From NCBI GenBank assembly GCA_965231125.1, contig OZ246414.1, positions 17,739 to 81,738 of the forward strand: DNA of 64,000 nucleotides, given 5' to 3'. The notes under the pieces are model-generated. The model was not told where the DNA came from. It made no database searches and saw nothing but the letters and a program-made list of their open reading frames with translations. This DNA is from an uncultured Gammaproteobacteria bacterium (lineage in GTDB: Bacteria > Patescibacteriota > Microgenomatia > Woykebacterales > RBG-16-39-9b). How positions within the stretch are numbered: the first letter of the stretch is position 1; the number at the start of each line of letters is the position of its first letter. The position numbers were made by a program, and so were the translations under genes. Positions 1 through 64,000 of this stretch are shown piece after piece.

Positions 1-692
1 CATTAGTAAACCTTCGTAACTAAAATGCGCGTCCAAAACTGTTAGCTCTCTCCCCATTTTTGGAGCCGAATGCGCGTCGGAAAAAGAAACGATTGACCGA
101 CGGTCTAAATCGCGAATTCGCCAATTCATAGCTGGATCACTAGAAAGCCCAGTCTCAACTGCATAAATATACCCGGATAAATCGCCGAAACATTCTTCAA
201 TAGAATCAAAGCCGGAATTACTTCCGTATAAAGAAAACCACGGAGTCCAAGCATGGGCTGGTATAAAAATAGCTTTTTCGTTAACATTCAAAGCCAGTTC
301 CAACAACTCTTTTGCCGACAACCCGACAATCGGCCGACCATCGGCTGCTAGATTTGCCCGCTTACCAAGCTGGTCGTTAAACTTCTCCACATCGGCCAGA
401 TCCGGAAAATAAAGTAGACAGTGGATACGGCGTTGTTTTCCGCCTTGGGTGTAAATGCAAGAAATTTCAGTACCTAAAATATACTTAACGTTATCGTAAT
501 AGTACAAACCATTTCCTAGTTCTTTCAGTTTCGATTTACTTTCTTTGAACCACACAGGGTGAGTAAAATCCGCACTGGATAATAAACCAATACCTTTCCA
601 CTTTGCCCAAGAGCTTAAAGTATCAAAATTAAGACTTTTGCTCGTAGCTCGAGCGTATGCTGAATGAAGATGAAGATCCGCAACAAATTTCA
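1..692 (-). CDS. PHP-domain phosphoesterase; start codon at 692, C-terminus lies beyond the window start
   Basis: Manual minus-strand translation from the ATG at 692 gives MKFVADLHLHSAYARATS... with no stop before position 1. The N-terminal HxH motif is characteristic of the PHP family. It sits 3 nt upstream of the ligase gene. Confidence 0.6.
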
Positions 693-695
693 TAG

Positions 696-2480
696 TTAAA
701 CTTTAACTTTTCGCTGTTGCTCATACATCTCGACTAGCTCTTTAACGGTAGTAGCATCCTCGGCTCTTTTATCCGTACCTCTAAACGAGACTAATCGAGG
801 GAATCTCAAAGCATATCCTGGCTCGTCGCCAACTTTGCCAGCGGTGTGGACTGGGCTGCGGGTGATTTCGTCTGCGAAAATTTCCAACACCAACTTTGGT
901 TCTAACCAGATTGAAGGTTCAATAATCGAATTAACTCTTGCAGGTTTTCTTGTAACTTGTAACTTATTACTTATTACTTTGATTTGGCGCCACTCCTCGT
1001 CTGTCAGTCCAGTACCTACTCTACTAACTGTTTCGAACTCGTCTTTGTCAGAGTCGTAAATCCCGACCAATAGACCACCCGCACCAAAAGATGTTCTTTT
1101 ACCAGTGCCTGTATAAATTCCCAATAAAACACAGTCGATCGTATCGGAAAGCTCCCCCGCCGCCATTCTCTTAAATTTAATCCAATGAAAACCACGGGCC
1201 CCTGCTTTGTAAGGAGCGTCCAATTTTTTTATCATCACCCCTTCAAGACCAGCCGAGACTTGTTCTTCAAACATTTCTTTAAGTTCCTTGGACGAGTGCA
1301 AAATCTTTTCTTTGGCAAGAATAATAATGTCATCTTTGGATATTACCTTAGAAAGCTGCGCTCGTCTTTCGACATAAGGTTTTTTGGTAATGTCTTTGCC
1401 ATCCAGGTAAAGAAGATCAAAAGCAAAAAGTTTTAGCGGCAACTTCTGGCTAAACTCCGCAATAGCGTACTTACGCCGTCTTTTAGTAGTTTCCTGAAAA
1501 GGTAAGAACTCGTCCGTCAACGGATTGTAAGCAATCGCCTCACCTTCAAAAATGGCACTTTCTGCCTTGACTTCGTTTAACACACCGTTAACCAAATCCG
1601 GAAACGAATTGGTAAAATCCTCCAAATTCCTAGAAAAAATCCTAACTTGCTTTTTGTTTTTGCTCTGTAATTCTGAATTCTTAACTCTGAACTCTGAACT
1701 CACGTGGATTTGGCAGCGGAATCCGTCGTATTTAGGCTCAACGGCAAAATTATCGCCAACCCTTTTGATAACTGCTTCGGCATTTGGCAAACGCTCGGCC
1801 AGGGCCGGTCGAACTGGTTTACCAACCTGCAACTGGACTTTTGCAACTCCAGAAAGCCCTTTGCCCCAAAAAGTTTTTGCGACAAAACCCAAATCGCTCG
1901 TTTTATTGTAAGCCTCTTCAAGGGAAGCGCGGGCGGATTTATCACCAATTTTGGCGATGGACAGGGCATCCAAAACAGTCGGATCGCCTATACCCAGCCG
2001 CAACTTCGCTAAAGTTATCCGCACCAGATGTTTAGCGCTCTTTGAGTCCATCTGCTTAAGCAATTCCGAAAGTGTACCTATTTTCTTCTCAACACTACCC
2101 TGACCGGACGTTGTTGCGATTGTGTACAAACCTTCGTGAACGTCGCTGACGGTTAGCTGTTTTCTACTTCTTCCTTTTTCCTTTTGACTCAATTGCTCGG
2201 CTGTTAGGCCCATGTCTCCGGTCCTTACCGCAAGTTTACGGACTTCTCCGCGATCTATTTTGTAGGCAAGGGCGAGCGCTTGCTCAACCATTTTATCCGC
2301 CATACCAATTTCTATTGGCTCAAAGAATGGGACTACCCGGCCTTGAAGTAAGTAAGCTACTTTTTCTATTTCAGCTTCTGTTACTTTTTTTAATAGTTCT
2401 GATAGTATTTGAGTTATTTCTATACGGCTTGATGTAGTCTCTAACTTTTCAAAATACTCAGCGAGCTGCGCAAATTTCAT
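696..2480 (-). CDS. lig: ATP-dependent DNA ligase (archaeal/LigI-like)
   Basis: 594 aa. Contains the adenylation motif VEPKYDGFRCQIH (KxDG) and shows overall ATP-ligase architecture. Confidence 0.9.
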   Translation of the reverse strand: MKFAQLAEYFEKLETTSSRIEITQILSELLKKVTEAEIEKVAYLLQGRVVPFFEPIEIGMADKMVEQALALAYKIDRGEVRKLAVRTGDMGLTAEQLSQKEKGRSRKQLTVSDVHEGLYTIATTSGQGSVEKKIGTLSELLKQMDSKSAKHLVRITLAKLRLGIGDPTVLDALSIAKIGDKSARASLEEAYNKTSDLGFVAKTFWGKGLSGVAKVQLQVGKPVRPALAERLPNAEAVIKRVGDNFAVEPKYDGFRCQIHVSSEFRVKNSELQSKNKKQVRIFSRNLEDFTNSFPDLVNGVLNEVKAESAIFEGEAIAYNPLTDEFLPFQETTKRRRKYAIAEFSQKLPLKLFAFDLLYLDGKDITKKPYVERRAQLSKVISKDDIIILAKEKILHSSKELKEMFEEQVSAGLEGVMIKKLDAPYKAGARGFHWIKFKRMAAGELSDTIDCVLLGIYTGTGKRTSFGAGGLLVGIYDSDKDEFETVSRVGTGLTDEEWRQIKVISNKLQVTRKPARVNSIIEPSIWLEPKLVLEIFADEITRSPVHTAGKVGDEPGYALRFPRLVSFRGTDKRAEDATTVKELVEMYEQQRKVKV

Positions 2481-2558
2481 GATACAGACATTATACTAAA
2501 TTAAGCAGAAAAAAGGAGCGGCGCTGCATTCCTGGGAAGACAGCGCCAATACTTTTAG

Positions 2559-2915
2559 TCATGATGTTAGTGGCCTTGGGTCTTCCACTCGCTGGTCTGT
2601 GGGCTTAAGACTAAGCGAGCCTTCTGAAAAATCGAGAGTGTAAACACGATATCCTGGACCTGCATCGGTCAGCCATCGTATTATTATGGAGCTAAAGTTT
2701 TCGTCTAGCTCCCCCCTATAGGGCTGGGCCTCTGCTTTAACGATAGGCATTCCCAAACCCCACTCGATTTGCCGCAAGGCTTCGTATATTAAATCACGGT
2801 AGTCATACGGTCTTCCGTGATAATCCTTGCCGCCAAAGTCCAACGCTCGGTGAATCCTCACTTCCTCTATTCTAACCGTCAAAGGCACGAAGTAGTCGTC
2901 ACTATTACCAGCCAT
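2559..2915 (-). CDS. hypothetical protein (118 aa), immediately downstream of fic
   Basis: Complete ORF. It is GC-richer than its neighbours and I could not recognise a family. Confidence 0.4.
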   Translation of the reverse strand: MAGNSDDYFVPLTVRIEEVRIHRALDFGGKDYHGRPYDYRDLIYEALRQIEWGLGMPIVKAEAQPYRGELDENFSSIIIRWLTDAGPGYRVYTLDFSEGSLSLKPTDQRVEDPRPLTS

Positions 2916-2992
2916 TCCTTTCCTCCTGGTTATATTTAGGTAGCAGAATTATACATCCTATAATTTATCAGTGCAATTGGGCAAGAATCGAA

Positions 2993-4051
2993 TTAAGAAT
3001 CTCCTTTCAAAACATACACCGCAGATTTTGTCTTACCCCTCTTCCTCACTAATCGTTTTTCCATCAAAACTTTTAAATCTCGCAAAATTGAGTCATCGGA
3101 AACCATTGGTAACAAACTGCGCCACTCTTTATTGGAAACTTGGCCGAACTCTTGCATATATTCAACCAATTTTAGCTGCCGGTCGTTTAAAGGCAGCTGA
3201 CCCATTTTACTTTTGAGTCGCAGATCGACAGAAAGGCGACGGACTTTATCTTTTATTCTTGCCAGCTCCTCTGCCAAACCTTCAGTAAAATATTCTATCC
3301 AGACAGTTAAATCTCTCTGCCAAATATCTTCAGACTGATTTGATACTTGTTGAAGAACACTGTAGTAACGTGTAGCATCTTTATCGAAATATTCTTCAAT
3401 CGAGAAAAACTTTTTTATATCGTAGCCTTCTTTAAACAAAACAAGGTTCGCAACGGCTCTCGCGACGCGGCCGTTACCATCAACGAAAGGGTGGATTGCT
3501 GCCAGCCCGTAGTGAGTAATCCCCGCTTTTATAACCGGATGGATTTCGTCTTGGGAAAGGCGGTTTAGCCAAAAAAAGAATTCATGGGTTAGACTTGGTA
3601 CTTTATTTTGGTTTGGTGGGACGTAGGACGCTTCTCCGGTTGCGGAGTTTGCCACTTTTACTTGGACTTTTCGATATTTTCCAGACTGATCCTCGAGGAG
3701 GATTTTTTTAGTAGTGAGGCGGTGAATTTCTAGCAAAATGTCTTCTGTTACTAGCTCTTCCCGGATTTTGTCGATGTATTTTAAAACTTCACGGTAGTTT
3801 AAAACTTCTTGGACATCACGGTCCCGAGCGGAAATATTTTTTCCTTCAAGAATCTGGGCCACTTCTTTTTGCTCCAGGGGATTGCCTTCAATATGCGTGC
3901 CGTGATGAACCGTGCGAATAATTGCTTCCTCACGGAATTTCGCTTCGTAGGAAGGAACTAAGGGAGCGTTTTCAATAATTTCTTTGGCGGCTTCGATACG
4001 ACCGATGTTTTTTAAAATCTTGTGAGTTATGGAATATTTTGGTTGAAACAT
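2993..4051 (-). CDS. fic: Fic/DOC family AMP-transferase with C-terminal winged-helix domain
   Basis: Fic motif HPFVDGNGRVARAV is present. An N-terminal inhibitory-helix-like IEGN motif (HGTHIEGN) is also present. The C-terminal ~70 aa looks like a wHTH. Confidence 0.85.
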   Translation of the reverse strand: MFQPKYSITHKILKNIGRIEAAKEIIENAPLVPSYEAKFREEAIIRTVHHGTHIEGNPLEQKEVAQILEGKNISARDRDVQEVLNYREVLKYIDKIREELVTEDILLEIHRLTTKKILLEDQSGKYRKVQVKVANSATGEASYVPPNQNKVPSLTHEFFFWLNRLSQDEIHPVIKAGITHYGLAAIHPFVDGNGRVARAVANLVLFKEGYDIKKFFSIEEYFDKDATRYYSVLQQVSNQSEDIWQRDLTVWIEYFTEGLAEELARIKDKVRRLSVDLRLKSKMGQLPLNDRQLKLVEYMQEFGQVSNKEWRSLLPMVSDDSILRDLKVLMEKRLVRKRGKTKSAVYVLKGDS

Positions 4052-4106
4052 TTAAACAATTAACGCACATTTACCGCAGAAATGCAAGTTTTCCGGGTAA
4101 AAGTTA

Positions 4107-4143
4107 GGGGCAGACACATGACTTGCGCCAAAATGTCTGCCCC
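4107..4143 (-). terminator. 10-bp GC-rich hairpin between the small TM ORF and fic
   Basis: GGGGCAGACA-N17-TGTCTGCCCC. The sequence after it is only weakly T-rich on the minus strand. Confidence 0.35.
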
Positions 4144-4186
4144 TTCTCTTCTCCTTCCTGTGAAATTTTTACCGGTAGCGATTGGG

Positions 4187-4351
4187 CTACGGACGGATCG
4201 TTAACGACTGAGTCGTGATTGGTGTGGGCGGGTGTCCACCACCAGAGCGCTCGGTCTGCGTGCAGCCCCCATTAGCAAACACGACCACCGCCCCTACCAG
4301 CACCACGACGGCCACAAAGACAACGATCACCCAGGTTGGTATTTTGGACAT
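4187..4351 (-). CDS. small single-pass membrane protein (54 aa), below the ORF-track size cutoff
   Basis: ATG preceded by AAGGAAGGAG. Translation is MSKIPTWVIVVFVAVVVLVGAVVVFANGGCTQ..., one TM helix. Confidence 0.45.
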   Translation of the reverse strand: MSKIPTWVIVVFVAVVVLVGAVVVFANGGCTQTERSGGGHPPTPITTQSLTIRP

Positions 4352-4366
4352 GTGCGTGCTCCTTCC

Positions 4367-5503
4367 TTAGCCTGTCGCCCAACAGTAGCTGTCCGCCCCG
4401 TTTAGTGGAGGCGAGGTCGTCCTGGGGCCCATGATACAGTTAAGCACGACAGGGTAGTGCCTCAAGGCGACACCGCTGACACTGAAGACGCCAATCTGCC
4501 CGTTACTCTTGGCGCTCACCTCTTTGTGTCCCGGTATTCTGGTGTAAGCAGGAACGCCGTCTTGGCTTTCCAAACCGTAGAGACCGATCGAACTGAAAGG
4601 CCGATCGGAGCAGTCGTGATTGACTGTCACTCCATCGTAGAAGTTGCTGTCCGGACCATCGAAGTAGTCCCAACGACAGTTCATCTTGTACGAAAGCAAC
4701 GTTACTTCCGCCCAGGTAACATTCCAACAGTAGCCGCCAAAAGGTGTGCACACCCGAGTGACGAAAGGCCAGACGATTTTGTACTCCGCGGTGCCGGCGG
4801 CACTATACCAAGCCCCTGGGTCCTCCGGCGGCGGCCCACAGCTTGTGCAGATCGACGCTGCTTCGCCATACTGGCTCCAGCTAACGACCTGAACATCGTT
4901 GATTTGGCCGGAGGCGTTTCGGTAGAGGACGCAGCCGGTGAACGATGGGTCAACGCTGGCAGCTTCTGCAACTGAGTTGTTGCAGGTTTTCAGCACGTCT
5001 ATTTGGATACGGACCGGCTGGCAACCGTGGTTGTACTGTTGGCCCATCAACACCAAGTCCTGGACGTTGATCCTACCGTCAGGTGGGCCAAGGTTCCAAG
5101 GGTTCGGGCCAAGCGGGGTCCGGTCGTACTCGGTCGAGTAACCAGACTGGCCTTGGTACTGCCCGAAGTGATAAACGACAGTAAGGATGTCCGCCACAGT
5201 GTTCTTGCCGCTGTGCGTCGGGTTCCACCAGTCCCAAGGATTTGTCGGGTCTCGACGGCCGCCCTCCTTTTGTTTCGGACCCAGTTCAAGCCGGTCTGGA
5301 CAACCATCGCCATCCGTATCCGGCGCCGTGTACTCAATGGTTGACGGGCCAGTATAGGTTGAGACAGACGGAGTTGGTGGGCTGAAATCGCTTGTCGGGG
5401 TTGACTCGGTTGTTGGTGTCGGTGTTTCTGCTTGAACCCCATTGGTGCCTGCGAGCCCTGCTATCATCAAGATAGCAAGCAGTAGGGTAATACGAAGTCG
5501 CAT
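4367..5503 (-). CDS. secreted Cys-rich protein with dockerin-like / DxDxDG calcium-binding repeats
   Basis: N-terminal signal peptide MRLRITLLLAILMIAGLAGTNGVQA. Contains DTDGDGCPD and DGRINVQDLVLMGQQY dockerin-like half-repeats, and many Cys. Confidence 0.6.
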   Translation of the reverse strand: MRLRITLLLAILMIAGLAGTNGVQAETPTPTTESTPTSDFSPPTPSVSTYTGPSTIEYTAPDTDGDGCPDRLELGPKQKEGGRRDPTNPWDWWNPTHSGKNTVADILTVVYHFGQYQGQSGYSTEYDRTPLGPNPWNLGPPDGRINVQDLVLMGQQYNHGCQPVRIQIDVLKTCNNSVAEAASVDPSFTGCVLYRNASGQINDVQVVSWSQYGEAASICTSCGPPPEDPGAWYSAAGTAEYKIVWPFVTRVCTPFGGYCWNVTWAEVTLLSYKMNCRWDYFDGPDSNFYDGVTVNHDCSDRPFSSIGLYGLESQDGVPAYTRIPGHKEVSAKSNGQIGVFSVSGVALRHYPVVLNCIMGPRTTSPPLNGADSYCWATG

Positions 5504-5624
5504 TTTCGAACCTCCGTTCGTGTCGTTTTGATCAGGATGGTTTTCTTATCAAGTTGTAGTGTGCAAAATGAAACCCTCCCTCAACGAGAAAGCTCCGACC
5601 CCCTCCTTAGAGCCAGGCAAGAAC

Positions 5625-6281
5625 CTACGCACAAGAGCCTCCAGGACTCTTACCGTAGATGGTGTCTGACTGAATGGTCTTGGCCGAAACTGTGGTCAGA
5701 GCTCGGCCGGCCAGGATCCCACTGAATAAGGCAGGTTGAACCGTCTCCTCGCTGATAGCAGTACCAGCTGCGTCGCCTACCTCACCGCAAGTATTGGCAG
5801 CCTCCCACGTCCAGTTAGCTGTTATCGGTGTGTTTGCCGTGAAACTGGTAACCGGCTCGTTTCGATCTCCGTCGCCGTCCGTATCGTCGAAGTCACGAAC
5901 TTCTATAGTCACTGGAAGCACTGCTTCCAAACCGATTGAGCCCTGGCTGATTTGAAGCCAGTTACTGTCAGAAATGTCTTTCTTGCCTTTAAAACTCCAG
6001 ACCGTCTGACACCCATACTCTTCACAGCGAGTGAGTTTCCCTTCGACACTGGCGATATCTTGGATTTGGGCTCCGGTCGCACTACTCGAGCGGATCAAGC
6101 GTGTAACTTGGACTGATCCCTCAGTCACCAGATTCGTTGTGTGTGTAATTGTGAAAAAGCCAGTCGCTCCCTCAGTTGTGGTACGAGACCATCCGTTGTC
6201 TCCACTCGTTGCAAAGACATTCGCAACAGTGAAGACAAGTAGAGCTAAAACTGTCATCAACGACAATGCTATTTTTTTCAT
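5625..6281 (-). CDS. secreted protein, paralogue family A (CxExxCxTxWxF + DxDGDGD motifs); true start taken as the internal ATG at 6281
   Basis: Signal peptide MKKIALSLMTVLALLVF after an AAAGGAGGAG RBS. Motifs TRCEEYGCQTVWSF and DFDDTDGDGDRNE are shared with the 44016..44729 ORF. Confidence 0.6.
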   Translation of the reverse strand: MKKIALSLMTVLALLVFTVANVFATSGDNGWSRTTTEGATGFFTITHTTNLVTEGSVQVTRLIRSSSATGAQIQDIASVEGKLTRCEEYGCQTVWSFKGKKDISDSNWLQISQGSIGLEAVLPVTIEVRDFDDTDGDGDRNEPVTSFTANTPITANWTWEAANTCGEVGDAAGTAISEETVQPALFSGILAGRALTTVSAKTIQSDTIYGKSPGGSCA

Positions 6282-6348
6282 TTGTCTCCTCCTTTTTTGG
6301 AATATATTGGCGGTTATCTTTCTCCTGAACAGATTTCTTTCGTTTAAA

Positions 6349-6480
6349 GCTTTAGTGTTATACACGCAAGCTTCTTTAGACTTTAGAGCGTAGCTCGCAA
6401 GTCTCGAAGAACTTTAGTGCGTCAGCACGCAAGTCTTGGGGAGCTTTAGCGCGTTAGCGCGCAAATCTCGGAGAGATTTA
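6349..6480. repeat. tandem array of 4-5 degenerate ~31-nt units, each CTTTAG + short hairpin + (GC)AAGTCTYG
   Basis: Unit hairpins are GTGT/ACAC, GAGC/GCTC, GTGC/GCAC and GCGCG/CGCGC. The sequences differ but the pairing is preserved. It lies in the divergent region between the secreted-protein gene and clpB. Confidence 0.6.
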
Positions 6481-6654
6481 TAGCACTTTTTACACCATTT
6501 GTCAAACTTAGAATAAAAAATTATCGGTTTTGTATGAAAAATTAGAAAAAATTTATCCACTCCTATAGTTTCCCCTGGAAATAAATCTATAGGTTGGGGC
6601 ACTTTTACATTTTGCCAACTTGTTCATTCTGTAGGAAATTTTAGCAGAAGGGTA

Positions 6655-6683
6655 TTGCAAGTGCTAATATCCTATGTTATAAG
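6655..6683 (+). promoter_or_regulatory. candidate sigma70-like promoter for clpB
   Basis: TTGCAA-17-TATAAG lies about 60 nt upstream of the clpB ATG. The leader has no clear SD but carries a duplicated TTACTTATTAC motif. Confidence 0.3.
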
Positions 6684-6746
6684 TACCCTGTCGTAGGTAG
6701 TTAAGTTGTTTTCAACTTTTTACTTATTACTTTTTACTTATTACTT

Positions 6747-8897
6747 ATGAGCGAACAACCAGAACAATTTACACCTTTTCAAGTTGCCAAAAATCCTTTG
6801 GAAGCTTACGGAAGAAATCTCACTACACTCGCCAAAGAAGGCAAACTCGATCCGGTCATTGGCCGCGATGAGGAAATCCGCCGGCTTATGCAAGTTCTTT
6901 CCCGCCGCACTAAAAATAATCCAGTCTTAATTGGAGAAGCCGGTGTTGGTAAAACTGCAATTGTTGAGGGCTTGGCGCAAAGAATAATTGCCGGGGATGT
7001 TCCCGACACTTTGAAAGGCCGAGAAATATTTCAACTTGATATATCCTCATTAATTGCCGGTGCCGCCTTTCGCGGCGAATTTGAAGAAAGATTAAAAGCG
7101 GTACTTAAAGCAATCTCCGAGGAAGGTAAATATATTTTATTTATTGACGAGCTCCACCTGGTTGTTGGAGCGGGTCGGGCCGAAGGGGCCGTCGACGCTG
7201 CTAACATTTTAAAACCCGCGCTTGCTCGGGGCGAACTTCACGCTATTGGAGCGACAACTCTGAAAGAATACCGGGAGTACATTGAAAAGGACGCTGCTCT
7301 TGAGAGGCGCTTCCAACCAATTTACGTTGAGCAGCCTTCGATAGAAGATACAATCGCAATTCTTCGGGGCTTAAAAGAAAAATATGAGGTGCATCACGGA
7401 GTAAGAATTACAGATTCGGCTCTGATTGCCGCTGCCACTTTATCCAACCGCTATATTTCCGGAAGATTTTTGCCTGACAAAGCCGTGGACTTGGTTGACG
7501 AAGCAACCAGCGCTCTAAAAATGGAAGTAGAATCTATGCCTGCGCACCTAGACCAGATGAAAAGGAAAATTTTACAACTTGAAATAGAACGGGAGGCTTT
7601 GAAAAAAGAAAAAGATTCCGCCAGTAAAGAGCGGTTAAAGAATGTTGGGACGGAAGTTGATTCCGAGAAAAAGAACTTTGGCAATCTTGAAGGCAAGTGG
7701 AAAAAGGAGAAAGACGTCATTCATGAACTCCGAACCAAAAACCATGAGCTAGAGCGGCTCCGAATGGCTTTGGAAAAAGCAGAACGAGAGGCAGATTTGA
7801 ACACAGCCGCCGAAATTAAATACGGCAAAATCCCCAATTTGGAAAAAGAAGTTGGGGAGATAAATAAAAAATTAAAGACCGTTTCTGGTGAATCCCCCCT
7901 GCTTCGTGAAGAAGTAACCGAAGAAGACATTGCCAAGGTGGTTTCGCGCTGGACTGGGATTCCGGTGGCGCGATTGGTAGAATCCGAAGCCGCTAAATTA
8001 GCTAATATGGAAGTGGAGCTTCACAGGAGGATGGTAGACCAAGAACAGGCAGTAAAAGCGGTTTCTGACGCAATAAGACGCCACAGAGCCGGTATTTCCG
8101 CAGAAACCAAACCAATTGGTAGTTTTATATTCCTGGGACCCACCGGCGTGGGTAAAACAGAACTAGCCCGCGCCCTCGCTGAATTTTTGTTTAATGATGA
8201 AAGAGCAATCGTCAGAGTCGACATGAGTGAGTACATGCAAGAGCATTCTGCCGCCCGGCTCATCGGCGCTCCTCCCGGTTACGTTGGTTACGAAGAAGGC
8301 GGGCAACTAACCGAGGCCGTACGGCGTAAACCGTATTCCGTAGTACTTTTTGATGAGATTGAAAAAGCCCACCCGGACGTTTTCAATATTCTTCTTCAAG
8401 TTTTGGATGACGGTCGGCTTACTGACGGCCGCGGCCGGACTGTAGATTTTAAAAATACCGTAATAATAATGACGAGCAATTTAGGAAGCGAAATAATTCA
8501 AAAATACGCTGGCAAGACGCCAAGCGTTATGAAAGAAGAACTAATGGGGTTAGTGCGTAACACCTTTCGCCCCGAATTTTTAAACAGGGTTGACGAAATC
8601 GTCGTCTTTAACCCACTAACGGAGAAAGAAATCGCCCAGATTACTAAACTTCAACTAGATAAAGTTGTGGAGCAACTTAAAGAAAAAGGAATAAAAATAA
8701 AAATAGATCCAAAAGTCGAGGAACAAATCGCCAAAGAAGGTTTTGACCCGGTTTACGGTGCGAGACCCTTAAAGAGAGTTATCCAGGATAAAATTCTTGA
8801 TGAGCTTGCCCTTCAGATTGTTGAAGGGAAGGTGAAATCCGGAGATACAGTAACTGCACAGTTACAAGACGGAAAAGTTAGTTTAAAAGTTTCGTAA
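6747..8897 (+). CDS. clpB: ClpB-type AAA+ disaggregase lacking the N-terminal domain
   Basis: Two Walker A sites ([16 protein letters not shown]), a middle coiled-coil region and a C-terminal small domain. At 716 aa it starts directly at NBD1. Confidence 0.9.
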
Positions 8898-8903
8898 AGA
8901 AAA

Positions 8904-8945
8904 AGCCGCTTTAAGTTTCCTCAAAGCGGCTAGCAATTTTGTGTT
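8904..8945. terminator. bidirectional rho-independent terminator between clpB and the convergent small gene
   Basis: AGCCGCTTT-N10-AAAGCGGCT followed by AGCAATTTTGTGTTT. Confidence 0.55.
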
Positions 8946-9232
8946 TACGCGGCGACGGGAAAGTACCAGCGTGTTCGGTCTTTGCCTATAAAGCCAATTG
9001 TAACTCGATCGAGATTCATACCTCGTTTTGAAAGCCGAGTTATCAACCGATTTCGGTCTTTCCCGTAACCAACTACCTCTCCATCCGCCACCGCCACATG
9101 TTTATTGCGGTAACGCTTGGGCTGTTTTCGGCGAATGGTGTTGAGCAGAGTCTCGTCAAACCCTTTTTGAACAAGACTCCTGCTTACTTCTCTCGGGTCG
9201 CCGATCAGCTTGAGAACGTCGGACTTTTTCAT
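8945..9232 (-). CDS. small hypothetical protein (95 aa), translationally coupled to the upstream SDR gene
   Basis: Start taken at the internal ATG forming an ATGA overlap with the SDR stop. Translation is MKKSDVLKLIGDPREV.... Confidence 0.45.
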   Translation of the reverse strand: MKKSDVLKLIGDPREVSRSLVQKGFDETLLNTIRRKQPKRYRNKHVAVADGEVVGYGKDRNRLITRLSKRGMNLDRVTIGFIGKDRTRWYFPVAA

Positions 9233-10023
9233 CCGGTTATGTCCTCCCCTCCGTCGATGCGGATGACGTTGCCGGTCATCCAACCAAGCCGTTCGTCGGC
9301 TAGCGCGGCAATCGCCTTTGCAACATCTGCAGTGGTCGTCGCCCGCCCAGATGGATTCAGCGCCTTCGCTCGCTCATACAACTCTGGTCCACCTGGAATC
9401 CGACGTAAAGCCGGTGTGTCTGTTGCCCCAGCTTGAATCGCGTTGGCAGTGATGCCAAGCGGTGCCAGTTCAAACGCGATCTGGCGGATGTGCGATTCAA
9501 GCGCCGCCTTGGCAGCAGAAACAGCGCCGTAGGCTTTGATTACCCGGGCAGACCCAGAACTCGTCATGGCGAAGACGCGGCTTCCCTCGCCCATCAAGCC
9601 GGACGAGACCAGGTCCTGGGTCCAGTAGACCAGGCTGTGGGCCATTACATCCAGCGTCATGTCCATTTGCTTTTGGCTAATCGCGCCTTTGGGCGTTTCG
9701 GCGATGTAGGGCAGGAGTGTACCAAAGGCAAGCGAATGCAAAAGGACTTTGACGAAAGGCTCACCATTCCTGGGCAGATACGCCGTCATTCTTTCGATAA
9801 CCGTTGCACGATTTCCCGCGTCAGCTGCATTGAGATTGAAGAATTCCGTGAGACAACCCATCTCACGAATTTCATTCTCAATCCGCTCAGCATTCTGCTT
9901 CGCTGCTCCTGTGTCCAAGTGAACACCGCAGATATTGAAACCGCTTCTAGCGAGTTCGAGACTTGTAGCCTCACCGAATCCGCTGGATGCACCGAGAAGT
10001 AGAGCCCAATAATCTTTCTTCAT
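9229..10023 (-). CDS. SDR-family oxidoreductase, enoyl-[ACP]/enoyl-CoA reductase-like
   Basis: GASSGFG nucleotide-binding motif, and a Y-x6-K catalytic dyad (YGAVSAAKAALES) of the FabI/FabV type. It is GC-richer than the flanks. Confidence 0.6.
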   Translation of the reverse strand: MKKDYWALLLGASSGFGEATSLELARSGFNICGVHLDTGAAKQNAERIENEIREMGCLTEFFNLNAADAGNRATVIERMTAYLPRNGEPFVKVLLHSLAFGTLLPYIAETPKGAISQKQMDMTLDVMAHSLVYWTQDLVSSGLMGEGSRVFAMTSSGSARVIKAYGAVSAAKAALESHIRQIAFELAPLGITANAIQAGATDTPALRRIPGGPELYERAKALNPSGRATTTADVAKAIAALADERLGWMTGNVIRIDGGEDITG

Positions 10024-10133
10024 CTTCTTGTCTCCTTCCTCTCTTAGAAACTAGAAACCGGCAAACAGTATTTGCTTGTCACGTCGGAAAGATTCTATCA
10101 CATTTACAAAAGGTAGTGGAAAATCTTGAGCAA

Positions 10134-10970
10134 TTAGTTGCTGGAAGACCCCTCGGCGGCAGAAACTAAGTTTTGCATGAGTGCAGCCACAGTCATTGGA
10201 CCCACTCCGCCAGGAACAGGGGTAATTTTTGAAGCAACTTTGGCAACAGCCTCAAAATCCACATCGCCAACAATTCTTGATTTAGAGAGAGTGTCGTCCG
10301 GTTTTGGATAAACAGGGGTGGTACCGATATCTACAACAACAGCGCCTTTTTTGACCATACCAGCGGTGATTAGTTTGGGCTTACCAACCGCCGAAACTAA
10401 AATATCGGCTTTTTTAGTAATGAGTTCTGGGTTTGGGGTTTTGGAGTGAACAACCCTAACGCTTGCTCCTTCCTTTTCTAGAAGCTCGGCTGTTGGCTTT
10501 CCGGCGATTTTCCCGCGGCCCACAACCACGGCTTCTTTTCCTTTTATCACAACGCCCGATTTTTTCAAAAGTTCAATAACGCCCAGTGCCGTAGCCGATT
10601 TAAAGGGAGATCCGGGAACAAAACCATCGACATCTTTTTCTGCAGGTATCATTAACGTGAGTCGATTAGAATCCAAATGCTTCGGAATAGGAAGTTGCAA
10701 AATTATCCCGTGGACATTTTTGTCGGTAGCTAACTTTTTAATTATCTGCTCAGCTATATTACTCGAAGTATCGGTTTTTAACTGCTCTATCAATACCGTT
10801 GCGCCAATTTTCTCGCCGGCAATTTTTTTCTGGCCAACGTAGGCAGCCGATGCTTTATTATCCCCAATTAAAATTATTGCCAAAGCTGGTTTAATTTTTC
10901 CCTTTTGAGTTTTTACTTTTAACTTTTGTAAAATTTCGTCCCTAATTTTTCGCCCGTCAATTATTTCCAT
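10134..10970 (-). CDS. folD: bifunctional methylenetetrahydrofolate dehydrogenase/cyclohydrolase
   Basis: 278 aa. Contains YVGQKK, the HGIILQLPIP...D motif, and GRGKIAGKP with PGGVGPMTVA. Confidence 0.9.
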   Translation of the reverse strand: MEIIDGRKIRDEILQKLKVKTQKGKIKPALAIILIGDNKASAAYVGQKKIAGEKIGATVLIEQLKTDTSSNIAEQIIKKLATDKNVHGIILQLPIPKHLDSNRLTLMIPAEKDVDGFVPGSPFKSATALGVIELLKKSGVVIKGKEAVVVGRGKIAGKPTAELLEKEGASVRVVHSKTPNPELITKKADILVSAVGKPKLITAGMVKKGAVVVDIGTTPVYPKPDDTLSKSRIVGDVDFEAVAKVASKITPVPGGVGPMTVAALMQNLVSAAEGSSSN

Positions 10971-10972
10971 GT

Positions 10973-12214
10973 TTAGATTTTTAACTTACTCAGGCCCAAA
11001 TTTATATTCAAAAAATCCCGCATCAAAGAAAAGCGGGCCTTCAAAACTTTTGTAACTCTACGCTTTTCTGAGTCTATCTTTATTGCCTTTTTGTAAACCC
11101 CAACCAATTTTTTTGCTTGGGCCTCGGAGGAGTATTTTTCTCGAACTAATTTTTCGCCTGCCTTACCAAGACTCATTCTGAGTTGGGGCTCTACCAGCAA
11201 ATTTTTTACTTTGCCGGCAAAATCTTTCTTATTCCTCTCTGCCACTAAACCTGTTTTTCCGGCAGTCACAAGTTCGTCAAATGCCGGGTCTTTAACTACT
11301 ACCACTGGGCAGCCGGCTAACATTGCTTCGGGAACAGTTAAACCTTGAGTCTCCGTGTCGGATGCAAAAACAAAAATATCCGCATCTTTATAAACTTTCG
11401 GAACATCCTTCCGGGAAATAAAACCAGTGAAAAGAACTTTTTTGGTCAATTTTAAATCTTTCGCAAGGCTAACTATATTTTCCTTTTCTGGACCATCACC
11501 CACAATTGCAAGATATGTGTTTCTTTCCTTATTTAATAAATCTTTAAGGGACTCGATGATAAAATCAACCTTTTTTTCTTTACCAAGCCTACCTAAATAC
11601 AAAATAACTCTATCTGAATCCGTCAAACCAAGTTGCTTTCTTAAATAACCCTTTTTTAAACTGCGGAAACGGGCTAGTTCGATTCCACCTGGAATCACCA
11701 ATATCTTTTTTGTCACACCGTAGTCTAAAAGTTCCTTCTTAACCCTTTTAGTTGGGACCACAACCAAATCACATAAATTACAAAAAATCTTACTTCCAAG
11801 CTCGGCTATTTTTGGTGTAACCATTTTTCCTTTTAGGACATAGTGTAAGTAGCGATTCAGTAGTGTGTGATAGGTAACGACGCAAGGAAGGCCCCGAAGC
11901 CGAGCAAATTCCCAGCCTAAAAGGCCGGCTGTCCCTTGGGTATGAATGTGAACAACATCAAACTTCTGCCGGAAAAGATTGCGTAGATCTTTTTCTGGGA
12001 TTGGGACAACAAGGCGCTGCTCGGGGTTTTTAATAATTTTTACCGCCGAAAGTCTGAAAACGTGCTCATCAGTATCTTTATAACCAGGAGTTTTCGGAGC
12101 GACAACATAGACCTCGTGACCCATCTTTTCCAAGGCTTTTTTGGTTGTAAGGGTGTTTTCGGAGACACCGTTTGTTTGGGGCCAATAAGTATCAGTAAAA
12201 AAGGCAATCTTCAT
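10973..12214 (-). CDS. glycosyltransferase family 4
   Basis: N-terminus MKIAFFTDTYWPQTNGVS is GT4-like, and the C-terminus carries an EAMLAGCPVV-type motif. Confidence 0.85.
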   Translation of the reverse strand: MKIAFFTDTYWPQTNGVSENTLTTKKALEKMGHEVYVVAPKTPGYKDTDEHVFRLSAVKIIKNPEQRLVVPIPEKDLRNLFRQKFDVVHIHTQGTAGLLGWEFARLRGLPCVVTYHTLLNRYLHYVLKGKMVTPKIAELGSKIFCNLCDLVVVPTKRVKKELLDYGVTKKILVIPGGIELARFRSLKKGYLRKQLGLTDSDRVILYLGRLGKEKKVDFIIESLKDLLNKERNTYLAIVGDGPEKENIVSLAKDLKLTKKVLFTGFISRKDVPKVYKDADIFVFASDTETQGLTVPEAMLAGCPVVVVKDPAFDELVTAGKTGLVAERNKKDFAGKVKNLLVEPQLRMSLGKAGEKLVREKYSSEAQAKKLVGVYKKAIKIDSEKRRVTKVLKARFSLMRDFLNINLGLSKLKI

Positions 12215-12227
12215 AGTTTATTAAAAT

Positions 12228-12956
12228 TTAACGAAAATGAGGAAAAGCCGGTGGTTTTTTTCCCATTTTCAAAAGTATATAGTTCCAACTATATCTCAAG
12301 AAGCTTCTTATGTAACCCTCTTTAAGCCGCCGAGTAGAAGTGTAAACTTTCATTCGGTTATCAAATTTTATGATACCAAACGTACTTATTCTATCAGTTA
12401 AATCAGTATCTTCAGCGGACCTAATTTCCGGATCGAAACCTCCGCATTTTTCATAAGCATCTTTTCTAACTGCAAAATTCATTCCTGACATATATGCCTT
12501 ACCTTCTAACCTACCTGCCAATTGATAAACTTTTGTGGCAAACCAAAAGGCAAATTGTTGCGTCATCATTGTTCCAGCGCGAGGCAAAACTGGACCAGTT
12601 ACCGAAACCACTTTGGGATCTCGAAAATCTTCCAGAATAATCTTCAACCAATCTTTCGGGACTATCGTATCTGCATCTGTACCAGCTAAAATACCGGCCT
12701 TTGCTTCTTCAAAACCCCGAAAGCGGGCAAGACCTATTCCTGGCTTTTCAAATATTATCTTTACTCCATATTTTTTGCATATTCGGTACGTGTCGTCAAC
12801 TGTGTCTTCCCGGATTACAACAATAATTTCGTATTGATTTTTCGGCAAACTTTGGTCCCTTAAGCTCTCCAGACATTTTCCTATGTACTTTTCCTCATTA
12901 AAGGCAGGAACCGCTACCGAAATTAAAGGGAATTTATCTTTCAATTTCTTATTCAT
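12228..12956 (-). CDS. glycosyltransferase family 2
   Basis: Contains ISVAVPAFNEEKYI and IIVV..DDT (the DxD region). Start set at the internal Met so it abuts rather than overlaps fpg. Confidence 0.8.
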   Translation of the reverse strand: MNKKLKDKFPLISVAVPAFNEEKYIGKCLESLRDQSLPKNQYEIIVVIREDTVDDTYRICKKYGVKIIFEKPGIGLARFRGFEEAKAGILAGTDADTIVPKDWLKIILEDFRDPKVVSVTGPVLPRAGTMMTQQFAFWFATKVYQLAGRLEGKAYMSGMNFAVRKDAYEKCGGFDPEIRSAEDTDLTDRISTFGIIKFDNRMKVYTSTRRLKEGYIRSFLRYSWNYILLKMGKKPPAFPHFR

Positions 12957-12957
12957 A

Positions 12958-13785
12958 TTAATTTCTTTGGCAATTGGGGCAATAGTGAGTACCTCTACCC
13001 CCAACACGTATCTTTCTTACTATAGCGCCGCAGCGCGGACACGGCTCTCCGTTTAAGCGAAAGACTCTCAGATTTTTGGCGTGACCACCTTTCTTTGCAT
13101 AAATATCTAGATATTGATCAACACTTGTACCCCGATCTTCAATTCCTTCTTTAATGACAAATAAAATTGCATCGAACAATTTTTGAAGTTCTGCTTCGCT
13201 TAATTTGTTTGCGGGCCGTTCTGGGTGGATTTTGGCGCGCCACAAAGCTTCATCAGCGTAAATGTTTCCTACCCCGGAAATTTTCTTTTGGTCCATGATT
13301 ACAGTTTTAACAGCCCGGCTGCTTTTGGAAACAATTTTTTTGAAGGCATCAAACGTAAATTCTGGTGTGAAAGGTTCAGGTCCAAATTCAGCTAGGATTT
13401 TGTCCAAATCGCCTTTGTCTTTAACCACTTTCATAAATCCAAATTTTCTCAGATCGTTAAACCGCAGCTCCTCACCACCGTCAAGTTCAACTATAATGTG
13501 AGTGAACCTGTCTTTTGGATCCCCCGCTCTTCTTAAAAAAAGTTGGCCGGAAAGTTTTAAGTGGATTGCAATTGTGGTTCCGTGATCGTCCAGGTTCATC
13601 AGGAGAAGTTTTGCCCGCCGTTGAAAATCCTTAATCTTTTTTCCGTCAATTGCTTTCTCCATGTCTTCCGGTGAGGGTTTTAGCATTTTTGGCGCGTCAT
13701 AATATTTAAGCCGGATAATCTTACGACCCTTAAGCTCCTTGTTTAAATCACGGCGTATTGTTTCAACCTCAGGAAGTTCTGGCAT
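12958..13785 (-). CDS. formamidopyrimidine-DNA glycosylase (Fpg/Nei family), paralogue 1
   Basis: N-terminus MPELPEVE (catalytic Pro2/Glu3) and a C-terminal zinc finger CPRCG...CPNCQ. Confidence 0.85.
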   Translation of the reverse strand: MPELPEVETIRRDLNKELKGRKIIRLKYYDAPKMLKPSPEDMEKAIDGKKIKDFQRRAKLLLMNLDDHGTTIAIHLKLSGQLFLRRAGDPKDRFTHIIVELDGGEELRFNDLRKFGFMKVVKDKGDLDKILAEFGPEPFTPEFTFDAFKKIVSKSSRAVKTVIMDQKKISGVGNIYADEALWRAKIHPERPANKLSEAELQKLFDAILFVIKEGIEDRGTSVDQYLDIYAKKGGHAKNLRVFRLNGEPCPRCGAIVRKIRVGGRGTHYCPNCQRN

Positions 13786-13787
13786 AA

Positions 13788-14057
13788 TTACACCTTATAA
13801 ATCTTATGGGGGCCGATATCAATTAAACCGACCGTTTCTGTGTCAACAAATTCAAACACAACTCTTGTCGAGTAGTCAACTGAAAAAGACCAATATTTAG
13901 CTAGTTTACCTGATAATTTATGGGTTTTAAGCTGGTGGTGAAAGGGATTCTTTTGGAAAATCTCAAGCCGTCTAACCGCTACTTGTTGTTTCCCCTTCGA
14001 TAACTTCTTAAAAGATTTATTATAGTGAGAAGATTGAAGTAATTTTTTAATTTCCAC
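13788..14057 (-). CDS. RelE/ParE-family toxin-like protein
   Basis: 89 aa. The pattern HKLSGKLAKYWSFSVDYSTRVVFEF...IDIGPHKIY matches the RelE/ParE fold signature. A small upstream ORF lies 3 nt away. Confidence 0.6.
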   Translation of the reverse strand: MEIKKLLQSSHYNKSFKKLSKGKQQVAVRRLEIFQKNPFHHQLKTHKLSGKLAKYWSFSVDYSTRVVFEFVDTETVGLIDIGPHKIYKV

Positions 14058-14060
14058 TAT

Positions 14061-14258
14061 TTACTTTAAAAGTTCTTTAGGGTCTTTTAGTAAAATGAGT
14101 TTCCCGTTGCCTTTTTCCTTCTCATAAATTCTAACCGCTTCTAAAGCAGCTTTCTCTTCCTCCACCTCTTTAAGTTCCTGTTCGTGGATTATTTCCCGCA
14201 GCTCTTTAACATCTTTTTCAATTTTTTCAATTTTTTCTAGAACCTCTGTCTTTACCAT
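14061..14258 (-). CDS. putative cognate antitoxin (coiled-coil, 65 aa)
   Basis: Its position and size fit an antitoxin, but I could not recognise an antitoxin fold with confidence. Confidence 0.35.
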   Translation of the reverse strand: MVKTEVLEKIEKIEKDVKELREIIHEQELKEVEEEKAALEAVRIYEKEKGNGKLILLKDPKELLK

Positions 14259-14287
14259 AATAAAGTAGATATTATACTAAAACTTAA

Positions 14288-14437
14288 CCCTCAAAATAAA
14301 GCTCAAGCGCTTCTTTTAGATTTTTGATTGCTTCATCGTGAGTTTTGCCTTGGGAAGCAATATTAACCTCAAGGCAACGGGCTACATACAAATTTTCCTC
14401 TTTCCAAACTGCGCTGTGAAAGTTTTTCATTGCAGCC
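14288..14437 (-). CDS. HicB-like (UPF0150) antitoxin-fold protein, 49 aa; below the ORF-track cutoff
   Basis: Manual translation MKNFHSAVWKEENLYVARCLEVNIASQGKTHDEAIKNLKEALELYFEG. No hicA partner was found. Confidence 0.45.
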
Positions 14438-14480
14438 TAATAATAAACTTTTAATTGTTGGTTTTCAACCACAAAAAGAA

Positions 14481-14516
14481 AGTCCCGCGCTTGCTAGTTC
14501 GCAAAACGCGGGACTC
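14481..14516 (-). terminator. rho-independent terminator for the 14567..14833 gene
   Basis: AGTCCCGCG-N18-CGCGGGACT followed on the minus strand by TTTCTTTTTGTGG. Confidence 0.5.
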
Positions 14517-14566
14517 TTAGGTACTGTTGGGGGTTACTTCGCTAGAACAAATGTAGTGGTTACTCA

Positions 14567-14833
14567 TTAATCAGGTCCTAGCCCCGTACTCCCTTCCTCT
14601 GTACGTCTTCGGGCTGCGAAAGCGTGGATCAGCATTTCCGACAACATCTCCGCCTGATCCCACCTCAGTCTCATTGCTGGTCCAAGGCGATTCTCTATCA
14701 CCACACCATCTGGCCCGTGAGAAAGTCCTATGTCTCCTGCCTCAATAGTCTTAAACGGCGACGGTTTCTCCTTCGTCTTTTCTCTTTCAAGAACCCGCGC
14801 AGCCTCTTTTGATGCCCTACTCATTCCAGACAC
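14567..14833 (-). CDS. hypothetical protein (88 aa), GC-rich
   Basis: Complete ORF in a GC-rich islet, followed by a terminator. Confidence 0.4.
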   Translation of the reverse strand: MSGMSRASKEAARVLEREKTKEKPSPFKTIEAGDIGLSHGPDGVVIENRLGPAMRLRWDQAEMLSEMLIHAFAARRRTEEGSTGLGPD

Positions 14834-14896
14834 AGTTGCTCTTCTCCTCCCTAGTTTTAGTTTCGTACTATAGAATTTTAAGGAGTCTTTGCCAAA

Positions 14897-15739
14897 CTAA
14901 AAAAGACTTAGCTGCTCCTTCGGCTGACAAGAAGGGCAAAAATGAGTACGGCGGCCAGAAATTTCAATCATTTCAATCGGAGTTGAACAATTCCGGCAAG
15001 GCTGTCCAGTTCGACCATAAACATAAAAACTTTCTTGATTTTTCCCCGGTTGCCCGTAAAGATTTAAATAGCTGTCAATGGTGCTGCCACCGGCGGCGAG
15101 ATCTTTTTCAAGCACCTCCCTGACTGCGGTTAATAAATTTTCTGATTCCTCGGCAGTGATTGATCGCGGGTGTCTTTTTGGGTTAATCTTGGCCACAAAT
15201 AAAGCTTCATCAGCGTTAATGTTTCCCACTCCGGCCATTATTGACTGGTCAAGCAGCGCTTCTTTCATGTTAGTAATGTTCGTGGAAGACAAAGCTTGTT
15301 TTAAATAATCAGAGGTCGCTTTATCCGGCTCTGGCCCTAGCTTTTTATCTAAAAGAGCTAAATCCTCTTTATCCCAAAGAGAAACCTCTGCAAATCTGGC
15401 TCGATCAGTGAAACGCAACTGTCGACCGTCATCTAGATTTATAGTTAACCGAAGAAATTCGTCCGACAAGTCGCTAGGTTTGCGCAGCAGCAATCGGCCC
15501 GTCATTTTCAAATGAAACATTAAATGATAATCGTCCGTTAATGAAAGTAGTAAATATTTGCCGCGACGACGCGATTTAAGAATTTTCTTCCCCGGCAAAA
15601 TTGCTTCCAAATCTCTTGCTTGTCTCGCCTTTAAACTATTCCCATTTTCTGGATCAAAAGTTGCTTGTGTGATTACACGACCAATTATTTCATCACCTAA
15701 CTGACGTCTAATAATTTCTACTTCTGGTAGTTCCGGCAT
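14897..15739 (-). CDS. formamidopyrimidine-DNA glycosylase (Fpg/Nei family), paralogue 2
   Basis: N-terminus MPELPEVE and a C-terminal zinc finger CRNC...CPSCQ. It overlaps polA by 32 nt. Confidence 0.85.
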   Translation of the reverse strand: MPELPEVEIIRRQLGDEIIGRVITQATFDPENGNSLKARQARDLEAILPGKKILKSRRRGKYLLLSLTDDYHLMFHLKMTGRLLLRKPSDLSDEFLRLTINLDDGRQLRFTDRARFAEVSLWDKEDLALLDKKLGPEPDKATSDYLKQALSSTNITNMKEALLDQSIMAGVGNINADEALFVAKINPKRHPRSITAEESENLLTAVREVLEKDLAAGGSTIDSYLNLYGQPGKNQESFYVYGRTGQPCRNCSTPIEMIEISGRRTHFCPSCQPKEQLSLF

Positions 15740-17897
15740 AAGGTTTCATCTCTCCCCAATTTTTACCAAGCTTCATCTCAACAACGAGAGGAACAGAAAG
15801 GGGAAAGGCTGTCTCCATAATGTTTTTTACCACGGCCGCAGCCTCTTTTAACTCACTCTCAGGAACTTCAAAAACTAATTCATCATGAACTTGCAAAATC
15901 ATTTTTGTTTTTAAACTTTTTACTTTTAACTTTTTACTTAATTCGACCATCGCCTTTTTAATAATATCGGCCGCGGTTCCTTGAATTGGAGAGTTGACGG
16001 CAATTCGCTCGCCTCCCTTGCGCACAATTTGATTGTTACTGCGAAGTTCCAAAACGTAGCGCTTGAACCCGCCTAAAGTAGTCACGAAACCGTTTTCGTA
16101 GGCTTCCCTTAGTACCGCACCAATCCAATCTGAAACTTGCGGAAACCGGGCGAAGTAGCGGTCGATTATTTCTTTAGCTTCTGCCGGCGAATTTTTAAGT
16201 TGCTGGGAAAGGCCAAACGGCGAAATGCCGTACATTATGCCAAAGTTAATTATTTTCGCGACTCGTCTGTCTTCCTTTGTAACCTCGCTTGGCTTTTTCC
16301 CAAGGATGGATGCCGCCGCCTCTGTGTGAATATCTTCGCCTTCCTCAAAAATCCTTTTGAGTTCCCTGTCCCCGCTTATATGCGCCATAACGCGCAGTTC
16401 TATTTGGTTGTAATCTCCCGAAAGTAAAACGCTGCCTTTCGGGGCAATAAAGGCGGCGCGGACTTTTTCGCCCCAGCCACCTCGAGCCGGAATATTTTGC
16501 AAATTGGGATCTTTTGAGGAAAGCCGGCCGGTACGAGCAATATCCGTGTGATAATGGGTGTGAACCCGACTGTCGGGCCCAATTTGGGCTGGCAAAGCAT
16601 CTACGTAGGTAGATTTTAGTTTAAAAAGCTCGCGGTATTGCAGAATTAAATCTATCACTGGATGCGCACCAACAAGAGACGATAAAGTCGCCTGATCCGT
16701 AGACTTGTGAGTTTTGATGCGAGTCGACCTTTCCGGAACAAGGTTTAACTCTTCATAAAGAACTTCTGAAAGTTGGCGTGGGGAGTTGAGATTAAATTCG
16801 TGACCAACTTCCTTATAGATTTGCTTTTCTAATTGAGAAAGCTTATTATTAATATCTTCCGATAACTGCGCCAGTTTTTTCTGGTCAAGCAACACGCCGT
16901 AGTTCTCCATTTCCCGAAGAACTTTTTCCAAATCGAAATTAACCCCCGTTTCCTCCTCTTTCTGTTTTTCAAACAAACCGGCCTGATCTTTGTTCTCGAT
17001 AGTTTGATAGCTCGATAGTTTCTCCTTCTCAACACCCGGAAGTTTATTTATCAGTGACTTAAATTCTAGCGCTTGAAAAAGCTTCACTGCTTCGGCTTTA
17101 TCATAATCGTGCAAAACGCACTTATTTAAATCCAGTTTTATTGGCGCATTAACATCTATAGTAGAGAGTCTTTTTGACATAACGGCTGCCTCGGCATCTG
17201 CCTCTAGTAGCTTGCGGGTCCTTTCTGGGATTTTGGCAAGGTTTTTGTAAATTTCTTCGACCGAACCAAACTCTTTCACTAGCTTCACTGCGCCAACGTC
17301 CCCAATTCCCCGAACCCCTGGGATATTATCTGAGGCATCTCCTGCCAAAGCTTTAACATCAATAAGTTTTTGGGGAGCAAGACCGTATTTCTCCTCGACA
17401 ATTTTTGAGTCGTAATAGACTACATCGGCAAAACTTTTCCCCGGAGTGTAAATTTTTACGTTTGGCCTAACAAGTTGAAGTGTATCGCGATCTCCCGTGA
17501 CAATTAGTACCTCCAAATCTTTAACACCATTTTCCGTTGCTTGTTTGACCAAAGTGCCAATAATATCGTCTGCTTCATAACCGGCAAGTTCAAAAACAGG
17601 AATATTCAGTACCGAAAGAACTTCCTTTACTCTGGGCATTTGTTCATGAAGCTCTTCAGGCGCTGCGCCCCTTTGGGCTTTATAGGCTGTATATTCTTGG
17701 TGGCGAAAAGTGGGTTCAGCGGTGTCAAAAGTAACCGCAATGTAGGCTGGTTTAACATCGGCAATTGCTCGCAGTAACATGCTTGTGAAGCCAAAAACCG
17801 CGTTGACCAGCTCGCCCTTGGAAGTTGTCAGTGGAGGCATAGCGTGATAAGCACGATGAAAAACCGCGTGCCCGTCTACCAACATTAATTTTGCCAT
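15708..17897 (-). CDS. polA: DNA polymerase I, with 5'-3' exonuclease and polymerase domains and no recognisable 3'-5' exonuclease domain
   Basis: 729 aa. The N-terminal FEN-like domain and the C-terminal family A polymerase motifs (e.g. YGISPFGLS, QVHDELVFE) are both present. Confidence 0.9.
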   Translation of the reverse strand: MAKLMLVDGHAVFHRAYHAMPPLTTSKGELVNAVFGFTSMLLRAIADVKPAYIAVTFDTAEPTFRHQEYTAYKAQRGAAPEELHEQMPRVKEVLSVLNIPVFELAGYEADDIIGTLVKQATENGVKDLEVLIVTGDRDTLQLVRPNVKIYTPGKSFADVVYYDSKIVEEKYGLAPQKLIDVKALAGDASDNIPGVRGIGDVGAVKLVKEFGSVEEIYKNLAKIPERTRKLLEADAEAAVMSKRLSTIDVNAPIKLDLNKCVLHDYDKAEAVKLFQALEFKSLINKLPGVEKEKLSSYQTIENKDQAGLFEKQKEEETGVNFDLEKVLREMENYGVLLDQKKLAQLSEDINNKLSQLEKQIYKEVGHEFNLNSPRQLSEVLYEELNLVPERSTRIKTHKSTDQATLSSLVGAHPVIDLILQYRELFKLKSTYVDALPAQIGPDSRVHTHYHTDIARTGRLSSKDPNLQNIPARGGWGEKVRAAFIAPKGSVLLSGDYNQIELRVMAHISGDRELKRIFEEGEDIHTEAAASILGKKPSEVTKEDRRVAKIINFGIMYGISPFGLSQQLKNSPAEAKEIIDRYFARFPQVSDWIGAVLREAYENGFVTTLGGFKRYVLELRSNNQIVRKGGERIAVNSPIQGTAADIIKKAMVELSKKLKVKSLKTKMILQVHDELVFEVPESELKEAAAVVKNIMETAFPLSVPLVVEMKLGKNWGEMKPYAGTTRSRNY

Positions 17898-17948
17898 GGG
17901 GACATTTTAACTCAAAATCTATGCGCCAACAAGCTAACCGCGGTATCT

Positions 17949-19871
17949 CTAACTTTTGACGTCTTTATCGGGAGATGTGGTCTCAACTTTAATTTCTGAC
18001 TCTTCCTTAGGCTCTTCTATTTGCTCTTTTACCTGGTGGAGTTTCTCCCCCCTCGTTACAATTTCTTCAAACTCGGCACCTTCTAAGGTTTCCTTTTTGA
18101 TTAATTCGGCTGCCACAAGATCTAACTTTTCTTTGTTTTCCCGAAGGATTTTTTTGGCTTTATCGAAACATTCATCGATTATTCTTTTAACTTCGTCGTC
18201 TACTTTTGCTGCCAAATGTTCTGAAAGTGGTTTTGGGTCTCCAAGTTCTCGGGCCAACCAAGGGTTCTCTCCTGGAGCGCCCATGGTTAATGGGCCCAAA
18301 GAGCTCATACCGAATTCCGTCACCATTTTTCTGGCAATTTCGGTGGCTCTCGAAATGTCAGAACTTGCCCCAACCGTGAATTCATTAAACTCAATTTCTT
18401 CGGCAGCCCTACCACCAAGAAGCGATGTTATGGTTTCCAAAAGCCTTGTCTTTGTTTCGTTGTAGCGGTCTTGTGAAGGCGGGATAAGGGTATGACCGCC
18501 GGTGCCTCCACGGGCCACAATTGATATCCGGTGAACCGGATCCATGTTAGGAAGCATTTTCGTTACTAAACCGTGCCCGGCTTCATGGTAGGCGGTTATT
18601 TTCTTTTCTTCCTCGGAAGTCATTCTTTTTCTTTCTGGCCCAAGTTGAACTTTGGTAGCAGCTTCTTCCAAATCTTTATTTCCCACCTGTTTTTTACCAT
18701 CTCTTGCGGCTAAAATCGCTGCCTCGTTTAACATGTTCTCCAAGTCGGCTCCAGAAAAACCGACAGTCCGGCGGGCTAGACTTTCAATATCAACACCTGC
18801 CTCCAGTGGTTTATTTTTTGAGTGAATCTTAATAATTGACTTGCGACCTTCAATGTCGGGCAAATCCAATGTAACTCGGCGATCGAAACGCCCTGGGCGC
18901 ACCAGTGCAGGGTCCAACATATCCGGCCGGTTTGTAGCCGCCATAACAATTATATTAATATTCGGCTCAAAGCCATCCATCTCGACTAAAATTTGGTTTA
19001 AAGTCTGTTCCCTCTCGTCGTGACCACCACCAATCCCGAGACCCCGTTGCCGACCTATCGAATCAATTTCATCAATAAATATTATGGCCGGTGAAGATTT
19101 TTTTGCATTATCGAATAAATCTCTTACGCGAGACGCGCCGACTCCCACCAACATTTCCATAAATTCACTGCCGGCAATTGAGAAGAAAGGAACATTGGCT
19201 TCTCCCGCAACTGCCCGAGCTAGAAGTGTCTTACCCACACCAGAAGGCCCAACTAATAAAGCTCCTTTGGGAATCTTTGCTCCAAGCGCGCGATACTTTT
19301 CCGGGCTCTTTAAAAAATCCACCACTTCAGTAAGTTCCCTTTTAGCTTCATCAACACCAGCAACATCAGAAAATGTGGTTTTTGGATTATCGCGGTTGAA
19401 AAGCTTCGCTCGGCTTCTTGAAAAGGAAAGAATGTTATCCCCTGCATTCCTTGCTTGACGAAGAAAAAAGAAGAAAAATCCAGCTAGAAGAAGTATTGGC
19501 AAGAATATATTCAAAAGACCAAATACCGTATCTCTGGTAGAGGTATCTTTGTTGTTGATAGCTACCTTTGCTGGATCTATACCGGAGGCTTTAAGGGTCT
19601 GGGTAAAAACTTCGTTTTGCTGAAGCCGAGATTTTATAGTGCTTCCATCTTTCAATTTTGCCTCAACGTTCACACCATCAATGGCGACAGAATCTACATT
19701 ACCATCTTTTATCTGCGTGAGAATATCGCTTTCTGGCTTTTGTACAGATTGTCCCCGTGGAGAAAGAAAACTAAAGATAAGAAAAGAGGCGACTATGATT
19801 AGAAGAACATAGAAAGGTATGCTTCCAAAAAACCCTTTTTTTGATTTTTGTAATTTTGGTGCTTCAGGCAT
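17949..19871 (-). CDS. ftsH: ATP-dependent zinc metalloprotease FtsH
   Basis: N-terminal TM segments, the AAA Walker A GPSGVGKT, and the zinc motif HEAGHGLV. Confidence 0.95.
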
Positions 19872-19883
19872 AAGTTAGTAATA

Positions 19884-19947
19884 GGATCCTCCGTAACCAA
19901 ATCCAAGTGATTTGGGTACTCTCGGATCCTGCGTCTTTCAGACTAAA
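19884..19947. repeat. dispersed intergenic element R1, copy 1 (modules A TCCGTAACCAAATCCAAGTGATT, B GGGTACTCTCG, C CTGCGTCTTTCAGACTA)
   Basis: Module A is identical over 23 nt to 52926..52948. The module C hairpin GTCT/AGAC is replaced by GTCC/GGAC in copy 2. Confidence 0.5.
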
Positions 19948-19962
19948 GTAAAACGGCCGACT

Positions 19963-20044
19963 GATTTAGTCCCAAGACACAAGATGGCGCGTACGCGCCA
20001 GATTTAGTCCTATGGACGTAATATGGCGCTTCCGCGCCAGATTA
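19963..20044. repeat. two tandem ~41-nt units each ending in a GC-rich hairpin (TGGCGCG-TA-CGCGCCA; TGGCGC-TTCC-GCGCCA) followed by AGATT
   Basis: Direct repeat GATTTAGTCC...ATGGCGC..CGCGCCAGATT occurs twice, between the trpS stop and the ftsH start. Confidence 0.5.
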
Positions 20045-20090
20045 TACCAGATCCATATTTATCGTTCAATGGTATTTATACGAAGGGCAC

Positions 20091-21077
20091 TTAAACTAAC
20101 CGCATTGCTTTTTTGACCATTTCGAGAGTTTCCGCAGCCTCGGCTCGTGCTTTTTCCGTACCCTCTTGCAGAATTTTTCCAACTAACTCACCTTCATTCT
20201 CGAACTTTACTCTTCTTTGTCGGATTGGGTCTAAAAAGTTATTCAGAGCGGCCGTCAATTTTTCTTTCACCTCAACATCCCCAACCGCGCCTTTCTGATA
20301 ACGCTTCTTTAGATCTTCAACTTCATCTTTATTGGGATTGAAAGCGTCGTGATAAATAAAAACCGGGTTTCCTTCAACTTTTCCTGGATCGCTTGGGTGA
20401 ATTCGGGCTGGATCCGTATACATACTCCTCACCTTTTTTTCGACTTCGTCGCTACTATCTGAAAGATAAATCGCGTTGTTAAGTGATTTACTCATTTTCG
20501 CCTTGCCATCGATCCCAGGCAAAACTCCAATTTCTTTTGGAATCAAAGCTTCGGGGATTGGGAAAACTTCACTGTAGGTAGAGTTGAACTTTTCAGCAAG
20601 TTCCCGAGTCAACTCAATGTGACTCGCTTGATCTTTTCCTACTGGAACAAGATTCGCTCTAACCATCAAGATATCAGCTGCTTGCATAACTGGATAAGAA
20701 AGTAGTCCGAGGGACGGGTTTTCAATTTTTAAATCACGCAACATATCTTTGAGAGTTGGAATTCTCTCAAGTCTACTTTTAGAAACCAACATTGATAAGA
20801 TTACGGCGAGTTCTTGATCTTCCGAAATTTCACTTTGCACACAAAAGGTTACTTTTTTAGGGTCGATACCCACCGAAAGTTGATCCAAAACTAAATCTTT
20901 TATATTTTGCTTAATTTGAGAGGTATCGTCACTAGTAGTAAGAGCGTGTAAATCGGCCACCAAAAGAAACACTTCGTATTCGTCTTGAAGTGCTAGTCGA
21001 TTTTTTAGCGAGCCAACAAAGTGGCCTAAATGTAGTTTTCCTGTTGGCCTATCCCCAGTTAAAATTCTTTTTTTCAT
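20091..21077 (-). CDS. trpS: tryptophan--tRNA ligase
   Basis: HIGH-type motif TGDRPTGKLHLGHFVG and the KMSKS motif. Confidence 0.9.
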   Translation of the reverse strand: MKKRILTGDRPTGKLHLGHFVGSLKNRLALQDEYEVFLLVADLHALTTSDDTSQIKQNIKDLVLDQLSVGIDPKKVTFCVQSEISEDQELAVILSMLVSKSRLERIPTLKDMLRDLKIENPSLGLLSYPVMQAADILMVRANLVPVGKDQASHIELTRELAEKFNSTYSEVFPIPEALIPKEIGVLPGIDGKAKMSKSLNNAIYLSDSSDEVEKKVRSMYTDPARIHPSDPGKVEGNPVFIYHDAFNPNKDEVEDLKKRYQKGAVGDVEVKEKLTAALNNFLDPIRQRRVKFENEGELVGKILQEGTEKARAEAAETLEMVKKAMRLV

Positions 21078-21181
21078 AAAAAGGTAACAAAAATATTACA
21101 AAAATAGTTTATCACATATGTTAGAATTTGGCCGAGGGGACGACAAGCCGACTTTACCGAAAGCCCGCCGTCCCCTCGTAA

Positions 21182-21751
21182 TTACCAATCCCAGAGCATT
21201 CGCTTCTCCTTTCCAATTTCTACGACATTATGCCAGTTCTCCCCCTCCTGATACCAACCCAGGTTCCTAGTGAAACCACAATGGTTGCAAGTCTCAACTT
21301 TCACACCAGCTGAATGGCTTATCCACCGGATATGGTGCGATCTTTCCCTGTGAGCACAACTCAACTGCTCGAACCGCTTCACCAGTGCCCCATCGATTTC
21401 GGCCCTAGACCCCAAAGCCAAACCGGTGGTAAATGATTCGCGATGACCGGGTAACGAATCTCTTTGCCGGATTAGTTGTCTCCATATTCTGAGTTTATCT
21501 TCCCCAACCATCCTGTTAACTAGCTCGATCGGACCGATCATGGAGTGAACAGCGGTTTTCTCACCGCCTAGTGCCTTCCAAGAGCTATCCATAATCCATT
21601 TCATCTTTTCTCTGAATCGCTGAACTGCCTTCCAAGCAGCAATTTGTGGGTGTCTTGATTTCACTACTTCTGTGTAAACAAGTGTTCCGGGACTCCCTTC
21701 GAATGTCGGAACATCCCAGGTGACTAACCACCAAACCTTTCTTCGACTCAT
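21182..21751 (-). CDS. hypothetical protein with HNH-like Cys/His motif, GC-rich
   Basis: C-terminal CAHRERSHHIRWISHSAGVKVETCNHCG resembles the HNH endonuclease core. This call is tentative. Confidence 0.4.
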   Translation of the reverse strand: MSRRKVWWLVTWDVPTFEGSPGTLVYTEVVKSRHPQIAAWKAVQRFREKMKWIMDSSWKALGGEKTAVHSMIGPIELVNRMVGEDKLRIWRQLIRQRDSLPGHRESFTTGLALGSRAEIDGALVKRFEQLSCAHRERSHHIRWISHSAGVKVETCNHCGFTRNLGWYQEGENWHNVVEIGKEKRMLWDW

Positions 21752-21763
21752 TTTTCTCCTTTC

Positions 21764-22063
21764 TTATGCTCCACACCATCCGGTGTGTCGTGGACCACTG
21801 CAACCGCTGCAGGCAGGTTCCTCATCAAAGCAAAGGCGCAATTCAACCACCCGCCAAAGATACCGAACTAACCATGCGTGGCTGTCGTTAACCTCGTGGA
21901 ATGTCTCGTGTACTTCGCATTCACAGCACACCAAAGTTACTAACGCCCAGGTATTGCCCCAACCACCTCGGGTTCTGTCAAGCAGAACGTGTACTCCAGA
22001 CACTCTTTTGCATTCTGGACGATGTGACAATCTCTCCTGAACATCCGACCTAAACGAGATCAT
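21764..22063 (-). CDS. Cys-rich hypothetical protein with HExxH (HETFH) motif, GC-rich
   Basis: CCECEVHETFHEV. The plus-strand ORF overlapping it translates to low-complexity sequence. Confidence 0.35.
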   Translation of the reverse strand: MISFRSDVQERLSHRPECKRVSGVHVLLDRTRGGWGNTWALVTLVCCECEVHETFHEVNDSHAWLVRYLWRVVELRLCFDEEPACSGCSGPRHTGWCGA

Positions 22064-22080
22064 CTTTCTCCTTTCTTACC

Positions 22081-22437
22081 TCAGAAATTTTTCCTCTTGA
22101 TTAATGCCCTATTCCTACAAGACTTGCAACTGAGCTCGGCGTCGTCTTCCGAAGAAAAGGGTTTATTACCCCTAATCCAAATCAGACGGATATTGCCCGG
22201 ATTCTGGCAGGAATGCTTATGCCAAACCCACCTAAACTGCGGAAGTTTTGGATCCGCAGTCGCGTGACAATTGTCACAGTATCTTGCGTAACCAACAACA
22301 TACACACCATCCCCTACTTTGACCTGCGTTTTGCGATTTAACACAGCCGATCTCCCGCAGGATTTCCTGTGTTTAAATTTCCTCGAAGACGTGCTTCCAA
22401 CCTTCTTTTTCATGACCGAAATCTCCTTTCTTCCCAC
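22081..22437 (-). CDS. Cys/His-rich basic hypothetical protein, GC-rich
   Basis: Lys/Arg-rich N-terminus and the motifs YCDNCH...HKHSCQN...CKSCRN. Confidence 0.35.
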   Translation of the reverse strand: MGRKEISVMKKKVGSTSSRKFKHRKSCGRSAVLNRKTQVKVGDGVYVVGYARYCDNCHATADPKLPQFRWVWHKHSCQNPGNIRLIWIRGNKPFSSEDDAELSCKSCRNRALIKRKNF

Positions 22438-22816
22438 AAAAATAGCTCGCCGGTTGGCGAGCTGTGTAGTGATTTCGTTCTGAAAATATTTTTTCTAGCT
22501 AAAACCAAGGCACCACAAAACTCACCAACGTTAGTCGGCGCTGTATTTGTGATACCACTTGTGGTTCAAGCTAGTAAGCATGTTACGTATTAAAATACCA
22601 CCCTGATTGCTTTTTGTCAATTTGAACTTTCCTCGATTTCCCGGCCTGGATTAGTCAGCGTTAAGAAATTGAGCTTTTTGAGTCGACCCAAAGGGGAATT
22701 TTTCACCTGTTTGAGCGCAGCGAGTTTGAAAAATTAGACGTGAAAAGCGAAATTTTAGCTGGAGGATCCCGGCCGGCAGTTTGGCTCCACCTTTGCTGCC
22801 AAAGGTGGGATAGAAA

Positions 22817-23671
22817 CTAAAACTCTTCACACCACTTCCTTGCCTTTGGAATTTCTTCAATGAGGTCACTTGCCGAATACCAGTAAGAGACTTTTTCCTT
22901 CAACCGCGCGCCGGCTAAACCAATCAAAAAGGCGGCCGCACATGCAGAAAGAAAATTATCATTTTTAGTCATCAGAGCGGCAACCAGTCCCGCTAAAACG
23001 TCTCCTGTACCACCTTTCGTCATCCCGGCATTGCCAGCATGATCTTCTCTAAAATCATTCGGCCCGCAAATATAATCGACTGGTCCTTTAAGAACAATGG
23101 TACAGCCATATTTCTTTGCCATGGCAATGGCATTTTCTTTTGATGGTTCAAGTCCAAAGAAAATTTTAAATTCCCCTTGGTGAGGGGTTACCACAAAGTT
23201 CTCGTTGACTAGATCTGGACTTAACACTTTTAGTGCGTCTGCATCCAATAAATATTTTTTATCTGGGTACTTTTTAATAATTTCTTCAAGTTTTATTTTG
23301 ACCTCACTTGAGGTTCCTAAACCAGGTCCCATTAACACGGCGTCTGACCTTTCCATATACTTTTCGAAATTTTCGTCCGCTACTGGAATAAATTCGGCAA
23401 GATTTTCCTTAATTTTTTGTAATATATTTACATTTTCGGGAGTCGAGTAGATAAAAATCAAATCAACGAACTTAGAGGCGGTTTTTGCAGCGTAAACTAA
23501 AGCACCGTGATAATACTGCGATCCGGCGAACATAAAAAGCTGGCCATTTTCACCTTTGTGGGAATGATACTTCGGAGTAAAAAGAGGTTTAACTTCCCCG
23601 GGACCAACCCAACCCAGGTTATAGCGATCCTTCCAAAACTTTCGGTTGATTTCTTCCAAGGAGCTTATCAT
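22817..23671 (-). CDS. nnrD: ADP-dependent NAD(P)H-hydrate dehydratase (YjeF C-terminal domain)
   Basis: KGGTGDVLAGLVAAL motif and a carbohydrate-kinase-like fold signature. Confidence 0.8.
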   Translation of the reverse strand: MISSLEEINRKFWKDRYNLGWVGPGEVKPLFTPKYHSHKGENGQLFMFAGSQYYHGALVYAAKTASKFVDLIFIYSTPENVNILQKIKENLAEFIPVADENFEKYMERSDAVLMGPGLGTSSEVKIKLEEIIKKYPDKKYLLDADALKVLSPDLVNENFVVTPHQGEFKIFFGLEPSKENAIAMAKKYGCTIVLKGPVDYICGPNDFREDHAGNAGMTKGGTGDVLAGLVAALMTKNDNFLSACAAAFLIGLAGARLKEKVSYWYSASDLIEEIPKARKWCEEF

Positions 23672-23685
23672 GTTACAATTCTACT

Positions 23686-24105
23686 ATGAAGGAGCATGGT
23701 TCTGCTTTACTTTTGCTTATCCTGGGGGTATTAGTACTGGTAGTTTTAGTTGTATCAGTAAATTTCCTTCTCCCCAAATACACTAGCGTACCGAGTCTTA
23801 ACACTAACGGAGCGGCCGACAACAATTCAGAAAGTATCACTGCCCCAATAGACCAAGCCAAATCGGCTGCCGACCAAGCCAATTTAAAAGCTACTGAGAC
23901 TGCTCTTGAATCGTATTTTGCGGAGAACGGTCGCTACCCTTCCTCTTTAAGCAGTTTAGACCTTTCTTTAAACACCTCCGTTTACAACTATCAACTCTGC
24001 GGCAGCGGGGGCGATGAAGCAATTTTATCTGAAAGTGGTACGGCGGGCGGTGTTTATTTCAACTCTGGTACTGACCAGCAAGTTACGAGTAGAGCCTGCT
24101 ATTGA
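23686..24105 (+). CDS. membrane-anchored protein with pilin/pseudopilin-like C-terminal region
   Basis: N-terminal TM helix. ATETALESYFAENGRYPSSL resembles a pilin alpha/beta core, but there is no canonical prepilin cleavage motif. Confidence 0.35.
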   Translation: MKEHGSALLLLILGVLVLVVLVVSVNFLLPKYTSVPSLNTNGAADNNSESITAPIDQAKSAADQANLKATETALESYFAENGRYPSSLSSLDLSLNTSVYNYQLCGSGGDEAILSESGTAGGVYFNSGTDQQVTSRACY

Positions 24106-25097
24106 TTTATTAAGCCAGTCCTTCCTTTTATAATCTCCTTCTCAAAAATCTCGCCCACAATTTCTTCAATTAAGTCTTGGAGAGTTAAAATACCGACTGT
24201 CTTCTGTTCGTCGTCTTTTACAACCGCAATCGGGGTTGCTAAGTTTTTGAATTTAACCAAAGTGACATCTACGTAATCGTTCTTATTTACGAAAAAGGGT
24301 TGTTTCAGAATTGTAGTGAGACTTCTTTCTTCACGATCTTTGTGCAGTTCTCGCAACATATCGGCAGCATCAATAGTGCCGATAATATTGTCTTTGTCAC
24401 CGGAAAAAACTGGGTAACGATCAAAAGTATACCTCATGATGTAGTCAACTGCTTCATCTATATTAAGTTTGGCGTCTAACATTACCACATCGCCGACCGG
24501 CGTCATTATTTCACCAATCTTCGTTTCTTCTAAATCTAAAATCGAGTGGAGCATATCAGTTTCCTCTTTATCCAATACCCCTTCTTCCCTTCCGATTGTA
24601 ATAATCGCTCGCAGTTCCTCTTCGGAAAGGAGCGGACGCTTTTTCGAAGATTTTTGAATTAATCTTGAAATTTTTTCTAAGACCCAGATAAGTGGATAAA
24701 ATACCCATATCAATACTCCCAAAAGTGGGGCTGTCTCTAAAGATATTCTTTCCGAATATTGAAGAGCATAGGTTTTTGGAGTAATTTCACCAAAAACTAA
24801 AAGTAGGATGGTCATAACTCCTGTCGCGATACCAACACCCAAATCCCCAAACGCTCTCGTTGCTGCTAAAGTTGCCACTGCCGCCGCTGCCGTGTTTACA
24901 ATACTCACCGCAATCAAAATAGCGATTAAAAGCCTATTTGGTTGCTGCTTTAAATTGTAAAGTTCCTCTGCTCCAGGCTTGCCTTGATTTCGCAGAGTTT
25001 TTACTTTTAATTGGCTTAGAGATACTGTCGCTACTTCTACGGCAGAGAAGAAAGCGGATAAAGATAAAAGAATGAAAAGAGCGATAAATTCTAGCAT
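24099..25097 (-). CDS. DUF21 (CNNM) transmembrane domain plus CBS-pair protein (CorC/TlyC-like)
   Basis: N-terminus MLEFIALFILLSLSAFFSAVEVA is DUF21-like and is followed by two CBS domains. Confidence 0.8.
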   Translation of the reverse strand: MLEFIALFILLSLSAFFSAVEVATVSLSQLKVKTLRNQGKPGAEELYNLKQQPNRLLIAILIAVSIVNTAAAAVATLAATRAFGDLGVGIATGVMTILLLVFGEITPKTYALQYSERISLETAPLLGVLIWVFYPLIWVLEKISRLIQKSSKKRPLLSEEELRAIITIGREEGVLDKEETDMLHSILDLEETKIGEIMTPVGDVVMLDAKLNIDEAVDYIMRYTFDRYPVFSGDKDNIIGTIDAADMLRELHKDREERSLTTILKQPFFVNKNDYVDVTLVKFKNLATPIAVVKDDEQKTVGILTLQDLIEEIVGEIFEKEIIKGRTGLINQ

Positions 25098-25185
25098 GTA
25101 TAAACATCATATAAAATTGGCGGTTCTATTTCCAGTTCTTCTGTTTGACTTGAAAACATCTTTGTGTTAATATTCATTCCTCAAC

Positions 25186-25255
25186 GCGGGTGGGGGGTTT
25201 AGAATCCCGCGAGGCTCATAATCTCGCTCAAGCCGGTGCGAATCCGGCACCCGCA
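25186..25255 (+). tRNA. tRNA-like gene with CAU anticodon loop (CTCATAA), non-canonical short D-arm and 4-bp T-stem
   Basis: Acceptor GCGGGTG/CACCCGC, anticodon arm GCGAGG-CTCATAA-TCTCGC, and T-arm CCGG-TGCGAAT-CCGG. A terminator follows directly. Confidence 0.45.
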
Positions 25256-25261
25256 ACCACG

Positions 25262-25297
25262 CAAACCCTACTTTAAAGGTAGGGTTTGTGCGTTTTT
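25262..25297 (+). terminator. rho-independent terminator after the tRNA-like gene
   Basis: CAAACCCTAC-tttaaag-GTAGGGTTTG followed by TGCGTTTTT. Confidence 0.55.
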
Positions 25298-25314
25298 AGA
25301 GGGTTTGGTATTCT

Positions 25315-25330
25315 TAAGAGCAGCGGACTC
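25315..25330 (+). repeat. duplicated internal tRNA(CAU) fragment TAAGAGCAGCGGACTC, copy 1
   Basis: It matches positions 21-36 of the tRNA at 25443..25517 (D-stem 3' strand, anticodon stem 5' strand, loop start). A 6-bp hairpin plus TTTT follows. Confidence 0.5.
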
Positions 25331-25417
25331 AAAGGACGCGTTGCGTCCTGTGCTTTTGGAGGCAGCGTAGCTCAGTGGTAGCATGCTTTGCATGCTGCGA
25401 CCTCGCTTTGCGAGGAC

Positions 25418-25433
25418 TAAGAGCAGCGGACTC
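25418..25433 (+). repeat. duplicated internal tRNA(CAU) fragment TAAGAGCAGCGGACTC, copy 2
   Basis: Identical 16-mer, 10 nt upstream of the intact tRNA. Confidence 0.5.
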
Positions 25434-25442
25434 TAGCAATTT

Positions 25443-25517
25443 GCCAGGGTAGCTCAGTGGTAGAGCAGCGGACTCATAAGCCGTTGGTCGGGAGTTCGAA
25501 TCTCCCCCCTGGCACCA
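25443..25517 (+). tRNA. tRNA with CAU anticodon (Met, fMet or Ile2-lysidine type), CCA encoded
   Basis: GCCAGGG-TA-GCTC-AGTGGTA-GAGC-A-GCGGA-CTCATAA-GCCGT-TGGTC-GGGAG-TTCGAAT-CTCCC-CCCTGGC-A-CCA. The cloverleaf is canonical apart from an A31/G39 mismatch. Confidence 0.85.
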
Positions 25518-25603
25518 ATGGGCAAATTGCGCAGCAAGCTGAGCTTGCTTAAAGCCTAGGTCGCAGGTTCGAATCCAGCCGCTGCCGTCACAACCACCAA
25601 ACA

Positions 25604-25632
25604 TTGACAAAAAAATTCTCCTGGCGTACGAT
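25604..25632 (+). promoter_or_regulatory. TTGACA-17-TACGAT promoter 8 nt upstream of the 25641 ATG (leaderless-type arrangement)
   Basis: Seen directly in the sequence. Confidence 0.35.
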
Positions 25633-25640
25633 TTAATCTG

Positions 25641-26105
25641 ATGAGTATTCTTGATGAGATACGTTCTTCGGTAAAAAATCCAGCTAGCATAAAAAGTTTC
25701 TACGTGCTCTTTGTAACAGTTTTCTTCTTACTTCTTATACCCCTAACCGTCTTTGGAGTGTTATCGGAAAGGACTCTAATAACGCAGGCCCAAGGATCCT
25801 GTGCTCTACCCGCCGAAAAAACTTTTACCGGCAGAGTCACCCCTAATCAAAACGGAGACCACGCATTTATATTCAAGGGGACAGACTGCTCTCTAAACGC
25901 ATGGGTAAATGGTGATGGAAATTCCGATCTTGCACTTTGGATATATCAACCTGACGGCACCATTCGAGTGGTAGATGACAGGAAAGATAAAAGCTACGAG
26001 TTTGTTTCTATTCCAGCTCCGGTTAAAGAAGGCGGTTACAGATTATCCGTAAGGTTAAAATCCGGTGTTGCTACTAGCTACACGACCACTGTTTCATTCC
26101 GCTGA
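25641..26105 (+). CDS. membrane-anchored/secreted hypothetical protein (154 aa)
   Basis: Has an N-terminal hydrophobic segment but no recognisable domain. Confidence 0.45.
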   Translation: MSILDEIRSSVKNPASIKSFYVLFVTVFFLLLIPLTVFGVLSERTLITQAQGSCALPAEKTFTGRVTPNQNGDHAFIFKGTDCSLNAWVNGDGNSDLALWIYQPDGTIRVVDDRKDKSYEFVSIPAPVKEGGYRLSVRLKSGVATSYTTTVSFR

Positions 26106-26107
26106 AA

Positions 26108-26452
26108 TCACTGCGTAAATACTCTCAGCCAAAGCTGCCAGTTAGATAAATTTCTAGCATATTGTTGGCTGCTACTAGCATCGTTTCCGGATCCTCCGTC
26201 CACAACGTAAATTGTTTCTCCTTTTTTAGCCAAACCCAAAGTATCCCTCGCTTGTTGCTCCACAAAACCGCCAGACTCCCGTTTTTTTAGCTCTTTTTTT
26301 AGAACCTCAGTTTGGTTGTGTAGAGACTGCTCTTGTTTCCCTACCTCAGAAAGGCCGTGTAATTTTTTATAAGAGCTATAGATGTTTTTCGTTAAAGCAA
26401 CACTGGAAGAGACCAGAACAAAAATTATTATAAAGCTAACAATCTTCCTCAC
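26108..26452 (-). CDS. FtsB/DivIC-like septum formation initiator family protein
   Basis: N-terminal TM helix, a coiled-coil region, and DTLGLAKKGETIYVV typical of the family. It uses a GTG start with the RBS TAAGGT. Confidence 0.5.
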   Translation of the reverse strand: MRKIVSFIIIFVLVSSSVALTKNIYSSYKKLHGLSEVGKQEQSLHNQTEVLKKELKKRESGGFVEQQARDTLGLAKKGETIYVVDGGSGNDASSSQQYARNLSNWQLWLRVFTQ

Positions 26453-26460
26453 ACCTTAAT

Positions 26461-26524
26461 TATATCGCTTTTGCGATACAAAAGCAGATGCAATCTGCGA
26501 TTTAATCGCTTTTGCGATACAATC
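26461..26524. promoter_or_regulatory. two copies of the palindromic motif TATATCGCTTTTGCGATACAA overlapping a -10-like TATAAT, upstream of the ftsB-like gene
   Basis: The inverted repeat ATCGC-TTTT-GCGAT occurs twice, at 26464..26477 and 26505..26518. The same motif is found upstream of sufD at 39913..39960. Confidence 0.4.
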
Positions 26525-26557
26525 GAAAGCAATGTAACCCACGGCGATTATAAACTT

Positions 26558-26594
26558 CCGAGGGCTAAAACCCTCGGTATTGTTCTTTAAGTTT
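26558..26594 (+). terminator. plus-strand rho-independent terminator-like hairpin with no annotated plus-strand gene upstream (possible small RNA 3' end)
   Basis: CCGAGGG-ctaaaa-CCCTCGG followed by TATTGTTCTTTAAGTTT. Confidence 0.4.
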
Positions 26595-26814
26595 ACACGA
26601 GCGCAGAAAACCCTTGAAAGTCTAACTTACATTTCCCCTCAGAAGTGTGTAATCACTCTTAGCATTCATCCCCACTTTAAGAAAGTGGATTTTCTGCTAG
26701 CGATTATAATCGATCCACCTAATAGAGTTCACGAATGCTGAGGGTTCAACATAATGAGAGTCCCATAGTCTCTTGACAAGTGCCTTCTCTACTGGTAAAA
26801 TTACTTTATAGCTT

Positions 26815-27687
26815 ATGATTAAGGTTTCTGACGCGCATAAAAAGTTTATAGAACATCTAAAAAGTCAAGGTCGCTCTTCGGCGACTGTTTTGGCTTATGG
26901 GAAAGATATCGAACAGCTTAAAGATTTTCTCGCTGATCTTAAAAAGGCTCAGGTCCAAGAGATAACCACTAAGGATCTCCAAGCTTTCATGGCAAAACTC
27001 AACAAGGAAGGCTACACACCAAAAAGTATTTCCCGAAAAACAAACTCAACAAAAACCTTTTTTAGATTCTTAAAAGTCAACGAATTTGTAACTGATGACC
27101 CAGCCATTTTACTTGAACACCCACGATTCGAAATGAAACCGCCGAGAATCCTGACTAAGATGGAATATCGCGCCTTAAGAGATTCAGCTAGAGACGACAC
27201 TAGGATTTCGGCAATAATCGAGCTTTTGCTCCAAACCGGAATTAGAATTGGAGAACTGGCCAAATTAAAACTTTCTGACGCGAAATTTTCTAATAACAGT
27301 AAGGCTGGGGAACTTCACGTACCGGCTGGGGAATCTTACCCAGAAAGAACTGTTCCTGTAAATAAAGCCGCTGAGGGGGCTTTGAAGAAATACATAGAGA
27401 TCCGACCGCAAACAAAGGACGAAACCATGTTCGTGACTAAAACTGGTCGACCCCTACTTGTAAGAAACATTAGAACCGCTATCGACCGCTACTTTAAACT
27501 CGCCAGCATTAAAAACGCCAAGGTAAACGATCTTCGCCACACCTTTGTGGCCCATCACTTAATGAGCGGTACTTCTCTTGTTCTAGTTTCCAAACTTGCC
27601 GGCCACAAGAGACTAGCTACTACAGAAAAATACCTCAATCTGATTCAAGGACGCGTCGAAGAACCAATTAAACTCAACGAGCTCTAA
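26815..27687 (+). CDS. tyrosine site-specific recombinase/integrase (XerC/D-like)
   Basis: Has an N-terminal SAM-like domain. The catalytic residues LRHTF and HKRLATTEKY (R...H..R...Y) are present. Confidence 0.85.
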   Translation: MIKVSDAHKKFIEHLKSQGRSSATVLAYGKDIEQLKDFLADLKKAQVQEITTKDLQAFMAKLNKEGYTPKSISRKTNSTKTFFRFLKVNEFVTDDPAILLEHPRFEMKPPRILTKMEYRALRDSARDDTRISAIIELLLQTGIRIGELAKLKLSDAKFSNNSKAGELHVPAGESYPERTVPVNKAAEGALKKYIEIRPQTKDETMFVTKTGRPLLVRNIRTAIDRYFKLASIKNAKVNDLRHTFVAHHLMSGTSLVLVSKLAGHKRLATTEKYLNLIQGRVEEPIKLNEL

Positions 27688-27688
27688 A

Positions 27689-28111
27689 CTAACTTGGCTT
27701 TAAATCAGAAAGGCTTATGGTTCCCGGTTTTGGAGCTTCCAAGAGGTTTAGAGGTTGCTCTCCGACTTTATCACCGTCTACAAAAATTTGAACTTTATAA
27801 TCTCCCGGCTTCGGAAAACTCGAATTAATCACTTCCACAATAAAATTAAAATTTCTATTCAAGGCCTCGGGCGGCAGGTTTATCTCCCTTTCTTCTTCCC
27901 TATCCATTAGGGGGTTTCCGGTAGCGTCCGACAGCACAACACTCATTTTAAACTTCTCTTTTGAAGAAGCAATGGAACCAACTACCACAAACTTCGGGTG
28001 AGTGACCGGAAAGCGGGCGGCATTTATGTTCTCGAAGACTCCAATTATATTTAGCTTTTTGTCGATGGACAAAAAAGCACTATCCGCCAAAAGAACGTAA
28101 AGAAGTTTCAT
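27689..28111 (-). CDS. hypothetical protein (140 aa)
   Basis: Complete ORF with no recognisable family. Confidence 0.4.
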   Translation of the reverse strand: MKLLYVLLADSAFLSIDKKLNIIGVFENINAARFPVTHPKFVVVGSIASSKEKFKMSVVLSDATGNPLMDREEEREINLPPEALNRNFNFIVEVINSSFPKPGDYKVQIFVDGDKVGEQPLNLLEAPKPGTISLSDLKPS

Positions 28112-28181
28112 AGTCTTCCAATTATATCACTTTGATTGGACTCAACATAAATGCTATAATCTATCCCAATTCAACATTGAT

Positions 28182-28205
28182 TGTTAGCTCCAAGGTAGAG
28201 CACCA
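28182..28205 (+). repeat. partial internal copy of tRNA-Ile (GGTAGAGCACCACTCTTTAAAG) upstream of the gene
   Basis: It matches the D-arm 3' half and anticodon arm of 28231..28306, with two single-nt deletions. Confidence 0.5.
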
Positions 28206-28230
28206 CTCTTTAAAGCCGAGAAACTGGCTT

Positions 28231-28306
28231 GGGCCAGTAGCTCAGCGGTTAGAGCACCACTCTTATAAAGTGGGGGTCCTTGGTTCGAATCCAAGCTGGC
28301 CCACCA
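28231..28306 (+). tRNA. tRNA-Ile with UAU anticodon, CCA encoded
   Basis: GGGCCAG-TA-GCTC-AGCGGTTA-GAGC-A-CCACT-CTTATAA-AGTGG-GGGTC-CTTGG-TTCGAAT-CCAAG-CTGGCCC-A-CCA. Fully canonical cloverleaf. Confidence 0.85.
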
Positions 28307-28371
28307 TTAGGTCTTAATTGACTTGATTACTGTGGCGTTTCTCGGCTTGCGTCCCCTAAAAGCGAGGTTAA

Positions 28372-28398
28372 AAGTGGGGGTCCTTGGTTCGAATCCAT
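28372..28398 (+). repeat. exact 27-nt duplicate of the tRNA-Ile 3' portion (anticodon-stem 3' strand through T-loop), 65 nt downstream of the gene
   Basis: AAAGTGGGGGTCCTTGGTTCGAATCCA is identical to 28268..28294. After CCA it diverges (TCCGAGCTCG). Confidence 0.6.
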
Positions 28399-28437
28399 CC
28401 GAGCTCGTTTAATTTTTAGAAGAGACTAATCAATTTC

Positions 28438-28836
28438 ATGCCTTCTAATACTCTTAGAATAATTTTCCTCATTTCCCTTTTCTTGGAATATCTACACTCA
28501 ACAGAAGAGATTGCTGGAAGATTTCCCCATATCGACTCTTTTATGAAATTCGGAGGCTCTATTTTTCGAACCACCTCAGAAAAATTTTACTGGATATCTC
28601 ATATAATTTACTGGGTCGGCCTGCCAATTATATTTTTGATTTTCCAGCGGTCGAGTGTAGGATTGTTCTTAGCAGTACTCTTTGGAATTTCCTATCCTTT
28701 CGAAGCCCACCACTTATTTAAAGCTTTCCTTAGAAAATCTTATTATCCCGGTACAATTACTGCGTTATTGTACTTATTTATCGGGTTTTTCTTCTGGGCA
28801 CAACTACTAAAAGATTTAAATCTACTTAATTCGTAA
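28438..28836 (+). CDS. HXXEE-domain membrane protein
   Basis: HSTEE motif and four predicted TM helices. Confidence 0.5.
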   Translation: MPSNTLRIIFLISLFLEYLHSTEEIAGRFPHIDSFMKFGGSIFRTTSEKFYWISHIIYWVGLPIIFLIFQRSSVGLFLAVLFGISYPFEAHHLFKAFLRKSYYPGTITALLYLFIGFFFWAQLLKDLNLLNS

Positions 28837-29806
28837 ACTCCTGACAGAACATTTTTCCGGCTATGCCGCCGTCAACTACTCCCACGCCTAATTTTCCAAA
28901 GGAGGATCGTAACATATTTTCCCGATGTCCTTTGGAGTTCATTAAACCTTCGTGGGCAATTTTAACCGTTGGGGCGTAGGCAAGGTTTTCTCCGGCCACC
29001 GTGTACTTTATTCCGGCCGCATTCATCCGATCGAAAGGCGATTTACCTTCGGGGGTATAATGCGAAAAGTAGCTTCTCTTAAACATGTCCAGGCAATGGG
29101 CTCTACCAACATCGCGCAGAGCTTTATTAAACACTAGCTCAGAAATTCCTCTTTTTCTCCTTTCGTAGTTAACTAAGTCAAACATTTCCTTTTCGGACTC
29201 TTGGTCTATCGTAAACTCAATTTTTTTAGGTATTGCGAGCTGCACTGTCTCCTTGGATCCAGGTTCAGGAGTAATTAGATAAGCCAAGTTTTTATATGGA
29301 AGCTTATTTAAATAAGTTTCGGTGATGGGTTGATATTTTAAAACGATCGGTAACACATTACTTCCCCACCAAGAATTTTCAATTTCTGCTCTCAGACCCG
29401 CTTTAAAAGGTAAAACTAGAGGAAGGAGAAGAAACAAAGTTACGAGAAATAAACCAACTAAGACGCTAGGAATAACTCCTAAAACCCGATCGACAATTAA
29501 AAATCCCCGGACTTTTTTGTAGAATGGCGTAAGCAGGCGGTAAAAATGTGAGAGAGCAAGACTCAGTGCGACTTCCAAAATAATCAAAATAGCAAAAAAA
29601 GCGGCCACTTGAGACACATTTTCGCCCCAGTTTAGGCTGTGATCGATAAAACGGGCAGATCCTGGGTAAAAGACTGTAGCCAAAACTAATGAAACAATGG
29701 TGGCAATTATATTCAACACACCACCAACAAAACCAGTTTGCCATCCTTGCCAGACTAAATAAACTGTTATGAGTAAAATTAGGAAATCAATAATATTAAA
29801 CATCAA
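28826..29806 (-). CDS. CvpA-like membrane domain fused to a CAP/SCP (YkwD-like) domain
   Basis: N-terminal four-TM CvpA-like region. The C-terminal stretch (GHRENMLRSSFGKLGVGVV, HCLDM) is CAP-domain-like. Confidence 0.55.
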   Translation of the reverse strand: MMFNIIDFLILLITVYLVWQGWQTGFVGGVLNIIATIVSLVLATVFYPGSARFIDHSLNWGENVSQVAAFFAILIILEVALSLALSHFYRLLTPFYKKVRGFLIVDRVLGVIPSVLVGLFLVTLFLLLPLVLPFKAGLRAEIENSWWGSNVLPIVLKYQPITETYLNKLPYKNLAYLITPEPGSKETVQLAIPKKIEFTIDQESEKEMFDLVNYERRKRGISELVFNKALRDVGRAHCLDMFKRSYFSHYTPEGKSPFDRMNAAGIKYTVAGENLAYAPTVKIAHEGLMNSKGHRENMLRSSFGKLGVGVVDGGIAGKMFCQEFTN

Positions 29807-30105
29807 ATTATTCCTAGTTCCGCTTTTGCTGCCTCACTTACTTTTGTTAAATCCCAAGGCGGGTCAAAGGTTAGTTTGAGATCGATTTTTTTTACGCCCG
29901 AAAGCTTTCCTATCTTTTCATTAATCTCTTTGTGAATAATGGATCCTAAAGGACAGCCGGGAAACGTAAGGGTCATTAATATTTTGACTTCTCCGGAAGG
30001 CCCAACCCGCGCGTCGTAAATTAAACCTAAATCAACGATATTTATGTGAAGTTCCGGGTCATTCACTTTCTTTAGCGCTTGGATAATTTTTTCTTTCGTT
30101 AACAT
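29803..30105 (-). CDS. DUF59/MIP18-family Fe-S assembly protein (SufT-like)
   Basis: VNDPELHINIVDLGLIY...TFPGCPLG is the family signature. Confidence 0.75.
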   Translation of the reverse strand: MLTKEKIIQALKKVNDPELHINIVDLGLIYDARVGPSGEVKILMTLTFPGCPLGSIIHKEINEKIGKLSGVKKIDLKLTFDPPWDLTKVSEAAKAELGII

Positions 30106-30192
30106 AAGGCGAGATTATTATATGTCACATATACAACGCGCGTCATTATATAACTTTAAACTAGTTGCTTGTATTACTTAAGTTTTAAGGGA

Positions 30193-30576
30193 TTAATTTC
30201 CTTGGAGGAATTTTTTGACTTCTTCTACAACTTGGGTTGGAGTGTAAGATACCTTCAAAAGATATCCGTCCGCGCCAAGTTCAAAACCTTCTTTAATTAT
30301 TGTTTCTTCCCCAAGGTTTGTGAGAAGAAGAGTAGGAATTTTTTTCGTAAGTGGGTTTTGCTTTAGCGATTTTAAAACATCAATACCGCTCATCTTGGGA
30401 AGCATAATATCAAGTAATATTAGGCTTGGGGTTTTCTCTGCCGCCATTAGTAACCCTTCTTCACCATCCTTAGCTACCTCAACATCGAGCCCATTATTCG
30501 TAAATTCGCGACGGTAAATTTCGCGAATGGATTCTTCGTCATCAATTACTAGAATTTTTTTCTTCTCTTCTGGCAT
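30193..30576 (-). CDS. stand-alone response-regulator receiver domain protein
   Basis: ILVIDDEESIREIY...LILLDIMLPKMSG matches the CheY-like phospho-acceptor context. Confidence 0.85.
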   Translation of the reverse strand: MPEEKKKILVIDDEESIREIYRREFTNNGLDVEVAKDGEEGLLMAAEKTPSLILLDIMLPKMSGIDVLKSLKQNPLTKKIPTLLLTNLGEETIIKEGFELGADGYLLKVSYTPTQVVEEVKKFLQGN

Positions 30577-30629
30577 ATTGTCTAAATTTAGAATACTCTC
30601 AAACTCTTCTTTATGTCAACTCCAAATGA

Positions 30630-30664
30630 AAAGCCGTCTGGGGGAAAATCCAACCCAGACGGCT
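30630..30664. terminator. 12-bp hairpin terminator downstream of the LPxTG-like gene
   Basis: AAGCCGTCTGGG-N11-CCCAGACGGCTT. The minus strand continues with TTTCATTT. Confidence 0.55.
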
Positions 30665-30682
30665 TAGGCGTTTCTGCCTTCA

Positions 30683-31090
30683 CTAAGAATTCGTAAATAA
30701 CAGAAACAGGAAAGCTAGAAACCCAAGTGCCATCACAATCGTCAGGAAAACTGCGGCTACAGGGCCAGAGGCAAAACCACTTGGCTCTGCACTTGAACCC
30801 TGTCCAGTCGACGGTAGCTTGATGTTTGCCGCCACTGGCGTCGACGTTGGTCTTGGCGTCGGCGGTCGAACCGTCGATGACGCCTTGTGGACCAAAACCC
30901 GTGTCACCGTTGGCGTCGCTTGCACCGTCTCGGTCGGTGTTACCGTAGCGGTTGCGGCCACGACTGTTTCTGTCACCGTCGCTTGTGACGTCTCAATCGC
31001 TGTTGCTGTTCCAGACGGTGTTTGAGCATGCGCGGTACCGAAGAACCCAAGCGCAAACATCACCACCAAGATTGCGACCATCTTACTCAT
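30683..31090 (-). CDS. secreted Thr/Pro/Ala-rich protein with LPSTG sortase-like sorting motif and C-terminal hydrophobic anchor
   Basis: Signal peptide, then repeated ATVT/TPT low-complexity sequence, then KLPSTG followed by a TM segment. The usual positively charged tail is absent. Confidence 0.45.
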   Translation of the reverse strand: MSKMVAILVVMFALGFFGTAHAQTPSGTATAIETSQATVTETVVAATATVTPTETVQATPTVTRVLVHKASSTVRPPTPRPTSTPVAANIKLPSTGQGSSAEPSGFASGPVAAVFLTIVMALGFLAFLFLLFTNS

Positions 31091-31184
31091 CCTCTCTTCC
31101 TCCTTCAGAAATTAGTTAGTTCAAACTAGCGTTAGTGCTTATTATACCTAAAATATATCGTTTTGTCAACTACTACAGGATATT

Positions 31185-31907
31185 TTACGGGGCTCTGAAG
31201 AATTGGCCGACTAAGTAACCTACTAAAGCGGCGACAATACCAATAATTGCAATTTCCAAACCGGATTTTTTCCAATCCCCAACAGTAGTCTTGGCTTTGT
31301 AAGCGCCAACAACAAATAGGACCACGGCCGACATCGCTAGTGAAACCCAAACCGTTTCACTTATCGTTAATTTCAAAGCCGGTAGTGCGAAAAAGGGACT
31401 GAGGGGAACTATAGAACCGATTATAGCAGCGAGTCCAACCACCAAAGCGCTTCCCAAAGCATTCTTGGTTTCAACAGGGGCAAGGCCAAGCTCAAACTTC
31501 ATCATCTCATCAAGCCAAACTTCTTCATTGGAGATAATTTGTTTTACGACGTCTTCTAAAAGTTTCCCGGAAAAACCTTTCCTACGGTAAATTTCGCGAA
31601 TCTCTTCTTCCTCCATCTTGGGAACTTCTTTTATCTCTCTTTTTTCGCGAGCCAGTTCACTTTCATAAAAAGATTGCTCGGCACGAGTCGAGGTGTAAGC
31701 AACCGCCGCCATAGAAACGCTTTCGGCAAAAGTAGCGGCAAAACCGGCGGCCAAAATAATGCGTAGATCTTGAGATGCGACAGCGACACCGAGAATTATT
31801 CCCAACACGTTAACCAATCCGTCTTGCCCACCGAGAATAATGTCTCTTAAGTTGGAGGAAGCTGCATGGGTTTCTGAAAATGTATCTTTAGCTTTCGGCA
31901 ATTCCAT
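31185..31907 (-). CDS. VIT1/CCC1-family iron/manganese transporter
   Basis: LGGQDGLVNVLGIILGVA motif, and the central cytoplasmic EEEIREIYRRKG segment between TM bundles. Confidence 0.8.
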   Translation of the reverse strand: MELPKAKDTFSETHAASSNLRDIILGGQDGLVNVLGIILGVAVASQDLRIILAAGFAATFAESVSMAAVAYTSTRAEQSFYESELAREKREIKEVPKMEEEEIREIYRRKGFSGKLLEDVVKQIISNEEVWLDEMMKFELGLAPVETKNALGSALVVGLAAIIGSIVPLSPFFALPALKLTISETVWVSLAMSAVVLFVVGAYKAKTTVGDWKKSGLEIAIIGIVAALVGYLVGQFFRAP

Positions 31908-31909
31908 AG

Positions 31910-33157
31910 TTAACTAGAGATGAGTTTGTTTAGATTAAAATTTAAGTCTCTCAAGTCTTCCGTACTAGCGGTAATTTTAACACGATTTTTGATTAGTTCT
32001 GAAATCGGAGCTCTATCCCCCGGTAGATTAATTAAACTGGCGCCAACGAGACGATCACCACGAATGTGTAAACGACCCAGCTTTCCTTCATCAACTGAAC
32101 CGCGCTCGATTAACATTGTTTCTGAATCGGCTGCGGAATCTCCCATAAAGGTAAAGGTGCCATCGAAAATCGAAATTGTGTAGGTAGACACGGTGATAAA
32201 TTTTTCCCGATCTGGATTGTCCCAACCCGCAACCATATTTTGCCCGACTGTTTTACCCTGCGCGCCTGCATTTGCCCAGTTTCCCATTTGGTGGTTTTTA
32301 TCAAAGAGGGCATCGTAAAATTCAGCAATGTCCCCTGCCGCCCAAACATCTTTAGTTTCTGTTTCTAAGTATTCGTTGGTAACAACACCTTTATTAATTT
32401 TTAGCCCTGAATCTTTTAAATAACCCAAGTCCATATGAATTCCGATACCAACTCCAGCAATTTCCGCCGGAATTTCTTTCCCTTTTTCTAGTTTTACTGA
32501 TTGCAAATCGGTCTCGCCAACAAACTCGACAACTTGATCTTCGGCGATGATGTCGATGCCATGGTCCTGCAGGATTTTATTTATTAGGCGGCCACTGCCT
32601 TCCCCAACAACCTGGCTCCAAAAATACGGTTCGCGAACAATACAAGTGGTTCTTATTCCCGCTTTAACGAAACTCTGGGCATATTCAATGCCGATGAAAC
32701 CGCCACCGACAACAACCCCAGTTTTAGCTTTCGCCATTTGCTCCTTAACTTCTTTGACATCGGCAATTGCCCGTAAGTAAGTTACCCCTTTTAAATCAGC
32801 ACCGGGAACTTCCGGACGATTGACTTTGCCGCCGGAAGCAATTAATAATTTACTGTACTCTATTTCTTCTTTACTCTGCAATGTAACCAGTTTACTCTGA
32901 GTATTAATCTTTTCCACTCTTAAATTCTTTAAAAGTTCGATATTTTTTTCTTCATAATCTTGTTGGTGGCGTACGTAAAGCCGTTCATAGGGTATTTGAC
33001 CACGTAAATATTGGGGAAGCATAACTCGAGAATAAAGAAGCTCTGGTTCTTCGGTAACTATAACTATTGATCCTGAAAGATCGTTTATACGGATAAATTC
33101 CGCCGCCGTGGTGCCAGCGATTCCCCCGCCAACAATCAAATAGTCTTTTTTTGTCAT
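31910..33157 (-). CDS. FAD/NAD(P)-binding pyridine nucleotide-disulfide oxidoreductase family protein (ferredoxin/rubredoxin-reductase-like)
   Basis: LIVGGGIAGTTAAEFIR and a second GGGFIGIE nucleotide-binding motif. Confidence 0.75.
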   Translation of the reverse strand: MTKKDYLIVGGGIAGTTAAEFIRINDLSGSIVIVTEEPELLYSRVMLPQYLRGQIPYERLYVRHQQDYEEKNIELLKNLRVEKINTQSKLVTLQSKEEIEYSKLLIASGGKVNRPEVPGADLKGVTYLRAIADVKEVKEQMAKAKTGVVVGGGFIGIEYAQSFVKAGIRTTCIVREPYFWSQVVGEGSGRLINKILQDHGIDIIAEDQVVEFVGETDLQSVKLEKGKEIPAEIAGVGIGIHMDLGYLKDSGLKINKGVVTNEYLETETKDVWAAGDIAEFYDALFDKNHQMGNWANAGAQGKTVGQNMVAGWDNPDREKFITVSTYTISIFDGTFTFMGDSAADSETMLIERGSVDEGKLGRLHIRGDRLVGASLINLPGDRAPISELIKNRVKITASTEDLRDLNFNLNKLISS

Positions 33158-33267
33158 ATCAAAAAAATACTGCGACCACTTCGTGGTCTAAGTCAACTTT
33201 TCTCATATAACTGTTCTTACACCACTTAATTGTAGCAGAAATGTTGTTCTAGCTGGCGGAGGATTGA

Positions 33268-33296
33268 CAAAAAATATTTATAGGCTTAGAATATAA
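33268..33296 (+). promoter_or_regulatory. TTGACA-17-TAGAAT promoter ~6 nt upstream of the 33302 ATG (leaderless-type)
   Basis: Seen directly in the sequence. Confidence 0.3.
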
Positions 33297-33301
33297 GCGT
33301 T

Positions 33302-34051
33302 ATGACTTCTTTTGTCAGTTATAAGGCTCTAATTCTTAGATACTTTTTAGCGGCTGCTATCGCTTTTTCTCTAATTTTACTTCTTGCCGCTCCACTTTCA
33401 AACAGTGCTTTGGCTTTAAAAGTCCACGAAATTAAAGTTAGACCTGATCACCGAACGGTCCGAAATGTGATTGTTTGCAACGTCACGGACACTGCCTCCA
33501 ATGGCTTCGGCACCATCGGCACAAAACTTCCAAGTAGCGTTACTTACAGAGTAAACTCATTCTCTGCCCCACACTCGGTCGTAAGCAATGTTTCAACAAT
33601 TGTAGGCAATTCTTTCAATACCTGGGGGTCTGCTGTTCCCAGTGTTACTTTCACAAAAGGTTCAGACACCTTAGCTCATAAAGCTCGTTTTGACGGTCAG
33701 AATGTAATTGCTTGGGGCAGACTTCCTTTAAGCACTTTGGGCGCGACCTATATTTGGTACAACACTAGCACTGGACAAGTAGTTGAGGTCGACACTATTT
33801 TGAATTCAAGGCAGCCTTGGAGCTGGACGGACCCAACTACAGTGGATGTGGACCAAACTTGCCCAAGCACTAACGCCTATGATGCCCAAGGTATCCTTAC
33901 CCATGAGATTGGGCACTGGATGGGATTAGACGACCTCTATGTTTTGGACGATGAGGATTTAACTTTGTTTGGTTACGGATCTAAACAAGAACTAAAGAAA
34001 GACACCCCAGGATCAGGCGATATACTCGGCCTCGGATCCATATATCCCTAA
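33302..34051 (+). CDS. secreted zinc metalloprotease, metzincin/snapalysin-like (HExxHxxGxxD)
   Basis: Signal peptide, and HEIGHWMGLDD. Confidence 0.6.
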   Translation: MTSFVSYKALILRYFLAAAIAFSLILLLAAPLSNSALALKVHEIKVRPDHRTVRNVIVCNVTDTASNGFGTIGTKLPSSVTYRVNSFSAPHSVVSNVSTIVGNSFNTWGSAVPSVTFTKGSDTLAHKARFDGQNVIAWGRLPLSTLGATYIWYNTSTGQVVEVDTILNSRQPWSWTDPTTVDVDQTCPSTNAYDAQGILTHEIGHWMGLDDLYVLDDEDLTLFGYGSKQELKKDTPGSGDILGLGSIYP

Positions 34052-34060
34052 ATTAGAAAT

Positions 34061-34276
34061 TCAAGGAAATACTTGTTTTCCTTCCTTGTCTTCAACAATA
34101 ATCGCTAAAACAGGACAAGTTTTGGCGGCTTCAAGAATTTTTTCGTCGTCATCGCCGCCCTGCTTCTTAACCACAGCTTTTGCTTCACTGTCCAGTTCAA
34201 AAGTATTTGGTGCAATCGCAACACAATCGGCAGTCCCGATGCACAATAATCTATCTACCTTAACTTTATAGGCCAT
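34061..34276 (-). CDS. small ferredoxin
   Basis: 71 aa. Cys ligands at CIGTADC and CP fit the single-cluster Fd pattern. Confidence 0.6.
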   Translation of the reverse strand: MAYKVKVDRLLCIGTADCVAIAPNTFELDSEAKAVVKKQGGDDDEKILEAAKTCPVLAIIVEDKEGKQVFP

Positions 34277-34282
34277 ATACTT

Positions 34283-34714
34283 TTATCTTTCAACTTTTAC
34301 TTCCGCTTTAATTAGAGCGTCCTTTAAAACATTTAAACTTAAGAGTGTACAACCGAGTCTGGCTGGTGATGGGTTAATTCCCAACAACCTAAGTATATCA
34401 CCCGTCTCTACCTTCCGGGCTTCTGCTAGAGATTTCCCTTCGATATAACTTGCTAATAGAGAGGCTGATGCTTGGGAAATCGCGCACCCTGTCCCGGAAA
34501 AAACCGCCTTTTTAATTATGTTCTCTGAATTCTTTAGCCCACGAAGTGGTCGCAAAGCGCGAAGCGATTTTATTCTTAATTGCAATTTAATTTCGTCTCC
34601 ACAAAGCTGATTTACTAGCCTAGCCTCTAAATCTGGGTTGGAAATTTCACCCCGGTTTTTGGGGTTTCGCGCTACTTCTAGAATTGTTTGTCGGTAGAGT
34701 TGATCTTCGATCAT
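34283..34714 (-). CDS. sufU: SufU/IscU-like Fe-S scaffold/sulfur-transfer protein
   Basis: The conserved Cys-containing motifs LCGD and GCAIS. Confidence 0.8.
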   Translation of the reverse strand: MIEDQLYRQTILEVARNPKNRGEISNPDLEARLVNQLCGDEIKLQLRIKSLRALRPLRGLKNSENIIKKAVFSGTGCAISQASASLLASYIEGKSLAEARKVETGDILRLLGINPSPARLGCTLLSLNVLKDALIKAEVKVER

Positions 34715-34717
34715 TTG

Positions 34718-36097
34718 TTAGTCTATCTTAAACAGCTTTTTCGCTTTTTCAATCGCCGGAACAAGTTTATCAATCTCTTCTTTAGTATTATAAATATAAA
34801 AACTGGCTCTGGCAGCCGCCGGAATTCCTAAAACTTTCATTAACGGTTGGGCGCAGTGGTGCCCCGAGCGCACTGCAATCCCTTCGCCATCAAGAATGGA
34901 AGCCAAATCGTGCGGGTGAATTGCCACTTTCCCCTTTTTATCTACAACGTTGAGTGACACAACACCACCCCGCTTTTCCTGGTCTGTCGGTCCGTAAATC
35001 TTAAGATTTTTCACCCCCGAAAGTTTTTCTAAAGCGTAGACAGTCAGTTCTTTTTCATGCTCTCGAACGTTTTTCATACCAAGAGCCGATAAATAGAGGG
35101 CAGCTGCACCCAGCCCAACTGCTCCCGCGACATCCGGCGTACCAGCCTCAAATTTCCAAGGAACATAGTTCCAAGAACTTTTTTCAAAACTAACCTCCAT
35201 AATCATTTCTCCACCAGCAAGAAAAGGCTCCATTTCTTCAAGAAGTTCTCCTTTTGCGTAAAGAACACCAATACCCGTCGGCCCGAGCATTTTGTGGCCG
35301 GTAAAAACATAAAAATCAGGATTAATATTTTGAATAGACACTGGTATGTGGGGCACAGCTTGAGATCCATCAATTAGAATTTTGATGTCAGATCTAAGAT
35401 TTCGAATGTCAGAAATAATTTGCTTGACTGGATTAATCGTACCGAGAACATTTGAAACGTGGGTAAAAGCCACTAATTTTGTTTTTTTACTAATTAATTC
35501 TCTAATTCTCCAATTTTCTAATTTCCCATCCTCATCGATTGGAATAAACTTTAATTTCGCACCGACTTCGTTCGCAAGTATTTGCCAAGGGACGAGGTTG
35601 GAATGGTGCTCCATTTCGGTAAGCAATATCTCGTCTCCGGATTTTATGTTTTTCCGACCCCAACTGTAAGCGACCAAATTGATTGCTTCCGTGGCGTTAC
35701 GAACAAAAACAATTTGGCGAGAGTCTCCGGCGTTAACAAAATCGGCCACTTTTTTTCTTGCGCCTTCGTACGCTTCCGTTGCCTCTTCTGAAAGCTTGTG
35801 GACACTGCGGTGCACATTGGCATTGTGATTTTTGTAATAATCGGAAATTGCGTCTATAACTTGGGTGGGTTTTTGGGAAGTCGCCGCGTTGTCAAAATAA
35901 ACAAGTGGTTTGCCGTGGACCTCTCGCGAAAGAATCGGAAAATCCTTGCGTACTTTCTCCGCGTCTAATCCTGCCTCGCGAAGCCCCGAGCGAAGTCGAA
36001 GGGTTTTACGTTTCTGTCTAACTGTGGTAGCTGACATATAGAGATTGGATTTTACTCCCAGAAGGCTAGATTTACAAGAAGTTAGATCGCTCACCAA
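34718..36097 (-). CDS. sufS: cysteine desulfurase SufS (class V aminotransferase)
   Basis: PLP lysine context FTGHKMLGPTGIGVLY, and the catalytic-Cys motif RSGHHCAQP. Confidence 0.9.
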   Translation of the reverse strand: MVSDLTSCKSSLLGVKSNLYMSATTVRQKRKTLRLRSGLREAGLDAEKVRKDFPILSREVHGKPLVYFDNAATSQKPTQVIDAISDYYKNHNANVHRSVHKLSEEATEAYEGARKKVADFVNAGDSRQIVFVRNATEAINLVAYSWGRKNIKSGDEILLTEMEHHSNLVPWQILANEVGAKLKFIPIDEDGKLENWRIRELISKKTKLVAFTHVSNVLGTINPVKQIISDIRNLRSDIKILIDGSQAVPHIPVSIQNINPDFYVFTGHKMLGPTGIGVLYAKGELLEEMEPFLAGGEMIMEVSFEKSSWNYVPWKFEAGTPDVAGAVGLGAAALYLSALGMKNVREHEKELTVYALEKLSGVKNLKIYGPTDQEKRGGVVSLNVVDKKGKVAIHPHDLASILDGEGIAVRSGHHCAQPLMKVLGIPAAARASFYIYNTKEEIDKLVPAIEKAKKLFKID

Positions 36098-36173
36098 AAC
36101 TTTAGCTTGCTTCTATGTTGAAGGTTTCTTTCTTTTGTGTTAGAAAAGGACCGCTGGCCAAAGGAGGTGGGAT

Positions 36174-36407
36174 TTGAGTGTCGTTTGCGAAAAGCTGCCA
36201 GAAAATGTCGACGATCTTCTGGCGCAGTTGAAAAAAATCGAGGATGAGGTGGGTTCGCTCGGTCTTGAAAAGAAAGGTGATATTAGCGAAGAGCTGCGCA
36301 AGCGTACATTGGCTCTTGTCCTGGCTCTTCGTGAAACTGGAAAAATTGACTCAGACGATGTTACTACCACAGTAACCAATTGGCGAAAATCGTTACAGGG
36401 AGGATGA
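36174..36407 (+). CDS. hypothetical helical protein (TTG start); the overlapping minus-strand ORF is an alternative
   Basis: The plus-strand frame reads as a natural amphipathic sequence. GC-rich region. Confidence 0.3.
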   Translation: MSVVCEKLPENVDDLLAQLKKIEDEVGSLGLEKKGDISEELRKRTLALVLALRETGKIDSDDVTTTVTNWRKSLQGG

Positions 36408-36565
36408 AAGGTGACAGAGGAAGTCGACAAATATCAAAATGGCCAGCATTAAGCGGTCCTCGCAATAAAAAGCAGGACCGCTTTCCTTTTCTCCTAGAGT
36501 TAAGTTGTATGAAAAAGAAAACCGGCAGATTTGTCATGAAGACAAAACTACCGGCTTGTTATAGA

Positions 36566-36847
36566 TTACCATCGACCCAATGCGCGTTCCCTGATCATGT
36601 CATTGTATTCGTCGTGGAAGCCTTCGACGAAGACTTTGATGGGTCCTTCGGTATCAGCTTGCTGTCGCCACTCCCCAATACCAACTCGTCCGTAGAAGAG
36701 ACCACACTTGACACACGACAGCTCGCCTCGATTACGGATGACCTCGAAGGTACCTAAGTTGATGAACTCCCGGCTTCCACATTCGCAGGTAAGACCTGGT
36801 TGAACTACTTCAAACTTTCTCCTATTGCGCACAAAAGCTTTTGCCAT
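36566..36847 (-). CDS. hypothetical zinc-ribbon protein (CxC...CxxC), GC-rich
   Basis: Strong RBS GGAAGAAGGGAG, and the Cys pairs CECG...CVKCG. Confidence 0.45.
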   Translation of the reverse strand: MAKAFVRNRRKFEVVQPGLTCECGSREFINLGTFEVIRNRGELSCVKCGLFYGRVGIGEWRQQADTEGPIKVFVEGFHDEYNDMIRERALGRW

Positions 36848-36860
36848 GACTCCCTTCTTC

Positions 36861-37214
36861 CTAGCCTGTCAAAATTGGGCCGGTGATTATTTCACCACGG
36901 ACCGAGCTTTCCAGTAACCAAAGAGCTTGGTGGGCCTTCAATGCCCCTCTGAAAAAACCGTTGCTTTTTGCAACGTCCCACATCATGCGGCTAAACTCGA
37001 CGGCCCAGTTGGGAAGAGCTCTAGCCTTCCAAGACTGTCCGTACGGATACCATAGACTTGAGTTTACCGTTGCGGCGATAAATCCCTTCTCCTGAAGATA
37101 GGTCTCCAGCACCCAGCTTCCACTCCAACAGAAACCTACTTCCTCTTCTGGGTCTTTGGATTCGAGCCATTTACGAAACCCTGGCAGTCCCAAACCCCAA
37201 GGTCGATTCGGCAT
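36861..37214 (-). CDS. hypothetical protein (117 aa), GC-rich
   Basis: Strong RBS GAGAGGAGGG. Confidence 0.45.
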   Translation of the reverse strand: MPNRPWGLGLPGFRKWLESKDPEEEVGFCWSGSWVLETYLQEKGFIAATVNSSLWYPYGQSWKARALPNWAVEFSRMMWDVAKSNGFFRGALKAHQALWLLESSVRGEIITGPILTG

Positions 37215-37282
37215 ATTATCCCTCCTCTCAGCCTAACGGCTTTTTGAGGGGATTATAACATAAATTCTGAATTTATTTAAGA

Positions 37283-37594
37283 CTATGAGATGTCAACGAG
37301 TATGTCGTCACCTTCGACTTTTACTGGATAAGTCTTGAGAGGCTCAAAGGCAGGCGGGCCGGTATTTTCTCCGCTTTTAATGTTAAACCTACTTCCGTGA
37401 CAAGTGCACTCTACCTCTTCCCCATCTACGTAATTATTCTCCGAAATTACACATTGTTCGTGAGTGCAGATGTTACCCGTGGCAAAGACTTCGTCACCCA
37501 GCCGGTAAAGCGCAATTTCTTCGCTGGCAATTTTTACTCCCTTAACTTCGCCATCTTTAATTTCCGAATTTTTTGCTGCTTTTTGGAATGTCAT
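37283..37594 (-). CDS. Rieske [2Fe-2S] domain protein
   Basis: CTHEQC...CTCHGS (the CxH...CxxH motif). Confidence 0.8.
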   Translation of the reverse strand: MTFQKAAKNSEIKDGEVKGVKIASEEIALYRLGDEVFATGNICTHEQCVISENNYVDGEEVECTCHGSRFNIKSGENTGPPAFEPLKTYPVKVEGDDILVDIS

Positions 37595-37604
37595 AAATTA
37601 AATT

Positions 37605-39245
37605 TTAGTAGTGGCTCCTTATGTGGGAGAGCGAATACTGTAGATCCGCGTCTACTTTTTTGTGTGGGTTAAAAATATTTTCACTATCAAAAATATCTTT
37701 TATTTCCTTGAATATAGAAAACATTTTTTCGCCGTACATTTTCTTCACGTACGGACCACGGCTTAAACCTTCATTATGTTCGCCAGAAGTGGAACCTTTA
37801 AATTCAAAAACTAGATCGTAAATATCTTCGGCACAAGGGTCAATTTTGGCTCTATCCGCCGGGTTCGCTAAATCCATAAAAGGGATGATGTGGAAATTGC
37901 CATCGCCCATGTGCCCGGTTATCGTATATTTTAAGTCGTACTTCTCCAAAATTTTCAAAAGTCTGGGAAAGTAATCTTTAATATATTCCGGGGAGATAAC
38001 AAAATCGTCAATAAATGGTGCCGTGTGTTTGTCTTTAACCGTTTTCCGCAGAATATTAAAGCTTTCGCGGCGGATTAACCAATATCTATCCGACTGCTTC
38101 TTAGTTTCCGCCAAAACGGATTTTAGTTTGTAAGGGTCGATCTCCTTTTTGAGATTTTCCACACGAGTATTAACTTCTTCTTGAGTATCGGCCTCATATT
38201 CCACCAAAAGAGTGAATTTTGGAATGCCGTGAAAAGCAAAATTTACAAGTTGGGGCAAGAATTGCAGTCCCATCCCGATAGTTTCAGCAAACCCAAGCAT
38301 TTTGGCAAATTGAGGAATGAAACGAAGGGCAAGACCTAAAGTATGGTCGTCAAAAGCCTCAAAACTATCTGGCTTTGTGGCGACTACTGTCGTTATCAGA
38401 TGTGGCAGCTTGTCGATTTCTTCCAAGTAAATTACTAAAAGACCGGAATATTTTTTGGCTTCCACAAGGCGTAAGTTTATTTCCGTCGTCAGCCCCAAAG
38501 TTCCTTGGGAACCGACGAAAAGCTTGGTTAAATCAAAATTTTGTTTGTCCCAAACATCCCAAATGTTATAACCAGTGGAGTCTTTAGTCACTTTTGGCTT
38601 GGCGTTTTTAACTAAATCATAATTTTCTTCAACAATCTTAAAGACGCGACGATAAACCTCTCCTTCGAAATTTTCTTGCTTTATTTTTTTCTCTAGCTCC
38701 CCTTTATCTATTTTTTTAAATTCATATTCATTTCCATCCGCTAAAACAACTTTAAGGTCATTTACGTAATCAATTGTTTTGCCGTAAGTAAGGCTTTTTT
38801 CGCCACCGGAGTTATTATTTACCATTCCGCCAAGAGCGCAGATATTTTTTGAGGCCGGGTACGAAGGTAGAAGTAAATTTTGCGCAAGAGTCTTCTTTTC
38901 AAAATCACGGTAGTAGACCCCGGGCTCTACGGTAGTGTTTTGTAAATTTATCTCACCGATGCGGTTAAAGTATTTATTGAACTCGACGATAATGGAATCG
39001 TTAATAGCTCCTCCTGTCATATCGGTCCCGGCACTACGAGCGGTTAAGGAAAGGGTCGGAGAATCTTTTTTGTGGGTAGAGACAAAAGTAACCAGTTTTT
39101 TGACGTCTTCCGTGTCTTTCGGAAAAACAATGACCTGCGGTTTTACTTCAAAAAGGCTAGTGTCGTGGCTATAAAAATCTAAATCTGCCGGATCGACAAG
39201 CACTTCACCTTTGATTGTCCCTCTGAGGTCTTCAGCCAGTTCCAT
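37605..39245 (-). CDS. FAD-binding (PCMH-type) oxidoreductase, GlcD/D-lactate dehydrogenase-like
   Basis: N-terminal FAD-binding-4 signature ARSAGTDMTGG, 546 aa. Confidence 0.7.
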   Translation of the reverse strand: MELAEDLRGTIKGEVLVDPADLDFYSHDTSLFEVKPQVIVFPKDTEDVKKLVTFVSTHKKDSPTLSLTARSAGTDMTGGAINDSIIVEFNKYFNRIGEINLQNTTVEPGVYYRDFEKKTLAQNLLLPSYPASKNICALGGMVNNNSGGEKSLTYGKTIDYVNDLKVVLADGNEYEFKKIDKGELEKKIKQENFEGEVYRRVFKIVEENYDLVKNAKPKVTKDSTGYNIWDVWDKQNFDLTKLFVGSQGTLGLTTEINLRLVEAKKYSGLLVIYLEEIDKLPHLITTVVATKPDSFEAFDDHTLGLALRFIPQFAKMLGFAETIGMGLQFLPQLVNFAFHGIPKFTLLVEYEADTQEEVNTRVENLKKEIDPYKLKSVLAETKKQSDRYWLIRRESFNILRKTVKDKHTAPFIDDFVISPEYIKDYFPRLLKILEKYDLKYTITGHMGDGNFHIIPFMDLANPADRAKIDPCAEDIYDLVFEFKGSTSGEHNEGLSRGPYVKKMYGEKMFSIFKEIKDIFDSENIFNPHKKVDADLQYSLSHIRSHY

Positions 39246-39324
39246 AAATAATTAGGTTTGTTAGAAAATGGGAAACCGTAAATATTGTAACCTTTTAGCT
39301 ACAACCAATCAAGCTGGGATTAGT

Positions 39325-39912
39325 TTAATTAAGTGTAAAACTAGCTACTTCTTTTTTGAGGGCAGTTTCTAAACGCTGCTTTTCTTTCGCTGGAAGTTTT
39401 TCCAAAATCCCAGAGAAATATCCTTGAACAATCAGCCTTGTTGCCTCTCTTTGAGTAACTCCCCGACTCGTTAAATAAAAGAGCGCTTCTTCGTCCACTG
39501 GGCCCACTGTAGAGGCATGACCAGCCTTCACTTCGTTTTCATCAATTTCAAGGGATGGAATCGCTTCGGCTTTCGCTGTGTCAGAAAGTAAAAGAGCGTC
39601 TTCGCGAAAAAAAGTATTGGTATTTTTGGCGCCTTTTTTTATGGAGACCAAACCGTAAAACTGGCCGACGGCTGTATCTTTAAGGACCGATTTAATCACT
39701 GTGTCGCTGGTCGTATCGGCAGCAACGTGACGGATATTCACGTTAACCTTTACCTCGTCTTTATTCCCTAAAAGGAAGGCCCCGACAACTGAAAGCTTCG
39801 CTCCTCTGCCAATAAGTTTTGCATTAACACTAATTTCTTCTGAACCGGAAGTCCACACAATCGGCAAAACTTTTTCTTGGTTTTCGGTTAGAGTTAACGA
39901 AATATTTTTCAT
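39325..39912 (-). CDS. sufD: SufD-like Fe-S assembly protein (short form)
   Basis: C-terminal SufBD-family beta-helix signature (ASTVGPVDEEALFYLTSRG). It lies in the suf cluster. Confidence 0.6.
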   Translation of the reverse strand: MKNISLTLTENQEKVLPIVWTSGSEEISVNAKLIGRGAKLSVVGAFLLGNKDEVKVNVNIRHVAADTTSDTVIKSVLKDTAVGQFYGLVSIKKGAKNTNTFFREDALLLSDTAKAEAIPSLEIDENEVKAGHASTVGPVDEEALFYLTSRGVTQREATRLIVQGYFSGILEKLPAKEKQRLETALKKEVASFTLN

Positions 39913-39960
39913 GAGGAAAGATTATATCGCTTTAGCGATACAGAATAAAGCGATGTAATC
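39913..39960. promoter_or_regulatory. palindromic motif ATTATATCGCTTTAGCGATACA + AAAGCGATGTAATCGC immediately upstream of sufD
   Basis: It shares ATTATATCGCTTTnGCGATACA...AAAGC.ATGyAATC with 26458..26500. Confidence 0.4.
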
Positions 39961-40198
39961 GCTGACGCTTATAACAAAAAGGAAAGCCGCTGGTAAATCT
40001 TTACCAACGGCTCATGTTACGCGCCAAGTTCCAACCTGGTCCTCAAGAAACCGGCTGCCCAAGAGGTAAACCCCACTAGCACTCCGACTATAAGGGCCAG
40101 TTGTATTGGAGCAAACTGACGCGCGAAGATTGTGGCGGGAATTGTGCAAAGCGAAGCAGTGTGCCAAACAACTTCCGCCAATCCTAATACTAGCTCTC

Positions 40199-40390
40199 TC
40201 ACCGCCGACTTCCCAAAACCCTGAAAACGAGCCAGACTACAGCCCCTGCAACTATGACGATTACGGCCCATTTGATGATCCAAATGACCACGTGTGCAAG
40301 AGCGAGGATCAGAACTACTGCAAAAACCCCAGCTACAGCGAGGCCAAGCAGAGCCAGCAAAGATCCTCCGGAATCACTCTCCCTGTTCAT
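40199..40390 (-). CDS. small two-TM membrane protein (63 aa) embedded in the suf operon
   Basis: Strong RBS AAAGGAGGAAG and a hydrophobic sequence. The region is GC-rich with overlapping ORFs in other frames. Confidence 0.45.
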   Translation of the reverse strand: MNRESDSGGSLLALLGLAVAGVFAVVLILALAHVVIWIIKWAVIVIVAGAVVWLVFRVLGSRR

Positions 40391-40624
40391 CTACTTCCTC
40401 CTTTTTAGTCTTGATTGTTGCTTAGTACCGTCGACTGGGTTTTCCCTTGCTCATCAACCGTCGCCGCTTGTTACCCACACAATCCCTGCTAAGGTCAGCC
40501 CTACAACCACGGACGTTTTGACGTCCCTTATTTTACCATAGAGCACAAGAAATTTGACTAAATTGAAAAATTGGTGAAAAAAAGGGCTTCTGTACTTTCA
40601 TTTCCAGAAGCCTTATTGCTAAAT

Positions 40625-40798
40625 TCAGTCTCTCAGCTCTCTCGGCCGGATTAGGTACGGAGACATCAAAGCCAGAGTATAAACACCAGCGAATATCAGT
40701 GTCGGAAGGTCCCCTAACCAATAATGCACAGCGAGTAACCCGTACAGACCAACTGCGAAAATGGACATGAGAAAAAGATACCCTCTCCAAAACCCCAT
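40625..40798 (-). CDS. small two-TM membrane protein (58 aa; internal ATG start with AAAGGAG RBS)
   Basis: MGFWRGYLFLMSIFAVGLYGLLAVHYW... Confidence 0.45.
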   Translation of the reverse strand: MGFWRGYLFLMSIFAVGLYGLLAVHYWLGDLPTLIFAGVYTLALMSPYLIRPRELRD

Positions 40799-40838
40799 CG
40801 AAATTTCTCCTTTCACGGTATCTCCCACATTATTATAC

Positions 40839-42248
40839 TTAGCCGACTGAACCGATCATCTCCAATTGTATCAGACGATTCAACTCCAGAGCGTACTCCA
40901 GGGGAAGTTCTTTGACAATTGGCTCGATAAAGCCGTTGACGATCATGCTGGTTGCATCATTTTCGGAAAGCCCGCGAGACATGAGATAAAAAAGTTGGTC
41001 TTCGCCAATTTTGGAAACAGAAGCCTCGTGGCCCACTTGTACATTTTCTTCATCAATCTGCATGGTCGGGTAAGTATCAGATCGACTTTTTTCGTCGAGA
41101 ATCAAGGCATCGCAGCGGACATTACTTTTTGCTCCTTTGGCTCCTTTAATAACTTTTAAGAGGCCTCGGTAGGAAGACCGCCCCCCATCTTTGGAAATAG
41201 ACTTAGAAATTATTTGCGAACTTGTGTTGGGGGCCAAGTGATAGGCTTTTCCACCAACGTCTTGGTGCTGTCCGGCCCCAGCAAAGGCAACCGAAAGTAT
41301 TTCTCCTCTAGCCCCTTTGCCTTTTAAATAGACAGATGGGTATTTCATCGAAATTTGGGATCCAAGATTGCCATCTATCCATTCCATGAAACCTTCTTCT
41401 TCAACAAAAGCTCTCTTTGTCACCAAGTTGTAAACATTTTTTGACCAGTTTTGAATAGTGGTGTAGCGGCAGCGGGCGCCTTTCTTAACAAAGATTTCGA
41501 CAACCGCAGCGTGCAAAGAATCCTTCGTGTAGACAGGTGCAGTGCAACCTTCGACATAGTGCACTTGGGCTCCTTCATCAACGATAATTAATGTGCGTTC
41601 GAATTGCCCCATTTGGGCGGCGTTAATACGGAAATAGGCTTGAAGTGGGACTTCAACTTTAACACCGGGCGGAACGTAGATGAAGGATCCACCAGACCAA
41701 ACCGCACTATTGAGCGCGGCGAGTTTGTTGTCGGCTGGGGGGATGGCCCGACTAAAGTACTCTTTAAAGATTTCCGGGTGTTTTTTCAGAGCAGAATCAG
41801 TATCTAAAAAAATTACTCCTTTTTTGGCAAGTTCCTCTCGCAGTGAATGATAAATCACTTCGCTGTCGTACTGCGCACCAACCCCACCCAGATATTTTTT
41901 TTCTGCTTCGGGGATGCCGATCGCGTCGTAAGTCTCTCGGATTTCGGCCGGTAAATCCTCCCAAGTGTCAGATTTACCCGCCGTCGGCTTTAGATAGTAA
42001 TAAATTTCATCGTAATTGATTCGGGAAAGATCGGCTCCCCACGTCGGTTGCTTTTTGGCTTTAAAGATTTCGTAGGCCCGCAGTCGAAAAGCTCTCATCC
42101 ATTCCGGTTCCTCTTTTTGAAAAGAAATCTCTTTGACAATTTCTTCGTCTAAGCCTTTGCGAGTTTTGAAAACGTAATGCTCCGGCTTTGAAAAACCATA
42201 TTTTTCTCTATAACCGATATTGACTTCCAGTGTTTCTACCTTAGACAT
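40839..42248 (-). CDS. sufB: Fe-S cluster assembly protein SufB
   Basis: 469 aa with SufB-family conservation throughout. Confidence 0.9.
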
Positions 42249-42281
42249 AGTTTTAGTTTACCCCACATTTTGAATTTAATT

Positions 42282-43001
42282 CTAAATTATTGAATATCCT
42301 TTTTCTTCTATCTTCTCGGCCAACTTATGATCGCCGCTTTTGACAATCTTACCGTCCACTAATATATGCACGAAGTTGGGTTTAATATAACTAAGAATTC
42401 TTTGGTAGTGAGTTATCAGAAGGATTCCCATTTTTGGGCCAGCCGCCTTTTTAATCCCACCGGCAACCAACTTTAGAGCATCTACATCCAAACCGGAATC
42501 CGTTTCGTCCAGCACAGCGTATTTAGGTTCCAAGATTGATAGTTGGAGCACTTCCATTTTCTTTTTTTCTCCCCCGGAAAAACCATCATTAATGCCGCGT
42601 GAGGCAAAGGATTCGTCAATTTTCAAATCTACCATTTTTACTTTTAAATTTTTGATAAACGCGGCAGTATCAACTTTCTCGTTTAAATTTTTAAGAGACG
42701 TGCGAAGAAGGTTGGCCGCGGAAACTCCAGGAACCGCCACTGGGTACTGCATTGCCAAAAAAAGTCCGGCTTTGGCCCGCTTATCCGGCGTTAAACTAGT
42801 GATGTCTGTGCCATCTAGTTTGATGCGGCCCGAAGTAATTTTGTAACGCGGGTGGCCGGCTAGTGCCAGCGATAAAGAAGATTTCCCGGAACCGTTCGGG
42901 CCCATTATAGCGTGAATTTCCCCAGGTTTAATCGAGATGGACACTCCGTTAAGAATTTTCTTTTTGTCAGCCTCAACGAACAGACCCTGGATTTTCAGCA
43001 T
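42282..43001 (-). CDS. sufC: Fe-S cluster assembly ATPase SufC
   Basis: ABC ATPase with Walker A GPNGSGKS and the LSGGEKK signature. Confidence 0.9.
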   Translation of the reverse strand: MLKIQGLFVEADKKKILNGVSISIKPGEIHAIMGPNGSGKSSLSLALAGHPRYKITSGRIKLDGTDITSLTPDKRAKAGLFLAMQYPVAVPGVSAANLLRTSLKNLNEKVDTAAFIKNLKVKMVDLKIDESFASRGINDGFSGGEKKKMEVLQLSILEPKYAVLDETDSGLDVDALKLVAGGIKKAAGPKMGILLITHYQRILSYIKPNFVHILVDGKIVKSGDHKLAEKIEEKGYSII

Positions 43002-43080
43002 AGTAGAACACTTGTAACACAGGGCGGGAGTTTAATTCAAGTACGCGCGTGCAGTTTACTTTTACCTTAAATTTGCTTAG

Positions 43081-43944
43081 TCAAACTTGGCCCTTCTTTT
43101 CGTAAACCACAATATTTTCTTCCGCAAAAGCCTCCTTCAATCTTTTGCGCAGCTCTCCCATCACTTCCCACTGTTTTATTGGACGAGTTGTGCCGACGAT
43201 TTTGAAAACCACGCCTTCCTTATCCAATTCTTCTACCCGCAAAACGTGGATTGGTTCTTTAATCGAGCCCGTAAATTTTTCATCTTCTGAAAGTTCTCTA
43301 CCAATTTTATCAATAGCCTTTATCGTAGCCGCAATATCTTTAACAGCCTCGACAAGTAAATTTAAATTTACCCGGGAAAATTTCTGAGTTAAGTTGCTGG
43401 CAAATTTAATTTCGCCGTTGGGGATGTGATGAACTATTCCGTCTAAATCGCGCAGTACTGTACTTCGCAAATTCACTTCTTCAACTAGACCTTCAATACC
43501 AGCCACTCTAATAACATCACCTTGCGTATATTGATTTTCCAAAAGGATAAAAAGCCCACTAATCATATCCCGTACTAAATTTTGCGCCCCAAAGGCAACC
43601 GCGAAGCCGAGAATTCCCGCACCCGTAAGAAGTGGGAGGACGTTTACCCCTAGCTGATCTAGAATCGTTAAGGCCGCGGCGATCCAAATGACAAATCCAA
43701 CTGTTGCAGAAAAAACCGCTGCAATTGTTTCTATTCTTTGCTCAAACTCTTCTTTCGCTTCCTCCTTCTCTCGACTCGTTAGTATTTTCAAAATTTTCGC
43801 AGAAACACCTCTTATTATCTGCTGAAGAATTAAAACCAATATTAAAATTAAAGCGACGCGTAAAATGGTTGGGGTATTTTCTCCTAAAATTTGGGGATTT
43901 AAATAATCAAAATAAGTCATAGAAGCCGCCTCAAAGCGTAACAA
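43081..43944 (-). CDS. small-conductance mechanosensitive channel (MscS family)
   Basis: TM3-like Gly/Ala-rich helix (LLTGAGILGFAVAFGAQNLV), followed by a beta domain. Confidence 0.8.
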   Translation of the reverse strand: MLRFEAASMTYFDYLNPQILGENTPTILRVALILILVLILQQIIRGVSAKILKILTSREKEEAKEEFEQRIETIAAVFSATVGFVIWIAAALTILDQLGVNVLPLLTGAGILGFAVAFGAQNLVRDMISGLFILLENQYTQGDVIRVAGIEGLVEEVNLRSTVLRDLDGIVHHIPNGEIKFASNLTQKFSRVNLNLLVEAVKDIAATIKAIDKIGRELSEDEKFTGSIKEPIHVLRVEELDKEGVVFKIVGTTRPIKQWEVMGELRKRLKEAFAEENIVVYEKKGQV

Positions 43945-44015
43945 AAGGGGCTTTTAGTGTCAATGAGAAATTGAGGAAGGAGCGGGTGTCAAAACGCGCT
44001 CCTTCCAAGTTGGAC

Positions 44016-44729
44016 CTAACTGCTAGTGGTCAGGCTCTGGCAGGGGTTTTCCGTCGGGGCGTCGGGCTTGGTCTTGTTTTTGTCCAGCTCGTCGCCTTGA
44101 AAAAGCTGCCCGTAGGTGTCGCTAAAGGAAGTGGCACCAATTTGGCCGTTCACCTTAGCGTCTCGATAGGAACCAGAAACGTTGGTAAGGGTCAGGTTCC
44201 CATAGTCCCAGTTCCAGAAACACCCACCGCCGGGATTGACCGCACCGCTTCCGGTCCAGTCGACGCTGACCGAGATTGGCGCCTGGAACTCAGCGACAAT
44301 TTCGTCGTAGTCGCCGTTCCCATTCGCGTCGGTGAAGTCGTGGACAATAATGTCGGCGGAAACCATGGTGCTCACGTGAGCACCATCGGTACCGTCGAAG
44401 GTCAGCCCTTGCGGCGCCCCATCCGCATAGAACTCCCAGATAGTCCGGCACTCAAATTCTGCGCCGCACCATGTCAGAGCCCCGTACAGACTGACATCGC
44501 TAAACGACGACGTCTCATCACCGACGTTTGAATCAGTCGAGCTCGTCATCGCGTCGACCGACATGTCTGTCCACAGACTGTCGCTGTGGGACAACGTTAG
44601 GTCGACGTGAGCCCCACTCATCTCTGCTGTGCTCACGAGGGCATTGCTGTCCGTCGCAAGCACTTGGGTAGCGGCGAAGACAAGTGCCGATATCGCCACA
44701 ACCAAACCGACCAATCCTTTTCTTACCAA
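44016..44729 (-). CDS. secreted protein, paralogue family A (TTG start)
   Basis: Signal peptide. Motifs WCGAEFECRTIWEF and DFTDANGNGDYDE parallel those of 5625..6281. RBS GGAGGTG. Confidence 0.6.
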   Translation of the reverse strand: MVRKGLVGLVVAISALVFAATQVLATDSNALVSTAEMSGAHVDLTLSHSDSLWTDMSVDAMTSSTDSNVGDETSSFSDVSLYGALTWCGAEFECRTIWEFYADGAPQGLTFDGTDGAHVSTMVSADIIVHDFTDANGNGDYDEIVAEFQAPISVSVDWTGSGAVNPGGGCFWNWDYGNLTLTNVSGSYRDAKVNGQIGATSFSDTYGQLFQGDELDKNKTKPDAPTENPCQSLTTSS

Positions 44730-44872
44730 GTTGCACCTCCTATGCGCTAGCTGTTATCGGATTTTCCGATAAACTAGCTCTATATAATAGCAGATTTGTG
44801 GGAAAAAGTCAAACTATAGGGCTTTCTTTACCAAGAAAGCCCTGCGAACTTCGTTCTAAAGACGCTCTTAGA

Positions 44873-45769
44873 TTATGGCTTGCGTTCTTTAATCTTCACC
44901 AAAAGAGGGTTAATTCTAGTTTTAATTTTATCAAAATCGTAAATAATCCAAAGGCTTACTTGAGCGTAAATTACGCCCGCAATCACATCGATCGCGTAAT
45001 GTTCCCCCAAATAAACTACTGAAAACCAAACTATAAAAGGGTATGGGAAAAATAACCACGCCCACTTTTTTGAAAATCGTCTCAAGGCCAAGAAAGAAAG
45101 CCACGGGTAGGCGGCATGAAGAGATGGTATTGCTGCTACTGGATTGGGGTTTAGGTGTTGATAGAACTCGGAAAGGTGCCAACTCCAACCGAACTTATCG
45201 ATTAGAGCATCGATAATTTTATGAACGTGAATTAACCCTTTTTGGTCTGCATACCAAGGTGGAGCGGCCGGAAAAAGCAAAAAAGTTACAAAACCAGAGA
45301 AAGAAAGCACAAGCAGAGCAATAACAAATTTCTGAAACTGGCTCCTATCTTTGATCCAAAGCAGAAAAGCGACCACTAAAGGGAGTGGAAAATGAAGGAA
45401 GTAGACAACTACCGCAAGAGAGTCATACCAGTGAATAATCCCAGGATGATATAAAACGGCCTGCAAACGCTCCGTTGGTATAAAACCAAAGAGAGCTCTT
45501 TCTGTATTTACGAGGCCGGACACGTGAACACCAAAGCCCACATTATCCGCAAAACCGCGCAAGACTTCATAACCTAAAAGCAGTCCCAAAAACGGCAGCC
45601 AATCCCGCAAAAACTCCTTTGTTTGCCCGACAATAACAGCAGCAAAGAAAATAAACACCACCAACCTATCCGGAGTAATGGAAATATTTTTCGCGATCAT
45701 TAAAGCAATAACTACGATTAGATAGGCCAAAAGAAGAATCGTGACTGCGTTTTGTTTTTTAAAATTCAT
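44873..45769 (-). CDS. PAP2-superfamily membrane phosphatase-like protein
   Basis: PSLHAAY (the PSGH-like motif) and GEHYAIDVIAG (the SRxxxxxHxxxD-like motif). Polytopic. Confidence 0.6.
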   Translation of the reverse strand: MNFKKQNAVTILLLAYLIVVIALMIAKNISITPDRLVVFIFFAAVIVGQTKEFLRDWLPFLGLLLGYEVLRGFADNVGFGVHVSGLVNTERALFGFIPTERLQAVLYHPGIIHWYDSLAVVVYFLHFPLPLVVAFLLWIKDRSQFQKFVIALLVLSFSGFVTFLLFPAAPPWYADQKGLIHVHKIIDALIDKFGWSWHLSEFYQHLNPNPVAAIPSLHAAYPWLSFLALRRFSKKWAWLFFPYPFIVWFSVVYLGEHYAIDVIAGVIYAQVSLWIIYDFDKIKTRINPLLVKIKERKP

Positions 45770-46609
45770 TTACCAAACTCCAAATTTTTGCAGGTATTTT
45801 TCCAGTATAAGATCAGAAGAGTACATCTTAACTGCATTTTCTACCCCAATATAACGAAAGTGCCACGGCTCGTAATTATAACCGGTAATATCTTCGTAAC
45901 CTTCTGGATACGAAAGGACAAACCCGTAATTGTAACCATCTTTGACAAGCCATTTACCTTCTGGTGTATTTCCAAAAGAAGAAAGAAGTTGTCGATTAAC
46001 CGTGTCCGAACTTATATCTACGGCTGTACCAAGTTGGTGTTGGGAATGCCCCGGAAGAGCACTAAAAAGGCTCGCTTGGGCCTCCCCCGTCTGTGCCACC
46101 CAATAATTGTAGGTTACTATTTGGGTCTGGTAAGAACGGTAGGCTGAGCTAACCACTAAATTAAATCCTTTCTTTTTAGCCGCAACAAACATTTTCACAA
46201 GCGCTTCGGCCGCTTTTTTGCGAAGCATCATACCAGAAGAGGTAGTCTCGACACTCTCAGGTAGATCAACCAAATCAGACGGATAGTAATTTTCTGGAAG
46301 GCTAATTTTCTTATTCACCAAAACCAAAAGATTGTTACCTTTGTCAGTTACTTTTATTTCCGGATTAGCAGACGGAGAGTCGTGAGCCGCCAAAACTTTA
46401 TCTTGAAAGAGTGGCGGTTTAGCTTTTTTAATGTCGGAAGAGCTCTTACTAATCAAGGCTTCGTCTTTGGCCGGAAAGTCATTACCGGCCAAAAACACTT
46501 CTTTTTGAGTTTCTCGAACTTTCGTATTTCCTAATCTATAGACGGTTACACTAGCGGTAATTAAACCGGTAGCTACAAAAAGGAGAACTAAAAAAAGTTT
46601 AACTTTCAT
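45770..46609 (-). CDS. M15-family D-alanyl-D-alanine carboxypeptidase (VanY-like)
   Basis: SAYRSY, SQHQLGTAVDI and EPWHFRY motifs, with an N-terminal membrane anchor. Confidence 0.85.
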   Translation of the reverse strand: MKVKLFLVLLFVATGLITASVTVYRLGNTKVRETQKEVFLAGNDFPAKDEALISKSSSDIKKAKPPLFQDKVLAAHDSPSANPEIKVTDKGNNLLVLVNKKISLPENYYPSDLVDLPESVETTSSGMMLRKKAAEALVKMFVAAKKKGFNLVVSSAYRSYQTQIVTYNYWVAQTGEAQASLFSALPGHSQHQLGTAVDISSDTVNRQLLSSFGNTPEGKWLVKDGYNYGFVLSYPEGYEDITGYNYEPWHFRYIGVENAVKMYSSDLILEKYLQKFGVW

Positions 46610-46612
46610 AAC

Positions 46613-47980
46613 TTAGAATTCGGCCGCTGCCGATCCGACGGCTTCTGACCACGTGGGGTACGCAAAAATTGCTTTTCCAACTACATCAATCGGCACTTTA
46701 CCAACCATCGCAACGACAATTTCGTGGATCAACTCGCCGGCTTCTGGCCCTACAATAAAGGCGCCGAGGGTTTGGCCGGTACCTTCTTCCACCAAAATTT
46801 TCACAAAACCATCGTAACGGTCTTGAGTATCGGCTTTTCCTAAATTTTTAAATTCAAAGACGGATTTTTTATAACCGACTTTCTCTTGTTTAAGTTTTTC
46901 TTCGGTCTTGCCGACTCCGGCAATTTCTGGATCTGAAAATACTACCCAAGGAGAGGCCGTATAATCTACTTCTACAGCCTTTTTACCAGACAGAGCGTTG
47001 TAGGCGGCGTAAGTTCCTTGATACGTCGCCATGTGAGTGAAAAGCATAACCCCAGTGACATCACCAGCGGCATAAATATGTTCAATATTAGTCTTAAGAG
47101 TGTTATCAACCGGAATGCCTTTTTGGGAAGTCTCCACCCCCACCGCTTGCAGATTTAAGCCGCCGAGATCCGGCCGCCGGCCGGTCGCCATCATTATTTC
47201 TTCGGCGGTGAAGCTACCGGTTTGACCGTCGCTAAGCGCAACGACCGCCTTTTTCAAATTTCCGTCTTTTTCAAGCTTTAGAACTTTGGCGCTAACATGA
47301 AATTTTATTCCTTGTTTCTCCAAAAATCCTTGAAGAGCGTTAGCTGCCTCAAGGTCGGCAGCCGGAATTATTTGGGGTACAACTTCAAAGACAGTTGCAT
47401 CCACTCCAAACCGAGAAAAAATTACGGAAAACTCTGTCCCGACGGCGCCACCCCCAATAATAAGAATAGATTTTGGTAGGCTCTTTAGGACGACCGCCTC
47501 ATTTGAAGTTATGTAACCTACTTCCTCCAAACCCTCAATTGGAACAACCGCCGGTTGGGAGCCGGCCGTGATAATGAATTTTTTGCTCGTTAAAACTTCG
47601 CCTCCTACTTTTACTTGATTGGCAGATGTGAAAGCTGTCTGCCCCCAGTAAAGATCCACGCCTTGCTCTTTTAGCGACTCTTCCGATTCATTAGCGACTC
47701 TTCTGGCAACGACAGCGTCTTTCCATTCCTGAACTTTTTCCCAATCAAAGGAGACGCTTTCCGCTTTAAGACCGTATTTTTCAGCCTGCTTAAATTCGAA
47801 AAAAAGATTAGCACTGTGGAGAAGGGCTTTTGTTGGAACGCAGGCTATGTTTGAGCAATCGCCCCCGAGTTTTAGTTTTTCCGTAATTGCTGTTTTTGCC
47901 CCTAAACCGGAAGCGACGGAGGCAGCGGCCATCCCTGCACTTCCCGCCCCAATAATAACAACGTCGTATTCTTTCACCAT
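46613..47980 (-). CDS. dihydrolipoyl dehydrogenase-family flavoprotein disulfide reductase
   Basis: GAGSAG FAD motif and the redox-active disulfide GGDCSNIACVPTK. Confidence 0.75.
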   Translation of the reverse strand: MVKEYDVVIIGAGSAGMAAASVASGLGAKTAITEKLKLGGDCSNIACVPTKALLHSANLFFEFKQAEKYGLKAESVSFDWEKVQEWKDAVVARRVANESEESLKEQGVDLYWGQTAFTSANQVKVGGEVLTSKKFIITAGSQPAVVPIEGLEEVGYITSNEAVVLKSLPKSILIIGGGAVGTEFSVIFSRFGVDATVFEVVPQIIPAADLEAANALQGFLEKQGIKFHVSAKVLKLEKDGNLKKAVVALSDGQTGSFTAEEIMMATGRRPDLGGLNLQAVGVETSQKGIPVDNTLKTNIEHIYAAGDVTGVMLFTHMATYQGTYAAYNALSGKKAVEVDYTASPWVVFSDPEIAGVGKTEEKLKQEKVGYKKSVFEFKNLGKADTQDRYDGFVKILVEEGTGQTLGAFIVGPEAGELIHEIVVAMVGKVPIDVVGKAIFAYPTWSEAVGSAAAEF

Positions 47981-48047
47981 TCCAGGATAAACAAATGGGG
48001 TCTTGCTTTCAAGAGCTAAGGTTTAAAAAAAGAAAAAGCGGCCGGGT

Positions 48048-48317
48048 TTAAACTCGACCGCTTGCTGGTGTAAGTTCTCGGATCGACTCCACCACACTTG
48101 TACGCAACACTACACGGTTGCCTGCAAAAAGCCGCATGGTGTTGCCTTTTCCAAAAAGAATCTGATCCCCCAGGTATTCTTTCCCAACTTCGTGCGCGTT
48201 TCGGTTGGCGTCTCTGGTAACTTTGTAGCGAGTAGCCCCCGAAGAGAATGTTTCTTCCACCGTATATACAGAATTTACGGTGGTGACCGAAAACCGCTTC
48301 TTAGTTAGTTTGGTCAA
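48048..48317 (-). CDS. hypothetical protein (89 aa), GC-rich
   Basis: Complete ORF. Confidence 0.4.
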   Translation of the reverse strand: MTKLTKKRFSVTTVNSVYTVEETFSSGATRYKVTRDANRNAHEVGKEYLGDQILFGKGNTMRLFAGNRVVLRTSVVESIRELTPASGRV

Positions 48318-48331
48318 AACAGGCCTCCTCC

Positions 48332-48727
48332 CTAAACGACTCTGTAAAGGGCTTGTGTTTCGATTGGCACCGCAACACCGACCTGTAGCGCAATGCCCCC
48401 GACCATCAAACCTTCGACCGTCGGAACGATCTCTAGTCGGGCATGATCTCCCCGCTGAATGCGCAGTATCTCACGGGCGGCGCCGACGTGATCTGCCTCT
48501 GCGATGGACATGCGCATATGGTAGACGTCCACCGGGGTGGATATACTCCTAAAAAGGTGTCTGCGGTCGAGGGTTAGATCTCTCACCAAAGAGACTAGCT
48601 TAAGCCCTCCTTCACCGTAGTGAAATGAAAGAACCTCCCTGCGTTCGCCAGCGTGATCTGCCTCCTCGATGATTGCTGGATTCATCGGCCCAACCAGAAG
48701 CTTGTCGAGACTAACTGGTGTTTGCAT
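48332..48727 (-). CDS. hypothetical protein with internal duplicated IxEADHxG..RE motif, GC-rich
   Basis: IIEEADHAGERREV and IAEADHVGAAREIL. Confidence 0.4.
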   Translation of the reverse strand: MQTPVSLDKLLVGPMNPAIIEEADHAGERREVLSFHYGEGGLKLVSLVRDLTLDRRHLFRSISTPVDVYHMRMSIAEADHVGAAREILRIQRGDHARLEIVPTVEGLMVGGIALQVGVAVPIETQALYRVV

Positions 48728-48791
48728 GACATCCCTCCTTCTGCAGATTTTTAAGGGACTATATCAAAAATAAACCTAAATGTCAAACTAT

Positions 48792-48884
48792 AGGGCGCTC
48801 GTAGCTTATGCCTTTTCGCGCTACTCAAAGCCAGCTACTGCGCGTCCTGCGCTAGGCGTCTTAACGCCTAGCTAAGTGTACATG
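48792..48884. repeat. dispersed ~93-nt structured element R2, copy 1
   Basis: About 88% identical to 60978..61071. It has an outer helix GTAGCT/AGCTAC and a terminal 8-bp hairpin GCTAGGCG-TCTTAA-CGCCTAGC. Confidence 0.6.
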
Positions 48885-49067
48885 TTAAGTATTAGACAAT
48901 CAGGCGCACTTGACTAGTTAAGCTTTTAACCGCCTTACGAGATGCCACCACTATCTAATTGAAGGTGGGATTAAGCTAGTGACCTTGTTGTCATCCTGAA
49001 CTTGATTCAGGATCTAGATGCTGAAATAAATTCAGCATGGCATCGGGCAATCGATACTTCGAATATT

Positions 49068-51098
49068 TCAGCCAGGGCCAGCGTGGCGCCACCTTTTTTG
49101 TAAAAGGTGACTAATAACAATCAAAAAAGAAGCTATCGAAACTAGATAAAGAACCTTTAACCAAACTGGTTCTTTAAATTCCAGATCCACTTGTCCATCT
49201 GCAAAAACTAGCATTAGGTTTGGCGCAGCCCGGTAAATCGGTACGTTTTTACCTGCGGACGTGGCTTTCCACCACGGAAAGTAAGAAAACTTCACCAGGA
49301 CTGGTTGAGGGTGTTTGGAGTCTATTTTTAACTTAATCCTAGACCAATCTTTATTGTGATCGACTATGGCCACTTTAGTTTTTGGGTTAAAATCTTTTGG
49401 ATCAAAATTAGCAACTTGCACTCCACTTCCCGGCTCAAACGGCAGACTAGCCCAGGCGTCTTTTTGGGCCCACCAACTTTCGACTTTTTTCTCAAAATTT
49501 CCACCCACTGGAATTGGGTTAAGGCGAGAAACTTCCACCAAACTCCCGCTGCCCACTTGTTCGACCGTATAGTTTTTAGACTCTCCTTGGGCTTGCCATT
49601 TTCCCACATCTGCCCCAATTGCCAGTTTGTCTAGATTAAGCACGTACTTTATGCCAAAAAGGGCGATGGCGGTTTGGATATTTTTCTCACTAACAAATTT
49701 TGTTTCGGTAAAAGTCCCTTCCCCTTCTGGGTATTTATTCGGATGAAGTGAACGGATTAAACTCCCCAAGTACGAACCGTTAGGGGTAGAATCAGTAAAA
49801 AGTCCGTAGGCCCAAGGATTGCTTTGGGGGTCTTGCATAACTAGATTTGTTTGAGCGGAATATAGTAGTGGTGCCGCGTCTGTCCGCCGGAATCCCTCAA
49901 TGAACCTTCCGCCAAGTTTTGATTGACCCACAAGGGTTGAACCAACATCGGCGATAACCGGGTTTTTTAAGATTAGGTAGGCAGCTAACAAAAGAAACAA
50001 AACTAAATTTATCCATTTAAAATCAACCTTTTCCAGAATCTTCATCTTAACCGTGGATAAAACTTCTGCCAAACTTAAAATCAAAGCAAGATACGCATAA
50101 GGTTGGAAGCGGTAAATATGCAGTGGATAAAGAAGGTTAAAAAGCGCGGAACCCGAAAAGTTTCTAATTAACAGGCTATCTAAAACAGCCAAAGTTAAAA
50201 GTACAAACGAAAAAGCTGAAAGAGCAAAAATTTCTGTCGACCGTCTTTTCCAACTGAATAAGCACAAACCCAAAACGATAAAACCTAAAATCACGTTCGT
50301 CAAAAAATACGAGGAAAGGTGCACGGATACAGAGGTAAGGTGAAGGTAAAGCACAAATGGCACCCAGAAAAAAGAAGTTAGTAAAGCGGATACCCCAACC
50401 AAGGCGGCTAGATTTCTACCTTTTAATTTTCCTCCCTTGAAAAGAACCGCCGAATACACCAGTAGATACAGTGCCCCCGCAACTACCGCTACTAAGTGAG
50501 TCAATATCAAGACCGCAAAAATTAAGGATGCCGCCAGGAATTTCCCTTTTTTAAACTCTCCGTGTAGTACACTGATAAATAAAAGGAAAATCGGTGTTGA
50601 GAAAAAATCTGGTAAAAGACCAATTTGGAAAAGCCCCCGGAAACCGGCTCCTAAAAAATTTGGTAGCACTGCTAGAAAAATCAGAACTAAAATTGTAGTC
50701 GGCAACCGGTAGTTGGTATTTTGGATGGTGCTCTTTACGGCAAAATAAGCAGCAAACGGAGTTGCTAAGATCGCTAAAGAAATTAGCAATTTTATGGAAG
50801 TGTCGATACTGAATAAAAATGACAAAGTCGCACTAAGCCAGTGGAATAACGAAGGGTAAAAGATTCCTTGCGGAAAACCCGCGAGAAAAAACGGATTCCA
50901 CCCCGACAAGCCCGGCCAAAGGAAAGTTTTTAAATACCAAACTAAACTAACGTGCCCCGGCGCGTCATAAATTTCTAAGAAGTCCGTTTTCCATAAGGGG
51001 GCCACTAGCAAAACAAATAACAAGGCTGATAAACCAACCAATATTTCTTGATCTATAAATAAATCAATAAGCTTTTGGAGAAAATTATTACCTTTCAT
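49068..51098 (-). CDS. large polytopic membrane protein with C-terminal extracytoplasmic domain (possible GT-C/YfhO-like glycosyltransferase)
   Basis: About 12 TM helices in the first 400 aa and a ~250-aa soluble tail. It is translationally coupled (ATGA) to femAB upstream. Confidence 0.45.
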   Translation of the reverse strand: MKGNNFLQKLIDLFIDQEILVGLSALLFVLLVAPLWKTDFLEIYDAPGHVSLVWYLKTFLWPGLSGWNPFFLAGFPQGIFYPSLFHWLSATLSFLFSIDTSIKLLISLAILATPFAAYFAVKSTIQNTNYRLPTTILVLIFLAVLPNFLGAGFRGLFQIGLLPDFFSTPIFLLFISVLHGEFKKGKFLAASLIFAVLILTHLVAVVAGALYLLVYSAVLFKGGKLKGRNLAALVGVSALLTSFFWVPFVLYLHLTSVSVHLSSYFLTNVILGFIVLGLCLFSWKRRSTEIFALSAFSFVLLTLAVLDSLLIRNFSGSALFNLLYPLHIYRFQPYAYLALILSLAEVLSTVKMKILEKVDFKWINLVLFLLLAAYLILKNPVIADVGSTLVGQSKLGGRFIEGFRRTDAAPLLYSAQTNLVMQDPQSNPWAYGLFTDSTPNGSYLGSLIRSLHPNKYPEGEGTFTETKFVSEKNIQTAIALFGIKYVLNLDKLAIGADVGKWQAQGESKNYTVEQVGSGSLVEVSRLNPIPVGGNFEKKVESWWAQKDAWASLPFEPGSGVQVANFDPKDFNPKTKVAIVDHNKDWSRIKLKIDSKHPQPVLVKFSYFPWWKATSAGKNVPIYRAAPNLMLVFADGQVDLEFKEPVWLKVLYLVSIASFLIVISHLLQKRWRHAGPG

Positions 51099-52123
51099 AG
51101 CATTCTTAAAATCTTACGGACCGGTTTTCTTATCACCTCAACAAATTTGGCCAAAATGTATTGGTTAGATGTTGGGTAGTCAAAAACTGGCTCGTACGAG
51201 ACTCTCTCCCCGCCAAAACTTATTTTAAAAGCCGTAACTCCAGCCCACGGATGGTTTTGAGAAGACCCCTCCGGCGCCACTCCCCAAAAGTCAAAATATT
51301 TAAAGCCTCGCCTTTTACCTTCCAAAATAGTCTTCCAAACTAATAAGTAAGAGGCTCGCATCTTCGATTGAGAGGTGGTTGAAGCAGCGTGTAAATAAGT
51401 CGCTGTATCGCCGTAAAAAATTACTAGTGAGGCGGCTAGTGGCTGCTTATCAAACTCGGCTACAAAAATTTCCATAAGGCCCTCTTTGTTCAAAGTCTCG
51501 TACTGTTTACGATAATAGGCAGAATGAGCGTCTTGGGTGAAGTGATGTCTTTTAGCAGTCTCCGCGAGCAAAGTCTCGAAAATTTTTAAATCTTCCAAGC
51601 CCCCGATCCGCACCTTTACTCCTCTTCTCTCCACCATCCGTACATTATAACGGGTAGAATCATTCATGGCTGAGAGTAATTCTTCTTCGCTTTTTGAAAG
51701 GTCGATAATAGCAGTGCACTCTGGTTGGGTGAAGAGCCGGGTTTTTCTAAAACCTGAGTTAATTAACAGACTGGCCTCATCTTCTGCAATAACACGCGGC
51801 TCGAGCCGCACAAAATCTAAGCTTTGCTCTTTTGCAATCTTAAAAAGATACCTCGTCAATTCTCCGACCACTTCTTTATTCCATTTTTTAAACACCGGTC
51901 CAGCCGGTATATAAAGATAAGAGGCGAACTTCGACTTAACTTGGTAGGCGCTACAAACCCCGATTAATTTATCCGAATCAAAAATTCCGGCCTGGTAGCT
52001 TTTATTTCCGATTTTTTCTTGAAAGCTGCCCCAAGAAAGGCTTTGCAAAAAAGGTGTGTGCGGAACTTCTCTTAGAAATTCGGCTAGAGACCCTGGCCCT
52101 ATTTCTTCAATAGTAAGATTCAT
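51095..52123 (-). CDS. FemAB-family peptidoglycan bridge aminoacyltransferase
   Basis: N-terminal FLQSLSWGSFQEK and the GNAT-like duplicated fold of the FemX/FemAB family. Confidence 0.75.
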   Translation of the reverse strand: MNLTIEEIGPGSLAEFLREVPHTPFLQSLSWGSFQEKIGNKSYQAGIFDSDKLIGVCSAYQVKSKFASYLYIPAGPVFKKWNKEVVGELTRYLFKIAKEQSLDFVRLEPRVIAEDEASLLINSGFRKTRLFTQPECTAIIDLSKSEEELLSAMNDSTRYNVRMVERRGVKVRIGGLEDLKIFETLLAETAKRHHFTQDAHSAYYRKQYETLNKEGLMEIFVAEFDKQPLAASLVIFYGDTATYLHAASTTSQSKMRASYLLVWKTILEGKRRGFKYFDFWGVAPEGSSQNHPWAGVTAFKISFGGERVSYEPVFDYPTSNQYILAKFVEVIRKPVRKILRML

Positions 52124-52226
52124 TAACTCGTTTAAGGTACCTTAAGTGGGAATAAAAATCAATGGATTGAAGATCGCATTTGCAATTCGTCGGCTCTTGT
52201 GGTAAATTGCGCCTACCAAGCCTGGC

Positions 52227-52916
52227 TTGGGAACTTGCCAAATAGAAATTCGGGCAATGAGCAAGCTAACCGAAGTCTTCGAAAAACACGGCAGTTTGAT
52301 TAAGGCCAAAAAAGGCAGGATACTTTTTGGTGTTGACGATCCCCCAACAAAAGTTTATTTAGTTAAAGAAGGTGCCATAAAAATTTACCGTTACACTGAA
52401 GACGGAAAAGAAGTCATGCTTCACATTCACGGGCCCAGAGAGCTTATTACCATCAGTCCAATTTTTAAAGACATGGATCACGTAGTTTATGCCGAGAGTA
52501 TGGTGGAAACCGATCTTTACTGGATTCCAGTTCCTCAATTCCGGGAGATTATAAAAGAAGACCCAGAGATTTTAATGGATCTAGGCCGGGCTCTAGCCAA
52601 CAACTGGGACGAGGTTGAGGAAAAAATTGAAGCCTTTGTCACTCATGATTCTCTTGGACGTCTAGCCTACATAATTCTTCAACTCACTGATAAATACGGG
52701 GCGGGCGAAGCTGGGAAAAAACGACTTCCTTTTCCTCTGACTCACCAAGAACTAGCAAACCTAACGGGGATGTTTCGCGAGACGGTCAGTATTTCCATAC
52801 AAGAACTAAAAAAATCCGGGATTATTTCAATCGACAAACATAATGTAACTGTGGAAGATCGAGACCGTCTCGAAGAGTGCGCCCGGACTGGTCGTAGCGC
52901 CATCGGCAACAACTAG
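52227..52916 (+). CDS. Crp/Fnr-family transcriptional regulator
   Basis: cNMP-binding beta-roll, then the HTH ELANLTGMFRETVSISIQELKK. The actual start may be the internal Met at ~52260. Confidence 0.8.
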   Translation: MGTCQIEIRAMSKLTEVFEKHGSLIKAKKGRILFGVDDPPTKVYLVKEGAIKIYRYTEDGKEVMLHIHGPRELITISPIFKDMDHVVYAESMVETDLYWIPVPQFREIIKEDPEILMDLGRALANNWDEVEEKIEAFVTHDSLGRLAYIILQLTDKYGAGEAGKKRLPFPLTHQELANLTGMFRETVSISIQELKKSGIISIDKHNVTVEDRDRLEECARTGRSAIGNN

Positions 52917-53016
52917 ATAGATCGCTCCGTAACCAAATCCAAGTGATTAAGATCGCTAAAGCGTTCTGCGTCCTTCGGACTAGGGTACTCTCGCGCTCTG
53001 CGACCGCTCTGCGGTC
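52917..53016. repeat. dispersed intergenic element R1, copy 2 (modules A, C, B rearranged relative to copy 1)
   Basis: TCCGTAACCAAATCCAAGTGATT is identical. Hairpin GTCC-ttcg-GGAC replaces GTCT-ttca-AGAC. The 7-nt direct repeat AGATCGC flanks module A. Confidence 0.5.
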
Positions 53017-53529
53017 TATTGTAGCCTAAATTACAATTCGCAAGTAATTTTCCTCACCAACCAAAAGTAATTTCTCTCACTGATATTTGGTCGGAGTTCC
53101 TTTAAATTAAGGATGAAAGGTACTCCGGTCCCTTAGGGGGCTGGAGAAGGAGAAGAGGGTTAGTGAGTTTGCCGATAGGGGGTAGGGACCGGGAGCTGCC
53201 GAGCCCAAAGAGGCAGCACACACAAATCTAAGGGCGGAGGGTAAGTCACCGGGAAAGTACAATGTACCAACTACTCCGTTGTAAACCCGCTAACACCTCT
53301 TCACCAGAGAGACGCCGTCCAACAGGACAGAAAGGAAGACGAAAATTCCATGCTGTCGACTAACAATCGACACAAAGACGAGCCGGCGTATAACAAGACG
53401 CACTCGTCGTAGAGCGGCTGAACTGTTTGTTCCTAGGCAAAGGAACAAATAGTGAAGCCGCTCTCTGTCGTTTTAAGCGAGCCCTCGGAGATTTACTTTA
53501 ACTTGGCTACCAGTTAAAATAATTCCCAA
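53017..53529. ncRNA. GC-rich ORF-free region with dense nested hairpins: candidate structured non-coding RNA, family and strand unresolved
   Basis: No ORF of 60 aa or more in any frame. Helices include GAGCGGCT..TTTGTTCC-N8-GGAACAAA..AGCCGCTC, GACGAG-N20-CTCGTC, GTCGA-N7-TCGAC, GGTCCCT-N57-AGGGACC and GCTGCC-N12-GGCAGC. Confidence 0.3.
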
Positions 53530-53826
53530 GTGAAAATTCAGGAGATCAGAAAACTACTGAAAGAAAGCCAATACTCCGTAAGTACTCACGCTTTTATCGA
53601 ATCCTTTGCAGATGGTTTCAGTATTAAAGACATTCTTAGAGCCCTTAACACAGGCGATATAATTGAAGAGTATAAAGATAGAAACCGACTGCTTATTTAT
53701 GCTAAACTTGGGACAAATTCAATTCACGTGGTAGTTGATTATTCTAGTGTGAACTACCTTTGGATAGTAACAGTTTATAAGCCCGACCCGAAAGAATGGG
53801 TTGATGGTAAAATCAGGAGGCAATGA
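53530..53826 (+). CDS. DUF4258-family putative toxin
   Basis: 98 aa. C-terminal WIVTVYKPDPKEW matches the family. It has a 4-nt ATGA overlap with the downstream zinc-finger gene. Confidence 0.6.
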   Translation: MKIQEIRKLLKESQYSVSTHAFIESFADGFSIKDILRALNTGDIIEEYKDRNRLLIYAKLGTNSIHVVVDYSSVNYLWIVTVYKPDPKEWVDGKIRRQ

Positions 53827-54059
53827 TGACAAAATTTGCATGTCCAAACTGCGGAAGTAAAGTAAATATAAGTGAAACAAACCTTACCCTGAAGAGAGGG
53901 GAATTTTCTGCTGAATTTAAAAATATTCCTGTGCAAAAATGTCCAAACTGCGGAGAAGTTTATATTCCAGGGAAAATAGCTGAATCTTTAAGTAGTTTGG
54001 CTGAAAAAGCTTTAAAAGAAGTTGCAAAAGCTAAAGAAAAACTTGTAGCCTCAGTGTAA
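53823..54059 (+). CDS. YgiT-type (MqsA-like) zinc-finger antitoxin-like protein
   Basis: CPNCG...CPNCGE zinc ribbon followed by a short helical tail. Confidence 0.65.
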   Translation: MMTKFACPNCGSKVNISETNLTLKRGEFSAEFKNIPVQKCPNCGEVYIPGKIAESLSSLAEKALKEVAKAKEKLVASV

Positions 54060-54241
54060 AAGAAAAACGATCCTGAGCATAGTCGAATGGATCGTTTCTC
54101 CTCCTAAGAAAACTACTAAGCTTGTCGAAGTAATTTGCTTAGGGTTTCCAGGTGCAGTGTTTTCCGTTCAGCATTTAGCTTACTTGTACTCTCCGCACCT
54201 GGTTTCACCCGGGCTGTTAGGCCTGGTTGTTGAGTCGAAGT

Positions 54242-54520
54242 TTAGGTCGCCACGGGCTGATGGCGGCGAGCGTACTTGCCAGCGGCCAAGGTAAGGAGCT
54301 CAATTTCCTGCTCCACATCGTTGGGAAGACCGAGAATGGCAGGCACTTTCCGCTCTTTCATAATCGCCAGCTTTACCGCTGATGAGGCGAGCTTCCTGGC
54401 TAAATCGGCGAACTTTTCCGGTGCTGTCCCCTTTCCCTGCTCGGCCTCCACGCGCATCCGAATGCTGTCTTGGACTCGCAGAAAGGCTTCGTCCCACCAT
54501 TGATCATAGTTGACCTGCAT
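54242..54520 (-). CDS. hypothetical protein (92 aa), GC-rich, third gene of a 3-gene small operon
   Basis: Strong RBS AAGGAGGAGAGGAG. Confidence 0.45.
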   Translation of the reverse strand: MQVNYDQWWDEAFLRVQDSIRMRVEAEQGKGTAPEKFADLARKLASSAVKLAIMKERKVPAILGLPNDVEQEIELLTLAAGKYARRHQPVAT

Positions 54521-54547
54521 GGTAACTCCTCTCCTCCTTACGTTGTC

Positions 54548-54778
54548 TCAGCCGACCGTTACTGTTTCCCCGTTCAACATCCGATGGGCTTTGTCGTAGT
54601 TTTCCTCGTTCGTCAGGTTGCCGATGTTTTCTCGAGTGATCTGGAAGCAATTATCTTCCCCGCACTCTGGGCAAAGGACGAGATCTTCTCCCGCAAGCCC
54701 ATCAAAGTCCTCGGGTCTTCCTACGAACCCACACCCACCGTATGTCGTTGAACAGATGAGTACGGTTTGTCCTGGCAT
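54548..54778 (-). CDS. hypothetical zinc-ribbon protein (76 aa), GC-rich
   Basis: RBS AAAGGAGGAG. Cys pairs CSTTYGGCG...CPECGEDNC. Confidence 0.45.
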   Translation of the reverse strand: MPGQTVLICSTTYGGCGFVGRPEDFDGLAGEDLVLCPECGEDNCFQITRENIGNLTNEENYDKAHRMLNGETVTVG

Positions 54779-54803
54779 GACTCCTCCTTTCGAGTTTATC
54801 TTG

Positions 54804-55025
54804 TCAAGCTCGACTTCGTGATCGACGATGATAGCGCGCCAATCTACTCGCTACTTCCCGAGCAGACTCTTCCCCAAGGTTCTTTGCCTCCGGGGAAGTA
54901 CTCATTAGTTGCTTTCGGACCCGCTCCGCTGCATCGGCTTGATCTGTGCTGTTCCTTGCTAGCCTACGAATCCTCGAATCGTTCTCGAACCTGTGGAATA
55001 GTGCCTGTTTGTTGTCAGTCCACAC
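54804..55025 (-). CDS. hypothetical basic protein (73 aa; GTG start), GC-rich
   Basis: RBS AAAGGAAGGG. Confidence 0.4.
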   Translation of the reverse strand: MWTDNKQALFHRFENDSRIRRLARNSTDQADAAERVRKQLMSTSPEAKNLGEESAREVASRLARYHRRSRSRA

Positions 55026-55138
55026 TTGATTCCCTTCCTTTCTTCAGTTAGGTGCGAGTTCAAATGTACAACATACTTATTTTCAAAAACTAACAAATTA
55101 TATCACACTATGGGACTCAAGTCAAGTTCTGGTAGTCG

Positions 55139-57829
55139 TCAGTTGGTTTCGATTACGGGAGCAAATTTGTCTAAGAGGCCGTCGAAGAACTTAAAGAGTA
55201 CCAGCAGCCCTACGCTCACAAAAATTATGTACAGCCAATCCCCGGCGTCAATCGGAGAGAGACCAAATAAATTAGCGAGAAGCGGAGTATAAACTACAAT
55301 CAACTGCAGCGCTACCGAGCTGACAACGGCTACTATTAATAAAATATTATCTCTCCAAGCAATTTTATAGTCGGCTCGGATATTTACCAGACGGATAATT
55401 TCAAAGATAACTATCGCTGTAAAAACGGCCGCTCTTGCTTCATTCACACCTTCCGGCAAGTTTGCAAAGAATAGGGCCAAAATTGCCACGGTAAGAGTGG
55501 TGGCAAAGGCGGCTATTTCCCACCAGACGCGAGAGTTAATAATGTCTCCTTGAAATTTTTTAGGAGAAAATTTTAAAATTCCTTTTTCGGCCGGGTCTAG
55601 CCCCAAAGCAATTGCCGGCAGACCGTCCGTCACCACGTTTATCCACAAAAGCATGACGGCGGTGAGCAGGACATCTTTAAAAATTAACAGTCCGAAGAAG
55701 ACCACTAAAACTTCACCGACATTGCAAGAAAGTAAGTAGTCGACAAATTTACGAATGTTGTCAAAAATTCCTCTTCCTTCCTCAATTGCCGCCACAATGG
55801 TTTTAAATTGATCATCCAGCAAAACTATGTCGGCGGATTCTTTGGCAACGTCTGTACCGGTAATTCCCATCGCGATGCCAATGTCCGCTTTCTTTAAAGC
55901 GGGTGCATCATTCACCCCGTCACCCGTCATGGCCACTAAATGTCCTTTCTTTTTTAAAGCCTCAACAATCTTAAATTTGTGGATGGGGTTTACCCGCGCG
56001 TAAATATTTGTATCTTCAACTCTTTTTGAAAACTCACTCTCCGATAATTTTTCCAGATCATCCCCGGTCAAAAGGGCGCCTTCGACTCCGATTTCGACAG
56101 CGACGGCTTTAGCTGTCGCCGGTTGATCTCCCGTAATCATAATTACCCGAATACCACTGGCCTGGCACTGGGAAATTAAATCTTGAACTTCTTTTCGAGG
56201 AGGGTCCATCATTCCCTGAAGACCAATAAAGGTTAGATCCTCTTCCACTTTGTCCTTTTCTAACTTTTCGATTTCTTTGTAGGCAAAACCCAAAACCCGC
56301 AAAGACGCGGCCGCCATTTTTGAGTTTTCAGATAAAATTTCGCTCTTTTCTTCTTTTGTTAAGGAAACTTCCTTACCATCCTTGATTACCTTAGTGCACG
56401 TATTTAAAACTGCCTCCGGCGCCCCCTTTGTGTAGATAATCTTTTTCCCATCTTCGGAAACAACAACGCTCATCATTTTTCTTTCCGAACTAAACGGCTC
56501 CTCGTGAAGTCTTGGGCCGGATTCTTTAAAGCGGGCTTTATGGGAAGCAACAATTAAAGCGCCCTCGGTAGGGTCGCCAGTAATTTTCCCCTCTTTTGAG
56601 TTAAACGTTGCGTTGTTGCAAGCAAGACCGGCTTTAAGAATTAATGAGAGCTCTTCTGTTTCTACTTTTTTACCGTCTTTAAGAAACGCCCCGTCCAAAT
56701 TGTAGCCCTGGCCGGTAACCGTGTAGGAGGCGCGGTCAACATAAATTTGTCGCACTGTCATCTCGCCGGCAGTTAAAGTGCCGGTTTTATCTGTGCAGAT
56801 TACATCTACGGACCCGAGAGTTTCCATCGAGGCGAGTCTCCGAACCAAGGCGTTGCGGCGAAGCATTCGCTGCGTTCCAAAAGCTAAAGAAACCGTCACC
56901 ACCGCCGGCAAACCCTCCGGAATCGCGGCTACTGCCAAGGCTATCGAAGCTATGAAAGAACTTAGCAGTCTTTGCAGAGGGTCCAGGTGAGCAAAATCCC
57001 GGGCAAAGAAGAAGATAAAGACAAAAACGAAAGCACAAGCAGCCGTGGTGCCATAACCAAGAACTCTACCAAGCTTGTCCAGACGTTTTTGAACCGGGGT
57101 TTTTTCCGGCTTAGTTTCCGCGACAAAAGAGGCAATTTTTCCAATCTCGGTTCTATCTCCGGTAGAAAAAACCACGCCAACCCCCCGACCACTGGCTACC
57201 ACAGTACCAGAGAAAAGAACGTTTTTTTGATCGGCGGTCTGAAGATTTCCAGAAAGTGGGTCTGAAGTTTTTGTAATGGAGTTTGATTCTCCAGTAAGAG
57301 ACGCCTCGTTTGTTTGGAGGTTGTAATCCTCAATTAAGCGAGTATCAGCCGGGACTTTTTCCCCTTCCTCTAAAATTACAATATCTCCCGGGATAAGATT
57401 ACTAACGTCCACCTCTTCCTTTCTACCGTCCCGCAAAACTTTTGCTTTAAACGCTAAAAGTTTTTTTAACTCCTCAATTGCTTTTTCCGCCCGATATTCC
57501 TGGAGAAAACCCAATATCGCGATCAGGGCGACAATTGCCAAAATTAAAGAGCCTTCAATTAAATCCGAGCTTTCTTTTCCACCAAAAAAATAAACAAAGA
57601 AAGTTAGAACAGCCGCAATAAGTAAAATTATTGTTAATATATTTTGGAACTGCCGAATAAAAATCTGAAAGGCGGAAATCTTTTTCTTTTCTGTCAGTTT
57701 GTTTGGGCCGATCTTCCCTAAACGTTTTTCAGCTTCTTGAGGGGACAGGCCTTTTTCGCTTGTTGCCAGTTTAGCAAAAAGTTCGCCGGTACTTAGACTA
57801 TAAATTGGTTTCTCCGCGGCAGACATCAT
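55139..57829 (-). CDS. P-type cation-transporting ATPase (type II, Ca2+-ATPase-like)
   Basis: DKTGTLT phosphorylation motif, TGDQ, and the [20 protein letters not shown] hinge. 896 aa with 10 TM helices. Confidence 0.9.
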
Positions 57830-57953
57830 TAATCAAGGATAAAACAAATCTTTAACGATACGCAAGCAAAGCAATCATCGGGGAAAACCCAAAAACTAAA
57901 AAAATTCGATGCTATAATAATAGTTATCTTTAGGCTTTCAGCTACAAACTGCC

Positions 57954-60515
57954 ATGTATTCCGTCGATAAACCTTGGAATCTAGACGAAAAAAAACTTTT
58001 AAACGCCCTGCAGACCTCGCCTTCTGGTCTTAGCAACAAAGAGGTAGCAGAACGTCTTGCCCGGATTGGGCCAAACCGCCTTGCAGTTGATAAGTCTAGA
58101 AACCCATTCTCGATTTTTTTATCCCAATTTAAAAATCCCTTAGTTATCATCTTAATTGTGGCTAGTGCCACCAGTTTAGTAATCGGGGACAAGTTTGACG
58201 CTACTATAATTTTAATAATCCTTTCAGTTAACTCCCTTATCGGTTTTATCCAAGAATACCGTTCTGAAAAGGCGGTCGAGGCTTTGAGAAAAAGATTGAG
58301 TCTACAGGCCCGGGTAATTAGAGCGGGGAAAGAATTGCTGCTGTCGGCCTCAGAACTTGTACCGGGAGATATTGTGAAAATTTCCCAAGGCAATATTGTT
58401 CCCGCGGACATCCGCCTAACCGCTGCAAAAAACTTATCCATTGATGAATCTTTAGTGACCGGAGAAAGTTTCCCGGTTGAAAAAGGGGACACGCCACTGT
58501 CCCTTAAAAACCCAATACCTCAAGACCTCAAAAATCTAGCCTTCATGGGAACAAATGTAATTGCCGGCAGTGCCCTTGGGCTCGTGTACGCGACAGGTGC
58601 CACTACAGAGTTTGGTAAAACCGCAAAAAGTCTTGAAGGAGTCGAAAGAGAAACAGAATTCCAGACAGGCGTCCGAAAATTCGGTAACTTTCTTGCCGTC
58701 TTAACCATAATTTTGGTCACCTTTATTTTCATCGTCAATGTAGTCTTGAAACCATTCCTGGGTCAAAGTATTAGCCTCCTGCAGGCCTTGCTTTTTTCCC
58801 TCGCTCTTGCCGTCGGCATAACTCCAGAACTTCTACCTTTTATAATCACTCTTAACCTTTCTAAAGCGGCTTTGGAAATGTCAAAAAAGAAAGTGCTGGT
58901 GAAAAGACTTATTGCTGTTGAAGATATTGGAAATGCCGACATTCTTTGTTCCGATAAAACCGGCACTTTAACGGCTGGCAAAATATTTTTAGAAAACTAC
59001 CTGAACTTTGAAGGTAAGACAGATCCAAAAATTTTACTCTACGGGCTACTATCTTCGGATGAGACCCGATCCTCGATTAACCCTCTGGATAAAGCAATTC
59101 GTGAATTCCCCGGAGTAAAAGAAATCAAAGATCAGGGGGATGCTTTCAGCAAAGTAGACGAACTTGCATTCGATTTTGAACGGAAAAGAAACAGCGTCTT
59201 GACGAAAAAGGGTGGCGATTTTTTAATCGTCTCTAAAGGAGCCTCGGAACAAATTCTCCCGCTTTGCAGCCAAGTGGTAATCGACGGCCAAACTAGCCTC
59301 CTTTTGGAAGAAACAAGACGAACCCTAAGGCAGAAATATGTTCAGCTTAGTAGCCAGGGTTACCGTCTCTTGGCAGTCGCCTTCAAAGAGAGCGCCCGCA
59401 AAAATAAACTTGAGGTTAAAGATGAACAAAACCTCACTTTTTTAGGGTTTCTAGTTTTTTCCGATCGACCCAAGGAAACGGCCGCAAAGACTATTTCTGA
59501 TCTCGAGGCTTTAAATGTTCAGATAAAAATTCTCACCGGGGACAACGAATATGTCGCCAGACACATTTGCCAGGCGGTTGGCGTGGAAGTGAAAAACGTT
59601 ATCACCGGAGAATCTATTGATAGCTTTGACGATGCTGAACTGGCAAATAGGGCAGTAGAGACGACAATTTTCGCGAGAATCACCCCAAACCATAAACTGC
59701 GGATTATCAAAGCTTTAAGAAGTCTCGGGCACACGGTGGCTTTCCTGGGTGATGGTGCTAACGATGCCCCGGCCCTAGAAACCGCCGATGTCGGGATTTC
59801 GGTCGACACGGCCTTGGACGTGGCCAAAGAAGCGGCCGACATTATTCTCCTCAACAAAAGCTTGGAGATTTTGGTTGAGGCAGTGAAAGACGGCCGGCGC
59901 ACCTTCGGCAACACAATGAAGTATATTTATTCCACTTCTAGTTCAAACTTTGGCAATATTTTTAGTTTGGCCGGGGCCAGTTTACTACTCCCTTTTATTC
60001 CGCTACTTCCTTCGCAGATCATATTGCTGAACTTTGTAACGGACATTCCCTATCTCGCGATAGCTACGGATAATGTAGATGACGAGTATTTAAAAAAGCC
60101 CAAACATTGGAATACTGGGGCGATTAGCCGCTTTATGATACCCTTCGGCTTGATTAGTTCCTTATTTGATTTTTCAACTTTCTTTTTGCTCCTTTACATG
60201 AGCCGGGCTTTATCGGACCGGATTGAAATTTTTAGGTCGGGTTGGTTTTTGGAATCCTTAGTTACTGAAATTATCATCGTTTATCTTATCCGCACTTCTA
60301 GGAATTTCTGGCAAAGTCGACCGAGCGCTTTGCTTATCTTTTTAGGAGCAGTCTCGGTAGTTCTCGGAGTAATATTAATCTACTCGCCGGCAGCTGCCTT
60401 TTTTGGATTCGGCTCCTTACCGGCAAAAATTCTAGAATTAATTGTCGTGTTATTAGTTGCCTATGGAATTTTGGTCGAGGTTGGGAAGAAGATCTATTAT
60501 CGAATCAATACCTAA
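57954..60515 (+). CDS. P-type ATPase, MgtA-like (type IIIB) by inference
   Basis: CSDKTGTLT, TGDN and GDGANDAPALETADVGISV motifs. 853 aa. It is divergent from the other ATPase. Confidence 0.85.
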   Translation: MYSVDKPWNLDEKKLLNALQTSPSGLSNKEVAERLARIGPNRLAVDKSRNPFSIFLSQFKNPLVIILIVASATSLVIGDKFDATIILIILSVNSLIGFIQEYRSEKAVEALRKRLSLQARVIRAGKELLLSASELVPGDIVKISQGNIVPADIRLTAAKNLSIDESLVTGESFPVEKGDTPLSLKNPIPQDLKNLAFMGTNVIAGSALGLVYATGATTEFGKTAKSLEGVERETEFQTGVRKFGNFLAVLTIILVTFIFIVNVVLKPFLGQSISLLQALLFSLALAVGITPELLPFIITLNLSKAALEMSKKKVLVKRLIAVEDIGNADILCSDKTGTLTAGKIFLENYLNFEGKTDPKILLYGLLSSDETRSSINPLDKAIREFPGVKEIKDQGDAFSKVDELAFDFERKRNSVLTKKGGDFLIVSKGASEQILPLCSQVVIDGQTSLLLEETRRTLRQKYVQLSSQGYRLLAVAFKESARKNKLEVKDEQNLTFLGFLVFSDRPKETAAKTISDLEALNVQIKILTGDNEYVARHICQAVGVEVKNVITGESIDSFDDAELANRAVETTIFARITPNHKLRIIKALRSLGHTVAFLGDGANDAPALETADVGISVDTALDVAKEAADIILLNKSLEILVEAVKDGRRTFGNTMKYIYSTSSSNFGNIFSLAGASLLLPFIPLLPSQIILLNFVTDIPYLAIATDNVDDEYLKKPKHWNTGAISRFMIPFGLISSLFDFSTFFLLLYMSRALSDRIEIFRSGWFLESLVTEIIIVYLIRTSRNFWQSRPSALLIFLGAVSVVLGVILIYSPAAAFFGFGSLPAKILELIVVLLVAYGILVEVGKKIYYRINT

Positions 60516-60606
60516 GTGAATAAACTTCCGTAAAGAAAAACCCCAGGGTTGTTACGGTGACTCGAATGAGTACCACAACCCTGAGGTCCTGCGATCAACT
60601 ACCCGG

Positions 60607-60873
60607 TTACATAGAGGCCGGTGCGAACGCTCTGTCCAGCCAGGTGACGACCTGCTGTTCATCACCTTCTTCGAACGAAATCCTCCGCTCGTTAAGCTCG
60701 AGCCGGAAGAGATCCTCACCAGAGTGATCTTCTGTCCAAACACTGGTGGTTCGCCCATTGGCACTGGTGTTGAAAGCAGACCGAGGACAACACATGCTGT
60801 CCTGATTCTGCCACACTGCCCCCATGGCCTCAAAGGCCTCTCCGAAGTCGAGTCCAAAATACCTCACTCTCAT
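60607..60873 (-). CDS. hypothetical protein (88 aa), GC-rich
   Basis: Complete ORF. The overlapping alternative frame at 60552..60857 is less protein-like. Confidence 0.4.
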   Translation of the reverse strand: MRVRYFGLDFGEAFEAMGAVWQNQDSMCCPRSAFNTSANGRTTSVWTEDHSGEDLFRLELNERRISFEEGDEQQVVTWLDRAFAPASM

Positions 60874-60977
60874 CCTCCTGTATTTTACTCACCTTATAGG
60901 TGGCAAGGTATTTTAAAACTTTTAGAACACTTTGCCAACTACAAAGCGAAGAAACTATAGCAGAAATGAAGGGGAAA

Positions 60978-61071
60978 GTCAATGCTATAAGCCGCTCGTA
61001 GCTTGTGCCTTCTCGTGCTACTCAAATCCAGCTACTGCGCGTCCTGCGCTAGGCGTCTTAACGCCTAGCTA
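60978..61071. repeat. dispersed ~94-nt structured element R2, copy 2
   Basis: See copy 1. The substitutions fall between the helices, and the terminal hairpin is identical. Confidence 0.6.
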
Positions 61072-61094
61072 GGGTTAAACGTCAAGCTTGGTGA

Positions 61095-61391
61095 TTATTT
61101 TATTACCTTGCCCATTATCAGTTTTTTGGATACGGGGCCGAAGGTGCGGCTGTCGAGACTATCATTTTCATTTAACCCGGTAACAAAGTATTTATCTTTT
61201 GAGGAAATTTTTTCTATTTTTTTAAGTAAAGTTTTTTCCCCATCAAGTGGGTTTTTGAGAGCGATGATGTCTCCAACTTTCGGGGATCGGAAAAGATAAG
61301 AGAGGCGGTTGATAAATACCAATTGCCCTTCTCTGAAAAAAGGCTCCATACTATGGCCGACAATTTTAAATCGCTCGATGGGAAACCACAT
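61095..61391 (-). CDS. sodX: S26-family signal-peptidase-like Ni-SOD maturation protease (SodX-like)
   Basis: VGHSMEP serine motif. It is a 98-aa soluble protein with a 1-nt stop/start overlap (TAATG) with sodN. Confidence 0.65.
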   Translation of the reverse strand: MWFPIERFKIVGHSMEPFFREGQLVFINRLSYLFRSPKVGDIIALKNPLDGEKTLLKKIEKISSKDKYFVTGLNENDSLDSRTFGPVSKKLIMGKVIK

Positions 61392-61873
61392 TAGGCCGGA
61401 TTCGGAACCACAATTTCTCCACCGGACGGGTAGGGGGCTTTAATCTTTTTTGACGGTATATCTTTACTCTTCCAAAAAATCTCCGCGAACTCTTGAACTT
61501 TTTCTAAAAGTTCTTGCGAGGCTTCGACGCTAACTTCTTGCTTAGTTTTTGAAGCAAGTTTCATAATCTTAAAAACAAGTTCGTGAAGACCCGGAAATTT
61601 TTCGAGGTGTTCCGGTTTGAAATAATCGCCCCAGATTACGCGCACATCGTGTTTTACAGTCTCGGCGTGATCCTCTTTAACTTTGGTGAGACGCGCCACG
61701 TCGTGAACAGAATCTTTTTTCTCGTTGATTAAATTAGTCATTCGGATAACAGTGTGGCTCGCAACTTGCGCGTTGTGAGGGTCGTAAATTCCGCACGGAA
61801 TATCGCAGTGGGCGTAAATTTCCTTTGGCGGGAAAAATTTATCGGCTAAACTTAAAACTTTATTTATCAGCAT
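61391..61873 (-). CDS. sodN: nickel superoxide dismutase with N-terminal propeptide
   Basis: The Ni-hook HCDIPCGIYDP follows the propeptide MLINKVLSLADKFFPPKEIYA. Start taken at the internal ATG with RBS AAAAGGAGGA. Confidence 0.8.
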   Translation of the reverse strand: MLINKVLSLADKFFPPKEIYAHCDIPCGIYDPHNAQVASHTVIRMTNLINEKKDSVHDVARLTKVKEDHAETVKHDVRVIWGDYFKPEHLEKFPGLHELVFKIMKLASKTKQEVSVEASQELLEKVQEFAEIFWKSKDIPSKKIKAPYPSGGEIVVPNPA

Positions 61874-61939
61874 CGATCCTCCTTTTGGACACTTTAGCAA
61901 AGAGGGCAAAATTTGTAAACAACCAAGTACAGACCGCTC

Positions 61940-63628
61940 TTACCCGTCTGAAGACGACTCACTACCAGTATCTTGCGGCTCCCATTCCACCTTTTTTGTG
62001 GGCGGAATTAAGAGAGATATAACTGATCCGATTACAACGAAAACTAAAGCAACATTAAAAGATTTCCTGGCGGAATCCACTAAAGATTGGTTTATATCTT
62101 CTTTAACAAAACCGCCCACCTGTGGGGAAGAAGGCAGATTTTGATTTTCGGCTTTCCCGCTCTCGATAGAAACCTTTTTAACGCTTTCAAGAATTTGCCC
62201 TTTGGCGACATCGGGAATCCGAGTGTCCGATTTAACATTGGCTTGGATATTAGTTGCGAGACTCCCAGCTAGCACTGTGCCAATTACCGCAATCCCAATG
62301 CTAGTTCCTACTTGACGCATTGTGGTGTTGGCAGCCGAGGCTTCTCCTGCAAGTTGGGCGGGTGCCGCCGATAGAATAATATTTGTCAGCTGCGCACTGG
62401 TCATACCAATACCCACCCCAAGAATAGCGAACCCTGGTGCGAGTGTCCAACCAGTCGCCGTGGTAGATAAGGCTCTTGCCAAAAGATAAATTCCCAAAGC
62501 CCCAACGAACATACCAATATTTACCACCCACTTAGGATTTGTTCTCGAGGCGATAAAGCCGGATAGTGGCCCGAAAATAAAAATACTAATTGATGTGGGG
62601 AGAAAGACTATTCCGGTTTTGAAGGCGTCTAACCCAAGAACATTTTGCAGATAAATCGGCATAACAAAAAAGGCGCCAAACTGGCCAAGTGAAATAATTC
62701 CGAGAGTTGCAAGCCCAATGCTAAAACCGGAATTCTTAAACATGCTAAGACGCAGTAGCGGGCTTTCACCAGCTTTCTCAATTGAATACTCGGTGACAAC
62801 AAATAATATTAGTAGCAAGGCGGCGGCAGCAAAAGCAACGGGTATTATTGAAATGCCCGTGAAAGACCAGTTCCAGCCAAACAATGAAAACGGCGTATTT
62901 GGTGCCCACCAACCGTATTTCCTTCCTTCAATAAAACCAAAAACAAGACTGAAAAGCCCGGCTCCAGAAAGAAATGTTCCGGCCCAATCAAACCTTTTTT
63001 CGCCTTCGCCGCGAGACTCTTTAATAAAAACTGATCCTAAGATGGCTATCAGAGCAACGATAACATTAATCCGTAGCGACCAGCGCCAGGAATAATAAGT
63101 AGTCAGGTAACCACCGAGCAAAGGCCCAATTGTCGCCGACGCCCCGGCAACAGACCCCCAAATCCCAAAAGCAATCGCTCTTTCCTTACCGTGAAACTCA
63201 CTAACGAGAAGTGATAGGGTCGAAGTAAACATCATGGCTGCACCAATTGCTTCAATAAAAGCTTCCCCAAAGAAAAGCACACCGACACTTCCAGAGATTG
63301 AAGCAATGAACGAACCCGCTGCAAAAAAGACAGTTCCTAAAAGAAAAATCTTTTTTCGGCCGTACAGATCCCCAAGCCGACCCATGGTAATAAGAAGGGT
63401 TGCGATTATTAAAGCGTAGCCAGAAACTACCCATTGAATACCATCAAGACTTGTACTCAAATCGCGCAAAATATAAGGAATGGCGACGTTAAGAACCGTG
63501 TTGTCAATTATTACAATTGCCAGGCCCAACGCCAAAAATACCAAGGCGATCCAACGATTTTTATCGGTAGCAAGGTTGGAAAAATTCATCAGAAAAATTA
63601 CTTTACGTTCGTAGGCCCGCTTTGTCAA
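61940..63628 (-). CDS. MFS transporter, 14-TM DHA2 (EmrB/QacA) family
   Basis: 562 aa with motif-A-like GRLGDLYGRKK and 14 hydrophobic segments. Confidence 0.85.
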   Translation of the reverse strand: MTKRAYERKVIFLMNFSNLATDKNRWIALVFLALGLAIVIIDNTVLNVAIPYILRDLSTSLDGIQWVVSGYALIIATLLITMGRLGDLYGRKKIFLLGTVFFAAGSFIASISGSVGVLFFGEAFIEAIGAAMMFTSTLSLLVSEFHGKERAIAFGIWGSVAGASATIGPLLGGYLTTYYSWRWSLRINVIVALIAILGSVFIKESRGEGEKRFDWAGTFLSGAGLFSLVFGFIEGRKYGWWAPNTPFSLFGWNWSFTGISIIPVAFAAAALLLILFVVTEYSIEKAGESPLLRLSMFKNSGFSIGLATLGIISLGQFGAFFVMPIYLQNVLGLDAFKTGIVFLPTSISIFIFGPLSGFIASRTNPKWVVNIGMFVGALGIYLLARALSTTATGWTLAPGFAILGVGIGMTSAQLTNIILSAAPAQLAGEASAANTTMRQVGTSIGIAVIGTVLAGSLATNIQANVKSDTRIPDVAKGQILESVKKVSIESGKAENQNLPSSPQVGGFVKEDINQSLVDSARKSFNVALVFVVIGSVISLLIPPTKKVEWEPQDTGSESSSDG

Positions 63629-63687
63629 TCATCAGGTATTACTATTGGTCTTAAGCCGATATTTAACCAAGTGCTATACTTAAATCC

Positions 63688-64000
63688 GTGGAAACCCTAA
63701 ACAAAAATTTAGCAACCGCAACTTTTGCCGGCGGCTGTTTTTGGTGCACGGAGGCTATCTTCAACCGCTTGAGGGGTGTCGCTTCTGTCATGCCAGGTTA
63801 CAGTGGGGGAAATGTTGAGAATCCTACTTACGATCAGGTTTGTCAAGGGAACACGGGTCATGCCGAGGCAATACAGATTAATTTTGATCCCAAAGTCGTC
63901 TCTTACGAAAAACTTCTCGCCGTGTTTTTTAAACTTCACGACCCAACTACTTTGAACCAGCAAGGAAACGACATCGGCACCCAGTATCGCTCCGCAGTTT
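63688..64000 (+). CDS. msrA: peptide methionine sulfoxide reductase MsrA (3' end truncated by the window edge; GTG start)
   Basis: Manual translation gives ...[15 protein letters not shown]...GYSGG...GHAEAIQI.... GCFWC is the MsrA active site. The track's minus ORF 63709..63963 is antisense to it. Confidence 0.85.

What the first reader, a model, noticed from the sequence alone, without database searches (positions are those of the whole stretch)
26815..28420. Integrase bracketed by tRNA loci; tRNA-Ile(UAU) flanked by its own 5'-internal and 3' fragments
A tyrosine recombinase sits between the tRNA-CAU locus and a fully canonical tRNA-Ile with a UAU anticodon. That tRNA has a 24-nt internal copy (D-arm to anticodon loop, two indels) 26 nt upstream. 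An exact 27-nt copy of its 3' portion (anticodon-stem 3' strand through the T-loop) lies 65 nt downstream, where a pseudo-acceptor pairing CTCGG/CCGAG also occurs. Both tRNA loci therefore share the same pattern of an upstream copy of the D-stem/anticodon-5' segment. This is the footprint expected from integrative elements that recombine within the anticodon loop, so 25600-28230 may be a degraded islet or an integration hotspot. Separately, a tRNA-Ile(UAU) gene is uncommon in bacteria, which usually decode AUA with a lysidine-modified CAU tRNA. Here it coexists with at least two CAU tRNAs.
Basis: partly seen in the sequence, partly recalled or inferred. Interest (0 to 1): 0.6.

Follow-up and report, generated by a model that had tools for sequence, protein, structure and literature searches.

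The report
tRNA genes nested inside older tRNAs
The "tRNA fragments" are the two halves of an older tRNA-Ile gene that was split in its anticodon loop by a ~150-base, protein-less cassette carrying a complete replacement tRNA; this happens again and again in these tiny (CPR) bacteria, while the neighbouring "integrase" is a conserved chromosomal Xer-like gene, not part of an island.

Summary
In detail: tRNA-Ile(UAU) (28231-28306) is flanked, on the same strand, by a 31-nt 5' copy (28185-28215) and a 3' copy (28369-28405) that includes an exact 27-mer.

The islet reading is not supported. Eighteen species-level relatives (Ca. Woykebacteria and other Microgenomates) keep the same gene order. The recombinase is a conserved Xer-like gene paired with divIC.

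The fragments are the halves of an older tRNA-Ile gene. It was split in its anticodon loop by a promoterless cassette: 12-nt inverted repeat, complete tRNA, conserved trailer hairpin, small hairpin. The tRNA-Met(CAU) locus is a more decayed version of the same thing.

The architecture is recurrent. About 22% of 130 tRNA-Ile(UAU) loci carry same-strand halves and none carries an opposite-strand one. Break points fall at tRNA positions 33-38, and some loci have 2-4 nested layers. One cassette family sits in four different host tRNA alleles. Val, Glu and Met tRNAs are hit too.

The inserting enzyme is unknown, and adjacency to the recombinase is not required. I found no description of this in the searchable literature. 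The window's own copy is old and decaying.

The parts
28132..28160 (+). sigma-70-like promoter (TTGATT-17-TATAAT with TG) upstream of the outer relic. It probably drives the whole composite tRNA-Ile unit.
   Evidence: Relatives likewise have a TGnTATAAT-type -10 upstream of the outer 5' half and none inside the cassette (reading).
28185..28215 (+). Outer (relic) tRNA-Ile 5' half: D-arm, anticodon-stem 5' strand and part of the loop. The 5' acceptor strand is lost and A35 is missing.
   Evidence: D1, D15; profile positions 7-43.
28213..28224 (+). Left arm of the cassette's perfect 12-nt inverted repeat (AAGCCGAGAAAC).
   Evidence: I15. It pairs with 28337-28348 in the minimum-free-energy fold.
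28231..28306 (+). Inner, functional tRNA-Ile(UAU), acceptor type GGGCCAG, with CCA encoded.
   Evidence: The same allele is found in L005, L007, L010 and L037.
28307..28336 (+). Conserved 3' trailer. It contains a small covarying hairpin at 28310-28323 (GGTC TTAATT GACT).
   Evidence: a single copy in the window; 23 distinct trailers; UA<->CG compensatory change in 7 sequences.
28337..28348 (+). Right arm of the inverted repeat (GTTTCTCGGCTT).
   Evidence: I15.
28349..28368 (+). Decayed small hairpin module at the right end of the cassette. It is homologous to GTCCCGtgaaaCGGGAC in L005.
   Evidence: the same position in L005, L014, L017 and L131.
28369..28405 (+). Outer (relic) tRNA-Ile 3' half. 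The 27 nt at 28371-28397 are identical to the inner gene (gene conversion). The remainder, TCCGAGCT, is of an older type. The T-stem no longer pairs (CTTGG / CCATC). Bases 28386-28405 are terminator-like.
   Evidence: D2; (compare the L005 outer 3' half and the L008/L011 tRNA).
26815..27687 (+). Xer-like tyrosine recombinase. It is a conserved core gene with a conserved promoter at 26773-26801. It is not shown to act on the tRNA loci.
25185..25259 (+). Initiator-like tRNA(CAU) with a C1/A72 mismatch, followed by its terminator at 25260-25290. It is not nested.
25315..25436 (+). Relics of older tRNA-Met 5' halves. They comprise AAGAGCAGCGGACTC at 25316 and 25419 and an acceptor+D-arm piece GGCAGCGTAGCTCAGTGGTAG at 25361-25381. 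Small palindromes interrupt them (25333-25349, 25380-25396, 25401-25415).
   Evidence: The same leader occurs in L012.
25436..25530 (+). Inner tRNA-Met(CAU), 25443-25517, bracketed by the inverted repeat GCAATTTGCC (25436-25445) / GGCAAATTGC (25521-25530).
25533..25590 (+). Small hairpin (25533-25549), then the outer tRNA-Met 3' half (25550-25590). Its acceptor strand CGCTGCC pairs with GGCAGCG at 25361.
   Evidence: (D2).

Best explanation
What it is. The locus is a 'nested' tRNA gene. In an ancestor shared with L005, L037 and L143, a ~150-nt cassette with no promoter and no protein gene inserted into the anticodon loop of the resident tRNA-Ile(UAU) gene. The cassette consists of an inverted-repeat arm, a complete tRNA-Ile(UAU), a trailer hairpin, the second inverted-repeat arm and a small hairpin.

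How it works now (inferred from the anatomy). The old gene's promoter (28132-28160) transcribes the old 5' half as a leader, then the cassette, then the old 3' half. The inner tRNA is presumably released by ordinary 5' and 3' end processing (RNase P and 3' trimming). The two old halves are dead relics: no 5' acceptor strand, a broken T-stem, a damaged loop. They decay and are occasionally overwritten by gene conversion, which explains the exact 27-mer. The tRNA-Met(CAU) locus is an older, multi-layer version of the same thing.

Shown. The process is recurrent and directional, and it targets the anticodon loop of the cognate tRNA gene. It behaves like a small non-autonomous mobile element that avoids killing its host by bringing a replacement copy of the gene it destroys.

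Inferred. Insertion happens at the DNA level. It is carried out by an enzyme encoded elsewhere that recognises stem-loop shape rather than arm sequence.

The recombinase between the two tRNA loci is the lineage's conserved Xer-like chromosomal gene. The segment between the tRNA loci is core genome, not an island.
For: Core layout:
- Gene order is conserved in the relatives, and Int is the most conserved protein except the response regulator.
- The DivIC/Int pair is followed by FtsI in a 48%-identical lineage.
- Int matches XerC, XerD and XerA over its full length.

Nesting:
- In relatives the orphan halves pair with each other while the inner gene is a different allele. Examples: L009 GGGTCCA/TGGACCC around a GGATCGG tRNA; also L005, L010, L014 and L017.
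- Minimum-free-energy folds give nested cloverleaves.

Recurrence:
- 29/129 tRNA-Ile(UAU) genes have a same-strand 5' fragment upstream and 28/130 a same-strand 3' fragment downstream. None of 259 flanks has an opposite-strand fragment. Fragment ends fall at tRNA positions 33-38.
- Other tRNAs in the same loci score 9/233.
- Multi-layer nests occur in L131, L109 and L005.

Mobility:
- The family-A cassette is homologous in L009, L072, L076 and L005 but sits in four different host alleles. Host-specific anticodon stems run right up to the junction.
- The host alleles are intact in L006 and L014.
- Nest DNA is 91-97% identical between L076 and L014, whose flanking genes are 71-77% identical.

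Other points:
- Inverted repeats go with nesting (median score 11.0 against 7.2; control 99th percentile 11.3).
- Insertion is not specific to the TATA sequence: Val-GAC, Glu-UUC and Met nests exist.
- The promoter lies upstream of the outer relic and the terminator-like site lies in the outer 3' relic.
- Identical sequence appears in independent assemblies.
Against: - No enzyme, excised circle or population-level empty/filled polymorphism was seen for any cassette. Mobility rests on comparison between species.
- The cassette arms differ in sequence between elements.
- The apparent target duplication varies from 0 to 5 nt, so no known transposition chemistry fits cleanly.
- In the window family (B) the left junction reads CTT-TAAAG, with A35 missing. 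The same odd junction (N34|TAG) recurs at Met loci and is unexplained.
- Some outer genes are fully intact (L009, L072, L076, L126), so splicing of the outer gene is not excluded in those cases.
- The tRNA-Ile loci were chosen by their anticodon arm, so the 22% versus 4% contrast with other tRNAs is biased.
- Transcription and processing are inferred, not measured.
Confidence: 0.7

Rival explanations
1. First reader's model. 25600-28230 is a degraded integrative islet whose integrase recombined within tRNA anticodon loops. The fragments are attL/attR-type leftovers of that element.
For: A tyrosine recombinase lies between two tRNA loci that both carry partial tRNA copies. Fragment ends are in the anticodon loop.
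Against: - The segment and its gene order are conserved in the species-level relatives, and Int is orthologous and highly conserved.
- Int sits in a divIC/ftsI context in distant lineages.
- The window is housekeeping DNA with no other mobile-element genes among the 48 window ORFs scanned.
- The orphan 3' half has a different acceptor strand from the live tRNA, which classical integration does not produce.
- Orphan 5' and 3' halves lie 15-65 nt from the live tRNA, not at the ends of the 2.6-kb segment.
Confidence: 0.04
2. The conserved Xer-like recombinase itself inserts and excises the tRNA cassettes and flips the tRNA blocks. It would use the anticodon stem-loop (inverted arms around TTATAA) and the cassette's arm-TATA-arm junction as core sites.
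For: - Both nested loci flank its gene, and the tRNA-Ile/Int linkage persists down to 46-48% identity.
- tRNA blocks change orientation between species while the flanking genes do not.
- Joining the cassette ends would give a palindrome around TATA, which is the layout of a tyrosine-recombinase site.
Against: - Nested loci occur with no tyrosine recombinase within 2.5 kb: 6 of 17 with enough flank. The 2x2 table is 11/6 against 12/15, an odds ratio of about 2.3, which is not convincing.
- L131, apparently the youngest nest, lies between ftsH and rplS.
- Arm sequences of both targets and cassettes are not conserved.
- Nests in Val-GAC and Met have no TATA and no shared overlap sequence.
- The protein lacks the catalytic beta-hairpin Lys and the first His of HxxR. 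One ortholog has Phe for the Tyr nucleophile.
Confidence: 0.12
3. The insert is an intron. The outer tRNA is still functional, being spliced by an unknown bacterial machinery, and the inner tRNA is an extra gene riding in the intron. This would resemble archaeal split or intron-containing tRNAs, whose halves are held together by complementary sequences.
For: - Several outer genes are intact and fold as cloverleaves, with the anticodon arm prolonged by the long cassette helix.
- When allowed 10-300-nt introns, ARAGORN calls them tRNA-Ile(tat) with an intron at positions 35-37.
- In family A the junction repeats (TATA/TATAA) would allow exact restoration of the loop.
Against: - In the window the outer gene cannot work: no 5' acceptor strand, an unpaired T-stem, a damaged loop.
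- The outer copy has visibly decayed in many nests while the inner copy is always intact; no case of the reverse was seen.
- Family-B junctions would not restore a UAU loop.
- No group I intron or other Rfam family matches the window region at E<=1.
- No tRNA-splicing endonuclease is known in bacteria (background knowledge).
Confidence: 0.08
4. There is no mobility. Local tandem duplication of the tRNA gene was followed by deletions, decay and gene conversion.
For: - Gene conversion clearly operates: the exact 27-mer joined to an older 3' end, and identical tRNA parts in all layers of L131.
- L033 carries three tandem 150-nt units.
Against: - Leader and trailer of the inner gene are inverted complements, not the direct repeats a tandem duplication would give.
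- Inner and outer genes are usually different alleles.
- The same cassette sits in four host alleles.
- Break points are confined to the anticodon loop.
Confidence: 0.04

Closest known systems
Integrative elements (phages, islands, ICEs) that integrate into tRNA genes and restore them with a duplicated tRNA segment. The preference for anticodon-loop or T-loop sublocations is background knowledge. An archaeal example with a tRNA fragment left behind is PMC3293823.
   Same: The target is a tRNA gene, often its anticodon loop. The insertion keeps the tRNA function intact. Orphan tRNA pieces are left as footprints. Repeated events give arrays.
   Different: Here the insert is 125-225 nt and encodes no protein. 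It carries a whole tRNA gene rather than the 3' part, so it leaves both a 5' and a 3' orphan half (nesting). It depends on the host gene's promoter. No integrase belongs to it.
Bacterial MITEs, such as the Neisseria Correia elements. These are ~100-155 bp with terminal inverted repeats and a TA duplication, and their transcripts are cut by RNase III (background knowledge).
   Same: Comparable size, no ORF, inverted-repeat arms that form a long RNA/DNA helix, AT-rich (TA/TATA) junctions at tRNA-Ile, and mobilisation in trans by an unidentified enzyme.
   Different: Arm sequences are not conserved between cassettes. One arm is followed by an extra hairpin module. The apparent duplication is 0-5 nt. 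The cargo is a functional tRNA. The target is the cognate tRNA's anticodon loop rather than dispersed sites (one trailer copy in 64 kb).
Archaeal split and intron-containing tRNA genes (Nanoarchaeum, Thermoproteales; reviews PMC4033280, PMC4390854).
   Same: tRNA genes are interrupted in the anticodon loop. The 5' and 3' halves are followed and preceded by complementary sequences that can hold them together.
   Different: Those halves are joined by the splicing endonuclease and a ligase, and they are functional. Here the interruption contains another complete tRNA, and the outer halves decay.
Dada DNA transposons, which target specific sites inside tRNA and snRNA genes (PMC3706591).
   Same: Strict targeting of small-RNA genes by a DNA element.
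   Different: Dada elements are eukaryotic, encode a DDE transposase, make fixed 6-7-bp duplications and rely on multicopy targets. Here the target appears as a single copy in each locus examined and is replaced by the element's own cargo.
Homing introns and inteins, and integron gene cassettes (background knowledge).
   Same: Like homing elements, the insert occupies an essential gene without loss of function. Like integron cassettes, it is promoterless, is bounded by palindromic sequence of variable composition, and is expressed from a resident promoter. New insertions stack.
   Different: Function is preserved by replacement, not by splicing. No attI/attC consensus is present. No integron integrase is linked.
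tRNA-Ile(UAU) decoding of AUA in bacteria without TilS (Mycoplasma mobile, Bifidobacterium, Neorickettsia; PMC3575796).
   Same: A canonical tRNA with an encoded UAU anticodon, conserved in all relatives examined.
   Different: Absence of tilS and the type of IleRS could not be checked beyond this window.

Membership tests
Classical tRNA-integrated island or prophage remnant | The segment is variably present among related genomes (an empty site exists) | tested here: not met
   The same genes in the same order lie between the tRNA-CAU and tRNA-Ile loci in the species-level relatives.
Classical tRNA-integrated island or prophage remnant | The orphan copy is the displaced 3' part of the same tRNA, with an acceptor strand matching the live gene's 5' strand, located at the far end of the element | tested here: not met
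   The orphan 3' end is ...CCATCCGAGCT, against CCAAGCTGGCCC in the live gene. It lies 65 nt away. A 5' orphan exists as well. In relatives the orphans pair with each other.
Classical tRNA-integrated island or prophage remnant | The integrase belongs to the element (patchy distribution, phage-type) | tested here: not met
   Int is 81-86% identical across Woykebacteria. It is paired with divIC down to 48% identity. Its best family matches are XerC, XerD and XerA.
Xer-type chromosomal recombinase | Full-length similarity to XerC/XerD/XerA with an N-terminal SAM-like domain and a C-terminal catalytic domain | tested here: met
   Pfam domains Phage_int_SAM_1 plus Phage_integrase. NCBIfam scores: XerC 170, XerD 162, XerA 153 bits, all below the equivalog cut-offs. 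PDB matches: 4a8e, 1a0p, 5hxy.
Xer-type chromosomal recombinase | Complete catalytic set R-K-H-R-H/W-Y | tested here: inconclusive
   R, R, H and Y align. The beta-hairpin Lys is absent (AGESYPER against GKGNKER). The first His is Asn (VNDLRH). Both features hold across orthologs. L130 has Phe at the Tyr position.
Xer-type chromosomal recombinase | Conserved single chromosomal locus linked to cell-division genes | tested here: met
   The DivIC(-)/Int(+) pair is present in 18 of the 19 loci compared; the exception, L016, gave no DivIC hit. FtsI lies downstream in L130. Copy number per genome could not be tested.
Xer-type chromosomal recombinase | Acts at a dif site near the terminus, dependent on FtsK | not testable with these tools
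   No complete genome or dif model was available.
MITE (non-autonomous inverted-repeat element) | Short, no ORF, inverted-repeat arms | tested here: met
   The inserts seen here measure about 125-225 nt. Arms are 12 nt and perfect in the window and 9-20 nt elsewhere. Arms are associated with nesting.
MITE (non-autonomous inverted-repeat element) | Family-wide conserved termini and a fixed-length target duplication | tested here: not met
   Arms differ between cassettes. The junction repeat is TATAA, TATA, AT or none, and Val and Met nests show a small deletion.
MITE (non-autonomous inverted-repeat element) | Many dispersed copies per genome | tested here: inconclusive
   Only one trailer motif and one CCTCGC..GCGAGG palindrome occur in 64 kb. 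The whole genome was not available.
tRNA intron (group I, or archaeal bulge-helix-bulge type) | A group I catalytic core, or another known RNA family, in the insert | tested here: not met
   The Rfam scan at E<=1 finds only the tRNAs. Most inserts are 125-195 nt (up to ~225 nt in L076), of which about 75 nt is tRNA.
tRNA intron (group I, or archaeal bulge-helix-bulge type) | Joining the exons gives a functional tRNA | tested here: not met
   Not met in the window (no 5' acceptor strand, unpaired T-stem, loop CTT-TAAA). Met structurally in L009, L072, L076 and L126.
tRNA intron (group I, or archaeal bulge-helix-bulge type) | Bulge-helix-bulge motif at the splice sites, plus a splicing endonuclease in the genome | not tested
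   In the folds the helix continues from the anticodon stem without obvious 3-nt bulges. No formal search was made.
IS200/IS605-type palindrome-associated element | Subterminal hairpins; insertion 3' of a fixed short motif without duplication | tested here: inconclusive
   A hairpin lies next to the right junction. Family-A ends (T/A)TATA mimic the TTATA target. Family B and the Val and Met nests do not fit.
IS200/IS605-type palindrome-associated element | A Y1 (HUH) transposase encoded in the genome | not testable with these tools
   None was found among the 48 window ORFs scanned or near L131 and L109. Whole genomes were not available.
TilS-independent AUA decoding | A tRNA-Ile gene with an encoded UAU anticodon, conserved in the lineage | tested here: met
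   Present in 16 of the 18 relatives, all whose contig reaches the site.
TilS-independent AUA decoding | Absence of tilS and of tRNA-Ile2(CAU) | not testable with these tools
   No TilS domain was found among the 48 window ORFs scanned, and none lies next to ftsH. The rest of the genome was not seen.

The most novel reading that the evidence does not exclude
CPR bacteria may harbour a previously undescribed class of protein-less mobile cassettes. Each would carry a complete tRNA gene between palindromic arms and home to the anticodon loop of the cognate chromosomal tRNA gene. The cassette would destroy that gene, replace it and use its promoter. Repeated rounds would build 'matryoshka' tRNA genes and drive horizontal turnover of tRNA alleles. 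The inserting activity would recognise the stem-loop shape of the target, using a new chemistry or a new use of a known one. The by-products, 5' and 3' halves joined by complementary sequence, would be a natural route to split or intron-containing tRNA genes.
Probability: 0.45. Interest if true: 0.85.

Novelty: new variant of a known kind. Interest (0 to 1): 0.66.

Why it matters
If the cassette reading holds, it has four consequences.

- It shows a new way for a selfish element to occupy an essential gene. The element does not splice itself out (introns, inteins) or duplicate part of the target (tRNA-integrating islands). It brings a full replacement gene.
- It gives a readable fossil record of tRNA allele turnover in an uncultured lineage.
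- It explains the orphan tRNA halves that confuse annotation of CPR genomes.
- It produces, in bacteria, the same architecture debated for the origin of archaeal split and intron-containing tRNAs: two halves plus complementary intervening sequence. This makes the old question of how tRNA genes become disrupted testable with data that already exist.

For this window specifically, the practical message is negative. There is no genomic island here, and the recombinase is a core Xer-like gene.

Tried and rejected
- **ARAGORN with intron and pseudogene options on the window**: found no extra credible tRNA.
- **Rfam at E<=1**: nothing beyond the tRNAs. The Plastid-ycf2 hits are antisense tRNA matches.
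- **Anticodon-arm-like hairpin upstream of Int** (26672-26688, 16/19 identical to the reverse complement of the tRNA-Ile arm), considered as a recombination site. It is not conserved in any relative's divIC-Int spacer and looks like a terminator. Rejected as part of the system.
- **Breaks in public contigs** at 26579-26692, considered as evidence of a recombination junction. The break points differ between assemblies, so this remains only a note.
- **Leader/trailer pairing as a general property of tRNA units.** Rejected: it is enriched only in nested units.
- **G-U versus A-C mismatch counts**, used to decide between RNA-level and DNA-level selection on the arms. My tally is 14 against 8, which is undecided.
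- **Spread by homologous recombination through the tRNA halves.** Rejected, because host-specific anticodon stems abut the junction.
- **Association with Int.** Weak.
- **Search for an enzyme near the youngest nests** (L131, L109): only housekeeping genes.
- **Viral contigs:** no copy of this tRNA arm.
- **Abundant REP-like family for the small hairpins:** not supported in the window.
- **Seven literature searches:** no description of nested bacterial tRNA genes.

I did not run the large protein-homology searches or structure prediction. The answer did not hinge on them.
Full report
**1. Observation**

ARAGORN and Rfam find three tRNAs in the 64-kb window, all on the + strand:
- an initiator-like tRNA(CAU) at 25185-25259;
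- a second tRNA(CAU) at 25443-25517;
- a canonical tRNA-Ile(UAU) at 28231-28306.

The exact 27-nt copy of the tRNA-Ile 3' part lies at 28371-28397.

The upstream copy is longer than reported. A 15-nt exact core is extended by the whole D-arm, giving 28185-28215. A tRNA-Ile profile detects both flanking pieces, at profile positions 7-43 and 36-69.

One new feature was found. A perfect 12-nt inverted repeat (28213-28224 / 28337-28348) brackets the live tRNA and its 30-nt trailer.

The tRNA-CAU locus has the same elements in a more broken form:
- an inverted repeat around the live tRNA (25436-25445 / 25521-25530);
- a 3' half at 25550-25590 whose acceptor strand pairs with a 5' piece at 25361-25381;
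- two further copies of the D-stem/anticodon-stem segment;
- small palindromes in between.

**2. The segment is core genome, not an islet**

The recombinase has orthologs of 60-86% identity in 18 species-level genomes of Ca. Woykebacteria, Woesebacteria and other Microgenomates.

The order CNNM / two tRNA-CAU / p154 / DivIC / Int / DUF6941 / tRNA-Ile(UAU) / CvpA-CAP / FeS-assembly protein / response regulator is kept in these genomes. Int (81-86% within Woykebacteria) is more conserved than most of its neighbours, which are 25-74% identical; only the response regulator (71-88%) is comparable.

In a lineage where Int is only 48% identical, the divergently transcribed DivIC/Int pair is still present. 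There it is followed by an FtsI-type transpeptidase.

Int matches XerC, XerD and XerA over its full length, though below the equivalog cut-offs.

The rest of the window is housekeeping: DNA ligase, ClpB-like ATPase, FolD, two Fpg paralogs, PolA, FtsH, a class I aminoacyl-tRNA synthetase and the SUF system. No transposase or second integrase was found among the 48 ORFs scanned.

One caveat concerns the active site. The family lacks the catalytic beta-hairpin lysine. It has Asn in place of the first His of HxxR. One ortholog has Phe at the nucleophile position. It is therefore Xer-like but atypical.

**3. What the fragments are**

In relatives the same picture appears with better-preserved pieces.
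- L009 has an intact tRNA-Ile (GGGTCCA...TGGACCC) split within the loop, with TATAA repeated at both junctions. The ~170-nt insert contains a different, complete tRNA-Ile (GGATCGG).
- L005 has two to three layers.
- L010, L014 and L017 have one layer each.

The orphan 5' and 3' halves pair with each other, not with the inner gene. They are therefore one older gene.

The insert has a constant plan: left arm, short spacer, complete tRNA, trailer, right arm (complementary to the left arm), small hairpin, junction.

Promoter-like sites lie upstream of the outer 5' half. In the window this is TTGATT-17-TATAAT at 28132-28160. A terminator-like hairpin is formed by the outer 3' relic. The cassette itself has no promoter-like site.

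RNA folding of the composites gives nested cloverleaves. The long cassette helix continues the outer anticodon stem.

In the window the outer gene is dead:
- the 5' acceptor strand is gone;
- the T-stem no longer pairs, because its 5' strand (CTTGG) has the inner gene's sequence while its 3' strand (CCATC) is of the older type seen in L005's outer half and in L008/L011.

The exact 27-mer is therefore a gene-conversion tract, not a fresh att site. The nest is shared with L005, L037 and L143, so it is old.

**4. Recurrence and controls**

A scan of public metagenomes for the tRNA-Ile(UAU) anticodon arm returned 120 loci. Over these loci plus the relatives:
- 29 of 129 tRNA-Ile(UAU) genes have a same-strand 5' fragment upstream;
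- 28 of 130 have a same-strand 3' fragment downstream;
- 0 of 259 flanks have an opposite-strand fragment;
- fragment ends cluster at tRNA positions 33-38;
- other tRNAs in the same loci score 9 of 233.

Some of those other hits are true nests with break points in the anticodon loop: Val-GAC in L084 and L141, Glu-UUC in L115, Met in L089. The target is therefore the loop as a structure, not the TATA sequence.

Multi-layer nests exist. L131 has two layers with perfect 17- and 20-bp arms, and L109 has at least four.

Arm complementarity goes with nesting. The median score is 11.0 for nested units and 7.2 for un-nested ones; the 99th percentile of mismatched controls is 11.3.

**5. Evidence for mobility**

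- The family-A cassette (TCTTGCG...tRNA...trailer...GCAAGATGTATTCTTGCGAA) is clearly homologous in L009, L072, L076 and L005. It sits in four different host alleles, and host-specific anticodon stems run right up to the junction. This excludes spread by homologous recombination through the tRNA halves.
- Two of the host alleles are found uninterrupted elsewhere: the L006 tRNA and the inner tRNA of L014.
- Nest DNA is 91-97% identical between L076 and L014, although their flanking genes are only 71-77% identical.
- Identical nests in independent assemblies rule out assembly artefacts: window = L001-L003, and L017 = L062.

**6. Mechanism**

Shown:
- insertion is orientation-consistent;
- it is confined to the anticodon loop;
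- the insert carries a full replacement gene and is expressed from the host promoter;
- the outer halves then decay or are gene-converted.

The consistent orientation may simply reflect selection. Only a cassette transcribed from the host promoter can rescue the tRNA gene it has just destroyed.

Inferred: a DNA-level event catalysed in trans by an enzyme that reads stem-loop shape. The reasons are that arm sequences of both targets and cassettes vary, that the apparent duplication ranges from 0 to 5 nt, and that the loop TTATAA is palindromic.

Candidate chemistries:
- A HUH/IS200-like single-strand mechanism. Family-A right ends, (T/A)TATA, mimic the TTATA target, and a hairpin abuts the right end.
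- A structure-specific tyrosine recombinase. Joined cassette ends would form arm-TATA-arm.
- An RNA-level route.

None fits all the junctions. The family-B junction seen in the window (N34|TAG or TAAAG, with A35 lost) recurs at both Ile and Met loci and is unexplained.

The neighbouring Xer-like protein is a weak candidate:
- 6 of 17 nested loci with enough flanking sequence have no tyrosine recombinase within 2.5 kb;
- the youngest nest lies between ftsH and rplS;
- the protein's active site is incomplete.

**7. tRNA-Ile(UAU)**

It is conserved in every relative whose contig reaches the site. It is a known solution in bacteria that lack tilS (PMC3575796). The two CAU tRNAs are an initiator-like tRNA and an elongator-like tRNA. 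The presence of tilS cannot be judged from 64 kb. No TilS domain was found among the scanned ORFs, and none lies next to ftsH.

**8. Comparison with what is known, and novelty**

The nearest known systems are:
- tRNA-integrating elements that restore their target with a duplicated 3' segment;
- MITEs such as the Correia elements;
- archaeal split and intron-containing tRNA genes, including a proposed disruption by an integrating element (PMC3293823);
- Dada transposons, which target small-RNA genes (PMC3706591);
- homing introns and integron cassettes.

None of these combines a protein-less cassette, a complete tRNA as cargo, insertion into the cognate anticodon loop and nesting. Seven full-text searches found no description of this. 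That library omits most subscription journals, so prior description cannot be excluded.

**Verdict**

The islet/integrase interpretation is rejected. The underlying phenomenon is a recurrent replacement of tRNA genes by anticodon-loop cassettes. I class it as a new variant of tRNA-targeted mobile DNA. The window holds an old, decaying example.

Noticed in passing
window 25185-25517 and 28231-28306, compared with L005-L022: The tRNA blocks change orientation between species while the flanking protein genes stay fixed. tRNA-Ile is on the + strand in the window, L005, L014, L015 and L022, and on the - strand in the other relatives where it was found. The tRNA-CAU pair is +/+ in the window and L006, -/- in most relatives, and mixed in L018 and L020. 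When both flip, their order reverses, i.e. the whole block inverts. No opposite-strand fragments were found that could explain this.
   Followed up: partly
window 26815-27687 (Int) and its orthologs: The Xer-like family lacks the beta-hairpin catalytic Lys (AGESYPER where XerD has GKGNKER). It has Asn for the first His of HxxR (VNDLRH). The L130 ortholog has Phe at the tyrosine-nucleophile position. Despite this, the protein is 81-86% conserved. It may be a catalytically unusual or non-catalytic recombinase-like protein tied to divIC.
   Followed up: partly
window 26453-26814 (divIC-Int spacer): Public contigs of the same strain end or start at 26579, 26629, 26680 and 26692. The spacer holds two terminator-like hairpins on the + strand (26558-26577 and 26672-26688). 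The second is 16/19 identical to the reverse complement of the tRNA-Ile anticodon arm. There is also a 23-nt direct repeat (26459-26481 / 26500-26522). The spacer varies from 122 to 488 nt between relatives; only the Int promoter (cccatagtctcTTGACA...) is conserved.
   Followed up: partly
window 28307-28336: A ~30-nt trailer immediately follows the encoded CCA of tRNA-Ile (consensus AGGYCTTAATTGRCTWGATYAYWGTGG). It is conserved in 23 distinct sequences of the Woykebacteria clade, whether or not the gene is nested. It contains a 4-bp hairpin with compensatory changes. Its function is unknown.
   Followed up: partly
window 25403-25413, 26465-26476, 26506-26517; L141 (D-loop of a relic Val tRNA): Small palindromes of the type (C)TCGC-TTT(T)-GCGA(G) cluster in the tRNA-Met relic and in the divIC-Int spacer: 3 of the 6 matches in 64 kb. 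A related palindrome, GCCTCGCG..CGCGAGGC, interrupts the D-loop of a relic tRNA half in an unrelated metagenome locus. This may be a second class of tiny palindromic inserts.
   Followed up: partly
window 25185-25259: The initiator-like tRNA(CAU) has an odd D-arm and scores only 20.4 bits on the Rfam tRNA model, below the gathering threshold of 29. It is nevertheless almost invariant across all relatives.
   Followed up: no
L033:2354-2881; L132:373-1678: Two other forms of tRNA-Ile turnover. L033 has a full tRNA followed by three tandem ~150-nt units, each ending in a 3' half. L132 has a full tRNA, then 1.2 kb containing two small ORFs (211 and 90 aa, not annotated here), then an older tRNA-Ile that lacks its first 18 nt.
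   Followed up: no
L084:6673-6860; L141:2685-2900; L115:2200-2382; L089:5910-6106: tRNA-Val(GAC), tRNA-Glu(UUC) and tRNA-Met(CAU) show the same nested architecture, with inverted-repeat arms and break points in the anticodon loop but no TATA. The process is therefore not restricted to tRNA-Ile.
   Followed up: partly
window 12958-13785 and 14897-15739: Two Fpg/Nei-type DNA glycosylase paralogs lie about 1 kb apart, next to polA.
   Followed up: no

Follow-up and report, generated by a model that had tools for sequence, protein, structure and literature searches.

A structured intergenic element joined to predicted promoters in Woykebacteria-like Patescibacteria: a possible transcription-unit boundary module

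The window, as the whole analysed stretch of 64,000 nucleotides is called here, carries two direct copies (A and B) of a structured element, R2, on either side of a 12-kb interval that includes crp, femAB and a gene of 676 aa. Both copies lie in the gap between consecutive minus-strand genes, as the initial annotation had stated, and copy B begins 20 nt past the stop codon (61095) of a sodX-like gene. The direct repeat of about 93 nt that had been described is real, and its homology reaches about 35 nt further to the left than the limits then given: blastn aligned 48758-48874 with 60954-61071 over 118 nt at 86.4% identity, with a core (48796-48874 and 60993-61071) of 79 nt at 94.9% identity, and a second repeat search of the window aligned the pair over 102 nt at 88%. 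The copies share an identical stretch of 44 nt in direct orientation, and the window has exactly two occurrences of the 24-nt hairpin GCGCTAGGCGTCTTAACGCCTAGC, against an expectation of zero from shuffles. Copies A and B are each other's closest relatives, and the homology between them ends exactly at the minus-strand -10 hexamer.

On the gene-sense strand, which is the minus strand of the window, the element starts with an unpaired NTAG tag (mostly YTTAG), followed by a small hairpin (P0), the conserved motif CGCARGA and a long, interrupted stem (P1-P2-P3) that contains one conserved mismatch and an internal loop rich in purines. A CUAU(AG) tail ends the element. P0 is a hairpin of 9-28 nt across copies and is frequently closed by a cGAAg triloop, a hallmark of stable DNA mini-hairpins. 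The tag reads GTAG in L043-17524, L044 and L045, and CTTAG, CTTTAG, CCTAG or AATAG elsewhere.

Searches using nhmmer and three covariance models gave significant scores for 13 copies, distributed over the window and five related Patescibacteria contigs (L038, L040, L043, L044 and L045), one of them so distant that the neighbouring protein is only 39% identical. The window holds at least eight loci, or about one per 8-10 kb, and not the two copies originally reported (Table 1). No match was found in 415 kb of viral DNA carrying the core 19-mer or in 93 kb of unrelated DNA carrying the exact P0 stem. Rfam 15 gave no family match in a gathering-threshold scan of the whole window or in scans of four copies at E<=10, which returned only tRNAs and microRNA-type noise. 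Copies A and B are closely related paralogues within a lineage-wide family of structured intergenic elements in Woykebacteria-like Patescibacteria. P0 types are common to distant genomes; a stretch of 31 nt is identical between the window and L040, where the neighbouring protein is only about 58% identical.

Table 1. Positions of the R2 copies, their parts and the adjoining cargo genes in the window
Feature	Position	Strand	Remarks
R2 copy A, full module	48758..48876	-	covariance model, 91.5 bits
Copy A, tag CTTAG	48876-48872	-	
Copy A, P0 hairpin	48872-48851	-	
Copy A, CGCAGGAC with P1 5' arm	48848-42	-	
Copy A, P2/P3	48838-48801	-	
Copy A, P1 3' arm	48798-92	-	
Copy A, tail ATAGT	48791-87	-	
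Copy A, predicted -35 TTGACA	48786-81	-	
Copy A, predicted TGn and -10 TATAGT	48766-58	-	
Cargo of copy A	48048..48727	-	two orphan genes, 131 aa and 89 aa
R2 copy B, full module	60954..61073	-	covariance model, 86.5 bits
Copy B, tag CCTAG	61073-69	-	
Copy B, P0	61069-61048	-	
Copy B, P1 5' arm	61045-39	-	
Copy B, P1 3' arm	60995-89	-	
Copy B, tail	60988-84	-	
Copy B, predicted -35 TTGACT	60982-77	-	
Copy B, predicted -10 TATAGT	60959-54	-	
Cargo of copy B	60536..60873	-	86/88-aa orphan gene and terminator; gene GC 0.54
R2-family copy without promoter	52913..53022	-	57.7 bits; other model 61.8 bits
R2-family copy without promoter	19877..19949	-	51.6 bits
Mini copy	44784..44861	-	21.1 bits, E 0.018
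Tandem array of four mini units of about 31 nt	6349..6485	+	47.6 bits
Marginal mini copy	33136..33194	-	E 0.06
Marginal mini copy	34531..34577	+	E 0.07

The further copies in the window vary in make-up and setting. The copy at 53022-52913 stands at the end of a GC-rich gap of about 600 nt and directly adjoins the stop codon of crp, a convergent gene, with no downstream gene on its own strand, and that at 19949-19877 separates a class-I tRNA synthetase gene from ftsH, ending 5 nt before the ftsH ATG. The mini copy at 44861-44784 is composed of CTTTAG, an AAC-GAA-GTT hairpin, the stem-loop CGCAGGGC and the tail CCTATAGT, is fused to a predicted promoter TTGACT-17-TGcTATTAT, and is found 11 nt past the stop of a PAP2 gene and upstream of a GC-rich orphan of 237 aa. 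Each unit of the tandem array consists of CTTTAG, a short hairpin and GCAAG..., and the array, which ends in TTATAGCAC and a weakly promoter-like site, precedes a ClpB-like gene. Of the two marginal copies, the one at 33194 combines CTTAG, ACCAC-GAA-GTGGT and CGCAG with an A/U hairpin that overlaps a start codon, while the other has the same P0 type, CCCAC-GAA-GTGGT-CGCA, as a copy of the distant relative L045. All tandem arrays of the element are direct repeats and no inverted dimers were seen.

RNAfold recovered the three helices originally proposed, namely the 9-bp terminal hairpin, the GTAGCT/AGCTAC helix and its GCGC extension, with a fold z of about -2.5 for copies A and B on either strand. 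Among the 13 copies, 94% of cells pair; by alignment, the figure is 96.9% for A4 and 93.9% for A6. Both sides were altered in a compensatory manner in 21 of the 23 pairs, compared to 4-9 when the partners were slid; none of 500 shuffles reached the observed covariation score. An unfitted MAFFT alignment gave the same helices in RNAalifold, with compensatory change in 14 of the 28 pairs. Stems vary and still compensate among the copies of a single genome, both in L043 (a, b and c) and in the window. In generic terms the element is a structured RNA or single-stranded DNA motif, its helices being compensatory above controls. The initial annotation had named confinement to this locus and lack of structural conservation as findings that would tell against it; the additional copies and the clearly conserved fold are the opposite. 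Its view that substitutions are confined to unpaired regions does not strictly hold under the covariation-supported model: one substitution disrupts base pairing in P3 of copy B (C-G to A.G), another replaces a G-C pair of P1 by G.U, and a third falls at the conserved P1 mismatch (A.C in copy A, A.G in copy B), all remaining ones being at loop positions.

The counts of G-U against A-C and the orientation of the neighbouring genes point to the minus strand, and not the plus strand, as the sense strand. On the minus strand there are 12 G.U and 3 A.C cells, a modest difference obtained from alignments fitted to the sense-strand model; the sense strand has the more stable fold in 10 of the 14 copies, and nearly all clear copies are oriented like their flanking genes. 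Six copies begin 0-20 nt past the stop of a co-directional gene (sodX, PAP2, a 669-aa gene, Fer4, sufC and vanY), and in L043 and L044 the tag supplies the stop codon through its own TAG. Copies that have no in-register promoter either separate two cistrons or close a transcription unit, and some lie within apparent operons (sufC-orf101, trpS/tyrS-ftsH). The terminator scan detected no U-tract terminator at either R2 copy, in agreement with the initial annotation; the hairpin is present, but the tails, AUAGUUUGAC and AUAGCAUUGA, do not supply the U-tract that directly follows the G+C-rich hairpin of an intrinsic terminator.

A near-consensus, extended -10 sigma-70 promoter is predicted 5-7 nt past the 3' tail, in the same register, in 9 of the 14 copies, including both R2 copies, where it reads TTGAC(A/T)-17-TGnTATAGT (scores 11/12 and 10/12) and is homologous between A and B. 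This promoter within the repeat had been missed in the initial annotation. The predicted promoters probably drive GC-rich orphan genes. In the case of copy A these have a strong Shine-Dalgarno sequence each, a GC of 0.52 (0.44 for the window) and no family matches; they are followed by a CCTTAG..GCAAGAC remnant. The cargo of copy B closes with a terminator (60593-60536) that begins with CGCAGGAC, as found in R2, and ends in U5. Both cargoes are GC-rich and stand behind strong Shine-Dalgarno sequences, and they are unrelated in downstream DNA and in proteins. Six promoter-bearing copies have a protein gene that can be identified downstream, and in all six cases the genes are GC-rich (0.49-0.60 vs 0.42-0.44) with few or no family matches, and the cargo genes at the same two slots differ between relatives. 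GC-rich orphans are also found behind promoters that have no element (54242-55025; slot A of L038 and L040). The slot after sodX holds the element in the window and L040 but not in L042; the slot after the 67x-aa gene holds it in the window and L044 but not in L038, L040 and L043.

The suggestion that the copies bracket a 12-kb island, as direct repeats resembling attL and attR, is hard to credit. It is in keeping with their direct orientation and the identical 44 nt, but the crp-femAB-676aa block within the interval belongs to a core whose synteny is kept in L038, L040 and L042, femAB-67x-aa is conserved in L043, L044 and L045 as well, and in L040 and L042 sodN-sodX lies 4-6 kb from this core on the same side as in the window; the island reading therefore fails. 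No recombinase was annotated (Pfam) in the 12-kb interval, its base composition is not uniform, and other copies of the element occur elsewhere in the window.

The reading that we tentatively favour, with a chance of being right somewhat short of even, is that the R2 family is a REP-like transcription-unit boundary module in which an RNA 3'-end or insulator structure is combined with a promoter. It starts from the observed family, fold, strand bias, position after stop codons, in-register promoter and unrelated cargo; we infer that the element acts as RNA and forms or insulates a 3' end. Read-through RNA of the upstream gene would fold into P0 and P1-P3, and this fold would end, process or protect the transcript 3' end by way of weak termination, of RNase III-type cleavage at the internal loop, or of both. 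The fold may also shield the adjoining promoter, which would then start the next unit, here the GC-rich orphan gene set. A 3'-end role is supported by the terminator of the 86-aa gene, whose U-tract follows a stem starting with the same CGCAGGAC. However, the U-tract is missing after the stem in most copies, so that classical intrinsic termination is not demonstrated, and full termination would be harmful at the copies inside apparent operons. The sequence conservation of P0 far exceeds the needs of a fold, its frequent cGAAg triloops also speak against a boundary role, the tandem arrays and the presence or absence at orthologous slots look like mobility, and the G.U/A.C count is modest and comes from sense-strand-fitted alignments.

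The main rival, which we consider rather unlikely, is a REP/REPIN- or PATE-like mobile DNA element, in which the tag-hairpin and the stem are single-stranded DNA structures recognised on the lagging-strand template by an HUH/Y1 transposase (RAYT or IS200-like), the promoter is either carried along or favoured as a neighbour, and any RNA effects are secondary. Of the three options in the initial annotation, the 'REP/MITE-like dispersed element' is the closest; the element recurs elsewhere in the window and in related contigs. An unpaired NTAG lies 5' of a small palindrome, as GTAG in three copies, which may be compared with GTAG-tagged REPs (PMC3733652). The recurring cGAAg triloops, the P0 types common to distant genomes, the tandem arrays and the variable presence after sodX and the 67x-aa gene likewise suggest mobility, as do the mutual closeness of A and B, the breaks within R2-B in the assemblies of three runs, and ACTTGACTT on both sides of the L040 core, which looks like a target-site duplication. 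On the other hand, stem differences compensate within one genome, whereas REP families are usually sequence-homogeneous; there are no inverted dimers; the promoter is in a fixed register and homologous between copies; and no transposase, integrase or RAYT was annotated in the window from 38.4 to 64 kb or in the 9.6 kb beyond, the sequence covered being about 74 kb of a genome estimated at about 1 Mb. The excess of G.U over A.C fits RNA or one specific DNA strand and thus does not discriminate between the two. A mobile cassette is a still more doubtful proposal: the module would be the 5' boundary of a small unit (structure, promoter, GC-rich orphans and terminator) inserted by site-specific recombination at a folded site in the manner of integron attC. 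The GC-rich, mostly family-less genes behind all six promoter-bearing copies, the changing cargo at the same two slots, the fold conserved more than sequence, and the recurrence of CGCAGGAC at the 3' end of cassette B and of the remnant after cassette A would suit this, but the attC core sites RYYYAAC/GTTRRRY are not a conserved feature of the copies, the search that returned no transposase also gave no integrase, many copies flank ordinary core genes (ftsH, clpB-like, sufC, vanY) without a cassette, and GC-rich orphans occur behind element-less promoters too. Improbable as well, but worth stating, is a gene-capture system specific to candidate-phyla-radiation (CPR) bacteria, with the folded tag-hairpin-stem as a single-strand recombination or transposition site through which compositionally foreign, GC-rich orphan genes are inserted at a few hot slots and expressed at once from the built-in consensus promoter; functionally it would resemble integron cassettes or phage morons, with a site that is built differently and a putative enzyme. 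Very unlikely, finally, is a free-standing plus-strand small RNA gene, or a palindrome that serves a transcription factor as double-stranded operator. Copies A and B have similar fold z-scores on the two strands, and the element lies upstream of a promoter with a crp-family gene nearby; yet no plus-strand promoter or terminator was found at the R2 copies, G.U exceeds A.C on the minus strand, promoterless copies exist, and the arms covary among the copies of one genome, a variation that would defeat recognition by a single DNA-binding protein. A free-standing sRNA gene of about 90 nt, another option of the initial annotation, has no upstream promoter, and the promoter immediately downstream points away from it; the plus-strand ORF across the element has no called homologue among 1.8 billion representative proteins.

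In terms of known systems, the R2 family satisfies the description of a 20-40 bp imperfect intergenic palindrome located mostly downstream of genes. Like GTAG- or CGTC-tagged repetitive extragenic palindromes (REP/BIME; PMC3733652) and REPINs (PMC3116915), it combines a small palindrome with a tetranucleotide tag left unpaired at one end, is dispersed in intergenic DNA mainly 3' of coding regions, where the neighbouring genes run in one direction or converge, and could plausibly be transcribed and act in the form of RNA hairpins, with some types crossing species. Unlike REPs, its tag is NTAG (mostly YTTAG), its palindrome is always followed by CGCARGA and a second long interrupted stem in the same orientation, its stems covary in place of near-identical copies and inverted dimers, and many copies are fused to an in-register promoter. 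On sequence grounds the R2 promoter region, highly similar upstream of non-homologous genes, qualifies as a putative mobile promoter (PMC3575422).

This feature, and the ability to form hairpins, are also shared with the Correia elements of Neisseria, ERIC and BOX. The R2 family differs in its CPR lineage and in the position of its promoter, outside the fold and 3' of it; unlike Correia elements, it has neither terminal inverted repeats nor TA duplications. RNase III cleaves the RNA hairpins of Correia elements, and these elements also provide -35/-10 boxes. As for MITE features, no terminal inverted repeats were found at the unit ends, and a possible 9-nt flanking repeat, ACTTGACTT, was seen only in L040. 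The intercistronic RNase III signals of phage T7 are intergenic stem-loops of about two helical turns with an asymmetric internal loop, sit between cistrons and sometimes by promoters, and provide the upstream mRNA with a hairpin that protects its 3' end. R2-family elements are similarly interrupted intergenic stem-loops, sometimes next to promoters, but there is no sequence relationship, the context is chromosomal and cellular, and cleavage is putative. With intrinsic (Rho-independent) terminators the family shares a stable hairpin right after stop codons and, in the related stem at 60593-60536, a U-tract; it differs in that most copies have no U-tract and carry conserved unpaired motifs and an internal loop not needed for termination. 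Integron attC sites resemble it in keeping structure more than sequence and in the small, compositionally foreign orphans at variable slots, whereas the family has no conserved R''/R' core sites and no annotated integrase nearby, carries a promoter, and has many copies next to core genes.

Candidate-phyla-radiation bacteria have genomes of about 1 Mb, and to our knowledge their non-coding elements have been little described. The R2 family adds a covariation-supported structured element, absent from Rfam, joined to predicted consensus promoters and common to Woykebacteria-like contigs. As an RNA boundary element it would pack 3'-end formation and initiation into about 120 nt of a streamlined genome and provide annotators with a marker for transcription-unit borders in these uncultured organisms; as mobile or recombinogenic DNA, it would offer these symbionts a route to acquire and express foreign orphan genes. 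On either reading, the element explains recurrent assembly breaks in the lineage.

R2-A and R2-B, the two direct copies lying 12 kb apart on the minus strand of the window, were confirmed by blastn as true repeats, with 86.4% identity over 118 nt (48758-48874 and 60954-61071) and 94.9% identity over a 79-nt core (48796-48874 and 60993-61071). There are exactly two occurrences of the 24-nt hairpin sequence in the window, against 0 expected from shuffles. In agreement with the initial annotation, both copies are located between successive minus-strand genes, no U-tract terminator was found at either by a terminator scan, and the proposed helices were recovered by RNAfold on both strands (z ~ -2.5); the claim that the substitutions between A and B are confined to unpaired regions was only partly right. 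Logan contigs of SRR6155503 match the window at 100% identity, and JGI contig Ga0136847_10506507 does so at 99.9%. The contigs of three sequencing runs each terminate within R2-B, as would be expected of a repeat. An inverted repeat near copy A (48584-48614/48960-48990) has no equivalent at copy B and was taken as chance. Directly 3' of the stop codon of the 676-aa gene, upstream of R2-A, are two tandem hairpins with similar stems (48985-49047; CATGCTGAA..TTCAGCATC and GATCCTGAA..TTCAGGATG), with a U-tract in neither.

Further copies were sought in contig loci fetched from relatives (L038, L040 and L042-L045). Downstream of sodX, in the orthologous position, L040 shares 31 identical nt with R2-B (ACCCTAGCTAGGCGTTAAGACGCCTAGCGCA); an unrelated middle and then a homologous promoter follow. 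An nhmmer profile of three copies detected divergent members of the family in L038 and L044 and three in tandem in L043, and covariance models of the family (R1-R3; E-values are rough owing to a shortened model calibration) identified those tabulated below. In all, ~74 kb of the source genome and ~110 kb of relatives were examined.

Element copies identified with covariance models R1-R3, and the promoters at copies A and B
Feature	Coordinates	Strand	Remarks
Family copy	53022-52913	-	
Family copy	19949-19877	-	
Mini-unit array	6349-6485		
Mini copy	44861-44784	-	
Marginal mini	33194-33136	-	
Marginal mini	34531-34577		
L043 copy	17524-17611		
L045 copy	12974-13063		neighbouring protein only 39% identical
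Copy A promoter	48786-48758	-	TTGACA-17-TGaTATAGT, 11/12 matches
Copy B promoter	60982-60954	-	TTGACT-17-TGcTATAGT, 10/12 matches

The covariance models gave no match in 415 kb of viral contigs chosen for carrying the core 19-mer nor, in a search without filters, in 93 kb of unrelated sequence with the exact stem of the first hairpin, P0. No Rfam family matches any element copy, and two viral-contig scans and a BLAST search against phage genomes returned nothing real. The plus-strand ORF spanning the element, searched against 1.8 billion representative proteins to catch further copies miscalled as genes, had no hits. Scanning genome and metagenome contig collections for the exact stem GCGCTAGGCG-N6-CGCCTAGC yielded at least 30 loci, all attributable to chance and with dissimilar flanks, a weak negative because these collections lack the source contig and that of L040. 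A loose regular expression (tag-hairpin-GCAAG) performed no better on the real sequence than on shuffles (34 vs 35).

On the sense strand, the element consists of an NTAG tag, the hairpin P0, CGCARGA, the helix P1, an internal loop, the helices P2 and P3 and a tail, CUAU(AG). P0 comes in discrete types, e.g. GCTAGGCG-TTAAGA-CGCCTAGC and CCCAC-GAA-GTGGT, and cGAAg triloops are frequent. P1 is formed by AAGACNC and GNGUCUU and includes one conserved mismatch; between it and P2, in which GUACC pairs with GGUUAC, lies an internal loop of ~4x3 nt that is rich in purines, and P3 is variable. Independent MFE folds of eight copies gave this same architecture, and RNAalifold recovered the same helices from an unfitted MAFFT alignment, with 14 of 28 pairs compensatory. 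In A4, an alignment not fitted to the model, 96.9% of positions were paired and double changes were seen at 11 pairs, against 1-2 in slid controls. The model-fitted alignments A5 (96.0% paired; 22/26 pairs vs 3-9 when slid) and A6 (13 copies; 93.9% paired; 21/23 vs 4-9) agree, with pairing somewhat inflated by the fitting; none of 500 shuffles reached the covariation score observed for A6. P0, P1 and P2 are the helices of the initial annotation, which the compensatory changes thus confirm on evolutionary grounds. P2-P3 sequences are common to A and B and not found in L040, while the A and B flanks are only ~60% identical, so that the two copies are recent paralogues or gene-conversion partners.

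The window minus strand is favoured as the sense strand, and RNA and one DNA strand both fit. G.U cells outnumber A.C cells by 12 to 3, 10 of 14 copies have the better fold on the sense strand, and nearly all clear copies agree in orientation with the flanking genes. Six copies begin 0-20 nt past the stop of a gene with the same orientation, the distance from sodX to R2-B being 20 nt; in L044 and the L043 copy at 17524 the TAG of the tag doubles as the stop codon. Promoterless copies occupy the gap between a tRNA-synthetase gene and ftsH, the gap between sufC and the next ORF, and a position after vanY, and another forms the end of a non-coding, GC-rich stretch opposite the convergent crp. Neither a convincing ORF nor an Rfam hit is present in the GC-rich gap of ~600 nt from crp to the DUF4258/YgiT pair (52917-53529); as this gap ends, on the minus strand, in an R2-family copy, it may be a novel non-coding RNA. 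Downstream of the mini-unit array, the leader of a ClpB-like gene contains an inverted repeat, CCTATAG-N18-CTATAGG (6560-6600), that reuses the tail motif CTATAG.

The minus-strand 3' end of each R2 repeat is a near-consensus extended -10 sigma-70 promoter that had been missed in the initial annotation, and the homology between A and B ends exactly at the -10 hexamer. Across the family, TTGAC-17-TGnTAnnnT lies 5-7 nt past the tail in 9 of 14 copies. The genes downstream (cargo) of copies A and B are unrelated: 131-aa and 89-aa genes with strong Shine-Dalgarno sequences behind A, and an 86-aa gene, also with a strong Shine-Dalgarno sequence, followed by a canonical terminator behind B. Their GC content is 0.52-0.54 (window, 0.44); Pfam, PHROGs and NCBIfam searches were without match, and homologue searches with the 131-aa and 86-aa proteins matched only the same or near-identical strains. 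In all six promoter-bearing copies with an identifiable downstream protein gene, that gene is GC-rich with few or no family hits. A second promoter, from CTTGAC 5' of P0, was rejected for want of a usable -10 at 16-18 nt spacing. The 131-aa orphan contains an internal duplication of ~55 aa (EEADHAGERREVL and AEADHVGAAREIL; 48481-48506 and 48646-48671), which supports a real two-repeat protein. The terminator of the 86-aa gene (60593-60536, minus strand) has the R2 motif CGCAGGAC at its start and GGUAC..GUAAC within it but, unlike R2, ends in U5. At 54242-55025 (minus strand), three orphan genes encoding 73, 76 and 92 aa, GC-rich (0.54) and each with a strong Shine-Dalgarno sequence, follow a consensus promoter (TTGACT-17-TGaTATAAT, ~55125-55097) and have no R2 element.

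The proposal that the copies flank a 12-kb island was not upheld, as the interval holds core genes and no annotated recombinase. The loci were fetched around homologues of the adjacent 676-aa membrane protein; these homologues are labelled Candidatus Woykebacteria or Patescibacteria by their sources. Certain genes between the R2 copies are regarded as core because their block is syntenic in relatives (crp-femAB-67x-aa, then a Pyr_redox gene and vanY in the closer ones; femAB-67x-aa-vanY in the distant L045) and sodN-sodX lies on the same side of it, 4-6 kb away, in L040 and L042. What varies is two slots, after sodX and after the 67x-aa gene, whose small GC-rich genes differ from genome to genome and have few or no family hits. 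In the latter slot, L038 (12102-12533) and L044 (10098-10553) encode small proteins with little beyond a sigma-70 region-4 (-35-binding) domain. A Cys-rich gene lies antisense directly after sodX in L040 (4011-4181, minus strand; 56 aa as called) and L042 (~1065-1255, minus strand); the window lacks this gene, and R2-B begins at that point. Downstream of the L040 module promoter and before the first ORF, a long hairpin with a U-tract (GAAGGCATCTTGTAACTGGT...ACCAGTTACCAGGTGCC; 4395-4545) could be an sRNA or leader.

Our results show that the R2 family is a structured, REP-like element, specific to this lineage, that marks the ends of genes on the sense strand, and that one subfamily is fused to a promoter. 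The function we favour is that of a transcription-unit boundary, in which RNA hairpins would give the upstream transcript its 3' end, or protect that end, and would insulate the promoter next to them; the two-turn stem, with its interruption, resembles RNase III processing signals and is a candidate for such a site. The main rival is a REP/RAYT- or IS200-type mobile element acting as single-stranded DNA. Support for it comes from the tag, from P0 types conserved between genera, from triloops of the DNA type, from the tandem arrays and from presence or absence at orthologous slots. A role in cassette capture is given a low probability.

Other explanations were set aside. Outside the elements, the conserved 6-8-mers show no over-representation, which argues against a DNA uptake sequence. 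Template and variable repeats of a diversity-generating retroelement (DGR) were rejected, as A/B mismatches are not specific to adenine, the elements do not code for protein and no reverse transcriptase was seen near either copy. CIRCE, HAIR or CtsR operators, considered because of the clpB- and ftsH-adjacent copies, differ in sequence, and the arms of the element covary.

Elsewhere in the window, 28371-28397 is an exact 27-nt copy of 28267-28293, the T-arm/3' part of the tRNA-Ile(TAT) gene at 28231-28306; it sits 104 nt downstream of the gene and may represent an incomplete duplication of the tRNA or what is left of an old att site. The JGI contig runs ~45 kb past the right end of the window, and in the first 9.6 kb, which was examined, a paralogous pair of 90-aa genes of unknown function (L035, 7222-7568 and 8166-8511) is 84% identical over 347 nt.

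Follow-up and report, generated by a model that had tools for sequence, protein, structure and literature searches.

At the locus described here, a crp-like regulator gene is followed by a segment without long open reading frames and then by a DUF4258/zinc-ribbon toxin-antitoxin (TA) pair that starts at position 53530 of the window, by which we mean the whole 64,000-nt stretch of DNA that was analyzed. Across all frames, ORFs that overlap 52917-53529 reach 52 aa at most, in line with the statement in the preliminary description of this DNA that ORFs of at least 60 aa are absent. Its characterization as heavily base-paired was also borne out: the MFE of 52917-53529 is -224 kcal/mol, compared with -174 ± 8 kcal/mol for dinucleotide shuffles (z = -6.05), and a refined unit, 53115-53478, reaches z = -8.9 on the + strand (MFE -155.1 kcal/mol) and z = -5.2 on the - strand (MFE -131.9 kcal/mol). 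The GC content is 0.48 to 0.53 across 53000-53500 and 0.55 in the RNA core alone; the segment is clearly GC-richer than the downstream TA genes (0.35 to 0.39), as had been claimed, but only modestly so in comparison with the upstream crp gene (0.39 to 0.48). The whole of 53017-53529 had been put forward as one candidate structured RNA. A conserved structured RNA does lie within it, but the first ~95 nt are not part of it, and the segment is three things rather than one: promoter DNA, a structured RNA, and a promoter-like site belonging to the TA pair (Table 1).

Table 1. Features of the crp-RNA locus (positions in the window)
Feature	Position	Strand	Remarks
Crp/Fnr-family regulator gene, 219 aa	52257-52916	+	Pfam: cNMP-binding domain and HTH_Crp_2
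Promoter DNA	53020-53108		three palindromes and -10 box
Operator box A, TGTAGCCTAAATTACA	53020-53035	none	GTA-N8-TAC palindrome; top box-matrix score in the 64-kb window
Operator box B, AGTAATTTTCCTCACC	53043-53058	none	23 bp after box A
Operator box C, AGTAATTTCTCTCACT	53066-53081	none	promoter-proximal; overlaps -35 region
Weak -35-like hexamer CTGATA	53080-53085	+	same position across loci
-10 box TAAATT (TAN3T)	53103-53108	+	TAnnnT at matching distance in 11/11 loci
Structured RNA	~53115-53475	+	190-nt core, then three hairpins enclosing micro-ORF
Conserved RNA core	53114-53303	+	predicted start ~53115
P1 hairpin	53123-53132 with 53137-53146	+	
P2	53152-53158 with 53297-53303	+	
P3	53160-53168 with 53286-53294	+	
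P4	53179-53183 with 53273-53277	+	
P5	53189-53192 with 53248-53251	+	
P6	53203-53206 with 53232-53235	+	
Terminal-loop motif GCAGCACAC	53213-53221	+	loop closed by P6; invariant in orthologues
Shine-Dalgarno-like GAAAGGA	53330-53336	+	purine box conserved in orthologues
Micro-ORF, 20 codons, MLSTNNRHKDEPAYNKTHSS then stop	53350-53412	+	UAG stop overlaps H3 base
Hairpin H1, GUCGA/UCGAC	53355-53371	+	predicted in most orthologues
Hairpin H2, GACGAG...CUCGUC	53377-53408	+	
Long hairpin H3, 24-nt arms, 88% complementary	53411-53464	+	candidate terminator, 3' end
Sigma-70-like promoter TTTACT-17-TAAAAT of DUF4258/zinc-ribbon pair	53492-53520	+	boundary feature, outside RNA

Every helix that had been listed earlier is present in the segment sequence. 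Three of them, GTCGA-N7-TCGAC at 53355-53371, GACGAG-N20-CTCGTC at 53377-53408, and a nested stem with arms at 53411-53434 and 53441-53464, lie in what we describe below as the 3' domain. The GCTGCC/GGCAGC helix (53195-53200 with 53212-53217) can likewise be drawn, but its spacer is 11 nt rather than 12, it is not conserved, and it would use the conserved loop motif GCAGCACAC. The GGTCCCT/AGGGACC helix (CCGGTCCCT/AGGGACCGG) pairs 53125-53133 with 53184-53192, but we rejected it as a real helix because it is specific to the window, without support in relatives, and conflicts with the covarying P1.

The best relatives of the regulator in the PDB are Crp of M. tuberculosis (2e-20) and NtcA (4e-16), and its recognition helix reads RETVSI, which we take to be nearer to the RETVGR of CRP than to the helix of NtcA. 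Promoter and RNA lie directly 3' of the crp-like gene in 11 distinct Woykebacteria-type loci, whatever gene comes next, with Crp identities of 61 to 77%, and the RNA adjoins a crp-like orthologue in every relative examined; the available sample is small, about 10 sequences that are independent, and all come from a single narrow lineage (Woykebacteria and close relatives). Only in this genome (L001, L003) is the RNA followed by the TA pair; in ten orthologous loci the RNA is kept and what follows it is different (M14 peptidase, GSDH-like, Fer4 oxidoreductase, DUF6498). Because the RNA follows crp in all 11 loci regardless of the downstream gene, it is tied to the regulator and not to the TA pair, and its conserved partner, judged by gene order, is the crp-like regulator, a link that the preliminary description had missed. 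The earlier suggestion of a long 5' leader of the DUF4258/YgiT module did not hold up, as the RNA occurs without TA genes in ten loci and a separate promoter-like site precedes the TA pair. When the downstream genes of the relatives were inspected by eye, they too were seen to have promoter-like sequences of their own, most at no more than ~10 nt and one at ~22 nt from the start codon.

The boxes predicted in the window read GTAG..TTAC, GTAA..TCAC, and GTAA..TCAC, and boxes A to C are the three best box-matrix matches in the 64-kb window. Over the 11 loci there are 26 boxes of palindromic 5-N6-5 geometry, in which the information is concentrated in the GTA and TAC positions, and wherever a locus has two or three boxes their start-to-start spacing is exactly 23 bp. 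A search of the window with the tandem-box pattern gave two overlapping matches at one locus only, with 0 expected by chance. The pattern GTA-N8-YAC-N22-TAN3T matches 53067-53108; the register from box C to the -10 box is constant in 9 of the 11 loci and off by 1 bp in 2, and the spacer from the -35-like hexamer to the -10 box is 17 bp in 9 loci and 18 bp in 2. The CTGATA hexamer falls below the threshold of a generic sigma-70 scan, as expected for an activator-dependent promoter. If transcription starts at 53115 as predicted, 7 nt after the -10 box, box C is centered (53073.5) at -41.5, and boxes B and A would then have their centers near -64.5 and -87.5, outside the standard class I positions. 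Promoters activated by NtcA have a GTAN8TAC site centered at about -41.5 and a -10 box of the form TAN3T, a class II arrangement (PMC3898017), and the geometry predicted here, with its GTA-N8-TAC site at about -41.5 from the predicted start, its TAN3T box, and no good -35 hexamer, is that of canonical NtcA-activated class II promoters (PMC3898017). Since half-sites, 23-bp phasing, and distance to the -10 box are fixed without compensatory changes, we read 53017-53110 as operator and promoter DNA in preference to RNA. The boxes were also considered as RNA hairpins and rejected as such: the half-site sequence itself is kept, A-C mismatches are tolerated uncompensated, and spacing and phasing do not vary.

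The conserved core, ~190 nt long, begins with a 5' hairpin (P1) and continues as a long rod (P2-P6) whose internal loops are conserved; in the terminal loop, CAGCA(C/U)AC is invariant in 10 close orthologues. Covariance model R1 finds one copy in the window, at 122.5 bits (E = 3e-33). RNAalifold recovers P1, P2, and P3, with compensatory changes in 13 of 31 predicted pairs. A model-guided alignment of 12 sequences has 84.9% of its cells paired; the figure is 79.3% for shuffles and does not exceed 55% when partners are slid. The same alignment contains 18 double-change pairs, compared with 10.6 ± 1.9 in shuffles, none of 500 of which reached 18. MAFFT alignment of the P4-P6 interior fails, and RNAalifold then predicts 0 pairs there; P6 is only 39% paired in the model-guided alignment, which misregisters it. 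The predicted P4-P6 helices rest on per-sequence folds and on our reading of them: folded independently, 10 orthologues all give P1 and the P2-P6 rod despite differing P4-P6 sequences, with P5 appearing, for example, as CCGUG/CACGG, CCGUA/UACGG, GCGCG/CGCGC, UCCGG/CCGGA, or CACG/CGUG, and P6 as GCCC/GGGC, GGGC/GCCC, AGCCA/UGGCU, ACUCC/GGAGU, or CCCACUA/UAGUGGG. Across the 10 close orthologues, the core has shuffle z-scores from -3.8 to -8.2; for distant cores they are -1.0 (L151) and -3.1 (L149), and R1 recognizes this most distant clade weakly (24.6 bits for L151 and 13.3 bits for L149). One group of relatives (L159) keeps the core as a ~195-nt variant without the 3' domain. Complements of the loop GCAGCACAC were sought in the window as candidate targets, and 3 matches were found at ≤1 mismatch, compared with ~6 expected; one of the 3 is the loop's own minus-strand image.

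It could be argued that no functional RNA is made from the + strand, and that we are looking at a decaying gene or mobile-element remnant with incidental pairing or at a minus-strand transcript. Both strands do fold better than their shuffles, public gene callers place short minus-strand ORFs here in relatives, and the strand preference by pair counts is modest (84.9% versus 80.4%). The block nevertheless keeps its position, with compensatory changes, down to 61% Crp identity, indels are not multiples of three, and there is no conserved long ORF. Under + strand pairing, G-U cells number 44 against 23 A-C cells, R1 matches on the minus strand do not exceed 16 bits, the promoter points to the + strand, and the + strand is the more stable by 23 kcal/mol. 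We consider this explanation very improbable; the promoter, the G-U pairs, and the folding energies point to an RNA on the + strand starting at about 53115.

In size (~360 nt) and GC-richness the RNA resembles known housekeeping or mobile RNAs (RNase P, tmRNA, SRP, 6S, a group I/II intron remnant, OLE, GOLLD, ROOL, HEARO, or raiA), of one of which it might be a divergent copy, and the strings GGGAAAGT and ACAGAAAGG had been noted as weakly recalling RNase P P3/P4. In a cmscan of the whole window against Rfam 15 at the gathering threshold, the structured RNA had no family match, and none was found for the element at E ≤ 10 with lax filters in 52800-55200 (2.4 kb) or 53000-53540 (541 nt), where nothing came up except lncRNA fragments matched by chance and, outside the element, a terminator-like ctRNA match. 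RNase P, for which we look for a model match together with the P4 pseudoknot and the CR-I (GAGGAAAGUCC) and CR-V elements, was rejected in the absence of a covariance-model match at either level. As to the two strings, orthologues read CGGAGGUG or CAAAUUC at the position of GGGAAAGT, and only the GAAAGG part of ACAGAAAGG recurs. A tmRNA was likewise rejected, with no ARAGORN call in 52000-55500 and no Rfam match, and no covariance-model match was obtained for SRP, 6S, OLE, GOLLD, ROOL, HEARO, raiA, group I or II introns, or the riboswitches of Rfam 15; the SRP and intron readings, group II included, were rejected on these scans. The natural L159 variant also speaks against a known-RNA copy by its length of only ~195 nt, and we regard such an origin as scarcely credible.

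A two-block degenerate DNA pattern matched at least 120 stretches in metagenome contigs, none of those listed being homologous by nhmmer or covariance model, and gave 15 chance matches in viral contigs, where a stricter three-block pattern gave 0. Among 140 unrelated loci, R1 produced one weak match (L045), which we rejected as a GTGAGTA tandem and inverted repeat of low complexity in a high-GC organism. We found no RNA of this kind described in the literature for Woykebacteria or CPR bacteria. The proposal of an undescribed ncRNA class stands, the structured RNA being conserved, absent from Rfam 15, and accompanied by covariation and independent folding in relatives.

Downstream of the core, the 3' domain has shuffle z-scores of -4.0 to -8.2. 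A purine box (AAGGA-, AGGAG-, or AGGGA-type) lies 6 to 13 nt before an AUG (UUG in one case) in all 10 loci with a 3' domain; these boxes were read from the 3' tails by eye, a regex scan having chosen other sites in L154 and L149. From this conserved start the frame is open for 17 to 46 codons in 10/10 loci. Eight have a frame of 17 to 27 codons with a stop within -3 to +11 nt of the H3 base, and in the other 2 a frame of 45 to 46 codons runs through H3; the frame and stop counts use hand-set anchors, an automated finder of Shine-Dalgarno (SD) box, start, and H3 having miscalled L154, L149, and L005. Of the 20 stops in the remaining two frames, 3 lie no more than 11 nt from the H3 base, and the interval from -3 to +11 contains none. 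Most of the 10 orthologues have a predicted hairpin at the H1 position, unrelated in sequence and less clear in L150 and L165, and all 10 have a predicted long terminal hairpin. In the window the H3 stem is strong, but UUUU at 53471-53474 starts 7 nt past it, and a generic terminator scan made no call for H3.

The open start frame, the early closure of the other frames, and the conserved SD-like box would suit an RNA that is chiefly an mRNA for a ~20-residue micropeptide, with the core as a long stabilizing or regulatory 5' UTR. The peptides, however, are not conserved in sequence and are almost unalignable across loci, and the closest pair, L146 and L150, shows by our reading ~7 non-synonymous and 3 synonymous differences, that is, no synonymous excess; purifying selection on the peptide was detected in neither comparison. 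In H1 and H2, which lie inside the ORF, structure is kept and sequence is not, the strongest conservation and covariation lie in the untranslated core, and the L159 group has that core without an ORF. A primarily messenger role is, in our view, highly unlikely.

The same features bear on a cis-acting sensor or attenuator, in which the core, as a riboswitch-like or protein-binding sensor, would gate translation of a leader micro-ORF, and a ribosome at its stop would melt H3 and allow transcription from the regulator-dependent promoter to read through into the downstream genes. Positions of SD box, AUG, and stop that are conserved while the peptide is not are the hallmark of a regulatory leader ORF, and to these may be added the proximity of the stop to H3 in 8/10 loci, the U-rich stretch after H3 in the window, L004, and L152, the co-orientation of the downstream gene with the RNA in 11/11 loci, and a possible switch, as the pyrimidine strand of P2, CCUCUUC, has a potential second partner downstream, a purine-rich near-copy of the P2 5' strand. 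Against this, the downstream genes are mutually unrelated, with no consistent gene association, and bear promoter-like sequences of their own, the U-tract past H3 is missing or lies farther off in several loci, and in the L159 group the core occurs without ORF, H1, H2, or H3. We think such an attenuator possible but unlikely. A bolder version, in which the core belongs to a new sensing or catalytic RNA class, for example a riboswitch-like receptor for the signal of the Crp-like regulator, with the P2 switch and the micro-ORF/H3 pair providing translation-coupled antitermination, strikes us as distinctly unlikely; if true, it would amount to a hybrid feed-forward sensor that joins protein and RNA and is unique to CPR bacteria.

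The explanation that we consider probable is a dedicated regulator-RNA cassette of two genes, specific to a CPR lineage (Candidatus Woykebacteria and close relatives), possibly with a dual-function RNA. The crp-like gene would be followed by its presumed target, an activator-dependent class II promoter of NtcA/CRP type carrying GTA-N8-TAC dimer sites in a tandem array of two or three; the final site would stand in for a proper -35 box, 22 bp upstream of the TAN3T -10 box. An effector-bound regulator dimer at about -41.5 would recruit RNA polymerase, and the promoter would then drive a ~360-nt GC-rich + strand RNA made up of the core and a 3' domain of three hairpins. This RNA would be the post-transcriptional output of the regulator and probably dual-function, combining the structured core with a translated micro-ORF; we infer both the activation by the neighboring regulator and the translation of the micro-ORF from sequence.

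Several known systems resemble parts of such a cassette. NsiR4 is an NtcA-dependent sRNA of cyanobacteria (PMC9196836, PMC7281752), and, as with NsiR4, the predicted product of the promoter described here is a regulatory RNA and not a protein. Unlike NtcA systems, this one belongs to a non-photosynthetic CPR bacterium, its two or three tandem sites keep a strict 23-bp spacing, and its regulator has a mycobacterial Crp as its best solved relative. Regulator gene and RNA gene are physically coupled, unlike those of NtcA and NsiR4, and whereas NsiR4 measures 60 to 70 nt, the RNA here is ornate and ~360 nt long. In enterobacteria, CRP controls sRNAs that form a post-transcriptional arm of a Crp-family regulon, activating CyaR and repressing Spot 42, which are short Hfq-dependent seed-pairing sRNAs not adjacent to crp; the RNA described here has no sequence or structural similarity to them, and both are in Rfam and neither matches. 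Dual-function RNAs such as SgrS/SgrT, RNAIII/hld, and SR1/SR1P combine a structured regulatory RNA with a short translated frame, and the present RNA likewise is structured and has a short candidate frame, but only the start, length, and stop position of that frame are kept and not the peptide, so that it looks more like a regulatory leader ORF. With the large or ornate bacterial ncRNAs OLE, GOLLD, ROOL, raiA, and HEARO it shares being GC-rich, ORF-free, multi-helix, and found through conservation and covariation; besides matching none of their models, it is smaller (one hairpin, a long rod, and three hairpins), much narrower in distribution, and coupled to a transcription factor gene.

CPR/Patescibacteria are uncultured, with ~1-Mb genomes and very few transcription factors, and to our knowledge almost nothing is known of their gene regulation or regulatory RNAs. 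The locus offers a compact, testable module of one regulator gene, an operator array, and one ornate RNA, an arrangement that recurs in all Woykebacteria-type loci retrieved, and it gives a defined candidate DNA target for a CPR Crp-family protein. It shows that the GTA-N8-TAC/TAN3T promoter grammar, familiar chiefly from NtcA of cyanobacteria, also occurs in a CPR lineage that is non-photosynthetic, and it contributes a candidate class of structured RNA that Rfam lacks, at a locus that public gene callers cover with spurious short ORFs. If the coupling between micro-ORF and terminator is real, the module would represent an unusual wiring of activator, RNA structure, and translation.

The segment that follows the crp-like gene had been described as ORF-free, GC-rich, and heavily base paired, and all three properties held. 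The longest ORF overlapping 52917-53529 in any frame is 52 aa; GC content is 0.48 to 0.53 over 53000-53500, versus 0.35 to 0.39 in the downstream genes and 0.39 to 0.48 upstream; and comparison with dinucleotide-preserving shuffles gave folding z-scores of -6.05 (plus strand) and -5.70 (minus strand). When the entire window was compared with Rfam 15 by cmscan, only two tRNAs were returned, both elsewhere, and searches of 2.4 kb and 541 nt with E ≤ 10 and lax filters gave no RNase P, tmRNA, SRP, 6S, or intron model and no OLE, GOLLD, ROOL, HEARO, raiA, or riboswitch model. ARAGORN found nothing, and searches of the accessible literature turned up no description of an RNA of this kind.

The window corresponds to JGI metagenome contig Ga0136847_10506507. 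Its crp-like protein has cNMP-binding and HTH_Crp_2 domains, and among its relatives of solved structure are mycobacterial Crp and NtcA. A large protein collection yields 34 homologs at E ≤ 1e-30, and close relatives (72 to 75% identity) occur in MAGs of Candidatus Woykebacteria and Patescibacteria. Surrounding DNA was retrieved for nine homologs; in every locus with enough sequence, the crp stop codon is followed by a gap of ~300 to 560 nt without a credible gene, and these gaps are homologous to that of the window by nhmmer and alignment. The next gene encodes an M14 peptidase, GSDH-like protein, Fer4 oxidoreductase, or DUF6498 protein in different relatives, and the DUF4258/zinc-ribbon pair occupies this place in the window. 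The element is thus linked to crp and not to the toxin-antitoxin module, which argues against the earlier suggestion of a leader for a DUF4258/YgiT module. Source annotations of relatives place genes atop the RNA in L146 (3879-4103, minus strand, 74 aa) and L153 (2433-2816, minus strand, 127 aa), and a mechanical ORF of 109 aa lies there in L004 (4846-5175, plus strand); none of the three has a family assignment, and all are probably spurious.

Features of the element and its surroundings (window coordinates)
Feature	Position	Strand	Basis or description
Box A	53020-35		palindrome
Box B	53043-58		palindrome
Box C	53066-81		palindrome, overlaps -35-like hexamer
-35-like CTGATA	53080-85
-10 TAAATT	53103-08
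RNA core	53114-53303	+	covariance model, RNAalifold, per-sequence folds
3' domain	53304 to ~53478	+	shared element order, shuffle z-scores
Toxin-antitoxin-like pair	53530-54059		DUF4258, 98 aa, E 3e-13; then zinc-ribbon DUF7479, 78 aa, E 7e-7
~85-nt element	52905-52990		between crp stop and box A; 24-nt exact core at 52925-52948
~85-nt element	19865-19950		between trpS and ftsH; 24-nt exact core at 19889-19912

Palindromes of 16 bp, nGTAn-N6-n(T/C)ACn, are found in every locus; 9 of 11 loci have two or three of them, at a start-to-start distance of exactly 23 bp, and the other two have one. The last box overlaps the weak -35-like hexamer, which is followed by a 17-bp spacer (18 bp in two loci) and a TAnnnT hexamer. 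The window's three boxes are the top three box-matrix matches across the 64 kb, the tandem pattern has a chance expectation of 0, and a GTA-N8-YAC-N22-TAN3T match lies at 53067-53108. We rejected the reading of these boxes as RNA hairpins, since half-site sequence is conserved, A-C mismatches are uncompensated, and spacing never varies, all of which points to protein-binding DNA; the 5' fifth of the segment is best read as promoter DNA. Canonical NtcA-activated class II promoters, with GTAN8TAC centered near -41.5 and a TAN3T -10 box (PMC3898017), have the same grammar. If transcription begins at the predicted start, 53115, 7 nt after the -10 box, box C is centered at exactly -41.5, and the upstream boxes would be centered near -64.5 and -87.5. 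We infer that the adjacent Crp-family protein binds the boxes. In the most distant clade (L149 and L148, Crp 61 to 62% identical), the promoter-proximal box is reduced to its 3' half-site (..TTACA) and the -10 box persists.

RNAalifold on MAFFT alignments of the core predicted a 10-bp hairpin, P1, and a long-range helix, P2/P3, closing the rest, with compensatory changes in 13 of 31 predicted pairs. A covariance model built with six helices (P1 to P6) scores its single window copy at 122.5 bits (E 3e-33) and its one copy in each related locus at 114 to 168 bits, with minus-strand scores of ≤16 bits; its sole match in 140 unrelated loci is weak and is a low-complexity repeat. In L149 and L148 the model barely recognizes the core (13 to 18 bits), and P1 persists. 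In the model-guided alignment of 12 sequences, 84.9% of cells pair, versus 79.3% in shuffles and ≤55% with partners slid, and 18 pairs are changed on both sides versus 10.6 ± 1.9 in shuffles, a value reached by 0 of 500. P1 to P3 supply the bulk of this signal, and the comparison as a whole draws on ~10 independent sequences from a single lineage. P4 to P6 do not align by sequence, and their register is based on per-sequence folds: all ten orthologs, folded singly, form the hairpin and a rod, P2-P3-P4-P5-P6, whose terminal loop contains an invariant CAGCA(C/U)AC. At equivalent places the sequences of these helices vary and complementarity is kept (P4, CGGGU/ACCCG, UGGGU/ACCCA, and GGAGU/ACUCC; P5, CCGUG/CACGG, CCGUA/UACGG, GCGCG/CGCGC, and UCCGG/CCGGA; P6, GCCC/GGGC, GGGC/GCCC, AGCCA/UGGCU, and ACUCC/GGAGU). 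On the 3' side of the P5-P4 internal loop, 6 of 10 orthologs (L004, L005, L146, L150, L152 at about 3875-3885, and L159) have an extended Shine-Dalgarno-like GGAGGUGAU (GGCGGUGAU in L005 and GGAGGUUAU in L159) that is not followed by a start codon; in the window, GGGAAAGUAC takes its place.

The promoter is oriented along the plus strand. The MFE of 53115-53478 is -155.1 kcal/mol (z = -8.9) on that strand versus -131.9 (z = -5.2) for the complement, and there are 44 G-U cells versus 23 A-C cells. The predicted 3' end follows the last hairpin, H3, with UUUU at 53471-74; the promoter-like TTTACT-17-TAAAAT at 53492-53520 is that of the DUF4258 gene.

The primary sequence of the 3' domain is hardly alignable among loci. 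Of the ten loci with this domain, most share the order GAAAGGA purine box, AUG, short hairpin H1, H2, and long H3; L150 and L165 have less distinct H1 and H2. Shuffle z-scores of the domain are -4.0 to -8.2. The helices listed in the preliminary description all exist where placed, although the spacer of GCTGCC/GGCAGC measures 11 nt and had been given as 12. In that description the GTCGA stem corresponds to H1, GACGAG to H2, and the nested stem to H3; its GGTCCCT/AGGGACC and GCTGCC/GGCAGC helices are unconserved and clash with P1 and the conserved loop. Read from the conserved start codon (AUG, but UUG in one locus), the frame is open for 17 to 27 codons in 8 of 10 loci, ending -3 to +11 nt from the foot of H3, and for 45 to 46 codons in the remaining pair. 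In the two alternative frames, stops mostly fall >20 nt away from the foot of H3, on one side or the other. The encoded peptides show no conservation across loci, a pattern suggesting that what is selected is translation, or an open frame, and not a protein product. Separately, the P2 pyrimidine strand, CCUCUUC, has an alternative partner in a downstream purine-rich near-copy of the P2 5' strand; the resulting hairpin (53297-53316 in the window), predicted in 9 of 10 close orthologs at -1.7 to -12 kcal/mol, may act as a structural switch.

Both the stop-at-H3 geometry and this possible alternative pairing favor the main rival reading, a cis-acting sensor with a leader ORF and a terminator that gates read-through into the co-oriented downstream genes. 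Those genes, however, are mutually unrelated and possess their own promoter-like sequences. In addition, contigs of the L159 group keep promoter and core but lack the whole 3' domain, ORF and hairpins included, which marks the core as the essential part. The three-hairpin domain persists in L149; the L148 sequence ends before it.

The two copies of the ~85-nt intergenic element share the exact core CTCCGTAACCAAATCCAAGTGATT, and each lies between short direct repeats (GATCGC...GATCGC; GGATCC...GGATCC); the element coincides with a Logan assembly break. Relatives lack it at their orthologous loci, which suggests a small insertion, MITE- or REP-like, specific to this lineage. This genome is the only one with the DUF4258 and DUF7479 genes, whose stop and start codons overlap, in this place. 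Directly after the pair, a minus-strand hairpin and T-run (54056-54099) weakly match ctRNA_p42d (22 bits, E 0.11, gathering score 50) and are most likely just a bidirectional terminator. A second GC-rich stretch (54100-55100, 0.51 to 0.57), between the pair and two P-type ATPase genes, holds three small minus-strand ORFs (92, 76 with two CxxC pairs, and 73 aa) with no Pfam family above the curated cutoff; it was not seen beside the RNA in relatives and may be an inserted island.

The best-supported reading of the segment is a regulator-RNA cassette, in which a Crp/Fnr-family protein would activate a class II promoter directly downstream of its own gene, and that promoter would drive a structured RNA of ~360 nt that is probably dual-function.
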